Assembly: GCF_006345805.1 (NCBI RefSeq)
Contig: NC_043013.1
Location: forward strand, 15,314,001-15,378,000
From: Octopus sinensis
Taxonomy: Eukaryota
Reading direction: 5' to 3'
Length of the DNA: 64,000 bases
The notes beneath the pieces are model-generated. The model was not told where the DNA came from and made no database searches. It was given only the letters and a program-made list of their open reading frames with translations. Below are positions 1 to 64,000 of the stretch, one piece after another. Position numbers and translations under genes: made by a program. Every line of letters starts with the position of its first letter. The first letter of the stretch is position 1.

Positions 1-271
1 AATAGAAAGGATTATTATTATTATCATTATTATTATTATTATTATTGTTATTATTATTATTGTTATCAGTTTTAGTTCTAGTGTTAAGTACTGAGATGTG
101 AATCAAGCTGGAAGAGTTCGGTTTTGCTACATGACTCAACAGCCTAGGACATCAGGCAAGATTTGGGCAATTACAGTGTCAAAGAATAAAGGAATTTCAT
201 TCCAAGACTTCTAATTTACTGAATAAGTTACATTATGAAAATTAAGATGGAAAATTCCAATAAAGATGTAC

Positions 272-410
272 CTTCTTTGCATTAAAAAATGTAGCACATT
301 TAAAATGGATATTCAAATGGAAACCTTTGCATATAACACAATGGTTGCCTTTTTCAAGAATCTGCTGGACTTCCTTTCTTTCTTTCATTGAGCTCCACTG
401 CAATGGATAA
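272..410 (-). CDS. LRRC69: LRRC69-like coding exon 8 (Cys-rich C-terminal region; the gene continues left of the window)
   Basis: ctag acceptor, GTACAT donor, 139 bp, phase 2 to 0. Encodes YPLQWSSMKERKEVQQILEKGNHCVICKGFHLNIHFKCATFFNAKK, resembling the recalled LRRC69 segment QVRSMISQGKTCAICGQYF...CVRF. Confidence 0.75.
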
Positions 411-834
411 CTAGCAAGAGAAGAAACAATACATTTAAGTTATTTGGGACTATAGTGCTTCTGAATTGGTCAACTATGCAAAATATGTATAGGTGCAGGT
501 GGAACTACAGGCACAAGTGTAGCTATAGGCACAGGTGCTGCTGTATGGTTAAAAAATATGCTTCCCAACCACATGGTTCTGGATTCAGTACCATGGCGTG
601 ATACCTTAGGCAAATATCTTCTTCTATAGCCTTCGGCCAACCAAGACCTTGTGAATGGATTGGATTTGGTAGACAGAAACTGATGTCCATCAAGTATGTA
701 TATGTGTGTATGTGTGTGTGTATATATATATATATAGATAGATAGATAGATAGATATAGATATATATAAATGGCAATTTCTGTCTGTCTGTTACCATCTT
801 AGTGCCTAAACCAGCAAACCAATGTTCACAAAAC

Positions 835-1032
835 TTTGTGCCTTATAATATAACACACTCACCGGTAAAATTTCCAGTTTTTTCTTATTTTTATTTTCCT
901 AAAATTTTCGCTGCATCTTGTAACCTTTTCAATAGTTTTAAGGTTGCAAGATGCAACAAAAATTTTAGGAAAATAAAGATAAGAAAAATATAGAAATTTT
1001 ACCGGTGAGTGTGTTATATTATAAGGCACAAA
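835..1032. mobile_element. Fold-back MITE-like element (long inverted repeat)
   Basis: Arms of about 90 bp (tttgtgccttataatataacacactcaccggt... and its reverse complement). Outer 40 bp identical, a few internal mismatches, short central spacer. Confidence 0.7.
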
Positions 1033-1413
1033 AAGAAAATGACTTTCCCCAGATGACTGATGGTATATATACATATATATATATATATATACTATGCTTT
1101 GATCTTAGCTAAAAGGTTGACACATACATAAATACACACACACACACATACGTAGATACTAAAATTTTGGTAGTGGGGATAAGTGCTGGTGTTTGCCAGG
1201 CCAAGAATCACTGGTATAGTGTATCCTGAATTGTAAACAAATGAGACTTTCATGTTATCTTGCAACCAATTTACACCCAAACTAGAAAAGTTGACATGTG
1301 GATGACCTAAAGTTCTATCATGCTGGTTGGAATTAGTTCTCTCTTCTCTAAAATTTTTTTGTGCTTTGCTGTCAGTATCAAAAACATTATTTTTGTCTTT
1401 GAGATATACTTAC

Positions 1414-1454
1414 TGTCTTTTCATCTCATTCATGAAAAATCTCACAACCAATTC
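1414..1454 (-). CDS. LRRC69: LRRC69-like coding exon 7
   Basis: ttgcag acceptor, GTAAGT donor, 41 bp, phase 0 to 2. Encodes ELVVRFFMNEMKR(H), compare recalled LRRC69 EITSRFVMNQL. Confidence 0.75.
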
Positions 1455-1649
1455 CTGCAAGAAAAATATTCTTGTATTTAACCAAAAATTTCTAAAGATA
1501 TATTGACATTTATCAAATTATTTCTGAAGAAATGTTGGGTGCTTAACAGACCCTTTCTGAAGACATATTAATACTTATCTAACATTTCTAAAGATATACT
1601 GACATCTATCAGACCGTTTCTAAAGATACACTTGCATTCATCAAAGTGC

Positions 1650-2085
1650 AGGTGAGACCCATAATGATGTATTATTCTCCCATCTGAAACAGTTTGGCTG
1701 CTGTGACATACACAGATATTTTAAGGCTGTTTAACAGACTGGTATAAAGTCACTTACAATCACACTTAAGCCTCTGACCAACAAGTGCTCTGTCTTTTAT
1801 CTCTGCCTTTTCTACTTTACAATAATAGCTTCTGCTCAGAACTGGTTTGGCTCATGTCACTTCCTTACTGGTATTTCTACCCCACTTGCCTTCTCACTTC
1901 TCACCTCTCATAACCCTTGTTATGTCCAAGTCCCCCCCAGACCTCATACTAACCAAGTAATCACTATGCATAGTCTTTCTATCCAAGAATGTCGGCTCTT
2001 TGAAACTTTCTCCTGTTCATGTCTTTCCCACAAATGTTGAATTGTAAATGTTCAAGAAGAACGTTAATAACATCAATCTTATTTT
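1650..2085 (+). mobile_element. Decayed CR1/L2-type LINE ORF2 3' end
   Basis: Interrupted frames give LCLFY..NSFCSEL and HVFPTNVEL*MFKKNVN, typical of the C-terminus of these LINEs. Confidence 0.45.
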
Positions 2086-2903
2086 TGAATGGCCTACAAA
2101 AAGCCAATTGGTGTTCAGACCAAAGCAAATAAAAAAACAAAAAACAAACAAAACCCAATCAGACATATAATACATCTTGGACTAAGCTATCATTCCTTTC
2201 TGCTTTGTCATACAAGTTGTGGTGTTCATTTCCAATCTTCAATGAAAGTATATCTGATCATGGTAAAATATTATCTTGTTTGAAAACAGGTGAAGGTTGA
2301 TGACAGGAAGAACATACAGCTATGGAAAATCTGCAACAAGGCTTTGGTGAGCCAAGGGCTATAGTAGATGGCATTTACCCAAAGTACCAAGCAGTGGAAC
2401 TGAATGCAAAACCATGTGGTTAGGAAGTAAACTGAGCAAACTTATGTCCATTGTCTTGTATAGTGATTTTTTCCTTTTTTTAAGGTGATAGTGACTTGAA
2501 AGCGACCTGGCTACTATTACTGGCTGAGCAACTATATAGAGATTGCCTTCTATGGCTCACCTACACATCATCATCATCATCATCATCATCATCATTTAAC
2601 GTCTGCTTTCCATGCTAGTAGGGGTTGGACGTTTTGACTGAGGACTGGCGAACCAGATGGCTGCGCCAGGCTTCAATCTGATTGGGCAAAGTTTCTATGG
2701 CTGGATGCCCTTCCTAATGCCAACCACTCTTAGAGTGTAGTGGGTGCTTTTAAAGTGCCACCGGCATGAGGGTCAGTCAGGCGGTAGAAAAAGAGACATG
2801 AGAAGTAATTTAAATGAGGTAAAGCAAACCAGCTTCACTCAGGAATTGAAACCTCACCACCCAATATACTGATATTGGAAATAAAGATGGCTAAAAAACG
2901 TAC

Positions 2904-3005
2904 TTTCAGTGGGAAGATGTCTTCGTCTCGGTATGAAGGATTTAAATCTGATTGTAGAAGTGGATTACATTCATAGTGAAACCTCTTCAAATGTAACTTG
3001 TCAAA
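2904..3005 (-). CDS. LRRC69: LRRC69-like coding exon 6
   Basis: tttgcag acceptor, GTACGT donor, 102 bp, phase 0. Encodes FDKLHLKRFHYECNPLLQSDLNPSYRDEDIFPLK (last LRR plus NP cap). Confidence 0.8.
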
Positions 3006-3347
3006 CTGCAAAATATGAGAGTGAAATACTGTTGATTAAAGGATTGTATGATCATTTAGAGCCAAATCATCATCATCATCACCCCCACTTTCATTTCAAT
3101 CATCATCATCATCATCATCATCATCACCCCCACTTTCATTTCAATCATCATCATCATCATCATCATCATCACCCCCACTTTCATTTCAATCATCATCATT
3201 GTTATCCTTATCATAGTTTTAATATCCACTTTTCAATGCTTGCTTGAGTCGGACAAAATTTACTGAGGTAGATTTTCAGCAGTTGGATAAACTTCCTCTT
3301 GTTCAATTCTGGTTTTCCATGAAAAACATATCTGGCCATGGAGAAAT

Positions 3348-3575
3348 GGCGAGCTGGCAGAAATGTTAGCACGCCGGGCGAAATGCGTAGCCGTATTTCG
3401 TCTGCCGTTACGTCCTGAGTTCAAATTCCGCCGCGGTCGACTTTGCCTTTCATCCTTTCGGGGTTGATAAATTAAGTACCAGTTACGCACTGGGGTCGAT
3501 GTAATCGACTTAATCCCTTTGTCTGTCCTTCTTTATCCCCTCTGTGTTTAGCCCCTTGTGGGTAGTAAAGAAATA
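3348..3575 (+). mobile_element. tRNA-derived SINE, family A (representative copy)
   Basis: A-box TGGCAGAAATGTTAG, B-box GAGTTCAAATTCC, body CCTTTCATCCTTTCGGGG..GATAAATTAAGTACC. Other copies near 6349+, 20270-, 25486-, 42158+, 44525-, 52995+, 55510+, 57963+, 59658+. Confidence 0.85.
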
Positions 3576-3959
3576 AGAAATATTACCTTGCTTGGAAACA
3601 GGTGAGGCTTGGTAGTTAAATGAATGGCATTTAACTATAGAAAATCTGCTTCAATACACTTCATTCGAGCCATCAAACATGAAAAAGTGGACATTAAATG
3701 AAATGATGATGATGAATAACACCCAGTCTTCCTCAAAACACCTTTCTTGGGTCTACACATACATCTACAGATGAGGTTAATATAAATGGTAAATATTGAC
3801 TAACAGAAGCCCTATAAAAATTCTTAAAATACTGTTGGTATCAATGGATATATTTTTCTGTGGACAGTAAAGGTCAATTTCTTTTCCCAATGAGTTTCTG
3901 TCTAGTTCAGATTTTATAAAAGTCTAAAAAGGGGAATTTATGATCTGCTCCTGCAGGTA

Positions 3960-4176
3960 CGAAGGGGTGTTGAAAAGTTCCTGACTTTAAGGGTATCAAG
4001 AAAGGCCTGGTTTGAGGCCCAAACTTCTGAGTTCTCTTAAAGAGCTTAGAAAAACTGAAGAACAACTGCAATAAGCATGTGAATTTGAGATGGGAATGTG
4101 TTGAGGAAAATCATAATTAACTGATCCTCCTGTATTTTCTTGTACCCAAAGCCAAAAACTTTTCAGCACTCCCTTG
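3960..4176 (+). mobile_element. Mariner-derived MITE
   Basis: TA|CGAAGGGGTGTTGAAAAGTTCC and the inverted AAAACTTTTCAGCACTCCCTTG. The internal remnant resembles a transposase C-terminus (EQLQ*ACEFEMG / CNKHVNLRWECVE). Confidence 0.65.
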
Positions 4177-4386
4177 CACATAGTCAGATATCTTGAAATG
4201 GTTGTAGGTACCTGACCATGGATTGCTTATTACATTTAAGTTAATAGATCTCATTGGTAATTCACCAAACCATTAAATAACAACTGGTTTCAGTGAAACA
4301 CACTTCTCCCCTGCTTAATTTAATTAAGTACTCAGTTATGCTCTGGGATATCAAAAAAGTATCAAGACTACAAAATAGTTTGTTAC

Positions 4387-4458
4387 CTCAACAGGGAAGA
4401 TGTTCAGATTATTTGAAGCAACATCAAGAACGGTCAACTGAATGCATTTAGATATACT
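4387..4458 (-). CDS. LRRC69: LRRC69-like coding exon 5
   Basis: ttgcag acceptor, GTAACA donor, 72 bp, phase 0. Encodes one LRR: SISKCIQLTVLDVASNNLNIFPVE. Confidence 0.85.
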
Positions 4459-4522
4459 CTGCAAATATAAAGAGGATAATTTGATATATAACAATGAAAT
4501 ATAGGCATCAGATAATTTAGTA

Positions 4523-4556
<34 letters not shown>

Positions 4557-5984
4557 TGTGTATACATATATCTTTATAAGTATTAGAAGAAATAAGGTAC
4601 TCAGAAATCTGGATGGTTTTATATTTACAGATTTTTATTAATATGTCACATGTTTTTATAAATCATATATTAGCACTTGCATCCACTCTAGTGGATTCGT
4701 CAGATACTATAAAAAGAGACAAATCTCCTGAAAAAATTCAATCTAACAAATCTACAATTCAATCTGACAAAAAAATGTCCGTTTTCCATGCTAGCATGGG
4801 TTGGACGGTTCAACCGCGGTCTGAGAAGCCAGGAGGCTGCATCAGGTTCCAGTCTGATCTGGCATAGTTTCTACAGCTGGATGCCCTTCCTAACGCCAAC
4901 CACTCCTTGAGTGTAGTGGGTGCTTTTTACGTTCCACCAGCACAGGGGACAAGGAAAGCTGGCAAACGGCACCACCACCACCACCACCAACAACAACAAC
5001 TAAGGAGCAGCAAAGTTGTATTGAAGAAGATGGCTTTATACCAATGTAATTAACATAATCAATGTCATTAATTAAATAGCTAAATTTTCTAAAAACGATG
5101 GTAATATCAATGTATTTGATTTTACATCAGGAATAGTTTCTTATAGAAATAGGCAATAACATAAAGAATGACGTAATGTAATCTGTGTGTTTAATTAGCA
5201 GGAGAATGACAAAATTTGGTAGAGCATTGGAACAAATAACTTGTAGTGTTTAGTTACTTTTCTTGATAATCTGGTTTCAAATCCTTCCCACATCAATTTT
5301 ACCTCTGATTCTGCTGACGGTAATAAAGCAATTCATTGGAGATAAAATAAGGACTGGAAGTTGCTTGAAGTGGTGCCCCAGCATGACCGTGAACCAGTGA
5401 GTGTTACCAGTAAAAGAATGATAAAAAAAGAATACCCCCCATCTCTAACCCTCCGTTTTGCTCCCCCGACACTCTCATTACGGCCTTCTTGCTCCTGATC
5501 CACTGTCCATTTCCTCTCCTGCTCCTTGAGGGTTTGCTATGGTAACCCATCACAACCATCTTATCTTCTTCCCAGCTACTCATGCACACCCTTATATCAT
5601 ACAGGATAGCCATGTGTTCTCTCTGTAGTAAGTTACCTCTTCTTGTTCCTGGCATAAAGCCACCTTTACCTACTTCTCAAATACTCTTCCTTCTTAACTG
5701 AGAGGGATTTTCCCTTTTTTTTGTTCTTTCCTGTCATCCAAGCTACCTGACAACCTCACTAGTACCGGCGGTATGAAAAAAGCACCCAGTACACTCTGTC
5801 AAATGGTTGGAACGTGGAAGGGCATCCAACTGTAGAAACCATGCCAACACTGACACTGGAGCATACTGCAGCCTGGTGGTTCACCAGCTCCTGTCAAACT
5901 GCCAAATCTATCCCAACATGGAAAATAGACATTAAATGATGATAATGACGACAATGATGAATAAGACAGAATTTTGGTAGTTAC

Positions 5985-6180
5985 TTTTGGCAATTCCTCT
6001 AAATGATTCCTATGGATGTAAAGTTCGTTGAGGTTTTGGAGTGAACCTAGATTCTCTGGAAATGTCACAAGACTGTTGTATCCAACATGTAACACCTCCA
6101 ACTGTTGCAACTGACAAAGCTCTTCTGGAAGTCCAGTTAAATGGTTGTGCTCGGCACTGAAGTATTTTAAATTGATTAAC
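5985..6180 (-). CDS. LRRC69: LRRC69-like coding exon 4
   Basis: Polypyrimidine tract plus tacag acceptor, GTAACT donor, 196 bp, phase 2 to 0. Encodes three LRRs: LINLKYFSAEHNHLTGLPEELCQLQQLEVLHVGYNSLVTFPENLGSLQNLNELYIHRNHLEELPK. Confidence 0.88.
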
Positions 6181-7869
6181 CTGTAAAATAGATAAAAACA
6201 AAACAAAATAAAACAAAATGAGCAACACTTGCTGTTGTTGTTGTTGTCTAGCCCCTGGTCAGCTCTGACTGATCTGATCAAAAGTATTCCAAACATGACC
6301 ATCACAACTGTATGCTTCATTTAAGGTGGTAGGTATGATTTGAGGGAAGGCGGTGAGCTGGCAGAAACGTTAGCATGCCGGGCGAAATGCTTAATGGTAT
6401 TTTGTCTGCTGCTACGTTCTGAGTTCAAATTCTGCCATGGTCGACTTTGCCTTTCATCCTTTCAGGGTCGATTAAATAAGTACCAGTTACACACTGGGGT
6501 CGATATAATCGACTTAATCCGTTTGTCTGTCCTTGTTTGACCTCTCTGTGTTTAGCTCCTTGTGGGTAGTAAAGAAATAGGTATGATTTGAGGGCGATTT
6601 GGCTACTATATGTAGCAGACCACATGATGATTTTTATCATCTGACTTTTCTTTTTGTTAGGTGGATGGGGGAGCGCAGTTTGGAATTCCTCCTCTTTATC
6701 CTCATCCTCTTCCTTCTCCTAACCTTGGCATAAAGCCAGAAGAAATGCCACCAAACATTAATGGTGCTTTTCGCCATTGTGTCTGAAATATAAAGGTTAT
6801 TAATGGTATCCTTTTTTCTGTATTGTAAGAAGCTCTCTGTCTCTACCATTTTTACTTCATTACACCGCTTCCAGCAAGCTGCAACACTCTTCTTCTAAAC
6901 CTATGTTTATTTTACCCACTTTCCAAACATTTTCCTTGTTTTATCAAAAGAACTTTACAAAATTAATTCCTACTACTTGTTATATCTCATTTCACTTGAA
7001 AATGTCCCTAATATTAGTTTTATCTTCAGGTTTGCATTCTTAAAATTCTTCTTGTGAAATCATTTGTCAATTCATTTAGTTGTTAGAATGTATTTAGCTT
7101 ACAAAATACCAGATTATTTTCATGAGCACATCTCATACATATCTCTATATATCACAGACATCTTTCTGTATAGCACCTGCATAGCTTATCGTATCACATA
7201 CACTTCTCAGTATATCACATACATAAATCCGTATCTCATAAATATATCTCCATATCACATACACATCTCTGTATATCGCAGACATTTCTACATATAATGC
7301 ATGTGTATATCTTCAAAAGTCTTAAATATATTACCAAGTCACCTAGATATCTCTTGAAATTTTATAAATATTTTTTCGTATCACAGATATTTAAGCATAT
7401 TACATACATGCACGCATGCACATTTCAGAGCACTTCAGAAATCCTTTCATTTTACATAGCTTTCAATATCTCATCTATTTTTGCTGAGTCTCTCAGAGAC
7501 AATGACAAGTGACCATAACTTTAGGCAAATTTCTGTGCTTGAATATACATGTCAAGCTAAGTGAATCTATGGTTGTAACCATGGCGGTAACACATAAAAG
7601 GAACCCGTGTGCTGGTGACATGTAAAAGATACCCTGTACACTCTGTAGAATGGTTGGTGTTAGGAAGGGTATCCAAACATAAAAGTCAAGTCAAAACAGA
7701 CAAATGGAGGACGCTGCAACCCTTCAGCTTAACAGCTTAGGTCAAATAACCCATGACAGCATGGAAAAACAGGTGTTAAATGATGATTATGATGATGATG
7801 ATATTTCTGTATATCACATAGACATCTTTAGTAGTAGTTAGTTTTATCACGAGCCACAGTAATCATCAG

Positions 7870-8100
7870 TGGAGGCATGTGGCCTAGTGTCAACATCATG
7901 ATCGTAAGATTGTGGTTTCGATTCCTGGACCGGGCAACGCGTTATGTTCTTGAGTAAAACACTTTAATTTACATTGCTCCAGTCTACTCAACTGGCAAAA
8001 ATGAGTAACGCTGCAATGGACTGGCAACTGGGGAACACATACCCCATTGAAACCAGGAAACCAGGTCCATGAGCCTGGCTAGGCTTTAAAGGGCGCATTA
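7870..8100 (+). mobile_element. tRNA-derived SINE, family E
   Basis: GGCCTAGTG A-box, GGTTTCGATTCC B-box, tgttcttgagtaaaacacttt body. Related copies near 10935+, 8130- and 54120-. Confidence 0.65.
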
Positions 8101-8365
8101 ATTTATTTTACAGTCATCATCAGGCTGGTTACCCAGTTTCTCTGCAGTATGAGTGACTAAGACCACATTACTGCCTCTGAAGAAGACGTTGGTCCACCAC
8201 AGAGATATTCATTTGCAGTTGAGTGGATTGCAAGCAATGTGAAATGATCTGTTTTGCTCAAGGTCACAATGCACTGCCTGGTTCAGGAATTGAAACCATA
8301 ATCTTGTGGTCATGAGTGCAACACCCTATCCACTTGACCATCGGCCTTTACATATACGCTTTACT

Positions 8366-8765
8366 CTTTTACTTGTTTCAGTCAGTTGACTGTGGCCATG
8401 CTGGAGCACCGTCTTTAGTTGAGCAAATCGACCCTAGGACTTATTCTTTGTAAGCCTAGTACTTATTCTATCGATCTCTTTTTGCCAAACCGCTAAGTTA
8501 TGGGGATGTAAACACACCACCATCGGTTGTCAAGCGATGTTGGGGAGGACAAACACAGACACACAAACATATACACGCACATGCATATATATATATATAC
8601 ACATATATACGACGGTCTTCTTTCAGTTTCCGTCTGCCAAATCCACTCACAAGGCTTTGATCGGCCCGAGGCTATAGTAGAAGACACGTGCCCAAGGTAT
8701 CACGCAGTGGGACTGAACTTGGAACCATGTGGTTGGTAAGCAAGCTACTTACCACACAGCCACTC
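8366..8765 (-). mobile_element. Adjacent SINE family D (8366-8560) and tRNA-derived SINE family C (8600-8765)
   Basis: Family D: cttgtttcagtca...gtaagcctagtacttattctatc (also near 14390, 32730, 50645, 56000). Family C, minus strand: gtggctgtgtggtaag...ccttgggca...ccttgtgagtggatttgg (many copies, e.g. 540, 18570, 40570, 55755, 61240). Confidence 0.75.
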
Positions 8766-9032
8766 CTACGCCTAAATTTTTCATATCACTTAAATATTTC
8801 TGGATATCATATACACATCTTGCTCTCTCTCTCTCTCACACACACACACATATCACCACATGTTACTCTGATGTCTTGCATTATCACACAGCCATCTTTC
8901 TATCTCATATATTTATATCACATATCGAGAGCTCTCCAAGTTAAATAAATATCTTTTTAATTAATTTTTTTTTTTTTAGTATACCAACAATTCATGGTTA
9001 TGATATCAGTGATAAATACAATTCTCACTTAC

Positions 9033-9105
9033 CCACCAATTTCAGCTGGGATTCTGTGAAGTTCATTCTTGTTAAGATTCAGCACAGTTAAGGATTTTAG
9101 TCCTC
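9033..9105 (-). CDS. LRRC69: LRRC69-like coding exon 3
   Basis: ttccag acceptor, GTAAGT donor, 73 bp, phase 1 to 2. Encodes GLKSLTVLNLNKNELHRIPAEIGG and reconciles the phases of exons 2 and 4. Confidence 0.88.
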
Positions 9106-9246
9106 CTGGAAGCAAACACTTGTTGAAATATAATGTATCTATCATCAAAGTGTGTGTGTATTGATGTTTGTTTTTATGTTCATTTATAACAAAATAATTT
9201 TATAATAATCTGAAGAGCTACTCCATACTTTGTTGAGTACAAATTT

Positions 9247-9674
9247 GGATCTTTTCGGTTTGACCGGTAGTTTTTAAAAATAATTTCCACGTAACTAAAT
9301 ACTTTTAAACTTCGTATACTGGTAGAATGTTTTTATAAAACATCTTTTTCTCTTGGCTTTATTGAGAAAATTCTATAGTTTGTAAGATATTTGTTGTTTT
9401 TTTCTTCAATTTCTGCAATTTCAACCAATCAATGACATCTATTGAGGTGAAAACATTCTGTGCCGTATGAATACGTCCCTCGTTTAAGAAACAGATTGGG
9501 TTTGTTTACATTTCCGAAGAAAAAAAGATACCCTTCCCCCCACCCCTAACCCTAACTCGAACCTTAATCCTAAAACAGATTGAAATGGAATAGATTGATA
9601 CTAGGGTCATAATTATGGGTGACAATTTCATATGACACCGCTAGAAAAAACTGCTGGTCAAACTGAAAAGATCC
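9247..9674. mobile_element. Non-autonomous DNA transposon (MITE) with about 29-bp TIRs and a 7-bp target duplication
   Basis: GGATCTTTTCGGTTTGACCGGTAGTTTTT versus the reverse complement of the right end GGATCTTTTCAGTTTGACCAGCAGTTTTT. CAAATTT on both flanks (9240-9246, 9675-9681). Confidence 0.85.
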
Positions 9675-11897
9675 CAAATTTAATATTCTTAACAAGAATA
9701 ATATTGACAGTGACTTTGAAGTTACTGCTAGCCCTCGTTGGACTGTGATGCATGAAGTTAATCTTGGATTTATATAGTCTCTGTTGAGGTTCAGTTGAAT
9801 GGCAATTAGACTGTAGGATGGGTTGTAATGGAGACTTGTTGCGAAGAAACTTTTATTGATTAGATTTAGGGTTATGTTATTGTTCAGAATTTATTCCTGC
9901 ATGTAGAACTTTGAAAAACAGGTGTGTATATTTATGTGTGTCAGCTTCAGGTTATAGGATTGTGTTTTTAGTGGTTCACAAAAATGAAGTAGGTAGGTAG
10001 AGGAAGATTTTGGCCAGCAGTATTTATTTTTGATTTTATTGGATTTGATATTTTAGTATGGTAATGTAAAGGTCAAAGTTCAAAGTTTAATCCAGCATTT
10101 AATTATATTTCAGCTTTGTTGTAATGGAATTTTTAAGGATTCACAAAAGAATGTAAGTAGGTGGTATGTTTTAGTTGGTCAGTAAGTTTCTTTACTTGTT
10201 TTTTATGTTATTTAGACTGTAGTGGGAATATTCAGTAGTCAGATCACTACACCAGATGTTATGGTTTTCAAGAATAATACCCACATAATATAAAAAATTC
10301 TAACCAATCCCAACTTCACCTAGAAGTGGATCTAACAACAATTCCATCCTTTTGTGCCTTTCTCTTGGAGCCTATCCAGTACTATAAATTCAGCACATCT
10401 TGACTATTTGACAGTGAGTATTGACAGACAGCAGAGATGAGATGGCAGACAGATCGAAAACACATTTGGACAGCTGCTTACCCAAGGTGACTGCATTTAA
10501 ATAATGATGAATGATGACAGCAACACCAGCATACTAGATGAATGATGACAGCAACACCAGCATACTAGATGAATGATGACAGCAACTTACCACACTTTGA
10601 CTGCTGTTACAATCACACCAGGAACAATAACATTCAAACTCTCTCAATGTTTTGTCCTTCATAGTAATGACAGCATTCTTTTTGTGTATGAAAAGAATAA
10701 ATATTTTGTTTATCATAAAATGCAACAGACAGTGCTCTTCTTTGTAACAAGGTATTTCCTACCTGTATTTGGAAGGTGGAGGCTATTCTGCAACCTATTA
10801 TACACATATGCACCTCAACACATACATAGCAAAAAACTCACACATCCCCATTTCAATGCATCAATTCGTCCCTATATGCACACCTCCCTGCTCTCTCCTT
10901 CCAGCTTACATTCACCACATTGTAATGAAAGTACATGGCTCAGTGGTTAGAGTGTTGTGCTCACAATCATTAGGTAGTGAGTTCAATTCTCAGACTGGGC
11001 GGTGTGTTGTGTTCTTGAGCAAGGCACTTTATTTCACATTGCTCCAGATCATTCAGCTGTAGAAATGAGTTGCAACATCACTGGTGCCAAGCCGTACCAG
11101 CCTTTGCTTTACCCCTGGATAACATCAGTGGTATGGGGAGGAGAGACTGGTATACATATGTGACTGCTTGTTTTCCATAAATAAGCTTGCCTGGACTTGT
11201 GCCTTGGAGGGGAACTTTCTAGGTGTAATCCTATAGTCATTCATAATGAAAGTGGGGTCTTTACCCTTACCCTTTGAACTGCATTCCAACTTGGTTCCTA
11301 ATTCCTAGCCTGTTTTTCTCTCCTAATCTTTATTCATGTTTGTTTGTGCTGATGGCATGTAAAAAGCACCATCCGAGCATGATTGTTACCAGCATTGCCT
11401 AACTGGCACGTGAAAAAATATTCAAGTGAGGTCATTGCCAGTGCCCCTGGACTGGCTCCTGTGCAGGTGGCATGTAAAAAACACCATTTAAGCGTGGCCA
11501 TTACCAGTATCACCTGACTGGCCCTCATGCCGGTGACACGTCAAAGCACCCACTTCCCTCTCGAAGTTGTTGGCATTAGGAAGGGCATCCAGCTGTAGAA
11601 ACTTCACCAGATCAGATTGGAGCCTGGTGCAGCCATCTGGTTTGCCAGTCCTCAGTCAAATCAGCCAACCCATGCTAGCAGACGTTAAACAATGATGATG
11701 ATGATGATGATGAAAGACTAGTGTCCAAACTGTCAAAGCTCTTTCCCTTTCTTTTAAGTGTTAAACTAATATGACATTTGATAAACTTGTCTCTCACACA
11801 TTGTTTTCTTTCCTTTTGTATTTATTGCTTTCATAATCACACACACACACATTCATGATAATACTCCAATTGCACCAAAATATTCGGGGATACTTAC

Positions 11898-12024
11898 CGA
11901 ATATTCCTGGAGGTAAATTTTTTATTTTATTTCTGTATGCTAGTACCTTCTTTAGATTTGGAAGATGTTGAATTTGGACTGGTAGAATCTGGAACTCATT
12001 GCCAGCAATATCTAGTAATTGTAG
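11898..12024 (-). CDS. LRRC69: LRRC69-like coding exon 2
   Basis: ctacag acceptor, GTAAGT donor, 127 bp, phase 0 to 1. Encodes LQLLDIAGNEFQILPVQIQHLPNLKKVLAYRNKIKNLPPGIF. Confidence 0.88.
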
Positions 12025-13031
12025 CTGTAGGATAGCAGAAAAATAAGCAAAATCATAAAAAAAGACAAACATATATTCAAAATTTTGGAGTCTGGTTTAA
12101 ATATTTATTATCATCATCATCATTATTATTATTATTATTATTATTATTGTTATAATAATAATAATAATCATTGTTTAATGTCTGCTTTCCATGCTAGCAT
12201 GGGTTGGATGGTTTGACTGTGGGCTGGCGAACCAGATGGTTGCACCAGGCTCCAATCTGTTCTGGCAGAGTTTCTACAGCTGGTTGCCCTTCCTAACACC
12301 AACTTCTCTGAGAGTGTAGTGGGGGCTTTTACGTGCCACCAGCATGAGGATAAGAACAACAACAACAACAATGATAATAATGATTTCATTTATTTGCTAC
12401 AAGGGTCTTATGAAGAGAAGCTGATACAGGAGTTTCCATGTCTGTTTCTCTGGTTACATCTCACTTTTTAAAAATGGAAGGACATTTCTCATTCTTAATC
12501 ATCATCATCATCATTACCACTACCACTATTTAACATGCTGGAATGGGTCGGACAGTTTGATAGGAGCTGGCCAGCCAGGGAGCTGTCCAGACTCCAGTTG
12601 TCAGTTGTACCATGGTTTCTATGGCTGGATGCCTTTCCTAACGCCAACTACTTTACAGAGAGTGCTGGGTGCTTTTTGTGTGCCACTAGCACAGGTATAT
12701 TTACATCGTACCAGCATGAGTGCATTTTATGTGATACCAGCACCTGTAAAGGACAAAACTGTATGAATGAAAATGCGAATGATCATGGCTGGTGTACCTT
12801 TCATCTTATTCCTACTCAATATGGGATAATCTGGTATTGAACAACAAAAACGATACTCATTTCTATTTCCGTAGCAGACCCCCCCCCCCGATTTTTGGAG
12901 AAATAAATATCATACAATGTGGATGACCATGCGATGTGATGCCTTAATTAGTAAAGATGTTTTAATGACTAAAGGAATGATGAAAATGCACTTAAATGTT
13001 TTGATTTCTTTTTTTTTTTTTTTCCTCTCAC

Positions 13032-13208
13032 TTGTTTTAAGTTTCCGAAATCGTCTGGAAGTTCATTCAGTTCATTGTTTGTCAGTATAACTTTCTCTAG
13101 TTTACGTAGCTGACATATCAAATCTGGACAAATTCTCAAATGTTTTTGTGACAAATCAAGTGTTGTACTACGGCTATTTAAGATACGTCCAATTATTGGA
13201 GTCACCAT
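13032..13208 (-). CDS. LRRC69: LRRC69-like coding exon 1
   Basis: ATG at 13208 in aaaATGG context (the ORF track starts at an upstream TTG), GTGAGA donor, 177 bp. Encodes MVTPIIGRILNSRSTTLDLSQKHLRICPDLICQLRKLEKVILTNNELNELPDDFGNLKQ. The symbol is from recalled similarity along the whole protein. Confidence 0.8.
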
Positions 13209-13898
13209 TTTGACGCTTTTATGTCTCCGTGGCAATGGTGTGAGGTTTGAGAAACTAATTGTTTTCGTATTTATTAAGTAGCGTGAAGGAGAAAAATATA
13301 AGAAACCAATAGAAAAGAAATATAAATTTTGATCAAGATCATTAATTTTTTATTACATTTAAACATCGCCAAATATGATTTTAAGATTTCAAGTGTTTTT
13401 CGTAACGAAAGTAAAAAGACGAAAGTAACACTAGCTTTATTAGCGGTGTTTATAACTTCTGAAGACAGAGAAAAACAACATGGCGCTATGTCGTTGTTTG
13501 AAATGTTTTTGTTTCCACTTTTAGACAGAAAACGCTTCAGAAAATTGAAAGTAGAGGTTTGAAAATTATATTTATTTGTATTTACATTGTTGCTGCCCAA
13601 AATGACTTGATATTCACCGTCTGATATAACCGTGTAATCAAATTTTTGTATACAAACATCGTGGAACGCCGCTTATTAGGAACTCAGAACTCCCGGCAAT
13701 CCCGGGTTTGCTGTTCAGATATTGTGTACTCAGTCCATTAAAGTTGCTAATGACCTTGGGGAAAGTGTGAACGTCACAACGTTCCTTTTTACCAATCTGT
13801 TTTAGAAATTATTAGACAAAAAGAGTAATTTTTAAAAACTAGTGTACTTGACGAACCATTGACCGATCAAGTTCTCGATTCGCATTTATCCTCTGAAG
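13209..13898. promoter_or_regulatory. Probable bidirectional promoter and 5' UTR region between the LRRC69-like gene and DHX38
   Basis: About 690 bp between divergent start codons, repeat-free and visibly richer in CpG than the introns. Contains a YY1-like AACATGGCG at 13477-13485. Confidence 0.65.
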
Positions 13899-14167
13899 AT
13901 GGCTAATCTTAGCTTCATAGACGACGAATCTATTCATCGTTTGGAAGGCAGCACTGAAAAAGTTGGGGGCTTGGTTGTGATGAAGAAAAGCCCTTCTTCC
14001 ATTGACAGTTCGTTCAAGTTTCAAAAACCAGGTGTATCCCTCTTGGGACTCGACCGACTGGCTGCCCAAAAGCGTAAAGTCCACGACCACGGAGATACAG
14101 AAGAATCAAAAGAGAAGGGTTCCAAAGGAAATATTGAAGAAATAAGATCGAAATCTCATAAAGACAG
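13899..14167 (+). CDS. DHX38: DHX38/PRP16 pre-mRNA splicing DEAH helicase, coding exon 1
   Basis: MANLSFIDDESIHRLEG...VGGLVV...SLLGLDRLAAQKR matches the recalled DHX38 N-terminus. GTATGT donor, phase 2. Confidence 0.93.
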
Positions 14168-15339
14168 GTATGTCTTACTGGTTCTTTGTATTTATGTAGA
14201 CAGAAATTCTGTGTTTGTAAGTTTGGGTGATGGAATCATCAACTTTCTACCATTCTGCAAACGGGTTGATTAATGAGTAAGTCTCAGTGTGGTGCCTCAA
14301 CCGGCTACAAATAGCAACCAAATTTTCTATGAAATATACTTTTTCGCCTTACCCCCCCCCCACACACATTGGACTATGTAATTATATACTAGTTTCCAAT
14401 CATTGGGTTGCAGCCTTGATGAAGTACCACTTGGCGGTGGAACTCGTCAAACAGCGACCCCAGTACTTATTTTTTAAGTCTAGTACTTATTTTATTGGTC
14501 GTTTTTTTGTCGACGTGCTAAGTTATGAGAATGTAAACAAACGATGGAGCAACATAAACAAAGATACATATAGTCACATATTTACATTTATATATACATA
14601 TATACGACGGGTTTCCACACAATTTCAAATTCATTCACAAGACATTGATTGGTCTATGGCCTTAGTAGACGACATTTGCTCAATTTGCCATGTAGTAGGA
14701 CTGAACTCGAAACCATTTGATTGCTAAGTGAACTTCTTAACCACATTTTCATGCCTGCACGTGTGTGAGAAATATATATACATTAATAAAGAAATTGGAT
14801 GATCACAGCTGGAATGTCTTTAATCATAGATTTTGCTTGATCAAGCTGACTGAGGGCTATATGTTTTTTTTTTTTAACTGACATAGCTGTGTGGTTTTGA
14901 GTTTAGTTCTACTGCGTGACACATTGCTTTCTACTATAGCTCCAAATCAATGCCTTGGGAATGAAGATGGAAATAGTGTGGAAACCTATCATATATGTAT
15001 GTATATATATATATATATATATATCATCATCATCTTTTAACATCTGCTTTCCATGCTGGTATAAGTTGGACAGTTTGACCAGAGTTGGCAAACTGCAGAG
15101 CTGCTCCGGTTCCAGTCTGATTTGGTTTAGTTTCTATGGCTGGATGTCCTTCTTGATGCCAACCACTTAACATTGTGTGCTGGATGCTTTCAACACAGCA
15201 CTGACATGAGTGCTTTTACATGGTGCATGAGTGCTTTTTATGTGGCACTGGTGCAGGACTCTTGCAGGCCAATCTCCTTCACCAGGGGTGGCAGCCTTAA
15301 CACTTCTGCTATGGAGGATGGGTCTTCTTGAGTATAGTA

Positions 15340-16135
15340 AGGTGCCAGATATCTCAGTCATTTGTCATCTTCCCTGATGTTCTGATGTCGTCCTTCAGTA
15401 CTTTGTCCCATGTTTTTCTGGGTCTCCTCTTCCATGAATTCCATACACTTTGAGTGATTGGCACTTCTTTATGGAGCTGTTGACATCCATGCTCATCATG
15501 TGACCAATCCAGTGCAGTCTTCTCTCTTGCATGCTGCATCTAGTTCCTCTTATGCCTAACTTTTCTCTCATTACACTACCACTCTGTTGCATATGTACAC
15601 TGCACATTCAGTAGAGCATGGGTCATGGTCTCAAGAATTTGTATTATGAAGAAAGGCTGAAGACGCTCGACCTTTATGCTCTAGAAAAACGCCACCGCCG
15701 TGGTGATCTCATTCTCACTCACAACATCATAAGTGGAAAGTGTAACCTCTCAAAAGAGCTGTTCTTCACTCCTGCTCCAGAGCGTCGGCTGCGGGGTCAT
15801 TCCGAAAAGCTCTACCTGCGATGATTTCATCTCAATCGAAGGAGAGGAGCTTTCTCTGTCCGGGTTGTGGATCCGTGGAACAAGCTGCCAGACGAGATGG
15901 TGAAGATGCTGACGACCGCTTTGTTCAAAGTCTCCCTTGACCTCAAGTGGCCTGAACTCTTTACATGAACACCACCCTGTACTTAACTCCATGTCCCCCT
16001 ACATGGCCTTGCTTTTTGCTTTTGAGCCAAAAAATTAACTAACTAACTAACTAACTAACATTCCTCTCTGGCCTTTGTATGTCCTTTGCATTCAGGACCT
16101 GCATCTCACCACCATGTAAAATTGCATCATGCTCC
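15340..16135 (-). mobile_element. RTE-clade LINE 3' fragment interrupted by a CR1 insertion
   Basis: Minus-strand frames AILHGGEMQVLNAKDIQRPERN (right of the insert) and MLY*MCSVH...KLGIRG...RRLHWIGHM...RRPRKTWDKV (left of it). Confidence 0.7.
15617..16058 (+). mobile_element. 5'-truncated CR1-type LINE 3' end with (ACTA)n tail
   Basis: Near-identical to 43131-43545; GLKNLYYEERLKTLDLYALEKRHRRGDLIL; taactaactaac tail. Confidence 0.88.
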
Positions 16136-16339
16136 ATAGTCTGCTTTGGCATAGTTTCTATGGTTTGATACTCTTCCTAATGCCAATCACTCAGCAGTGT
16201 GTACTTGGTGCTTTTTTCTTTCCTCCAGCATTAGTGAAGTTGCCATGCAGCTTGCATGACTATGAACCCTGAAGGAGTGGTTTTATGTTAAGAAATGAAG
16301 AGTAAAAGTATGAGAGAAGAGGTCATATATATATCATCA

Positions 16340-16780
16340 TCATCATCATCATCGTTTAGCGTTCGCTTTCCATGCTAGCATGGGTTGGACGGTTCAACTG
16401 GGGTCTGGGAAGCCAGAAGGCTGCACCAGGCCCAGTCTGATCTGGCAATGTTTCTACGGCTGGATGCCCTTCCTAACGCCAACCACTCCGTGAGTGTAGT
16501 GGGTGCTTTTTACATGCCAGATGAGGCTGGCAAACCGCCACGATCTGATGGTGGCTTTTACGTGCCACCAGCACGGGGGCCAGGCGAGGCTGGCAACGGC
16601 CACGAACGGATGGTGCTTTTTACGTGCCACAAGCACGAGGCCAGTCGGGGCGGCACTGGCAACAGCCACGTTCAGATGGTTCTCTTACGTGCCACCGGCA
16701 CTGGTATCACAGCTGCAATTTCCATTGATGTTGATCGATTTCGATTCTCACTTGCCTCAACAGGTCTTCACAAGTAGAGT
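16340..16780 (-). mobile_element. (GAT)n-tailed retroposon, family B (representative copy)
   Basis: catcatc-gtttagcgttcgctttccatgctagcatgggttgg...ggatgcccttcctaacgccaacc with internal gcacgtaaaaagcacc units. Many other copies, e.g. near 2570, 4785, 11340, 26180, 27590, 30430, 35170, 37490, 44890, 51120, 52325, 62075. Confidence 0.85.
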
Positions 16781-16864
16781 TTTGTGTACCCAGAAGGAAA
16801 GGTATGCATAAGTGGACTGGCACATCCCGGGTTATGGTCTCACTTGTCCTGCCGGGTCTTCTCA

Positions 16865-16963
<99 letters not shown>

Positions 16964-17429
16964 TACCATGCTCGTGTTGGTGTCACATAAAAAGCACCTG
17001 TGCTGGTGCCACATGAAAATCACTGTTGCTGGTGCTATGAATGAAGCACCTTTGCTGGTGCCATGTATAAAGTACCCATGCTGCTGCCACCAGCCATAGA
17101 AATGATGCTAAAACAGACAATTGGAGTATGGAAAATGGATTTCAAAGGATGATGATGTTAGAAAGCCATCAGCTGTGATAAAGATTTACATAAGAATGTA
17201 AAACATTCCTTCTGTGCTGTTGTGGGAAAAAAAGAGTGATGTGTCTCCTGACAGACTGTTTTACAGTTTGTTGATTTTTCCTCAGGGAAGACATAACCCC
17301 ATCTCTTTTCCCAGTTAATAGCATAGACTGTTCAGCTTCTATATAAAGCAGTCAGCAACTATGCTTTTGTTGTGGTGGATCGATTAATTTGCATATTTGT
17401 GCCTTGTCCAGAGGAAGGGTTATGGCCTT

Positions 17430-17810
17430 TATGGGCTCTCTAGACCATTGATATCAATGACATTGATGTTTGTAGTTGCAGGAAGGGAACTCCAGTTGGA
17501 TGGCATTTTGGGGAAAAAGGAATGGTGAAAATGGTTAACGCAAAATTGAGAAGCAGACACAATACAAGTAATGATAGGAATAGAGAGAGATGAATGAGTC
17601 AGGGATGCTTGAGTGGAGCTGGAGAACATGGGCTACTGTATTAGTGGTAGAAAAGACAGGCAGGGGATGCAAAGGGGCTTAGTTGTTATGCTTTTTAAGT
17701 TATCTCTTGTGTTATCTGCATTGTTTGAAAACCAGGACGTGTTAAGTGCTTTCATGTTTCTCCCCAATGGTGGTTTTTTTTGTGAGAGTGTTAAAGTGTA
17801 GCCAGTGTGG
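17430..17810 (-). mobile_element. Decayed CR1/L2-type LINE 3' fragment
   Basis: Minus frame HFHHSFFPKMPSNWSSLP resembles the SFFPRT..WNSLP terminal motif. Confidence 0.45.
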
Positions 17811-17961
17811 AGACTTTATGTGGGTACTCTGTCTGTTAGAAATCACAGTCAAATTTCTCTCAAACAGTTTTATATGTTATTCAGACACACACACACCATA
17901 GCATGTTTATCATTATTATTTTGATGGTTTAATTAATTAATTACTATTAATATCTGACCAG

Positions 17962-18221
17962 ACATTATCGTGCTCCAAGAGATGAGACCCCATCACATCC
18001 CGGGGGTGTCAATACTGTTGCAAAGGAAAAGATCAAAAGCCGTCATCATCGAGAGCGTGGGGTTTTTGCATCATCAAAAGACAGCAAGAAGCATAGGAGT
18101 GAAACGTCTGAGAACGAGCATCGAAGTTGGCAGCGTAAAAGCGATCGAGATAAAAGCTACAAGCACCGAGATAGAGATGAACGAGATCGAAGCAAGCATC
18201 GGGACCATCATAAAAGTTCTC
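17962..18221 (+). CDS. DHX38: DHX38 coding exon 2
   Basis: ccag acceptor; [16 protein letters not shown] followed by an R/D/S-rich stretch; GTGAGT donor; phase 2 to 1. Confidence 0.92.
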
Positions 18222-18797
18222 GTGAGTAGAATCGGACCCTTTGATTTGTTCTTCTTTATTATCAGTGTCACCATTTAATGTCTGTTTTCTTTGCTGGCAT
18301 GGGTTGAGCAGTTCACCTGGAGCTGGTAAGCCAGAGGACTGCACCAAACCCCATTGTCTGCCCTGGCTTGGTTTCTTTGGCTGGATGCACTTCCGAATGC
18401 CAACCACTTCACAGTGTGTGGGAGTTTTTTACGTAACATTGACACTAGTGATATCACCAAGTTACTCGTAAGACAAGACTCCTCAACTGAAAATGTGGGG
18501 TAGTTTTGAGGGAGGTGATAGCCATGCAGACACACATAAATAAATTTTTCAATTTCTGGCTACATTGGTCAGTTCAAAGCTATAGTAGAAGACACTTGTC
18601 CAGAGGTGTCATGCAATGGGACTGAACCTTGAGCCGCAAAGTTGGGAAGCAAGCTTCTTAATCACACAGCCATACTTGCCTCTGTAGAGAACAGTAAATA
18701 TATTTAAAAAAAAATATTCAAATCAAAAATTCTGATGCTTAATTGATTTTGTTCCCGTATTTTAAATATTATGTGTTGTCCATTGTGGTTATTTCAG

Positions 18798-18998
18798 ATA
18801 GGAGGAGAGATGACCACAGTGAGAGAAGTAGCCGAAGTGGGTCAGAATCTTCTTCAAGAGAAAATAGAAGTGTGCGAAGCAGTTCTCGTAGCTGGGAATT
18901 CTCTGAACGGGAGAGTCGACGACGGGAACGAGAATGGGAGGAAACACCACGTCGGGAACAGTCAGATGAACCTGCCACTCCGGACCTCCGACCAACTG
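18798..18998 (+). CDS. DHX38: DHX38 coding exon 3
   Basis: tttcag acceptor; RS-rich, ending WEETPRREQSDEPATPDLRPT; GTGAGT donor; phase 1 to 1. Confidence 0.88.
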
Positions 18999-19714
18999 GT
19001 GAGTGACCAAAGAATAACTTCAATTTTTCCTAGATTTTGTGTTGTCAGAGTTTGTTTGTTGTGTGAGATCTTTTGATGATGGTGCTCTGCTTATGAGGAC
19101 AGAGAAATGGTAGAATCAGTAGAGCGTCAGGTTTTGGGTTTTGCAGCATTGTGTCTTTTCATGTTAATCATCATCATTTAATGTCTGTTGTCCATGCTGG
19201 CATGAGCTGGATGGTTTGACCTGGATTGGTAAACTGAGGGGCTGCACCAGATTTCAGTCTGATTTGGCATGGTTGCTAAGGCTGGATGCCAACCACTTCA
19301 GGAATGTAATGACTGCTTTTACATGGCACCGGCACAGGTACCAGTTGCACGGCACCAGTATCTGCCACAACTATAATTTCACTTGGTTTGATGGGTCTTC
19401 TACACAGCATGGCATCTTACCAAAGGTCTCAATCATTTGTCATTACCTCTGTGAAGCCCCAAATGCTTGAAAGGTGCTTTTCACGTGCCATTGGCATGGA
19501 TGCTAGTTTTGTGACACCAGCATTAGCCACATTGCCTCAGTGAGGCCCAACGCTCGAAAGGTGCTGTTTATGTGCCGCCGACGCAGGTGCTAGTTACTCG
19601 ACGCCAGCTTTGGCCACCTGAGTTGAAATTCCAAAAATGAGTGAATTTATGTTTTCTTCTTATAGAGTGTATATTGTTATTGTTGTTAATGATGGTTCTT
19701 TTAATTTTTGACAG

Positions 19715-19877
19715 ACACACCATTAACGAAAGCTGCCTGGGATGATGATGATGGTGTTCCTGCCACAAAGTCTAGTTGGGATCTGGCATCTGTTGGTGGG
19801 TCACCTTACACGGATGATAGGAGTGAACGTAGTGATTCATGGGTAGACAGGGACAGAAGCAGGGCAAGTGAGTCAAG
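19715..19877 (+). CDS. DHX38: DHX38 coding exon 4
   Basis: gacag acceptor; DTPLTKAAWDDDDGVPATKSSWDL...; GTAAGT donor; phase 1 to 2. Confidence 0.85.
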
Positions 19878-20660
19878 GTAAGTGTATACCAGTTTGTTTT
19901 TATCTATGTGTATTGGCATGTGTGTATGTACAGAGTGGGCCAAAAGTCATGCACAAAATAAGTTCAAAATGCTCTAGAATTGTCATTGGACATGCTTCAA
20001 ATTTTCTGAAGGCACAATCGGTAAGCATGCTGTACTTATAGACAGTGCCTTCCTTGTGGTAATCACAAGTTAGAAGATATGCGGAGGAATAAAATATATG
20101 AAATAATGATGAATATACATATACTTGATCATGATGAACAAAGGGAATAATAATAATAATAATCCTTTCTGCTATAGGCACAAGGCCTGAAATTTTTGGG
20201 GAGGAGACTATTTGATTACATTAACCCCAGTGTTTCACTAGTACTTAATTTATTGACCCCGAATGGATATATATGTATTTCTTTACTGCCCACAAGGGGC
20301 TAAACATAGAAGGGACAACAAGGACAGACAAAGGGATTAAGTCGATTACATCAACCCCAGTGCGAAATTGGTACTTTATTTATCGACCCTGAAAGGATGA
20401 AAGGCAAAGTCGACCTCGGCAGAATTTGAACTCAGAATGTAATGACAGACAAAATACTGCTAAGCATTTTGCCTGGTGCACTAACGTTTCTGCCAGCTCG
20501 CCGCCTTCTAAAGGATATATATATATATACACACATGTTTTTATGTATACACATGCACACACATACACACACAGACATCTATATACATATATATTATTTT
20601 TGTCACTTTTAAACTTTTAAATATCAGATAATATTTTAATTATAACATTATTAATTGCAG

Positions 20661-20758
20661 GTCTTTTCAGAAAATTTCCGAAACTCCCCTTCCTACACCC
20701 ACCTATAAACACAACAAGTGGATGAATGATAGAGACAGAAGGCACTCATCACGCAGAG
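20661..20758 (+). CDS. DHX38: DHX38 coding exon 5
   Basis: ttgcag acceptor; ETPLPTPTYKHNKWMNDR (compare recalled DTPLPTPSYKYNEWADDR); GTAGGT donor; phase 2 to 1. Confidence 0.9.
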
Positions 20759-20959
20759 GTAGGTTTCCCCAGCTGAGTCTCCTCGAGCGGAAGATTTTGT
20801 TTGTTAGCACTTATGTAGGATGAAAGCATCAATGTTGGTTAGACTCATAGTATTTGCTTTTACCGTATATCTTGTGTAATAAAATTATCTCCTGCTCTCT
20901 CTTGCACTCTGTTGAAGGAATTACAAAGAAAAAGAATTGTTTCCAATTTTGTGTTTCAG

Positions 20960-21177
20960 AGAAATTAGACATCAAATTTGAAACTGAAGAAGAGAAAAAT
21001 GATTGGGAAGATGAACAGAAACGCCTTGATCGAGAATGGTATGGCATGGATGAGGGTTATGATGACGAGCACAACCCATTCTCTGGAACTTCCAATGAAT
21101 ACACAAAAAAGAAAGAAGAAGAAATGGAACAGAGGAAGAAGAAAAGAATGTCAGCTCGTCAGAGACAAATCAACAAG
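20960..21177 (+). CDS. DHX38: DHX38 coding exon 6
   Basis: tttcag acceptor; WEDEQKRLDREWYGMDEGYDDEHNPF...RQINK; GTAAAC donor; phase 1 to 0. Confidence 0.95.
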
Positions 21178-21707
21178 GTAAAACATATTAATGTATTTAC
21201 TTCTCAAGTCCTGTGAGGCTTTGATGGGTTGGTGCTTAGCTCTGATTTTTAATGCTGCTAGGTAGATGTGGGAGATATATATATATATATTTATATACAC
21301 CACAAAGTAAGTTTGGGGTTAGGAGTGCAACCCACTAAGGGATAGTATTTATCCAAATATACTGTTGGTATAATACCCAAGTTCTTAATACATAAATGTT
21401 TTTAATTGCAATGCAATTAACTTATTTATTTTATTAAATGGGTGAAGGTAAAGAAATATTTTACTGTTAATTTATAATACAAATAAGAAAATGGAGAAAC
21501 AAAAGTTCATCAACTTTTGGATATTAGAATGTTGAATTATTTATTCATATATTATGATTTTTATAATTTGTATTCTTATCTTATATGTATTGAATTATGA
21601 GATATATATGTATGCTATTAAGGTTCTCATTTTGTTAAATGAATAAATAAGTCAAAATTCGAATATCCAAAAGTTGAACAAACTAAATTGTTTCTTCATT
21701 TTTTATT

Positions 21708-21759
<52 letters not shown>

Positions 21760-22956
21760 ATCTCCTTTGATTGGACCCCTGTCTGTCAGGAGTAACATTC
21801 TCAGAGGATCTTGTATCTATTCCTGAAAAATAATTAAATTGATGTCGTATAGAATATAACTCAGAAATCAAAAGATTGTTGTGAATTTGAACTCCTCACC
21901 TGTTAACTAATTAGTTCAATGAGCAATTTCAACTTGGCCATTTGCTGAAATAGGTAATTTTTTTCTCTAATATTATTTAGCAAGAGGTCAGCTTTGATCA
22001 AAGGTGGTCCAGTGCCTATGACCATCCCATCTTTTTGTACATAAACAACTACATCTGGTAGATGGGTGGTAGACTTATTCTATCAGCCATTTTGACATCA
22101 ATGCCATAGAATTCTTGAGTGCCTTTAGTGGATCCCTTTAAGCCAGGTCTTTCATCCAAGTAGAGTTTCCTTCTTTTTTTTTCTTCCACCAGTCTCAGAG
22201 ACCCTAAAGAGGGTCAGGGACCGGTGGCATAGAGTTGCTGCTGAGGGCAGCCTCTCAGTTTGCCACATACACACTCTCTCGGCCTCCAACCCTGTACAGA
22301 CACATGCAGAAGATCCAAAACTGCTAACCCCATAAAAGCATCACCTGGGATGGATACCCCACCATTACTATGCTACTGTTAGGAGCCCTGTTGCCTTTTT
22401 TCTCTAAGATATTACAAAAAAAGAAATAATAATATCCAAAATATTAATTTAAGAAGGTAGGGTATGATTTGAGGAAGATTTGACTACTATTTCTAATTGT
22501 CTATGAGTCTACATAAGGCAGTGATTTTCACCCTAGGAGTCCACAAAAGTAATAGTTGGGTCCATATTCTGTATTCAAAACTTTAAAAGGCTGCAGTGAA
22601 AAATATATAATTACTCAGTTACAGAAAAAATATGAATTCTGTAGACGAAGTCAGAACAGTACTGGAGGAGTATTTTTTGTCATGAACAAGTGAATTGTGG
22701 AAGAGGAGCCTTGGAAGTCTACAAAAAAGATGGAAGAGCATTGTAGGAAATGAAGGAGAGTATATTTTAGATTAAAAAAGAACTTTGTTTATCTTAATTT
22801 TGAAAAAAAACAAGAAGTATAAAAGAAAACGCATTATTTATGGAATGACCCAATACATATGTAAATATATATGTACAAGTACAAACACACACACACACAC
22901 ATATATACACACACACACATATAAATTTAACCTCAGTAAATATTTCTTTCTCTCAG

Positions 22957-23142
22957 GATATTGAAATGTGGGAGACAAACCGGATGCTGAGGAGTGGAGT
23001 GGTCACCAAAATCGGTTACGACGATGACTTTGAGGAAGATAATGAGGCACGTGTTCATTTACTAGTGCACAACACAGTGCCACCTTTCCTTGATGGTAGA
23101 ATTGTATTCACCAAACAACCAGAGCCTGTAATCCCTGTGAAG
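22957..23142 (+). CDS. DHX38: DHX38 coding exon 7
   Basis: [16 protein letters not shown]...[22 protein letters not shown]; AG/GTAAGA boundaries; phase 0. Confidence 0.96.
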
Positions 23143-23732
23143 GTAAGAGTTTAGTTTCTTTTTCATTTGTTCTACATTGTACTTTCTCAGTTGATTGTTT
23201 CTGCAGTTATTGGGTTATTACACTCTTTCACCTGCCTAACGCCAACCACTCCGAGAGTGTAGTGGGTGCTTTTTACGTGCCACCAGCACATACATACATA
23301 CACACACACACAAACACACACACACACACACACACACACATTATTATCATCATTTGATGTCCGTTGTCCAAGCTGACATGGGTTGGATGGTGTGATCAGA
23401 GGTGGCAAGCCAGGGGGTTGCATCAGACTCCTGTCTGATTTGGCATGGTTATGGTTTCTATGGCTTAATACCCTTCCTAATGGCAACCACTTTACAGAGT
23501 GTGCTGGATGCTTTTGCATGGCATCGCATGGCACTTTTACATGGAATTACATGTAGTACTGCACAGACACTTTTGTGTGATGTCGCATGGGTGCTTGTAG
23601 TTGCTGCACTGCACGGATGCTATATATATATAATACATACATACATACACATGTATACACACATACATATATAGTGTGATGATGGTAATAAAATAAGCAG
23701 AGTGGTTGTTTTTACTTTTCTTCCTATTCTAG

Positions 23733-23891
23733 GACCCCACTTCAGACATGGCTGTAGTGTCCCGCAAAGGCTGTGCAGTTGTAAGATCATACAGAGAACA
23801 GAAGGAGCGGAAGAAGGCCCAAGTGAAGCACTGGGAATTGGCTGGAACCAAAATTGGTGAAATTATGGGAGTGAAAAAGGAAGATGAAACT
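23733..23891 (+). CDS. DHX38: DHX38 coding exon 8
   Basis: [14 protein letters not shown]...[22 protein letters not shown]; AG/GTAAGT; phase 0. Confidence 0.95.
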
Positions 23892-24905
23892 GTAAGTGTA
23901 CAAGGATTATTACCAGTCTCTTTTAGCCCCTTCTATGAGTCTCTCTTTTCTCAGGCTTCTATACTAACCATAAAGTGTTATCCTCTGGAATTTCCTTCAC
24001 TTCAGTCTTCTACAGGAGTTGGCTTGTAGCCATTCAAACAGAAGACAGCATCAGTCTTAGAGGGCTTTGAGAGTGTCATAGATACAGTTCTTTACTTTTG
24101 GCTACAATTCGCACAAAAGGATGATGAATTGAATTTTTTATTAATATCATGGCTTTATTGATTAAGTAGTTCACTTTGTAACTAAATAATTTCATGTTCA
24201 ATCCCACTGCATGGAACCTGAGACAAGTGTCTTCTGCCATTGACTTAGGTCAACCAAAGCTGTGTAGGTGCTTGGATACACACACAAACACGCACATGAT
24301 GGACTTCTTTCAGTTTCTCCCTACCAAATCCACTCACAAGGCTTTGGTCAGTTTAAGGCCATAATAGAGCTCACTTACTCAAGGTGTTCTTCAGTAGGGA
24401 CTGAACCTGAAACAGCATGGTTAGGAAATGAATTTTTTAATCTCATAGAATGTTTTGCACTTTTGCACCTATATGTCTTCATCATCATCATCATCATCAT
24501 CATTTAATGTCCATTGTCTATACTGGCATGAATTGGATATTTTGATCAGAGCTGACAAGCTGGGGTCTGCACCGGACTCCAGTCTGATTTGGCATGGTTT
24601 TTATAGCTGGGTGCCCTTCCTAATGGCAACCACTTTACAGAGTGTGCTGGATGCTTTTACGTGGCACCACACGGTTCCTTTTAAGTGGGACCGCGCAGGC
24701 GCTTTTATATGTAAGAGATGTTTGACCATCTGTTTGTAGGCTTGTCTCTTGGAACGTCTGCCAATTTTCTAACTGTCTCCCTATCTATTAGAAATAGAAA
24801 AGAAATCTCATCTCTGACATTCAGGCATTTCATCAGTATAAGATCGTCTTCAAAACTTTTCTCAAAACTTTCTTAAATTAATTAAAAATAATTTTTTTAC
24901 TTTAG

Positions 24906-25052
24906 GACAAAAATGGAGATGTAGATTATAAAACTGGCCACAAGTTTGCAGAAGTGATGTCTGACCAAACAGAAGCTGTTAGCGAATTTGCTAAACGTCG
25001 TACCATCTTACAACAGAGACAGTACTTGCCTATTTTTGCTGTGCGAAATGAG
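24906..25052 (+). CDS. DHX38: DHX38 coding exon 9
   Basis: DKNGDVDYKTGHKFA...QQRQYLPIFAVRNE; tttag/GTTTGT; phase 0. Confidence 0.93.
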
Positions 25053-25396
25053 GTTTGTATCTCTATATAGAAAATCATTTTTATCCTTATTTTATCATTT
25101 TATTTATATATAGTTTATTGAAATAGCTATCTATGTATCATACATTATGTATATACACCAGCAAGTATAATGCTATGGTTTTGTCCCAAAAGAAAAGAAG
25201 TCTCTTCATAAACTCCTGCATCATGCCTGTCCATGATGTATATATGTTAAGTATGATACAAAGATCATCATAATTTTTTATTGTCCATTTTCCATGCTGG
25301 CATGGGTTGGACGGTTTGACATGGAGCAGACCAGCTATAGCATGGATTTGATCCTCGATTGCTAAATTGAGATTTTTCTTTGTTATTGTTTTGTAG

Positions 25397-25477
25397 CTGT
25401 TGAACATAGTCCGAGACAACAGTGTGGTGATTATTGTTGGAGAGACTGGCTCAGGGAAAACTACTCAGTTGACTCAG
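25397..25477 (+). CDS. DHX38: DHX38 coding exon 10 (Walker A)
   Basis: [27 protein letters not shown]; AG/GTGAGT; phase 0. Confidence 0.96.
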
Positions 25478-26489
25478 GTGAGTTACCTATTTCTTTACTA
25501 CCCACAAGGGGCTAAACTCAGAGGGAACAAACAAGGACAGACAAACGGAATAAGTCGATTTTATCGACCCCAGTGTGTAACTGGTACTTATTTAATCGAC
25601 CCCGAAAGGATGAAAGGCAAAGTCGACCTCGGCTGAATTTGAACTCAGAACGTAACGGCAGATGAAATACCGCTAAGCATTTCGCCCGGCGTGCTAACGT
25701 TTCTGCCAGTTCGCCGCCTTCAGGTGAGTTACCGTTAAGGAAAGATGCCATTGTCACTATCATCTATAAACATCCATTTTTCCATACTTGCATGGGTCTA
25801 ACAGAATATATAGAGACGGGTTTTCTATGACTGAATGCCCTTTCTATCACCAACCCTTACATGTTTCCAAGCAAGATGATATCTCCCCATGGCCAAGCAT
25901 GTTCTTGCAGAATATTGTCAATGAATGACACTGCTTGTATGGTAATGACACTCATTTACAACTGTCATTTAATGTCATAACAAAGAAACACAAACATACA
26001 CATTCACACACATATGTCCTTATGTACGTATGTACGTAAACATGTAAACCACTTAAACATGTAAACATGTAAAACTAAGTGAATAAAATAAAATAATATT
26101 GCAAAATTCCAGTTTCTTTTGGGTACCCCCTTGTATATATATATATGCATGTATGTATGTACATACATACATACATACATCATCATCATCATCATTTAGT
26201 GTCCGCTTTCCATGCTAGCATAGGTTGGACAGTTCAACTGGGGTCTGGGAAGCCAGAAGGCTGCACCAGGCCCAGTCTGATCTGGCAATGTTTCTACGGC
26301 AGGATGCCCTTCCTAATGCCAACCACTCCGTGAGTGTAGTGGGTGCTTTTTACGTGCCACCGGCACAGGTGCCAGACGAGGCTGGCAAACGGCCACGATC
26401 GGATGGTGCTTTTTACGTGCCACTGGCACTGGTATCACAGCTACAATTTCCATTGATGTTGATCAATTTCGATTTTGATTCTGATTCAT

Positions 26490-26900
26490 ACAAAAGAAAC
26501 TGGAATTTTGCAATATTTTATTTTATTCACTTTGTTTTACATGTTTACACTTTTATCACCTTCAAAGAATTCTCCATTTGAAGCCATGTATTGATCCAGG
26601 CACCTTTTCCACTGTTTGAAGCAGTCCTGGAACTCTTGCAAAGTGATGCTTTTTAATGCCTCTGTCATTTTTTCTTCACCTCTTCTACATTTGCAAATTC
26701 TATAGTACTAGCTTTCATCACCAGTGATAACCTTTGAAAAAAGGTCTGGATCATCTTCCAACTGTTCTTTCAGTTCACAACGCATATCCAGTTGTGACTG
26801 CTTTTGATCTTCCATGAGTAAGTGAGTCACAAATTTTACTGTAGCTTTTGGTTGCTTCTGCCGGGTCAGTTACAGTTTACTCTGCTAGTTTTTTTGCTCT
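26490..26900 (-). mobile_element. Internally deleted mariner transposon remnant
   Basis: Minus frames ELKEQLEDDPD..VITGDES and EALKSITLQEFQDCFKQWKRCLDQYMASNGEFFEGD. Confidence 0.75.
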
Positions 26901-28186
26901 CTCAAGTTTTCCCTTGAGGCACAAGGCTTATCTCGCTCTTAAGCAGTGGGAACTGTTTTATGTAGTATTAGGGATGTTCATACACAAGTGGACCTATGTG
27001 ACATTTGTCTAGGGGCCAGCCTTCTTCCCAAGTCCTGTGTACTTTAGTCACAGGACCATCATCTGCATTTTGACTCTTGGGCAAGTGTTTCCTGTAGTGA
27101 TCTGGGCCAAACAAAGCCTTGTGAGTGGATTTGATAGATGGAAACTGAAAGAAGCCTGTCGTGTGTGTGTGGTGTGTCTTTGTCTTGTCAGTCTATGAGA
27201 GTGACACTCATTTACAACTATCACCTGATGTCAAGACAAGGAGACACTAACACAAGTGTCTTTCAGTTTCCATCTACCAAATCAACTCACAAGGCTTTTG
27301 TTGGCCAAGAAGACACTTGCCCAAGGTGCTATGCAGTGGGACTGAACATGAAACTACATGGATGGGAACCAATCTTCTGAACCATACACACACCTTCACA
27401 TGTAAGAAATATTAGGGGCTTTTGATGGGTGCTATCACCTTGGACCAGGGAGGACTTGGGACAGCAATGACTAAGGAGCAACTTCACTTTCTTTATAACT
27501 CTTGAATTCCTAAACTGGAGCTTCACTGGATATAGTTTAATATCTTATCCAGGACATCAAATAGTAGTGACAAATCTCAACAACAACATCGTCATCATCG
27601 TTTAACGTCCGTTTTCCATGCTAGCATGGGTCGGATGGTTTGACCGGAGTCTGGGAAGCCAGAAGGCTGCACCAGGATCCAGTCTGATCTGGCAGTATTT
27701 CTACAGCTGGATGCCCTTCCTAACGCCAACCACTCCGTGAGTGTAGTGGGTGCTTTTTATGTGCCACCGGCACAGGTGCCAGGTGAGGCTGGCAACGGCC
27801 ACGATCAGTTGGTGCTTTTCACGCGCCACCGGCACAGAAGCCAGTCAAGGCAGCGCTGGCATCGGCCACCTTCAGATAGTGCTTTTTACGTGCCGACGGC
27901 ACAGGTATCACAAATACAATTTCCGTTGATTTTTGATGTTGATGTACTTGACTCAATAGGTCTCCTCAAGCACAGGATCGAAACGGTGTTTCTTTACTTT
28001 CCACCTGCACAGGAGTCAGTCCAGCGGCACTGGCAACGGCTGGCTGCCAGTCATCGGATTTGGTTCAATTTTGATTTAACCAAATTCGGTGTTAAAATTT
28101 GGCATTTGAATCTTAGACCAATATTGGGTTTAACTAATCTTTGACCCTGCACATCTTTTATATATGTTGCTGATGTAATTGACTAA

Positions 28187-28570
<384 letters not shown>

Positions 28571-28675
28571 TAGGCCAATATTTTTCATTTTATCAATTTT
28601 GGAAGGATAGAAGACAAGCTGCCTTCATAAGAAATTGAACTCGGAATATAAATTAGTCAAAATGAAATGGGTTAA

Positions 28676-28853
28676 CCCTTTTGATACCAACCCAGCTGAA
28701 ACTGCCTCTGTCTTGTTTCCATAAGTTTTGAATGAAAATTTTCTACCAAAACTTAGTCACAATTTATGTTCCTAACACCAGCTTAATGATAACTAAGTTA
28801 TTTTACTGAATTCTAAGAAACACTATGCATCTCTAAATACAGTAGCAAAAGGG
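28676..28853. mobile_element. TTAA-type (piggyBac-like) MITE
   Basis: TTAA|CCCTTTTGATAC ... GTAGCAAAAGGG; the right flank is not TTAA. Confidence 0.5.
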
Positions 28854-29369
28854 CCAAGACATTTAATTTGGGGCTTTGTAAATGTTTTATTGTCGTTATC
28901 CTTTTTTACAGTTATTTATTGAAGTGATTATTCAAAAAGCTGGTGTCACATAAAAAAAAACAGTGGTGAGGGTGTGACATGTTGCTGGTGCCACATAAAA
29001 AGCACCTAGTACACTGTAAAGTGGTTGGCATTATGAAGGGCATCCAGCTGTAGAAACCAAGTCAAAATAGACTATAGAACCTGGTGCATCTCCTGGCCTC
29101 ACCAGTTCCTGTCAAGCCATCCAGCTCATTCTAGCATGGAAAACAGATATTAAATGATGGTAATGATGAAGGTGGCAAACTGACAGAATAGTTAGCACAC
29201 CAGACAAAACACTTAGTGGCATTTCGTCTGTCTTTATGTCCTGAGTTTGAATTCTGTTAAGCACTGGTGTTGATGTAATCGTCTAGTCCCCTCTCCTTGA
29301 ATTGCACACTTTGTACCCATAGCAAAAAAGGTTGTTGTTATTATTATTATTATTATTATTATCATTATT

Positions 29370-30048
<679 letters not shown>

Positions 30049-31700
30049 TAAAAACAAGTTTATTGGGTTTGCTTGTATGTAGTAGATTATGTTACTTCTC
30101 AGGACTGTATGCTGCTGTTTATTATTTTTTTAATTTGGTACTTGCTAATTTAAAATTTTAATTTTTAAAATCAAGTATGTCATTGAATATCCTACTAAAT
30201 TATTTACCAAGAAAATTACAATAGTTACCAACCTATAGGTAATTCTTGTGTGTGAGTAAGTGTATGTATGTATATATATATACACATATAAATATATCTC
30301 TCCAATTTTTCCCTATGGCTGGACATACTTTTGCAGAATATTTGAAATGAATGACTCTGCTTGTATGATGGCGACACTTATTTACAACTATTGCTTGATG
30401 TCAAGGCTAAGAGACACATACATATATGGGCACGTAAAAAGCACCATCCGAACGTGGCCGATGCCAGCGCCGCCTTGACTGGCTTCCGTGCTGGTGGCAT
30501 GTAAAAAGCACCAATCTGATTGTGGCCGTTGCCAGCCTCGCCTGGCACCTGTGCCAGTGGCACGTAAAAAGCACCCACTACACTCATGGAGTTGTTGGTG
30601 TTAGGAAGGGCATCCAGCTGTGGAAACACTGCCAGATCAGACTGGAGCCTGGTGCAGCCTTCTGGCTTCCCAGATCCCCAGTCGAACCGGCCAACCCATG
30701 CTAGCATGGAGAACAGACGTTAAACGATGATGATGATGATATATATATATATACCACCAAGTAAGTTAGGGGTTATGGATCCAACCCACTAAGGGATAGT
30801 ATTTATCCAATATGCTGTTGGTATAATACCCAAATTCTTAATACATAAATGTTTTTAATTGCAATGCAATTAACTTATTTATTGTATTAAACGGGTGAAA
30901 GTAAAGAAATATTTTACCATTAATTTATAATACAAATAAGAAAATGAAGAAACAATTTAGTTGGTTCATCAGCTTTAGGATATTAGAATGTTGAATTATT
31001 TATTCATTTAACAAAAATGAGAACCTTAATAGCATACATATATACTAAATTGTTTCTCCATTTTCTTATTTGTATTATATATATATATCACACACATACA
31101 GGCACACCCACACATGATGTGCTTTCAGTTTCCACCTACCAAACTCGCTCACAAGGCTTTGGTTGGCCTGGGGCGTTTGAAGAAGACACTTGCCCAAGGT
31201 GCCATGCTTGGGTAAAGAAACTGAAATGATATGGTTTGGAAGCAAACTTCTCTACCTCACAGTTATACTGCACCTATATGTGTGTGTGTGTGTGTGCCTG
31301 CTTCTGTCTGTCTTTTTGCCCTTGTTTTGACATCATGTGCTAACTATTGAAAATGAACTTCTCCATCATAGAAATGTTGATGTTTGCAGTCTCCCTGTGG
31401 AAACATTACCTTTGCTTAGAAACAGGTAAGGATTAGCAACAGGAAGTGCATCTGATTTCGGAAACCTCTGCCTCACTCATGCATCTTCATTAACATCACC
31501 ATTTTAATATCTATGTCTCCATGCTTTCATGGGTCAGAGGAAATTTGTTGAGGAAGAGCTTTCTATGGCTGGAGGTGTCTAAGAAACCTTAAGTAATTTC
31601 TCTTGGTAATTTATTTCCTTGTTTTCATTGTTATGTACAGAAGATAATTCCAATACTTTGTTTAACCCTGTAGATTTCTTTTCTCTCTCACATAATTTAG

Positions 31701-31911
31701 GTAGTTTCTCGAAGGCAAGATTTGAAGCTAATTGTTACATCAGCCACCATGGATGCATCTAAATTCTCAACTTTCTTTGGAAATGTTCCCATTTTTAAAA
31801 TTCCTGGCCGAACATTCCCTGTTGATGTGTTGTTCAGTAAAAACCCTGTTGAAGACTATGTTGATTCTTCTGTAAAACAGGCCATGCAGATCCATCTCCA
31901 ACAAGCAGAAG
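31701..31911 (+). CDS. DHX38: DHX38 coding exon 13 (SAT motif)
   Basis: [18 protein letters not shown]...[10 protein letters not shown]...QAE; AG/GTAAGA; phase 0 to 1. Confidence 0.96.
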
Positions 31912-33420
31912 GTAAGAATCTGTTTGGGAAGAATTAAATTATGTTTTACTACTCAGCAGCTAATTCTTGAGATATAAGATATGTCCCTTTTACCTGAAAA
32001 GTTAATGACTGTTATCATATCATTAGGTATAAGACTGTTAGCCATGTTCTGAAGCACTCAGTCTATAACTGACTATAAGCTCTGCTTTATCATCTCCACC
32101 TAACTAACTAATCATCATGAGAAAATATATTTCATTGCATTACTCTGTGAATAGGTATGATTAAAAGGTACAGTTTACTCTTCTACCTTTCCACTCAGCT
32201 GTGAATAGGTATTGTGGAGAGGTATAGTTCCCCACTGTCCTTTACCTGCTTTTGTACCTCAGAAGGGTACAGTTTACTGTTGAATGAATGAATGAATGAA
32301 TGAATCAATCAATCAATCAATCAATCAATTCTATTAGTCAACCAATCAATTAAAACTGTTAAGGGTGGTAGTTATACTGTGGGAAGAAATACCTTTTGGT
32401 ATTTCTTCCAGCTCTGTGTTCTAGGTTTAATTCGCACTAAGGTTAACTTTACCTTTTCTCCTCCTGGAATTGATAAAATAAAGTACCGGTTAAGTACTGG
32501 GGTTGATTAAATCAACGAATCTTTCTCCAACTTCCAAATTGCTGGCATTGTGTCTAAATTAGAAATTACTGTTAAGGGAGTGAAGGTGATGACTTCAGTA
32601 GTATATTGTAAGGCACCAGTCTAAGTGTCTTTTGGCATTTAGTTTTGTCCTTTGGCCTCAGAGTGTGGAAGTGGGTTGGGGGTTAGAGAAATGACAGCAG
32701 ATGTAATTGTGGGGTTCAGAAATCTTTTATCTTTTACTTGTTTCAGTCATTATAGACTGTGGCTATTCTGGGGCACTACCTTGAAAATTTTTTAGTCGAC
32801 TGAATCAGTCCCAGAACTTATTTTTTTGTTAAGCTTGGTACTTATTCTGTCATCTGTTTTGCTAAACCACTAAGCTATGGGGACGTAATTACATCAACAC
32901 TACTTGTCAAGTGGTAGTAGGGGACAGACATAAAGACACACCTGCGCATACACATATGATTGGGCTCTTTCAGTTTCCGTCTACCAAATCCACTCACAAG
33001 GCTTTGGTTGGCCTGAGGCTATAGTAGAAGACACTTGCCCAAGGTGCCACACAAAGGAAAGATTAAATGACTTGCTGTATTTGATTATGTACCTTTAGTC
33101 ACTTCAGTCTAAATCCCTGTGAGGTCAGCCTTAACTTTTATCTTCCCAGGTACCTGAAATATGTCAACCAACCAACCATCATTTTTTTATATTAACTATT
33201 ATTATATAGAGATTGTTGTTGTTATTGCTAGAGTAGTGGATTGGCATAATTGTCTTCATTCTTGTTCTTTGTATTCCGAGTTCAAAATTCCATTGAGGTC
33301 AGCTTTGCATTTGATCTCTTTGGGGTCAATATCACAATGTCAATTTCTTTGTCTCCTGTCAAAACTGTTGAATGTGTGCCTTTAGAAACGTTGTTGATGT
33401 TATTTATTTATTTGTTTCAG

Positions 33421-33483
33421 GTGATATTTTGGTATTTATGCCTGGTCAGGAAGATATTGAAGTGACGTGCGAATTGATATCAG
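33421..33483 (+). CDS. DHX38: DHX38 coding exon 14
   Basis: (G)DILVFMPGQEDIEVTCELIS; tttcag/GTGAGG; phase 1 to 1. Confidence 0.94.
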
Positions 33484-34213
33484 GTGAGGCTTGTTTGCAT
33501 TGCTAGTTAGGTCAAAGTGTGTAACGACGTGGCTTCTTTTACTTCAATCCACTCTACCTCACTCCTTCTCCTCCGCTGTCCCTTCTCCCTCCCCTGTTCC
33601 TCTTTTGCCTCTGCCTCTCCTCACTTTCTCCTGCATTCTCTCTTCCTCTCACACTTCCCTCTCTTTGTCTCCCAACTCCTGTTGTCCTTTATCATCAACC
33701 ATTATGACATTGTTAACATGAGATCCGTTTATTAACTAGTGAGTGCTCCCGACCTCACGCAGTAGCTTGATATGCTAGAAATAGTAGGAAAATCTCCTTC
33801 AGATGACATTGCTTCTGTCTTACAGAAAGACGGTTAAGTTGGAAAATGTAATCCTTGCTTTGCTATCATTATTGCCATTTTAACATCAACTTTTCCTTGT
33901 TTACATGGATTGGATGGAATTCACTGAGGCAGATTTTCTAAAGCCTGATATCATTCCTGCTGCCAACCCTCATCTATTTCCAAGCAAGTTAAGAATTCCT
34001 TATGGCCTGACAGTTATGAAGAATATTGGAAAGGAATGACACTGCTTGTATGACAGTGGCACTTATTTACAAGTGTCATATTATGTCAGAACAAAGAGAC
34101 ACAAAATCACATACGTAAATATATATTGAATAATGTAAAGAGAAGGGTGTTGAAATAATGTGCTATTCTTTATTTTCTTTCTAATTTTCTTTTTCTTCTT
34201 CATTCCTCTTCAG

Positions 34214-34369
34214 AACGTCTTTCACAGCTTGATGATCCTCCGCCCTTGGCCATTCTTCCCATATATTCACAACTTCCCAGTGATTTACAAGCGAAGATTT
34301 TCCAGAAAGCTCCAGATGGCATCCGGAAATGTGTGGTTGCCACAAATATTGCAGAAACTTCCCTGACAG
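34214..34369 (+). CDS. DHX38: DHX38 coding exon 15
   Basis: [41 protein letters not shown]; cag/GTGATT; phase 1 to 1. Confidence 0.96.
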
Positions 34370-34808
34370 GTGATTTGGTAGATTATGGTATATTCTAAGT
34401 GTGGGAGATTGGAAGTAGGTGTGGTATATTGCAGACAGGTATGATGTGTTGTTGACCGGTTTGGCATATTGTGGCCTGGTGTGGTATGTTGTAGTTAGGT
34501 GTGGTGTGTTGTGGCCTGGTGTGTATGTTGTTACCAGGTGTGGTGTGGTGTATTGCAGACAAGTGTGGTGTTAACAGATATTATTTACTTTTTATTCACA
34601 CATACATACAGCATTGTTCACTGTTCACACACTTCTCATACATATATACATGTATGCTGTCTGCTGTTCAGCTACATATGAATAGATACACTCATCCAAC
34701 ATTGTTCCCTCTCTCTCTCTCTCTCTCTATGTGAGAGAAAGAGAGAGAGAGTCAAAGAATATTTCCCAATGCTTGTGTTAACCTTTGCTAAAATGTTCAT
34801 CTTTCCAG

Positions 34809-34909
34809 TTGATGGTATTATGTTTGTCATTGATTCCGGTTACTGCAAACTGAAAGTGTTTAATCCCAAAATCGGTATGGATGCCCTTCAGGTATTCCCC
34901 ATCAGTCAG
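34809..34909 (+). CDS. DHX38: DHX38 coding exon 16
   Basis: (V)[33 protein letters not shown]; ccag/GTAAGT; phase 1 to 0. Confidence 0.96.
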
Positions 34910-35489
34910 GTAAGTGATGTTTTGCAGCTTCTTTCCCATTAGTCACTAATTTGATATTCTACAGTGTTACACACTTTGAAAAATGCAGTATATAGAGATG
35001 AGTGAGTCGTAGATAATCATGATGGGAGAACCTTTTTCATTATAGGCCTGCTGGATCCGCAGCTAAACGAAAACAACTAGGAAGTGTCTGAGCAGTCAAC
35101 TGGCCTGCAAAAAGTAATAGCTGAGTCTCATTTAAATCACACCCTACTATCTTAAAATAAATATCACTTGTGCTGGTGGTATGTGAAATATTCAAGCGAG
35201 GTCATCACCAGTGCCGCTGGACTGGCTCCTGTGCAGGTGGCACGTAAAAAGCACCATTTGGGCATGGCCGTTGCCAGTACCACCAAACTGGCCCTCGTGC
35301 TGGTGGCACGTAAAAGCACCCACTACACTCTCGGAGTGGTTGGCGTTAGGAAGGGCATCCAGCCGTAGAAACTCTGCCAGATCAGATTGGAGTCTGGTTC
35401 GCCAGACCTCAGTCAAATCGTCCAACCCATGCTAGCATGGAAAGTGGATGTTAAATGGTGATGATGATATTGATGATGATGAATATATT

Positions 35490-35640
35490 AAAAGTGGAGG
35501 GCAGTTGTGGAAGAGGGAGACAGCGGAAGACATGGGAGGAAGTATTGAAGGCCGATCTCAAAATCTGAGCTTTATGAAGGAGATGACAAAGGGCTGAGCT
35601 ATGTGGCACATTGCTGTACTCAACAAGACACATCTACCAC
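35490..35640 (+). mobile_element. RTE-clade LINE 3' end fragment
   Basis: VEGSCGRGRQRKTWEEVLKADL; a similar decayed end lies near 55045-55190. Confidence 0.6.
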
Positions 35641-36464
35641 AGCAGAATTGACATCTTAAAACCAAGGTACTGTCTAAAGAGCACAGGTGCTGGTGCCACG
35701 TAAAAAGCACCCAGTACACCCTGTAAAGTGGTTGGGGTTAGAAAGGGTACTCAGCTATAGAAACTAAGCCAAAAGCAGACTATGGAACCTGGTGCAGTCC
35801 CTGGCCTTGCAAGCTCCAAACCATGCCTGCATGGAAAATGGGTGTGAAATGATGATGATCAAGATGATGATATTCCTAGATACTTGATAAGAGTGGATGG
35901 TTGTGGTGGAATGTATTTGATCCTGCATTATATCAGTTGCATCTGCAAGTGGGCTACTTATTGACGTAAGTGCCAACAAGAACACCATGCAAACATTGTG
36001 ATTTTTGTATAAGGAAGTAGCAGGTGTAAAAACACCCACCCACGTACACACAAGATGGTCTTCTTTGTCAGCTTCCCTCTACCAAATCCACTAACAAGTC
36101 TTTGATTAGCCTGAGGCTGTAATAGCCCAAAGTGCTGCGCAATGGGAATGAACCTGAAGCCATGTGGCTGAGCAGTGAACTTCTGAGCTGGTAGAATTGT
36201 TAGCATGCTGGGCAGAATGCTTAGTGGCATTTCATCTGTCTTTATATTCTGAGTTCAAATTCTGCCAAGATTGATTTTTGCCTTTCATTTTTTCGGGTCT
36301 GATAAAATAAATACCGATTAAGACCTGGGGTTCATGTAATTTACTTACCCCTCCCTAATAATTTGAAACCATTATTGATACTATGATTTACTAATTTGCA
36401 TAATTACCACTGTCATTGACTACCTGACAATCTAATTAACACCTGTATCTTGTCTTATATCTAG

Positions 36465-36511
36465 GCCAATGCTAATCAACGATCTGGACGTGCTGGTCGA
36501 ACTGGACCAGG
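36465..36511 (+). CDS. DHX38: DHX38 coding exon 17 (motif VI)
   Basis: ANANQRSGRAGRTGP(G); ctag/GTGAGT; 47 bp; phase 0 to 2. Confidence 0.95.
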
Positions 36512-37859
36512 GTGAGTTAATTTGTCTTCTTCTGAGACCAGCATCAATTTGGTGCTGGGGTAGTTTCAACATTTGTGGTTATTTTGTGACTGTTCATCAT
36601 CATTATTGTAGAACATGTGGCAGCTGTGTAAAGATAGCCACCTGGTGGGATGAGATGATTGGATGTGGCTGTTTAAATGGGGTTGTTTAGCATGGCTGAC
36701 TGGATATTGAACCTGTTTTGGCACTGAAGGCTGAAGGCAAAAGAAAAAAAAAAGCAGAGAGAGAGAGAGAGAACAAGGGAAATATTTCAATGTCTGATGT
36801 CAAATAAGTCAGCATTGACTCAGCAAAACCAAATGGGTAGGTAGTGCCATCATAATGGCTGTGCCAAAATGTCTCATACTCTTTGTATGATATTTAGTGA
36901 ACATAGAATGGAGAGATGCACACATTAGCCACCATTACAATTCTCAGATCTAACAACAAAAATTGATAGGAAAAGATTATGGATGGTGTGAAATGGAAGT
37001 TCTCGTCTAAGACTGAGCACTGGAATAGCTTCTTACCATTTATTCTGAGCTCTTAGAAAAAACTTGAACTCTGAGTTGCAAAACTTGGATATTTGAACTT
37101 GGTATTGCAAATAATCATTAATTGAACTTGCTGGTGTAACCCGTGAGTGCTGTGAGCAGAATTCAGTCTGTTGCAAGCATCCAGACCAAGCTTCTGGCAA
37201 GAGTTTCCCTTCAGTTATCAATACACTAAAACTCTTTACATTTCTCCAATACTTCAAAAGCCAAAAGCTAAACCCACCTGGCAAATGTTGTTCCTCTTCT
37301 CTAACATCTGTGGACTTTGGTCCCAACTAGATCCTACTCACCACCTCTTATTAGCATACAAACCCCATGTCTTGTACCTCTCCAAGACAGAAATTTCTCA
37401 ACACCTAACTATAATTCTTTCTGCTGTCCTGCCTACATTCTTTACTCAAACTTCACTCTGTGTATACATTTGTGTATATGTTGCCAGCCTCCCCTGGCAC
37501 ATAAAAAGTACCATCCGTACGTAGTCGATGCCAACGCCACCTTGACTGGCTTCCGTGCCGGTAGCATGTAAAAAGCACCAACCGATCATGATCATTGCTA
37601 GCCTCCCCTGGCACCTGTGCCGGTGGCACATAAAAAGCACCCACTACACTCATGGAGTGGTTGGTGTTAGGAAGGGCATCCAGCTGTAGAAACACTGCCA
37701 AATCAGACTGGAGCCTGGTGCAGCCTCCTGGCTTCCCAGACCCCGGTTGAACCGTCCAACTCGTGCTAGCATGAAAAACTGACGTTAAACGATGATGATG
37801 ATGATGTAGGTCCCTACCCTGCCATCATCAGTAGTAAACATGTCTGCTTCCTCTACTGC

Positions 37860-40420
37860 TCTTCAAAACTCCCAAAGCTATCAGCATCTCTTTGACCATG
37901 TCTCCCGCTCTAAAGTAAAATAATCATCCTCAGTGACTTCAGTGCTCACAACACCTCATCACTCTCTTACCCATCTTATGTAATTGCTGTCAGGGTAGAA
38001 ACCAAATTTTTTGCAAAAATTAGCTTTTCACATCATTTTGTTTCATCTCCTACATCCTTCCCTTACCAACACTCAGTCATTTCAAACATCTTTGATCTCT
38101 TTCTCACCTCCAAACCTAGCTACTATTGGAATGTAGCAGTTTCTACCCTTATCAACAACTGCCTCATTGCAACTACTCAAGACACATCTATGTACTGCAA
38201 AATGCATTCCCCATCTTGCAGACTCTATGACATTAAGTCAGCTGACTGGTTTGGAGTTCTACAAGTTTTATGTGCTATCCCTGGTAGCATATGTATTTCA
38301 CTCATTACCCATCAGAAACAACCAGGCATGTGACTGAAACTATCTTCTTAGGCATGTTCCTCCACATCACACACACAACAACAAAATCTTAATATCCGAA
38401 GTCTCCCAAATAGTTCATCCATAGTTCTGTAATTGATCGAGCAAAAAAAAAAGGCAGCATACCAAATCTTCAAATACCTGGAGACACTCACTTACAGCAC
38501 AAAATTTGCAAGACCACTGTCTGAGCCTCCGTGCATCAGAAAGCCCTTGAGATATCCCACCTCCTAATCTACTGTTGAACCTTCTGGTCTCTTGTCAAAA
38601 GGATCACTCCCAACTTTGCAGAATCATATTCTCCTCCAACTATCAAATCAGGATGGTTCTGTAAGCACCCCTCTCCCTTTGCTGTCTGCTTTACATCCAA
38701 TTCTATACTGTACACATTTGGCAAACCTTCTCTAAATCTGTTCCCTTCTACCCTTCCAGATCCACCACCTTGCTTATTCACTGGCCAAGCATGAATGTCT
38801 TTCCAGTTACTTCAAACTGACATGGCCATCAATTCTAATAATGTCCCTTTAGGGCATTTGTCTTGTCTTGTGAGCTATTTGGTGATCTCACTGGTGCTGG
38901 AGCTTTGTAAAAAGCAATCAGTACACTCAATAAAGTGGTTGGTGTCAGGAAAGCATCCAACAGATATTGGCGCTTAGTGCAGTCCTCTGGTTTCCTGTTG
39001 AACCATCCAACCCATGCCAGCATGGAAAACAGCTGTTAAATAATGATAATGAAAAGTAGTCTCTATATTCACCAAAGCTTTCAATTTCTCTCTCTCCCTC
39101 TTTGTGCAGGATTATATCTTGATCTTTGAAAACAGAATAACATAGAAAGCACTCACACATGTACATATGTATCATCATCATCATCATCATCATCATTTAA
39201 TGCCTGTTGTGATGATGATGATACATATATACATATGTATATGTATGTATGTATGTGTGTATATATATATATATATATGATAAAGTTCTCAAAGCATTTT
39301 CCTTTTGTTTTTAATATAAATTTACTCATGTATCCCATTCCCAAGAGGGCAACCCTTACCAACTATTGTCCTATCTCACCATACCTCAAACGCTATGGAG
39401 ATAGCCATTAACAATATCACTTTAGAATGCTTTGAATTTTTCTCCTAAATGATCACAAATAATTGTTGTATTTAGGAATGGTCATTTCACATCAAGAATC
39501 TTGCAAAACAAATATATAAATGTGATCACAAATAAGACTTCCATAAACCTTGATCTTCTGGAGAACTACTTCCCTATGTCACTCACCTGCCAGCTCTTGC
39601 TCTTGAGAAATGTGATGACAGCAATGTTATTCCCCTTGATATCAGTGAGACTTTCAATTGTGTCTGGCATTCAAATCTCCTTTCAGAACTATCTGCCTAT
39701 AGACTCTGTCCATCTCTCATCTCTTGGATTGGTAACTTCCTATCAAATTGCACTATCATAGTATATACTGACAAGGGCTTTTTCTGTCCCACATGCTACC
39801 AAATCTGGTGTGGCCCCAGGATTTGGTTTTACCCTCCGTTTTCATCAAAACATCAATGACATACTTGCTGTCACCTCCAACCATCAACACTCTAAGCCAG
39901 ACAATACTACCCTTTGTTCCTCTTTAACCTTCCCCATTCAAGCATCATCCACATTAGACACCATATACCAAAATACACTGAACACGGAACTTAAAAGCAT
40001 TCTCTAATTGAGATTTACCAATTTATCTCTATTCAACATTGTAAAAACAATGTTACTCATGTCAAAGAAACGTTATCACATCTCACCCCCTTAAACATGA
40101 GCTGTATGGAATTAGAGCCTTTTCATTATCAGTGAGGGTCTGTCCTTGGGAAAGCACATCTTCAATATAGTTAGGACTACATCCCAGAGACTGGATGTTC
40201 TTTTCAGGGCCACTGACAGCTGAGACAGGCTGACAGTGGAGTATTGCTCCCACACCTGGGTTGATGCTATTGCTGCAACACACAGACATCTTGACCACAT
40301 TCAGAGAAGGGCTGCTCAACTGATTATTATAAAATCACTCATTAATATACTCCAGCTTCTGACCTAATGACATCATATCCCTTTTCTCTACTTTTTTGGC
40401 CAATACTATAATGGCCTCTG
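37860..40420 (+). mobile_element. Heavily decayed CR1/L2-type LINE ORF2 (endonuclease and RT), interrupted by younger repeats
   Basis: Colinear motifs: IIILSDFSAHN (37920-37952, APE GDFNAH), LDISETFNCVWH (39636-39671), SGVAPG, and EYCSHTW...LDHIQRRAAQLI (from about 40239). Confidence 0.7.
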
Positions 40421-40696
40421 TAGGTTGGATTTGGCTAGTTTTGTGTCACTCCTACCCACTTTTGACTTAATTGTCTCTTCTTTTCTCATCACCCATATTG
40501 TGTCCACCTCTGGCCCTGTACTAATTTCTACTCCTGGTCCTTTGCCAGAACCTCAGCCTTCTGGGCATAGTCTTCCTTAGCCCCAGGCCAACCAAAGTCT
40601 TGTGAGTGGATTTGACAGGTAGAAACTGAAAGAAGTCCACTGTATGTGTGTCTGTGTGTATGTGTGTGTGTGTATACATATACACATATATACATG

Positions 40697-40737
<41 letters not shown>

Positions 40738-40824
40738 GAAAGTTTACGAAAATAAACAAAAGACAAAGGCAGGTGGAGTACAAACAAACAAATGTATTAG
40801 TATAGCGCTCAGGAATAGAAAAAG

Positions 40825-40862
40825 TCTTTTACATTTCGAGCCTACACTCTTCGTCAGAAAGA
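40825..40862 (-). ncRNA. Minimal type I hammerhead ribozyme motif (Penelope-like-element type)
   Basis: TCTTT-CTGACGA-A-GAGT(GTAG)GCTC-GAAA-T-GTA-AAAGA: stem I TCTTT/AAAGA, intact core, GUA cleavage triplet. Confidence 0.6.
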
Positions 40863-40995
40863 TACACAGAAAAAAAACAAGGAGAGAAAAAAAATGTGTG
40901 TAGTAACTCACAATCTATCATATATATATATATATATATGCAATATTTTTTTCCCTCTGTCCTCCCACCTCGGGATCTTTCTTTCTCCTATGTTT

Positions 40996-41025
40996 CCGAC
41001 GAAGAGCTCCACTCGAAACGTCATA
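40996..41025 (+). ncRNA. Degenerate minimal hammerhead motif
   Basis: CCGACGA-A-GAG(CTCCA)CTC-GAAA-C-GTC with palindromic ACGT stem III; U4C core change and weak stem I. Confidence 0.4.
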
Positions 41026-42009
41026 CCCTCCTTCTTCCCTTCTTTCCTGAGCGCCCAATACTACTTATTTGTTCCACATCCTTGCGTTGTTGTCTTTTTG
41101 TTTTCTTGTTTGGATTAACTTTATATATATATATATATATATGCATGGATATACACTCACACATGTACATATGTATCATCATCATTATTTAATGCCTGTT
41201 GTGATGATGATAATACAAATATACGTATGTGTGTGTGTATATATATATATATGTAGAAACACTGCCAGACTAGACTGGAGCCTGGGGCAGTCCCGAGCTC
41301 CCCAGACCCCGGTCGAAACCGTCCAACCCGTGCTAGCGCGGAAAACGGACGTTAAATGATGATGATGATGATGATGATATATGATAAAGTTCTCAAAGCA
41401 TTTTCCATTTGTTTTTTAATATAAATTTACTCATGTGAAACCTCCTAACCTTTTCAGCATATGTATCTCACACACATACATAATGTATGTATATGTCTGT
41501 GTGGATTTGGTAGAAGATGGAAACTAAAAAAAAAACCTGTTGCATATATGTGTATGTGTGTATTTTTGTGTTTTCGTTTGTTTTTGGCTCTCCCTCGCAT
41601 GTGTATGTGTGCATTCCCTCTCACATGCACACGCACTCACGCACACACACACACTTTTGTCTCTGACAACATTAAGCCAAAGAGGTATTTCAAGTGAAAG
41701 ATGTCAACCGAATGACTAAAATATCTTGTTGTCGTAATGGTGTGAATCATGCTGTCTGTTATCTCATGATTGATTGTAAAATAGTCTACCACAGAATAAA
41801 TCTCGCATCAAGAGGAGGAGATAAGCTAAAACAAATGACGAGTAATCTTCATTTTGTACTTTGATAAAATGTAATCACATTTTGTTTTTTTTTTTGTTTG
41901 TAAGCATGACATGAGAGGTGACAGTGAAGGGTAGGAGAGTATGAGGAAGGAGTGCAAAAAACAATAATAAATGCAATGTAACATCACCCAACAACGATTC
42001 ACCTTCGCC

Positions 42010-42043
<34 letters not shown>

Positions 42044-42464
42044 TCATCAACAACATTGTTGTCATCTTTATCACCTTCACCATCATTATCGTCATTGTTA
42101 TGTTATCATCATCATCATCATTATCTCAGTACGTAGCTCTTGTGTTGTAGTAGAAACGTTAGCACGCCGGGCGAAATGCTTTGCGGTATTTCGTCTGCCA
42201 CTACGTTCTGAGTTCAAATTCCGCCGAGGTCATCCTTTCGGGGTCGATAAATTAAGTACCAGTTATGCACTGGGGTCGATATACTTGACTTAATCCATTT
42301 GACTGTCCTTGTTTGTCCCCTCTGTGTTTAGCCCCTTTTGGGTAGTAAAGAAATAGGTATTACTTTTACACTTTTTCTTGGTGGTGGTGTGGATGTCTAA
42401 TCCCAGTCTAAACCTCCTCGACCCAACCATGACAATCCTGTCTTTTTAGAGATGTCTAGGGCTA

Positions 42465-43545
42465 GCTTCAAGCATATAGTTTCCATCCGGATATTGTACG
42501 ATGGGTTGGTGCCTTCCTCTCAGATCGCTCCTTCCAAGTCCAAGTTAATGGTTCGCGGTCCGACGTCTCCAGTGCGAGCAGTGGTGTGCCTCAAGGTTCA
42601 GTGCTTGGGCCCTTGTTGTTCTTAGTCTTCATAAATGACTTGCCCGACGACCTCACGCAACACACCCTTCTATTTGCCGACGATATCAAACTGGTCGCTC
42701 CTCGCGGTAATATAGAGGATCTTCGTCGATGCCTCCACCAAATTTGGAAGTGGTCTAACGATTGGGACCTGTGTCTGAACGTGTCAAAGTGCTGTCATCT
42801 GCCTGTCGGCTCTACTCCTGCAACTCAACTTGATTTCGAGCCGGGTCGTCTGCTGCTGGAGAGGACCGATCAGGTAAAGGACCTAGGTATCTTGGTGGAT
42901 TCCTCCTTTTCGCCTTCGGCCCAGTGCGTCCATGCTGCCAACAAAGCACGCGGAATTCTGTTCTTGATTCGACGGTCATTCGGAATGCTCACAGCAGCCA
43001 TATTCCTACCACTCTATGTCACGCTGGTGAGACCCATATTGGAGTATGGGATTCAAGCCTCTTCTCCTTATCTCCTCAAAGACATACAGCATCTCGAAAG
43101 AGTCCAGAAGCTGGCTACCCGCATGGTTCATGGTCTCAAAAATTTGTCCTACGAAGAAAGGCTGAGGATGCTCGACCTTTATTCTCTTGAAAAACGTAGT
43201 GATCTCATTCTCGCCCACATCATAAGCGGAAAGTGTAACCTCTCGAAAGAGCTGTTCTTCACTCCTGCTCCAGAGCGTCGGCTGCGGGGTCATTCCGAAA
43301 AGCTCTACCTGCGACGATTTCATCTCAATCGAAGGAGAGGAGCTTTCTCCGTCCGGGTTGCGGATCCGTGGAACAAGCTGCCAGACGAGATGGTGAAGAT
43401 GCCGACGACCGCTTTGTTCAAAGCCTCTCTGGACCTCGAGTGGCCTGAACTCTTTACATAAACACCACCCTGTACTTAACTCCATGTCCCCCTACATGGC
43501 CTTGCTATTTGCTTTTGAGCCAAATTAACTAACTAACTAACTAAC
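42465..43545 (+). mobile_element. 5'-truncated CR1-type LINE with an open RT C-terminal frame
   Basis: Open frame 42466-43461: LQAYSF...SGVPQGSVLGPLLFLVFINDL...LFADD...RPILEY; (ACTA)n tail. Confidence 0.92.
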
Positions 43546-44231
43546 ATCTAATTTGTCCATCTATATTCAACATGGTTGCTATTTCCAGCAGATTGGGCTA
43601 TCCTCCGCAGGTTTCCTCATTGTTGTTGTTATTTGTTTTACCCCAGGTCAGTCTTATACAAGCAGTCCTATAATCAAAAGCATTCCAGCTGTGATTATCC
43701 TGGTTTTTTCCTTATGTGCAGGAAACTTAAGAGCACATTATCCAATATGTCCTTTTCTAATCTTGTAGGGAGTTATTTGAAGGCAGTTTTGCTACTACTT
43801 TCACCAGGTTGAGTGACCCTATAGAGGTTTCTTGGTGTTGCCAGTGGAGATATTGGTGTTTGACTGTGTTGGTACTGTATTGTTGTCATTTGCCTTGGAC
43901 ACAATTTGTGTGTGTGTGTGTGTGTGTGTGTCTGTCGTCCATCCATCCGTTTGTCCAAACAACACTTGCTAGCTAGCTTGTATGTTTGCATATGGGTAGG
44001 TGGGTGTGTATGTATATACATATACATGTATATATGTTTATGCATATGTATATACACATACACAAGTAAAAAAATTACAATGGAATGCAAATAATTGCTC
44101 TTCAAAAGTTTGTGAAGAAAGACTAAGACAAGATAGGTTTATTTGTTCTATTGCAGATAACCTTCAAGTTTCATTTGTGAAAGGTCCCTTTGATTTATTG
44201 AATAACTTCATTAATGTTTGGTTCATTTCAG

Positions 44232-44394
44232 ACACTGTTACCGCCTGTATACTGAAAGGCAGTATAAAGATGAAATGCTGGTCACTTCAGTTCCAGAGAT
44301 CCAAAGAACAAACTTGGCCAATGTTGTATTGCTTTTGAAATCCCTTGGGGTCCAAGATCTCTTGCAGTTTCATTTTATGGACCCACCTCCACAG
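44232..44394 (+). CDS. DHX38: DHX38 coding exon 18
   Basis: [16 protein letters not shown]...[19 protein letters not shown]...FMDPPPQ; tttcag/GTAAGC; phase 2 to 0. Confidence 0.96.
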
Positions 44395-45452
44395 GTAAGC
44401 TTAATTACACAATTATCGTTTCTCTGTGATTCTTACCTATCTTTTTCTTTTTGTTTTCAGACAAGAAGTATTCTTGAGAATGTAGAATAAGAATACATAC
44501 ATAAATGTACAATGTATCTGTTTTTTTATTACCCATAAGGGGCTAAACATAGAGGGGGCAAACAAGGACAGACAAACAGATTAAGTTGATTACATCGACC
44601 CCAGTGCGTAACTGGTACTTAATTTATCGACCCTGAAAGGATGAAAGGCAAAGTCAACCTCGGCGGAATTTGAACTCAGAACGTAATGGCAGACGAAATA
44701 CGGCTACACATTTCACCTGGCATGCTAACGATTCTGCCAGCTCGCTGCCTTATGTACAATGTACAATGTATCATCACTATTTAATGTCTCTGTTCCATGC
44801 TGGTATAGGTTGGAGAGTTTGGCAAGGATCCAGTGAGTGAAGGACTGCATTGACATGTCTGCCTTCCATGCTGGGATGGGTTGGCAAATAAAAAGCACCA
44901 ACCGATCGTGGTCATTGCCAGCCTCCTCTGGCCCCTGTGCTGATGGCACGTAAAAAAGCACCCACTACACTCATGGAGTGGTTGGCGTTAGGAAGGGCAT
45001 CCAGCTGTAGAAACATTGCCAGATAAGACTGGAGCCTGGTGCAGCCTCCTGGCTTCCCAGATCCCGGTCGAACCGTCCAACCCATGGTAGCATGGAAAAT
45101 GGACGTTAAACAATGATGATGATGATGATGATATATATATATCTATATGTATAGACACACACACATACATGCAATTTTCTTTTAGTTTCTATTTACCAAA
45201 TCCACTCACATCACTTTGGCTGACTCAAACCATGTGGTTAAGAGCCAAACTTCTTAATCATGCAGCCATACCTGCTGTGTTTGGTTATAGGTCTGCTGTT
45301 TTGAGGTTGATTTGCAGCTAGACAGCAAGAACAATGAAACACCACCTAATAACTCTTTTGTTATTAACATGCAACCATTCTTTTTGATAATTTATATTTG
45401 AAGTCTTGTGACATACTTTGTATCTTATTTGTGTGTCTCTCTCTTTCCACAG

Positions 45453-45617
45453 GACAATATACTGAATTCTATGTATCAGCTGTGGATTCTTGGTGCTCTA
45501 GACAACACAGGCATGCTTACACCGCTTGGCCGTCAAATGGTAGAATTTCCTTTAGATCCTGCCTTATCAAAAATGCTTATAATTTCAATGGAGATGGAAT
45601 GTAGTGCTGAAATTCTT
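45453..45617 (+). CDS. DHX38: DHX38 coding exon 19 (last one found in the window)
   Basis: [20 protein letters not shown]...[12 protein letters not shown]...AEIL; cacag/GTAAGT; phase 0. The 19 exons total 2997 nt (999 codons). Confidence 0.96.
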
Positions 45618-47331
45618 GTAAGTACTCAAATTACTTATTTATCTTTTATGCTGCTGCTGCTGTTGTTGATGTTGTTGTTATTAGTATTATTAAGGTGGCA
45701 AGCTGGCAGAATCATTAGTGTGCTGGACAAAATACTTTGCGATATTTTGTCCATCTTTATGTTCTGGGTTCAAATTCTGCTGAGGTCAAATTTACATTTC
45801 ATCCTTTCAGGGTCAATAAAATAAGCACCAGTCAAGTACTTGACTTCTGCCTCCCGTCAAAAACTGTTGGCCCTATGCCAAAATTTGAAACCATTATCAT
45901 CTGTAATAATAAATGCCAAAACGAATTTCTGTGTGTCAGTATGTCACACTTTGACCCCCTCTCTCACTATTCAATGACACTGCTACTATTCCTCATGTTG
46001 GAGCGAGAGTAATAGTAGACATAGAGACAGTGTGGGCAGTAGTAGATTGATAGTTGAGATGGTAATGGGATGATAGTAATAGTATGAGCTGTGATAGGGG
46101 TGGAGGCGACAGTGATGATGGTGATGGTGATGGTAGCTGAGGTGGTCAAGCATGACGGTGATAGTAAGGGATATGAAAGACAGTGATGATGGTGGTGGAG
46201 GGGAGGAAGGCAGTGAAGTCAAAGTCGTTGATGATGGTGGTGGTGTCAGAAGTCTGAATGGTGTGTGTATGGCAGTTGTGATGTTGGTGGTGTTACTGAT
46301 GATGGTAATGGTTGAATGCAATCAATAGAAAGAGAGAGATTATACAAAAAATAAAAATTGTCTTAATGTCCTAAGTTCAAATGCTGTCAAGGTTGATTTT
46401 GCCTCTCACCCTTTCAGGGTCAAAATTTCAGGTCTTTTACCTATAGCAGAAAGGTTTATTATTATTAAGTTGATGAAAGGCAGCAAGATGGCAGAATCAT
46501 TAGCACGCCAGGTGAAATACTTAGCGGCATTTTCTCTGTCTTTACATTCTGAGTTCAAATACAGCCAAGGCCGGCTTTGCCTTTTGTCCTTTTGGGGTTG
46601 ATAAAAATAAGTACCAGTCAAGCACTGGGATCAATGTAATTGACTAGTCCTTCTCCCAAAGTTTCAGGCCTTGTGCCTATAGTAGAAAGGATCGTTATTA
46701 AGTTGATGAGCTGACAGATTTGTTAATGTGTCAGACAAAATGCTTAGCAACATTCTTCCAGCTCTTTGCATTCTGAGTTCAAATTTTGCTGAAGTAAATT
46801 TTGTCTTTCATCCTTCCAGGGTCAATAAAATAAGTACCAGTTGAGGATTAGGGTCGATGTAATCGACTAACCCCCAACTCTTCCCAAATTTCAGACCTTG
46901 TGCCTATATCAGAAAGGATTATTGTTATTATTAAAGTGGTGAACTGGCAAAATCTTTAGCACATAGGATTAAATGCTAAACAACCTTTTTTTTTTTTTTT
47001 GGCTCTTTATGTTCTGAGTTCAAACACCACTGTGGTTGACTTTGCTTTCCATCCTTTCATTGTTGATAAAATAAAATATCAGTTGAACTCTGGAGTCGAT
47101 GGAATTGATTTACCTCCTTCCCCGAAAATTGCAGGCCTTTTACTGAAATTTGAAATCATTATTTGTTGTACTCTAAAATTTTGTCATAGTTGAACTTCTA
47201 CATTATTTACATTGAAGGTGATTTGGCCGAGTGGTTAGAGTCTTGGATAGAATACCTCGTGGTATTTATTCTGAATCTTTGCACCCCAAGTTCAATTCCC
47301 ACAGAGATCAACTTTGCTGTCCATCCTTTAA

Positions 47332-47550
47332 CCTTTTAGTATTTAAACTGGCCATTTCTGACTTAAATATTCTCCCTGTTTTATGTTCAAACTGGCCAGG
47401 TTTGGCCACTCACACCTACCCAACAATGTCATTCTATAGAAAATTATCACATCATCTGTTGCTCAAAACTATGAGATAATGTATGATTAAGTCAAAACAA
47501 TGTGAATAAATCAGCGTTACATTTGACAAAATTATCTGAATGCTAAAGGG
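47332..47550. mobile_element. TTAA-type (piggyBac-like) MITE, same family as 52756-52976
   Basis: TTAA|CCTTTTAGTATT ... GAATGCTAAAGGG; inverted copy of the 52.8-kb element. Confidence 0.65.
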
Positions 47551-48361
47551 ATAAGGACCCCTCTCCCACCCTGGGTGGGGGAGGGTCCTTATAAGATTTT
47601 GTTGCTAAAATGTATGTGCATTAAGTTGGTTATACTTCTATAATACACAAAATATTAAAAAATTTTTTTTTTTTATAATTCCTAAGATTATTTAATTACA
47701 AAAATATAATGTGATTTTTTAAACATTGAATGGCTTGGACAATCCATCTGAAGGAAATAGGAATCAAAGAGGTCTATAGGTAAAAAATGGTTGAGAACCA
47801 TGGCTTTAAGGGTTTGATAAAATAATGTAACAGTCCAGTGGCAGTGGATTGGTAGAACTTTGGGGTCAGATACCTTGTAGCGTTTGTTCAGCCTTTTTGT
47901 GTTTTGAGTTCAAATCCTACTACGACCTACTTGGAGTATGAAACTTAATTTGTCATCCAGCTTACTTGATGACATAGTCCTTGGGTGCCTTTAGCAGGGT
48001 CCCTTCCATTGCAAGCATTCAGGTTAGATCTCTGATTTAAAGATAACTCCCTCACTCCTGCTTGTCTTGAAGGTCTTGCCTTGCTCCTGTTGATTAGAAG
48101 ATAAAAATAATGTATGAAAAAATATGAAAATAAACAAAATTTAAAAGGAATTTTTTTATTTTTAGATTTATTATTAATTTTTTTTCTGTGGTAAAATTCT
48201 TCCTTAAATGTTCCAATGTAATCTTTTAGCATTCAAAAATGCTGAGTTCTGTTATAAAGATTGTGAATTTTGTTCGAACTGGTTTTTTTACGACCTTTTT
48301 CAATAGGTCACCCTGTATTGCATCCAACCACTCTCTGTTTTAAATATTCAGTAAATCACAT

Positions 48362-48367
48362 TTTATT
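48362..48367 (-). other. Candidate AATAAA polyadenylation signal of the nested gene
   Basis: AATAAA on the minus strand about 210 nt past the stop codon; AT-rich context, so chance occurrence is likely. Confidence 0.3.
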
Positions 48368-48576
48368 TTATCATTTCATCATGAATGCATCAATTTAATC
48401 TAACACCAGTCAATATCATGAAATGAAGAGGAAGGAGACCTTAGACAAGACTCTCTACTCTATATGAATACATTGTTTTTACATTTGACATTGTTAGTAT
48501 TATGTATGGTGAAAGTTTAAACAGAAACAGTTTTTGTTTTCAGTATCCACCAATGTTCTGACATAAAAGAAAATAT

Positions 48577-50247
48577 TTATAGATATGTAAGTTGGTTATT
48601 GTTAGGATTTTCTGGAATTTCTACACTAGTTTGAGGTAGTTTCTCTACATTTTCATATTGTGAGTTTAATTTATCATTATCCGACTGAAACCCTTGATTG
48701 TGATTTCCTTGTGGTGCTGCCAGTTTAGCTGGTACCTTCTTGTCATTAGTTTGCTGAAGATCAGATTTCTGTACTGGTTTTGTAATGGTCTGCATATTGC
48801 TGTTTAGTCTATGGTAGTTCCGATCTTTACATGTGACATAAATTAATCCAAAAACACAAGGTATCAATGCTAATAACCCTGCCACAATTCCTGTTATAAT
48901 GTTTGCATCCTTCATGAAAACACTGATACATTTTTTTGAAATGACGTCGTCGTCTCTGTCCAGAGCGTTGACACATATGTGGTACGTGACAAATGCGGAG
49001 TCAGTATCAAACGAATATTCATGTTCGTATTTCAGTGTAATGTCCTCTAACTGATTTTCTGACGAGTCTTTGATTGAAACATGGAACTGATTCACTATCA
49101 AACTTGTCATCCACTTAATTCTCACCCGGCCTTTCTCAATTTCGGTGCTAACATTCAAATTGGAAGAAGCATCAGAGTTGATATTTGGATTCCAGTTGTT
49201 ACAAGTTTGGGGCTTGCAATTTAATTCCAAACTATTAATGAGTGCTTTGTCTATCTCTTCGCTGGAATTCCTGCAGGTCTTGATGTGAACTGAAGAACCA
49301 TACATGTTTATAATTGAATTCAAATGACAGTTACAAAGCAGAGAATTATGCTCAAGGTTTAAATTTTGGATGTCTTTTAGATTTTGGAATTTGCACTGAT
49401 CAATTTCCTGTAGTGAACAGTTACTCAAGTCGAAGTTTATCAAATGGTACGGCAAACGGAGAGAGTTTATAGATTTTGTTATATTGTTTCCTTGTAGAGA
49501 AAAATCTTTCAATGATAAAAGTTGAATGAAAGCATCTGACGAAATCTCAGTCAGTTTATTATGACTGAGGTCAAGTTCATTAAGGTTTAACGGGACTTCA
49601 CTGAACATGTTTTTTGATAGGGCTTGGATTAAATTTTCAGACAGATCCAAACTGTTGAGCTTAGAAAGGGACAAGGGGCCATAAATTGTTTGAATTTGAT
49701 TTTTTGATAAATTCAAACTTGAAAGATTTTTTAGATTGCTAAATGTTTCCAGTTTGATCTGTTTTAATTTGTTATTAGACAAGTCCAGTATTTCCAGATT
49801 TGGAGAATCCTGGAAAAGGCTGTCAGAAAGTTCCTGTATTTGGTTATTTTGTAGATGTAGATGTAGGCTGTTTGTTACTATTGGCTTGGTTAGATAAATA
49901 ATTCCATTGGAACTGATATCTAGTGTTTGCCATTTTGGGTAGCTGAGTAAACTGTAAGGAAAATCTAACAACTTGTTGTTGGATACATTTAGTCCTTGAA
50001 GATTGGGCATCGACCCGAGGTTGATAAGTATGGAATCATTTTGGTTTTGATTGAAATTTAGTTGCAGCATATTGTTGTTAGTAATTGAAATAGAGGAAAT
50101 ATTATTATATGACAGTTGAAAGAAGGTGACATTGCTGTAGGTACAGTTGAAGCAGTTCAAGTTGATAGAGTCTGGTGAATAATTCAAAGCATACGATGTT
50201 AATGTAGCACCAAACAGCCAAGTAACAATCAGTAAATGTTGCAACAT
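48577..50247 (-). CDS. Nested single-coding-exon LRR + FN3-like type I transmembrane protein (FLRT/LRRN4/vasorin-like architecture), 556 aa
   Basis: Uninterrupted 1.67-kb ORF. ATG at 50247 follows a T-tract plus CAGCAG acceptor. Signal peptide MLQHLLIVTWLFGATLTSYA, about 12 LxxLxLxxN repeats, HNSLLCNC LRRCT, FN3-like RIKW...YHICV...C, TM at 48829-48900, 83-aa tail. Confidence 0.9.
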   Translation of the reverse strand: MLQHLLIVTWLFGATLTSYALNYSPDSINLNCFNCTYSNVTFFQLSYNNISSISITNNNMLQLNFNQNQNDSILINLGSMPNLQGLNVSNNKLLDFPYSLLSYPKWQTLDISSNGIIYLTKPIVTNSLHLHLQNNQIQELSDSLFQDSPNLEILDLSNNKLKQIKLETFSNLKNLSSLNLSKNQIQTIYGPLSLSKLNSLDLSENLIQALSKNMFSEVPLNLNELDLSHNKLTEISSDAFIQLLSLKDFSLQGNNITKSINSLRLPYHLINFDLSNCSLQEIDQCKFQNLKDIQNLNLEHNSLLCNCHLNSIINMYGSSVHIKTCRNSSEEIDKALINSLELNCKPQTCNNWNPNINSDASSNLNVSTEIEKGRVRIKWMTSLIVNQFHVSIKDSSENQLEDITLKYEHEYSFDTDSAFVTYHICVNALDRDDDVISKKCISVFMKDANIITGIVAGLLALIPCVFGLIYVTCKDRNYHRLNSNMQTITKPVQKSDLQQTNDKKVPAKLAAPQGNHNQGFQSDNDKLNSQYENVEKLPQTSVEIPENPNNNQLTYL

Positions 50248-52755
50248 TTTTCTGTAGAATGGTATCTGCTGGAAAAAAAAAAAAATCAAATTAGTTGAAA
50301 AATAATATACAGTTATATGAATTGAAGAGCAGAATGAAATAAGTGGAGCAAGAGCACACACAAAGATGAAAAGTGTTATCGAAGAGGTCACAGGTGTGTG
50401 ACGAAAGATTTCCGGACAATGGACATGAATTACAATAAGAACACAATAAGAACAAATATATAGTGCATGAGTTTATTTGGCAAAAAACATATGCAATATA
50501 TATAAACCAATTTCAATGGATTTCACCCAAATTTGATGTCAATATTACTTAGTTTGGTTTGAAATAAAACTTGATTAGCTTAATAATCGTAACTTAATCC
50601 TGGGCAAGGCTGGGTTATACTGCTAGTATATATATATATATTACTTGTTTCACTTATTTGACTGCAACTATGCTGGAGTGCCACCTTTAGTTGAACAAAT
50701 TGACCCTAGGACTTATTCTTTGCAAGCCTAGTACTTATTCTATCGGTTTCTTTTGCTGAACCGCTAAGTTATGGGGACATAAACAAACCAAGATCGGTTG
50801 TCAAGCGATGGTGCGGGGACAAACACAGAAACAAATACACAAATATATACATTATAACTATTGCCAGAAACACTTCTGGCCTTTATTACTTTACCATTCC
50901 TTTTGTGTTTTGTAGCTTTAATACAACTCACATGTCCCTTGTACAGTTGATAATCCTTGGTAGCTTCTAAATGCCCCTCATTAGATATATTGAGTAAGGA
51001 GGGTCTGAAATTGTCCAAGCATGTACAAGCCCTTAATTAGTCTTCTCTGTATAGCTAACATCACTATCAGTGATTGCGTGGAATATTTGCATTGAGGAAC
51101 CAAATCTTATAACTGGCACCTGGCCGTTGCCAGTGCTGCTGGACTGACTCCTGTGCAGGTGGCAAGTAAAGAAACACTTGTTTCGACCCTGTGCTTGAGG
51201 AGACCTATTGAGTCAAGTACATCAACATCAAAAATCAATGGAAATTGTAGTTGTGATCCCTGTGCCGGTGGCACGTAAAAAGTACCATCTGAATGTGGCC
51301 GATGCCAGTGCCGGTGGCACGTAAAATGCGCCAACCAATCGTGGCTGTTGCCAGCCTCGCCTGGCACCTGTGCTGGTGGCACGTAAAAAGCACCCACTAC
51401 ACTCACGGAGTGGTTGGCGTTAGGAAGGGCATCCAACTGTAGAAACACTGCCAGATCAGACTGGAGCCTAGTGCAGCCTCCTGGCTTCTCAGACCCCGGT
51501 CGAACCGTCCAACCCATGCTAGCATGGAAAAACAGACGTTAAATGATGAGGATGATGATAAATAAATCAAAGTAAGCAATAAGGATTTAAATCAGTCAAC
51601 AACACTAAGTCTTTTTACTTTTCTTTCTCTAGTGTTGATCCATTATTACTTTCACTATTCCAATATTTTTTTGTTTGTTTGTTAGAAATTGGTGTTTTAT
51701 TCAGTGAAGCTTGTGGTTGTGTTTCAATTTTCAGTTAATATAGCCATTAAAAATGAACACTAGCAACAGTGATTTAAAAATCAGTGATCAAGCTGAAATT
51801 TAGCGTTTGTTTTTAAACAAGAATTTTGTAAAGGAAAAAGGGAAAACAGCCCACCAAGAAAAATTGGTGAACAGAAGAATTATGTTTTAAGAATGTCAGA
51901 CAGCATTGGACAAGTGTTATATAAAATCAAGTGTTATCATTAGGTAGACACATGCTTTACATAGATTTATTAATCTAGATATGAATACATAATATATGTT
52001 GGTTGGTAACATAAGATCAAGTTGGCAAGAAAAGGATTAAACTACTTTCTTTGAGCCTTTATTTCACCCCAAGACCTCAAACTAGATTTATGTAACATGT
52101 GACTAATGCAGACAACTTTTTACATTTTTCATATCACAACAGGTGTTCTACAAAAGCAAATTTATTAAATAACCCACCACTGTCTTCAAATCGCTCTTAA
52201 CACACATTCTCATTTTTATTAAATGGAAATTTACTACGCTTGAGAAACTTTTGTAACTAATTCCAACTACCCATTTTCTTATTGTATAGTAACGATACTT
52301 GATTATTGGCTCCTATGTACACCTTCATCATCATCATCATCATCGTTTAATGTCCGCTTTCCATGCTAGCATGGGTTGGACGATTTTGACTGAGGGCTGG
52401 TGAACCAGATAGCTGCACCTGGCTCCAATCTCGATCTGGCAGAGTTTCTACAGCTGGATGCCCTTCCTAACGCCAACCACTCCAAGAGCGTAGTGGGTGC
52501 TTTTATGTGCCACTGGCACGGGCCCAGTCAGGTGGTACTGGCAATGACCTCGCTCGAATCTTTTTACACATGCCACCGGCACAGGTGCCAATAAGACAAC
52601 ACTGGTAACGATCACACTTGATTGGTGCCTTTTATGTTAGTACATTTCTGTAATTGGAAGATTTAAATCTAGTTAAGTGTTTCAGATCAGTCTGTATTGT
52701 CCTCTTTTTTTTTTTAGTTATGTGCATAATCAGGTCAATTTGTGACTTAGATTAA

Positions 52756-52976
52756 CATTTTAGCATTCAAATTACTTTGTTAAATGTAATGTTTGTTTAT
52801 TTATGTTGTTTTGAATTAATCATGCATTATCTCATGAATTCAAGATTTTGATGATGTGACTGTTCATTTTTAGAATGGCATTGTAGGTAAGTGTGAGAGG
52901 TTCAATCTGGCCAGTTTGAATATAAAACAGGTAGAATATTTGGGTTGGATATATAGCTGGTTTAAATGCTAAAGGG
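52756..52976. mobile_element. TTAA-flanked (piggyBac-like) MITE
   Basis: TTAA|CATTTTAGCATT ... AATGCTAAAGGG|TTAA; a partial copy lies near 54765-54852. Confidence 0.7.
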
Positions 52977-54519
52977 TTAACTTATATCCACACCAGCGGT
53001 GAGCTGGCAGAGACATTAGCACGCCGGGCGAAATGCTTAACAGTATTTCGTCTGTCGTTACGTTCTGAGCTCAAATTCCACCGAGGTCGACTTTGCCTTT
53101 CATCCTTTCAGGGTCGATAAATTAAGTACCAGTTACGCACTGGGGTCGATGTAATCGACTTAATCCCTTTGTCTGTCCTTGTTTGTCCCTTCTATGTTTA
53201 GCCCCTTGTGGGTAGTAAAGGAAAAAAAAATATCCAAACCATGTAGGTATGGCTGTGTGGCTTGCTTCCCAGCCATGTGGTCTCAAGTTCAGTTCCACTG
53301 TGTAGCACCTTAGGCAAATATCTTCTACAACAGCCCTCGGATTAACCAAAGCATTCCAAGCGGGTTTGAGAAACCCATCATGTATATGTATATATATGTG
53401 TGTGTGTGTTTGTGTGTACCCTTGTCTTGACATCATGTAATAATTGCAAATGCACATCAGTATCATACAAGGGCTTTTCACTTCCAGTCTTTCATGCAAA
53501 ACATCTCAGGTAATGAGGAAATATTGCCATGCTTGGAAACAGGTGAGGGTTGGTGACAGGAAGGGCGTCCAACCACAAAAAAAGTCTACCTCAGTGAATT
53601 CCATCTAATCCATGCAATCATAGAAGAGTGGATGTTAAATGATGATGATGATGATTGTATATATGGCTGTCGGGTTATAAAGTTCACTTTGGAACCATGT
53701 GGCTTAAGAGTTAATTCTCAGTATGTTGATACTATCAACTGCTATCTTTTATTGTAGCTGTGAGTTGACCAGTGCCGTGTGAGTGAAATTTATTAGATAG
53801 AAACAAGAAGAAGCCTTTCATATATTTATACACACACACACACTTTATAAATATATGTTCATTTAATGTTTGCTTTTCCATATTAGCATGGAATGGGTTA
53901 ATTACTTGAGGTAGTATTTTATGGCCAGACTAACTCGTTTCAGATTAGAGGCATGCATGTGCGTGTTTGTGTATTTCCTTTGTCTTGACTTGTACGTGCT
54001 GACTGTAAACAAAGGTCAGTTAAAATCACTGTCATTTGTTTACAATCCTCCATGAAATTATGTCTCACCAATGAGCCATTTGTTGTTCAAAAGATGAGGA
54101 AATATCCACCCTGAATGGAGCACCAGTCTTTTACAACGTTACTCATTTTTTTAGCTCAGTGGAATGGAACAACATGAAATGAAGTGTTTTGTCCAAGAAC
54201 ACAATGCACTACCTGGTATGGGAATTGAAACCATGATTTTTGTGCTCATGAGTGCAATCCCCTAACCACTAGGCCACGCGTCTTCACTCAAATTTGTTTA
54301 TTGTAATTTTATTTTACCTTCAAGCACAAAGTTTATAAAAGAAATAGTTAACGATAATACAAAACACACTTGTACATTTAAAGAACACTTTAAAACAGGG
54401 GGGAAATTATCAAGCGGACAAATGTATGTTATAGTTAATAAAAATATGTGCACGAAACATATGACATGTATATACTATTGTGCACATAAACATATGTGTG
54501 TGTATAGATATACAATATG

Positions 54520-54581
54520 CATACATATATACACACACACACACACATATACATATTTACATACATATATATATGTGTGTG

Positions 54582-54652
<71 letters not shown>
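54520..54652. repeat. (TA)n/(CA)n microsatellite (representative of many)
   Basis: Long TA tract; similar tracts at 16868-16961, 21711-21756, 55914-55953, 56193-56253 and 56830-57010. Confidence 0.95.
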
Positions 54653-54655
<3 letters not shown>

Positions 54656-55911
54656 CAGATGAATATGGTACTTAAGTTAAAGGCACCAGAATTTGGTATG
54701 GTATTATCCATATAAATCAAATGGGGTGATTATAATCAAAATAAGCAACAAGGATTTGAAATCTCAAAGCTATGAGATAATGCAGGATTAATTTAAAACA
54801 ATGTAAATAAATAAGCATTACATTTGACAGAATAATGTGAATGCTAAAGGGCTGTATAAGAAACTTTTTTGACAGGAGTTGATCTTAATATGTGTTTCTG
54901 GAGACAGCTGTATTTATATAGTTAAGACGTGGTTGTTTTAATAAAAGTCTTTAGACAGGAGGTAATGGTCTTCTTATGTAGTTCTGGATGCGTATGGTTG
55001 AAGACAACTGCATAAACTAAGTGCTGAGCTCTAATTGTGAAGGGTACCTATGGAAGGGGTAGATCTAGGAAGATGTAGGATGGAGTTGTGAGAAAAGAAC
55101 TTTGGACACTGGACCTCACTGAGGAAATGACAAGGGACTGGGAGATGTGGGGATTTGCTGTACTTGAAAAGGTGTGTCAAGTAAAATTGGTGTCTTCCAT
55201 ATGTACAGGCTTGTCCTTTCAGATGCTGATGTCACATAAAAAGCACCTGTGCTAGTGCTGCGTAAATGCACCCATGCCAGTGCTACTTAAATGCACCTGT
55301 GCCAGTGCTGTGCAAATGCACTCGTGCCACTGGCACATAAAGGGTACCCCACATACTATTAAGTGGCTGGCATTAAGAATGGCATCCATGCCACAACAGA
55401 CAGTTGGAGTTTGGACAGTTCCCAGCTGGCCAGCTTCATCTGAAACTGTCCAACCTTTGCCAGCATGGAAAGCTGACATTAAATAAGGATGATGGTATAT
55501 GTATATATAAGGCGGCGAGCTGGCAGAATCATTAGCACTCTGGGCGAAATGCTCAGCGGTATTTCGTCTGCCACTACGTTCTGAGGTCAAATTCCGCCGA
55601 GGTCGACTTTGCCTTTCATCCTTTCGGGGTCGCAGTTACGCACTGGGGTCGATATACTCGACTTAATCCGTCTGTCTGTCCTTGTTTGTCCTCCCTGTGT
55701 TTAGCCCCTTGTGGGTAGTAAAGAAATAGAAATAGGTATATGTATATATAGGCACAGGCATGGCTGTGTGGTAAGAAGCTTGCTTCCCACCCACTGGGTT
55801 CTGGGTTAGGTCCCATTGTGTGGTGCCTTACACAAGTGTCTTCTACAGTAGCTTTGGGCTGACCAAAGCCTTGTGAGTGGATTTGGTAGATGGAAACTGA
55901 AAGAAGCTTGT

Positions 55912-55958
<47 letters not shown>

Positions 55959-56189
55959 ATATATTTATGTGTGAGTGTCTTTCTGTCTGTGTTACCCCAG
56001 CATTGTTTGATAACTGATGTTGGTGTGTTTATGTTCCCTTCAATCTAGCAGTTCAGATAAAGACACTGATAGAATAAGTACCAGGCTTACAATGAATAAG
56101 TCCTGGGGTTGATTTATTCAGCATAAATTCTTTAAGGTGGTGCTCTAGCATGGTCGCAGTCAAATGACTGAAACAAGTAAAAGAATAGA

Positions 56190-56251
<62 letters not shown>

Positions 56252-56255
<4 letters not shown>

Positions 56256-56523
56256 ATCAAAATAAAAACATGATGCGAAGGATTCAGCGGTACATATGTT
56301 TCGGGCCTTTATTAGACAGATTTATAACAATGCATAATGTATGTCTGTGGCCTTCTTCAGCCGCGCACAACAGCTTCCACAAGGACATGTCCTTGTGGAA
56401 GCTGTTGTGCGCGGCTGAAGAAGGCCACAGACATACATTATGCATTGTTATAAATCTGTCTAATAAAGGCCCGAAACATATGTACCGCTGAATCCTTCGC
56501 ATCATGTTTTTATTTTGATCAAT
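56252..56523. repeat. Perfect spacerless 272-bp palindrome
   Basis: The two 136-bp arms are exact reverse complements about the centre aaggaca|tgtcctt (56387/56388). The ORF track gives identical 73-aa peptides on both strands. Confidence 0.97.
56411..56488 (+). ncRNA. Type I hammerhead ribozyme motif (mirror copy on the minus strand at 56287-56364)
   Basis: GCGG-CTGAAGA-A-GGCC...GGCCC-GAA-ACATATGT-A-CCGC: stem I GCGG/CCGC, palindromic stem III, GUA triplet at 56482-56484. Confidence 0.65.
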
Positions 56524-56590
56524 TTACTCCACCACCTACACCACCAAACGGTATACACAGGTGCTTATAATTATCAAGTACTCACCCCGA

Positions 56591-56645
<55 letters not shown>

Positions 56646-56825
56646 CACACATATATACAATGGGTTTCTTTCAGTTTCTGTCAATGAAATCCACTTACAA
56701 GGTTCTGGTTGGCCTGAGGCTATAGTAGAAACAATTGCCCAATGTACTATACAGTGGGAGTGAACCCGGAATCATGTGGTTGGGAAGCAAGCCTCTTACC
56801 ATACAGTTAATATACCTGTGCGTTT

Positions 56826-56943
<118 letters not shown>

Positions 56944-56949
56944 TGTATT

Positions 56950-57004
<55 letters not shown>

Positions 57005-57287
57005 GCATGCATATATAGACCACACATACACATATATATGTATACATACATACACCCCACCCATAAATATATGTAAATTTGATTCGGTCTTTGAAAAGAA
57101 AGAGATTAACTCAGTTTAAGAACTATGCTGGGATGTTTATTGGGAAAATAAACATTGGTTCTCAAAAGTAGGTGAATAGAAAATTGTTAAAGAAACCTCA
57201 CCACTACTACAATGAATTTAAAGTACACATTCCTATTATGTAATATACCCGACATCAGATAGTTGTAATAACAAGGATGATGGTAAC

Positions 57288-57322
<35 letters not shown>

Positions 57323-60300
57323 AATAATAATGATAATAATAATAATAATAATACTGTGTAAAAGGAGAACAAGAACAATCACAACAACAACAACAACAAC
57401 AATAGGCTGTGTTCCTGACAGGATTACCTCACAAATGTCAATACTGAAATGACAAAACACTCTAAAGATATTCTCATATTTTACTTTCATGAGTTCTCGG
57501 TTAAAGAGTGAAAATATTTAAATAAATAAAAAGTAAAAAAAAAAAAAATAGATAGAAATGAAATAAAAGATATTTTCTGTGTGGATAAAGCAACAATAGA
57601 GTGTGGTGGAGAATATTATTATTATTATTATTTTTTTTTTCTTTTTATCGTTTTATTCTGTGTAAACTCCCACACTTTATATCTGTCTTGTTGTCTGTCC
57701 CCACTCATCTTTCACCCTGGTGGCAAATAAAAATAATCATCATCATCATCATCATCATTATTATTAGCATTCTGGGAAAAATTCTTAGCAGCATTTTGTC
57801 CAGTTTTACATTCTGAATTTAAATTCTGCCAAGACCAACTTTGCTCTTCGTCCTTTCGGTGGGTCAGTGAAATAAGTACCAGTTGCATGCTGGGATTGAT
57901 GTAATTGATTATGCCTCTCCGTCCAAAATTTCAGGCCCTGTTTCCTATTGTAGAAAAGATTAGGCGGCAAGCTGGCAGAAACGTTAGCACACCGGGCGAA
58001 ATGCGTAGTCGTATTTTGTCTGCCATTACGTTCTGAGTTCAAATTCCGCCGAGGTTGACTTTGTCTTTCATTCTTTCAGGGTCGATAAATTAAGTACCAG
58101 TTATGCACTGGTGTCAATATAATCGACTTAATCCGTTTGTCTGTCCTTGTTTGTCCTCTCTGTGTTTAGCCCCTTGTGGGTAGTAAAGAAATAGGTATTT
58201 CTCCCATCGCTATGTTCTGAGTTCAAATTCCGCCGAGGTTGACTTTGCCTTTCACTCTTTCGGGGTCGATAAAATAAGTACCAATTGTGTACTTAGGTCG
58301 ATGTAATTGACTGTCCCCACTCTCCCAAATTTCAGGCCTTGTACCTATAGTAGAAAGTATTATTATTATTATTATTATTATTTGGTGGTGAGTTGGCATT
58401 AGTGCATTGGACAAAATGCTTGGCTGCATTTCTTCAGATTCTTTACATTCTGGGTTCAAATTCTGCTGAGGTCAACTTGACTTTCATCCTTTTGGTGGGG
58501 TTGATAAAATAAGTGGCATTGAGCACTGGGGTCGATATAATTTGTTGCTAAGTTTGTGCCAGAATTTAAAATTTATTTTTGCTATTAGATAGCGAGTTGG
58601 CAAGAATCATGAATGCATCAGCCAACATTTTCTGTGGCACTTCTTTTGGCTCTATGTTCTGAGTTCAAATCTCACTGGCATCAGGTTCGGCTTTCATCCT
58701 TTTGGGAGTGGTAAAATAAAATACTAGTCAAATACTGGGATTGATGTAGTTGATTTTTCCCTCCCCTCGAAATTAGAGTTACATCACAACCATATGTGTA
58801 TGACATGGTGATCTCATATCAAGATAAACTATGCATGACCTTGCAAGTGGGATCCAGTTAGAATTTTCTTCAGGTCAAGTAGCTCATCCCACTCAAAAGG
58901 TCTACGAACAAAACACCCATGTTTCCTGAGGTGAATTATTCTGCCGAGGTCAGTTTTGCCTTTCATCTTTTTGAAGTTGATAAAATAAGTACCAGTTGAG
59001 CATGAGTCAATCTAATCGACTTATCCTCTCCCCTCAACATTGCTGGCCTTGTGACAAAATTTGAAACTGTTATCATCATCATCATCATCATTATTATTAT
59101 TATTATTAGGCATGCCCTTGTAGATTGAAGTACAACAGTTGGGTGAGGGCCCATGCCTTTGGTGGTCAGGGTGATCCTGGTTCTGTAGGTTTCATCGATT
59201 GGTCTTTGTTGGAGGTTCTCCTGTATCTGGAGAATTGCATCATTCATGTATTCACATATTTTGTATATTATGTTTACTTTTTATTTCATCTCTGCACCCC
59301 CTCTTCCCCCCCTATCTTTTATGTAACCCTCCACACAAATTATAAACTGTCCCTGTAATGATCCTCTCTCCTGATGCTACTATGACAAACAAAAGAAACT
59401 GTTATTATTATTATTCATTTGCATTGTTTATTTGCTTAAGTTACTATCAGGTTTATTACAAAAGTTATGATGTGTAGTTGTGACTTGAATGTCACAGAAT
59501 TATGTATGCATGAAACCTGAAGGCAAAACATCACAGATATAACCTTGTAACAGGGTCAGTACAATAATGTAAAAATAAATAGTCAGTACATCTGTTCATC
59601 GTGTTAATACACTGTTTCACAGGATGTGGTTATGTCTCTTTAATTTCTGAGTTGGAAGGCGGCGAGCTGGCAGAAACGTTAGCATGCCGGGCAAAATGCT
59701 GCGTAGCCGTATTTCGTCTGCCATTACATTCTGAGTTCAAATTCTGCCAAGGTCGACTTTGACTTCATCCTTTCAGGGTCAATAAATTAAGTACCAGTTA
59801 CGCACTGGGGTCGATGTAATCGACTTAATCCCTTTGTCTGTCCTTGTTTGTCCCCTCTGTGTTTAGCCCCTTGTGGGTAGTAAAGAAATAGGTATTTCGT
59901 CTGCCGCTACGTTCTGAGTTCAAATTCCGCCGAGGTCGATTTTGCCTTTCATCCTTTCGGGGTCGATAAATTAAGTACCAGTTACGCACTGGGGTCGATG
60001 TAATCGACTTAATCCCTTTGTCTGTCCTTGTTTGTCCCCTCTGTGTTTAGCCCCTTGTGGGTAGTAAAGAAATATATTTTCTGAGTTCAAATTCACCACA
60101 ATGACTAACTTTGCCACGGCCACGATTGGTTGGTGCTTTTTACACGCCACCGGCACAAGGGTCAGAGGAGACTGGCAAATGGCCACGATCGGTTGGTGCT
60201 TTTACGTGTCTCCGACACGGATGCCAGTCAGGCAGCGCTGGCATCTGCCACGTTCAGACGGTGCGACATTATTCCACAGTGAGTAATCTCAAGCAATCTG

Positions 60301-61206
60301 TTCCCATGTTAGCATGTATAACTCCAGACTGATCACTGCTTTGTCAGTTAATTTGGTTGATGGAAACATTGTGGAAGCCTGTCATTGTGTGTGTGTGTGT
60401 GTGTGTGTGTTTGAGTTTGTCTTCCAATACTGCTTGATAGCTCATGTTACTTTGTTTGTATCCCTGTAAATTAGGGATTTGGCAAAAGAGACTGACTGAA
60501 TAAGGACCAGACTTAAGAAAAAGAAAAGGAACCAGGGATGATTTATTCCACTAAACTCTTTGAGGCAGTGTCCAGAAGGACTGCAGTCCAATGACTGAAG
60601 CAAGTGAAAGTTAAATGACAAAAGATTTATTTTGTTTTTATATTGGCCTTCGGAAGGGCATTCAGCTGTAGAAACTCTGCCAGATCAGATTGGAGTCTGG
60701 TTCGCCAGCCCTCAGTCAAATCGTCCAACCCATGCTAGCATGGAAAGCGGACGTTAAATGATGATGATGATGATTAACAAATCCACCATAATTTACACAT
60801 TTTCCTATGTATTAAAATTTATGGATGTTTTTTTGCGTGTTTGTTTCTGAGAAATTTATCAGTTATTTGACACTATGAACAATTAGTAATTTTGCCCTCG
60901 GTACATTAGTAACATTGTCGCTGATAAGCTATTTATCAGTATGTAACAGTAGACCAGTAAACGTGTTGAATCTAGTAAGAGTCAACACATATTTTTCACT
61001 GTTATCTCTCTTTCACTCTCACTCTCTCTCTTTTTTGTTTTTCTCTGTTTCCAAAATTCAATTTATAATCATCTGAAACATTCTCAATAAATTACCTGAG
61101 CACAAAGGTTTTTTTTTAATTTTTCATTAAAAAAAAAGTTCAGAACTGCTATGAGTTCAGTACTCATGTTCTGTTACAGGTTGTTAACTTATCATGGAGA
61201 GAGAGA

Positions 61207-61240
<34 letters not shown>

Positions 61241-61609
61241 CAGACTTCTTTCAGTTTCTATCTATCAAATCCACTCACAAGGCTTTGGTCAGCCCAAGGT
61301 CATAGTAGAAGACACTTGCCAAGGGGTCACACAGTGGGACTGAACCTGGAACCATGTGGTTGGGAGGCAAGCTTCTTACCTCACGCACGCGCTCACACAC
61401 ACACACACACACACAGAGTTACACCTGGTTGGCTTCCGCATGGTTTCTGTCTATCAAATTCACTCAGAAGGCATTGGCCAGTCGGGAACTATAGTAGAAG
61501 ACACTTGCTCATGGTGGCATGCAGTGGGACTAAACCTGAAACCACATGGTTGCAACACTAACTCCTTAACCATGCAGCCATGTGTGCACCTATAGAGATA
61601 TAGTAAAAA

Positions 61610-61860
61610 GCACCTGTGCTGGTGCCATGTAAAAAGAACCCGTGTCATTGCCTCGTAAAAGACATCAGTGTTGGTGCCACATAGAAAGCACCTATGTTGG
61701 TGCCATGTAAAAAAACAACACATAAAAGACATCTGTGTTGGTGCCATGTCAAAGGCATCTATGTAGGTGTCATGTAAAAGTCATCTGTGTTGGTGCCACA
61801 TAAAAGACATCTGTGTTGGTGTCACATAGAAAGCACCTATGTTGGTGCCATGTAAAAAAC
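61610..61860. repeat. Minisatellite of the family-B internal unit
   Basis: About 8-9 degenerate copies of (tg)tgttggtgcca(c/t)(a/g)taaaa(a)g(ac)a(tc/cc). Confidence 0.75.
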
Positions 61861-62473
61861 AACTGTGTGCTTATGTTGTTTCTTAAACCTTTGACTCTTT
61901 AGTTTGCCATCTCTATTGAAATGAAAAATTCCTTTCGCTGAGGTTTGTAACAAATTGTATTACTGCACACACACACACACACACACACAGAAAAGAGATG
62001 GATGTTAAATGATATATATCATTCACCATGCTGGATTGCTGATATCTACAAGTTTTTTTCATTCTCTCTGTTTTCATCGTCATCATTTAACGTCCGCTTT
62101 CCATGCTAGCATGGGTTGGACGGTTCGACCGCGGTCTGAGAAGCCAGGAGGCTGCACCAGTCTGATCTGGCAGTGTTTCTACAGCTGGATGCCCTTTGTA
62201 ACGCCAACCACTCCATAAGTGTAGTGGGTGCTTTTTACGTGCTACCTACATTTAATTTTCTCTGATTCCTTTCTGTTGAAGAACATAGGCTCAAACCATA
62301 AAAGACTTTTCCATTTTCTTGAGCGTCAAACTAATACACTTGCTTGTTGTTCATACACCTGTCTTTGTCTTTTGTTTTTCTATAAATTTCAACTTTCTTT
62401 CCTTCTCCGAGCGTCTGCTAATACTTTACATGTGCCATGTCCTCGCGTTGTTGTTTTATTGTGTTTGTTCTTC

Positions 62474-62512
<39 letters not shown>

Positions 62513-63012
62513 AAGAATAATCTCAGGAAGCTGAACCTTTCAGGCAAGCTCGAGATACCTGGTACCTGGCTGTATTCAAGAAGACCCGTACCCTATACCC
62601 TGCAGCAGAAGTGTTGAGACTTATCCTCTGGTGGTGTAAAGCACTCATGGCGGTGCCATGTAAAAGCGCCTGTGTAGTGCCACTTAGAAGTGCCTGTGCA
62701 GCGGCATGTAAAAGCTCCTGTGTGGCAACACGTAAAAGTGTGACTCTTATGTGTGGCAACACGTAAAAGCATCCAGCACACTCTGTAATGTGGTTGACAT
62801 TAGGAAGGGCACCCACCATGCCAAATCAGACTGGAGTCTGGTGTATCCCCCTATCCCTAGGTGTATCCCATAGTTGAGTGTCTGAGTAGTACCTTATGTA
62901 ACTCAGGTACTCAACTGTGAGTTCACTGCATCTTATAGCAGATACAGCTTTAAGCTTATGAAGTTCATATGATAATAGTTTATTTCTTTGTCATCTCATT
63001 TTCTCTTATATA

Positions 63013-63863
63013 CAGGTTGCAGTGAATAAACTGTCTAAATTATGCAAAAATGAAACTAACACTGACATCTCATTTTAACAATATATTTACATAATATATA
63101 TTACATAAAAAATCTTGAAATATTAAAGAAACATTTTTTCAATAAAATCACCATTGGCTTCAACCAAGGTCTCCAGACAATTTTGGAAACTCTTCTGGAT
63201 GGTCTCCTTGTTTAAGTTGGTGAATGCTACCATAATCCTTGCCTTCAATTCATCTTTGGTGTTACAAGGAGTTTTGTTGGTCTCTCACTGAACTGCATCC
63301 TACACTTAATAATCAAGGGGGTTGGAGTCTGGGGAGTTGGGTGGCCAGATGTTAGGGGTGATGTGGTTGCAGAAATTGTCTGACAGCCATGACTAGGTTC
63401 TCCTGCTTGTGTCGCATGGTGCAGAGTCCAGTTGCCAGACATAGGGTCTTCCGGTAGCCACCCTCTTGACCCAGAGCAGCACTATCTCCTCCAGGCACTT
63501 GATGTGGGCCTCCATGTTGAGTCTGAGGCTGTGTGGGAAGATGAATAGAGGCATAACATCATCACTAGTGGTCACTCCAAACACTATGATGTTGACTGGA
63601 TGTTTGATTTTTATCACTCTCGGTACATGTCCTCAGATTGACACCCAGACACTCTGAAATGTTCTTATTGGAGCTTCTGGCACAACTGCCCAGCAGTACA
63701 GTATGTTGTTCTAAATGGCTGAGTGAATTGCATTATGGTACTGTTTTTTTCACAGATGGTGCCCAACTGACCCTACTATACTGTGTAGTCAGCAAAATCA
63801 AAAACAATGTGGAAGCATGAAATTAAAGATGTGTAATGGCAGCAATTTACTCATTGCACCCTA
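63013..63863 (-). mobile_element. Internally deleted maT (DD37D) Tc1/mariner remnant
   Basis: KHPVNIIVFGV...GRPYVWQLDSAP...WPPNSPDSNPLDY with 37 residues between the two Asp and several in-frame stops. Diverged TIRs TA|CAGGTTGCAGTGAATAAA and TA|TAGGGTGCAATGAGTAAA. Confidence 0.85.
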
Positions 63864-64000
63864 TATATATATGTACATGCACACACACATGTATGCGTAT
63901 ATACATGCATATATTTATGTCTATTTATGTATCTATATGTATATATACATGCATATGTATGTATATATGCAAATATCAAACTAAAGTTATAGAACAAACA

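Follow-up and report, generated by a model that had tools for sequence, protein, structure and literature searches.

What is a 556-aa reading frame doing on the opposite strand of an octopus intron? Is it a gene, how long has it been in this place, and what might its protein do? The window analysed here is the whole 64,000-nucleotide stretch of the Octopus sinensis genome that contains this frame and part of its host gene, DHX38. We answer these questions with sequence comparison and structure prediction.

The host gene and its intron

The host is PRP16/DHX38, the gene of an essential splicing helicase: it scores 552 bits against human PRP16 and 400 bits against DHX8. The annotated host gene covers the whole locus, and its HA2_C and OB domains are not encoded in the window. 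Three features of the host frame the nested gene:

13899..45617, forward strand: 5' part of DHX38, N-terminus (MANLSFIDDESIHRLEG...) through HA2 exon, by sequence comparison
45453..45617, forward strand: DHX38/PRP16 exon just before the nested gene, with its orthologue in the same place in the other eight species
45618..64000, forward strand: DHX38 host intron, longer than 18.4 kb and running past the window end

Helicase-motif exons lie near 25406, 28304, 29848, 31701, 34243, 36465 and 44263 on the forward strand. The host intron, which is in phase 0, begins with the donor gtaagt at 45618. No DHX38 exon is present downstream of 45617 in the window; the next exon (IVSMLSVP...) lies beyond it. 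A preliminary description of the locus had proposed antisense nesting in a DHX38 intron, and this proposal holds: the gene is on the reverse strand, the exon at 45453-45617 is on the forward strand and the bit scores identify the host as PRP16.

The nested gene

The nested gene has the following parts:

48577..50247, reverse strand: complete CDS of an LRR-FN3-TM protein, 556 aa plus TAA stop, single coding exon
50269..50287, reverse strand: candidate 3' splice acceptor (poly-pyrimidine tract plus AG, from sequence), 22 nt upstream of the ATG
48362..48367, reverse strand: candidate poly(A) signal AATAAA, predicted from sequence, about 210 nt past the stop

The enclosing open reading frame spans 48577..50391 on the reverse strand. 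Its first ATG, at 50247, gives 556 aa plus stop, and the alignment shows that this start methionine is common to the orthologues. The annotation of O. sinensis assembly GCA_006345805.1 contains an identical protein. We estimate the chance of a 604-codon open frame at about 33% GC to be near 1e-20 per frame position. Hence the ORF of the nested gene is not a chance ORF. The ORF list, the first ATG and the annotated protein all agree with the intact 556-aa single-exon CDS that had been described.

Although the CDS is a single exon, the gene probably has an intron in its 5'UTR. Such an intron is implied by the acceptor-like poly-T tract followed by 'cag' before the ATG. The putative acceptor is retained in another Octopus species (on a related contig), and so is the AATAAA candidate. 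Four 2.6-kb Logan contigs that encode an 87%-identical protein were considered as mRNA and rejected: they continue collinear with genomic DNA through the putative acceptor and finish in a repeat, and are thus genomic. An Rfam scan of the whole window matched no RNA family.

Selection and divergence

Between O. sinensis and Octopus bimaculoides omega is 0.46, with an excess of synonymous changes (p = 0.0015). Between Octopus and Argonauta it is 0.17. Both values from this dN/dS check, which the preliminary description had suggested, are below neutral. At least nine mollusc species from three classes have an intact nested ORF of comparable length, and the amino-acid identity of the intact orthologues ranges from 23% to 51% (51% within octopods, 23% to Haliotis). 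These comparisons indicate that the nested gene is real and under purifying selection. Conservation at short range says little, because in the two Octopus species the CDS (95.2% nucleotide identity) is barely above its intronic flanks (about 94%).

In the same two species omega is near 1 across the N-terminal 80 residues. The slowest segment is the TM helix with the juxtamembrane region, where pN is 0.13 versus 0.24-0.42 elsewhere (Octopus vs Argonauta). Fast evolution of the ectodomain would fit an immune receptor as well.

Nesting across molluscs

The gene in the window (48577-50247) lies antisense in the DHX38 intron that follows the exon at 45453-45617. Eight further species from three classes carry a homologue antisense just past the same DHX38 exon, in the same phase-0 intron. 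Besides O. sinensis, nested copies are found in two cephalopods (O. bimaculoides and Argonauta), four gastropods (Haliotis, Gigantopelta, Littorina and Biomphalaria) and two bivalves (Potamilus and Solemya). The DHX38 sequences of Solemya and Biomphalaria are fragments of 550 aa or less. Both flanking DHX38 exons are seen around the nested gene in O. bimaculoides and Haliotis. Across the nine species, the 3' end of the nested gene is 1.9-9.1 kb away from the upstream DHX38 donor.

Counterparts in the same intron of snails and clams mean that the arrangement is ancient and not cephalopod-specific. The comparison indicates that nesting in one phase-0 DHX38 intron predates the divergence of cephalopods, gastropods and bivalves. 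By our own dating, it is older than the Cambrian split of these three classes. The gene had been called possibly cephalopod-specific, a suggestion that fails, with the same FN3-TM module present across gastropods and bivalves. Its nesting had been called independently derived. This stands relative to the vertebrate pairs LRRTM/CTNNA and FLRT/MACROD, which have other hosts, but not within molluscs, where the nesting is inherited. Synteny in bivalves had been put forward as a check, and the antisense gene is indeed found in the same intron of Potamilus and Solemya.

Lottia is the exception. Its homologue has no DHX38 exon within 10 kb; apparently the arrangement was lost but the gene was kept. 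In a neighbour-joining tree with long terminal and short internal branches, the Lottia copy groups with the nested genes of Haliotis and Gigantopelta, a weak indication that it may be their kin. Another homologue (P0003, 34% identical) has no DHX38 exon within 10 kb either, but cephalopod introns can be much longer. Our survey of the DHX38-LRR pairing is confined to Mollusca. Neither the O. bimaculoides accession nor 'nested gene' together with DHX38 gave any match in the literature.

What was an orphan cephalopod ORF now belongs to a defined set of orthologues whose genomic address is fixed. The address in DHX38 is a reliable synteny marker with which a fast-evolving receptor can be traced across Mollusca.

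Protein architecture

From the N-terminus to the C-terminus, the protein is organised as follows:

50191..50247, reverse strand: likely signal peptide, residues 1 to about 19, predicted from the hydrophobic N-terminus MLQHLLIVTWLFGATLTSY
49348..50130, reverse strand: LRR solenoid of about 12 repeats, residues about 40-300 (Pfam, AlphaFold2, motif list)
49201..49347, reverse strand: LRRCT-type cysteine cap, residues 301-349 (C305, C307, C325, C344, C349)
48910..49170, reverse strand: FN3-fold beta-sandwich, residues about 360-446, with W379 and the pair C425/C440 conserved
48832..48900, reverse strand: TM helix, residues 450-472 (Kyte-Doolittle), with the signature G-I-V-A-G-L-L-A-L-I-P-C-V...Y-V-T-C-K-D
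48580..48831, reverse strand: cytoplasmic tail, residues 473-556, 84 aa, predicted disordered (low pLDDT)

The N-terminus MLQHLLIVTWLFGATLTSYA is hydrophobic, and the segment is conserved in the orthologues. Taken as a signal peptide, it would give the protein a type I topology together with the one TM segment that Kyte-Doolittle finds, at about residues 450-472. The last residues of the tail, T-Y-L (48580-48588), look like a class I PDZ ligand.

Pfam matches only LRR_8, LRR_4 and LRR_1 (LRR_8 with E 2.3e-29). A Pfam search of the octopus protein finds no TIR (E up to 1), no Ig and no fn3. AlphaFold2 predicts 11-12 LRR strands from residue 52 to 323, short and regularly spaced, with a pLDDT of 85-95. 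Twelve N-x-S/T sequons are present, all N-terminal to the TM segment and 10 of them inside the LRR solenoid. The cap follows the pattern C305-x-C307...C325...C344/C349, in a region where model confidence is low. A family profile gives weak matches (E 0.1-0.3) to the LRRCTs of Slit (Slit2) and LGI1 in the PDB, and 'LRRCT domain-containing protein' is the UniProt name of the O. bimaculoides orthologue. In having an LRR array with a C-terminal cysteine cap, the protein agrees with the architecture of the FLRT/ELFN class.

A single FN3 domain between the LRRs and the membrane is recognised by fold, but not at the Pfam sequence threshold. A second, domain-level model of this region has seven strands with a pLDDT of 85-97. 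With this model, Foldseek finds classical FN3 domains at target TM-scores of 0.63-0.76 (Lar FN5, fibronectin FN10 and FN11, tenascin, Tencon). With the whole-protein model, it finds generic LRR matches only. Among relatives, Pfam fn3 matches weakly in three of 29, and it rises above threshold in more distant profile matches.

The preliminary description had listed a signal peptide, about 12 LRRs, an LRRCT, an FN3-like domain, one TM segment and no TIR, as well as about a dozen sequons. Pfam, AlphaFold2 and Foldseek bear out the domains, and the count of sequons is right. Structure prediction, which it had recommended, recovers both the LRR solenoid and the seven-strand FN3 fold.

A mollusc family with an FN3-TM module

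To what family does the protein belong? An exhaustive search with the C-terminal FN3-TM profile returns 103 proteins, and all matches with a named source are molluscs. The family TM motif, GI(L/M/V)AGxxFLxPC(I/V/L), is near-invariant: it occurs in 62 of 68 family members, but in none of the 115 control LRR proteins. Of the 68 members, 56 end in a hydrophobic residue (26 of the 115 controls), and half of the long forms (16/32) have a class I PDZ-type end, versus 6/115 controls. Among the nested copies, the C-terminus was read in eight, of which seven end in [S/T]-x-[L/F]. Not all family members have the PDZ-type end: the Biomphalaria copy terminates in ...KQQT.

We define the family signature as G-[ILVM]-x-[AGS]-G-x(3-5)-[LIVFM]-x-P-C with a juxtamembrane aromatic-x(2-5)-K/R-D/E after it, and place it downstream of an FN3-like domain with a conserved W and two Cys. 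In the window protein the signature reads GIVAGLLALIPCV...YVTCKD. The module is found in the LRR-bearing nested gene and in many short FN3-TM paralogues. These matches indicate that the octopus gene is a member of a family without a characterised member, defined here by its FN3-TM module. That no orthologue could be assigned at the outset agrees with this result: there is no characterised orthologue, and the named profile matches are all molluscan. The family may be relevant to the wiring of the cephalopod nervous system.

Comparison with known systems

FLRT1-3 are the closest architectural match. They share with the octopus protein a signal peptide, about 10-12 capped LRRs, one FN3 domain, one TM segment, a short tail and a single coding exon. 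FLRT1 and FLRT3 are themselves nested antisense, in introns of MACROD1 and MACROD2. However, these hosts differ from DHX38, and FLRT proteins have a full four-Cys LRRNT, whereas the octopus protein has only two N-terminal Cys. To our knowledge, neither the mollusc TM signature nor the [S/T]-x-[L/F] end is an FLRT feature. None of the 60 best PDB sequence matches is an FLRT chain; the matches are generic LRR proteins. Orthology to the FLRT family proper is rejected: we find no FLRT-specific similarity, and in the PDB the C-terminal profile yields only weak LRRCT matches.

ELFN1/2 have the same order of LRR, LRRCT, FN3 and TM. Distant profile relatives match the Pfam family Fn3_ELFN with E 2.3e-4 and 8.9e-4, and one short family member does so with 0.058, but all these scores are below the Pfam cut-off. 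The octopus protein gives no Fn3_ELFN match, and orthology is unsupported. ELFN tails are several hundred residues long, compared to 84 aa here.

LRRTM1-3 are nested in CTNNA2/1/3, each antisense to its host within a large intron that is conserved, and most of the other nested genes identified in the same study have LRR domains (Uvarov et al. 2014, PMC3933685). LRRTM proteins, too, are type I membrane proteins with LRRs, encoded antisense in a host intron; their C-terminus binds PDZ domains, as the octopus tail may. Yet they have no FN3 domain and are confined to vertebrates, where their nesting arose early; host, lineage and nested gene all differ. LRRTM membership (ten LRRs leading straight to the TM) is rejected: an FN3 domain is present, and the LRRTM2 match (E about 3e-18) is generic to LRRs. 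With the octopus gene, the frequent occurrence of LRR genes among opposite-strand nested genes is no longer an observation from vertebrates alone.

TIMP in synapsin is the classic antisense nested pair; it has persisted across great evolutionary distances, and its place in the host protein is conserved (PMC2825198; Pohar et al. 1999). Its genes are unrelated to ours and the pair is pan-metazoan, whereas our evidence for the DHX38-LRR pair comes from Mollusca only. DHX38-LRR is a new deeply conserved host-guest pair beside the few known (SYN-TIMP, CTNNA-LRRTM).

Receptors of the TLR/RP105 type share an LRR ectodomain and a single TM segment with the octopus protein, but the latter has no TIR, only about 12 LRRs, an FN3 stalk and a PDZ-type tail. 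Toll-like receptor identity is rejected, given no Pfam TIR at E up to 1 and an 84-aa tail that is predicted to be disordered. LRIG and LRRN are names that pipelines gave to the copies of Haliotis, Gigantopelta and O. bimaculoides. Neither identity holds: Pfam finds no Ig, and the models show one beta-sandwich, which is FN3-like. The annotation names TLR, LRIG, LRRN3 and internalin are each rejected because Pfam does not find their defining domains.

Proposed function and alternatives

We propose that the locus is a maintained type I glycoprotein gene with an ancient nesting in DHX38, that it encodes a scaffold-anchored adhesion or organiser receptor, and that it is passively retained. We give this reading a probability of roughly 0.55. 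By analogy, the protein is best read as a receptor that would work like LRRTM, SALM, ELFN or FLRT, while belonging to none of the FLRT, ELFN and LRRTM families. Its anatomy suggests how. The curved ectodomain of about 12 LRRs with its LRRCT cap would bind an extracellular protein partner, and the single FN3 domain would serve as a stalk. The unusually conserved TM helix, with its small-xx-small-small face (G-x-x-A-G) and a Pro-Cys in mid-membrane, may associate laterally with copies of itself or with a membrane protein partner. The tail is short and disordered, without a catalytic or TIR domain, and its [S/T]-x-[L/F] end could dock to PDZ scaffold proteins. Removing a compact gene from within an essential gene's intron is difficult without damage to the host; hence passive entrapment would be the most economical explanation for the retained nesting. 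The conserved TM helix and the PDZ-type tail are cheap, direct experimental handles on a class of mollusc surface proteins without known function.

Could the protein instead be an innate-immune LRR receptor or decoy? It would then be a TIR-less, TLR-like protein that, in the manner of RP105/CD180, detects microbial or danger ligands and signals via a partner recruited through the TM helix. A conserved TM helix without a signalling domain suits such a co-receptor, and the fast-diverging ectodomain, whose first 80 residues have an omega near 1 in the Octopus pair, points the same way. TLR3, TLR13 and an insect Toll-type protein rank among the top matches at the LRR level, and the Argonauta copy is automatically named 'toll-like receptor 6'. 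But these matches reflect generic LRR similarity (IGFALS, LGR4, LRRC15 and GARP score equally), and Pfam finds no TIR domain. The immune LRR families of molluscs are expanded and rearranging, whereas this gene is apparently single-copy and has kept its genomic position for hundreds of millions of years. Its PDZ-ligand-type tail is typical of junctional or synaptic proteins. We consider an immune role unlikely, and favour an adhesion or organiser function on the basis of the PDZ-ligand-like C-terminus and the single-copy, conserved synteny. An apical role, organising extracellular matrix or epithelium like the extracellular-LRR-only proteins of C. elegans (LET-4) instead of mediating neuronal adhesion, seems quite improbable to us. 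The Littorina orthologue is automatically named 'let-4-like', the sequence holds no neuron-specific pointer, and apical junction scaffolds would accommodate an LRR protein with a single TM, a short tail and a PDZ-type end. The name, however, stems from generic LRR similarity, and LET-4-type proteins have, as far as we know, neither an FN3 domain nor the TM signature of the mollusc family.

The arrangement itself may be under selection, if antisense transcription or shared chromatin tunes the expression or splicing of DHX38, or the reverse. The same intron, orientation and short distance (1.9-9.1 kb) in nine species of three classes would fit such coupling. Yet nested pairs can be kept for long without proven coupling, as in TIMP/synapsin (PMC2825198) and LRRTM/alpha-catenin (PMC3933685). 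Lottia seems to keep the gene but not the arrangement, and Rfam shows no structured RNA in the window. We regard coupling as improbable. We give just as little weight to a broader proposal, in which the FN3-TM-juxtamembrane module with its near-invariant GILAGxxFLxPC helix is the functional core of a mollusc-specific receptor superfamily, acting as obligate intramembrane partner or auxiliary subunit for a second, conserved membrane protein, and in which, in addition, the nesting is selected for coupled expression and not passively kept. That the ORF is non-functional or decaying, for example a retrocopy stranded in the intron, is close to refuted. A single coding exon inside an intron would suit decay, as would omega of 0.46 and a CDS only marginally above its flanks in the Octopus pair. 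Against it stand intact ORFs of similar length in at least nine mollusc species from three classes, omega of 0.17 over the octopod distance, and conserved Cys, Trp and TM residues that are strongly kept; a chance 556-codon ORF in DNA of 33% GC is effectively impossible.

The nested gene also has a practical side. In some assemblies, automated gene models of DHX38 are apparently broken by it at the host intron.

The host gene and its nested receptor gene

The gene for the 556-aa leucine-rich repeat (LRR) receptor lies antisense within a much larger gene, which sequence scores identify as DHX38, since the joined host exons reach 552 bits against human PRP16/DHX38 and 400 bits against DHX8. The Octopus sinensis annotation has the identical 556-aa protein on chromosome CM016875.1 (GCA_006345805.1). 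Its annotated host gene, on the opposite strand, codes for 1252 aa with the domains DEAD, Helicase_C, HA2 and OB. Annotation and exon scores thus bear out the antisense nesting in a DHX38 intron proposed in the preliminary description. The relevant features of the window are:

13863-14270 (+), DHX38 N-terminus (MANLSFIDDESIHRLEG...), start at about 13.9 kb
about 17.9-21.2 kb, RS/RD-rich N-terminal DHX38 exons
about 25.4-45.6 kb (+), exons with the helicase motifs
45453-45617, final DHX38 exon in the window, followed by the donor gtaagt
48577-50247 (-), coding sequence of the LRR receptor
50269-50287 (-), poly-T tract then AG just upstream of the ATG, a candidate splice acceptor

Because the DHX38 N-terminus is found in the window, the window covers exon 1 through the HA2 exon, and the whole gene exceeds 50 kb. 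The following DHX38 exon is absent from the 64,000-nt window. The host intron thus exceeds 18.4 kb. The LRR gene has its 3′ end 3 kb inside it.

An upstream DHX38 intron carries a LINE-like insertion, in which a 331-aa ORF (42466-43458, +) encodes part of a reverse transcriptase (Pfam RVT_1, E 5.7e-15). A dispersed repeat of about 60 nt and SINE-like appearance occurs at 20447-20507, 25660-25720, 46708-46754 and 59656-59719. Four Logan contigs (L011-L014) encoding a close relative of the receptor terminate in this same repeat and are therefore genomic sequences, not transcripts.

The nesting is shared across molluscs

A lookup of encoding loci places a homologue antisense within the DHX38 gene model, or directly downstream of it, in eight further species: Octopus bimaculoides, Argonauta hians, Haliotis asinina, Gigantopelta aegis, Littorina saxatilis, Potamilus streckersoni (a freshwater mussel), Solemya velum (a protobranch bivalve) and Biomphalaria glabrata (a pulmonate snail). 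In every case tblastn finds the DHX38 exon ending '...LDPALSKM(L/V)I(I/V)Sx(E/D/Q)(M/L)xC(S/I)A(E/D)x(L)' at a distance of 1.9-9.1 kb from the nested gene's 3′ end. The next DHX38 exon ('IVSMLSVPAIFYRPKGREE...') is found on the far side of the nested gene in O. bimaculoides and Haliotis. The phase-0 intron, the orientation and the relative position are identical in nine species from three molluscan classes. Judging by these genomes, the gene was already fixed in this single DHX38 intron before the split of the three classes and has stayed there.

The gene had been suggested to be possibly cephalopod-specific, with independently derived nesting. It is not a cephalopod invention, as homologues are nested in gastropods and bivalves too. 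The preliminary description had named a clear orthologue of a characterised gene, with the nesting conserved, as grounds against novelty. The nesting is conserved but none of the orthologues is characterised, so that the novelty moves from a cephalopod invention to a mollusc family. A literature search for the O. bimaculoides orthologue, and for a nested gene together with DHX38, returned no publication.

At two loci the arrangement was not seen. Around the Lottia homologue P0125 (Lottia gigantea KB203598.1, 5467-27461), no DHX38 exon turned up within 10 kb, and no host model spans the gene. P0125 joins the nested Haliotis and Gigantopelta genes in a rough neighbour-joining tree, which suggests that the nesting was lost secondarily in Lottia, or that the assembly is at fault. 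There is likewise no DHX38 exon within 10 kb of the gene for P0003 (ENA ERZ21867824 ctg119146l, 110944-132656), a distance that cephalopod introns can far exceed. This homologue has 570 aa and a single exon, shares 34-36% identity with the octopod proteins and groups with the cephalopod copies, so that it could be a squid or Nautilus orthologue.

A receptor family with a distinctive transmembrane module

A word-index homology search recovered few full-length relatives of the octopus protein: P0002 from the Logan contigs of another Octopus species (87% identity), P0003 from an ENA assembly (34%) and two Haliotis proteins at NCBI, auto-named 'LRIG2' (25-27%). The Haliotis proteins align over the full length, including the post-LRR domain, the transmembrane (TM) helix and the final residue. 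The O. bimaculoides orthologue is XP_014783182.1; automatic names here include 'internalin I', 'LRRN3-like' and 'LRRCT domain-containing protein'.

With a profile running from the LRRCT cap to the C-terminus, an exhaustive search of 1.84 billion representative proteins matched 103, of which 67 have an E of 1e-10 or better. The same profile gave zero matches in a word-indexed search, and indexed negatives do not mean absence. Source names were looked up for 20 of the 103 matches. Thirteen carry a name and all 13 are molluscs (Argonauta, Bulinus, Gigantopelta, Lottia, Littorina, Nucella, Elysia, Plakobranchus, Mya, Dreissena and Potamilus), as are the Haliotis and Octopus members named beforehand. 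The receptor family is uncharacterised, has to date been seen in molluscs only, and has a distinctive TM module.

The module (FN3-like domain, TM helix and juxtamembrane segment) is common to two architectures, LRR-FN3-TM (550-980 aa) and a short signal-peptide-FN3-TM form (260-360 aa). Its TM helix is nearly invariant, G-I-(L/M/V)-A-G-x-x-F-L-x-P-C-(I/V/L) followed by Y-x-x-x-K-D, a signature present in 62/68 family members and 0/115 other LRR proteins. One Trp and two Cys (C425, C440) of the FN3-like domain are kept across the family. The C-terminus is hydrophobic in 56/68 members versus 26/115 controls. Of eight nested copies read to the C-terminus, seven end in [S/T]-x-[L/F] (TYL, TYL, TNF, TKL, TRL, TNF, SKL), the exception being Biomphalaria with KQQT; P0003 ends in S-T-H-L (THL).

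Many short proteins lack LRRs and share the TM signature (P0131-P0180, bivalves among their sources). They have acidic tails, often ending in [IV]-x-[KR]-L or G-T-x-L, with named examples from Mya arenaria and Dreissena polymorpha. A Bulinus truncatus protein (P0123, 806 aa) contains the module at residues 69-192 and again at 515-754. Each of the two aligns to the sole Biomphalaria copy (L015, 25476-26252), and the doubling is due either to tandem duplication or to fusion of gene models.

Domains and reading frame of the octopus protein

The ORF list gives a single long ORF at 48577..50391 (-), whose first ATG at 50247 opens the 556-aa protein; the alignment shows the same start methionine in the orthologues. 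The coding sequence is a single exon, but the candidate splice acceptor ahead of the ATG leads us to infer that the gene probably has a 5′UTR intron.

Pfam matches LRR families alone (LRR_8 at E 2.3e-29, LRR_4 and LRR_1), and no TIR, Ig or fn3. Scripted scans find one strongly hydrophobic segment at about residues 450-472, a hydrophobic N-terminus, 12 N-x-S/T sequons that all lie N-terminal to the hydrophobic segment, and the cysteine pattern expected for an LRRCT cap (C305-x-C307...C325...C344/C349). A first AlphaFold2 model of the whole protein, from a five-sequence alignment, has an LRR solenoid of 11-12 repeat strands (pLDDT 85-95), then a seven-strand beta-sandwich (residues 364-444), the TM helix and a tail without order. 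When residues 350-556 were modelled again with 28 relatives, sandwich and helix rose to pLDDT 85-97. Foldseek matched this domain model to classical FN3 domains in the PDB (target TM-scores 0.63-0.76), namely Drosophila Lar FN5, fibronectin FN10, FN11 and FN14, tenascin, Tencon and the NCAM FN3. Weaker profile matches are LRR proteins with fn3 above the Pfam threshold and sub-threshold Fn3_ELFN, which links the module with LRR-FN3 receptors of the ordinary kind. The predicted sandwich, read as FN3-like in the preliminary description, is thus FN3 by fold and transitive homology, not by a Pfam-threshold match. The other elements observed there (ORF, LRRs, LRRCT pattern, sequons, single TM, no TIR) hold in Pfam, scripts and models.

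By architecture, the nearest known families are FLRT and ELFN; by nesting and PDZ-binding tail combined, it is LRRTM, which unlike the nested protein has no FN3 domain. The nested gene belongs to none of the three, and no similarity specific to them was detected among PDB sequence matches for the octopus protein or the family profile. Toll-like receptors require a TIR domain, and LRIG and LRRN require Ig domains; Pfam finds neither in the nested protein, and these identities are rejected. The database names of orthologues (internalin I, TLR6, LRIG2, LRRN3-like, let-4-like) are artefacts that arise from LRR similarity of a generic kind.

Selection

Between O. sinensis and O. bimaculoides (92% amino acid identity) dS is 0.086, dN 0.040 and omega 0.46, with an excess of synonymous changes (binomial p = 0.0015). 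The coding sequence of this pair is 95.2% identical in nucleotides, hardly more than its flanks (about 94%), so that the argument for constraint rests on deep comparisons. Against Argonauta (51% amino acid identity) dS is saturated, dN is 0.36 and omega about 0.17. TM and juxtamembrane segments change least (pN 0.13, Octopus versus Argonauta), tail and N-terminal cap most.

Possible function and persistence of the nesting

The protein has type I topology, the order LRR-LRRCT-FN3-TM, a strongly conserved TM helix and a recurrent PDZ-ligand-type end, and it has neither a catalytic domain nor a TIR domain. The concave LRR face would bind an extracellular protein, with the FN3 domain as a spacer. 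Within the TM helix, the G-x-x-A-G face and the mid-membrane Pro-Cys may mediate a specific lateral association, and the C-terminus would dock PDZ scaffolds. Together these steps point to a scaffold-anchored adhesion or organiser receptor, like the LRRTMs, SALMs and NGLs at vertebrate synapses. The nested protein might instead be a TIR-less immune receptor, which we consider unlikely, or an apical-matrix organiser, to which we give even lower odds than that.

Passive entrapment within an essential gene would be the default explanation for the persistent nesting. Its precedents are SYN-TIMP (PMC2825198) and CTNNA-LRRTM (PMC3933685), and the authors of the latter report LRR domains in most other nested genes they identified. 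Coupled regulation of the two genes is conceivable but unsupported.

The nested gene also appears to disrupt automated annotation of its host. The DHX38 models of Solemya (L010, 10001-24640) and Biomphalaria (L015, 10001-18927) stop exactly at the exon before the nested gene, leaving 'partial' proteins of 324 aa and 405 aa.
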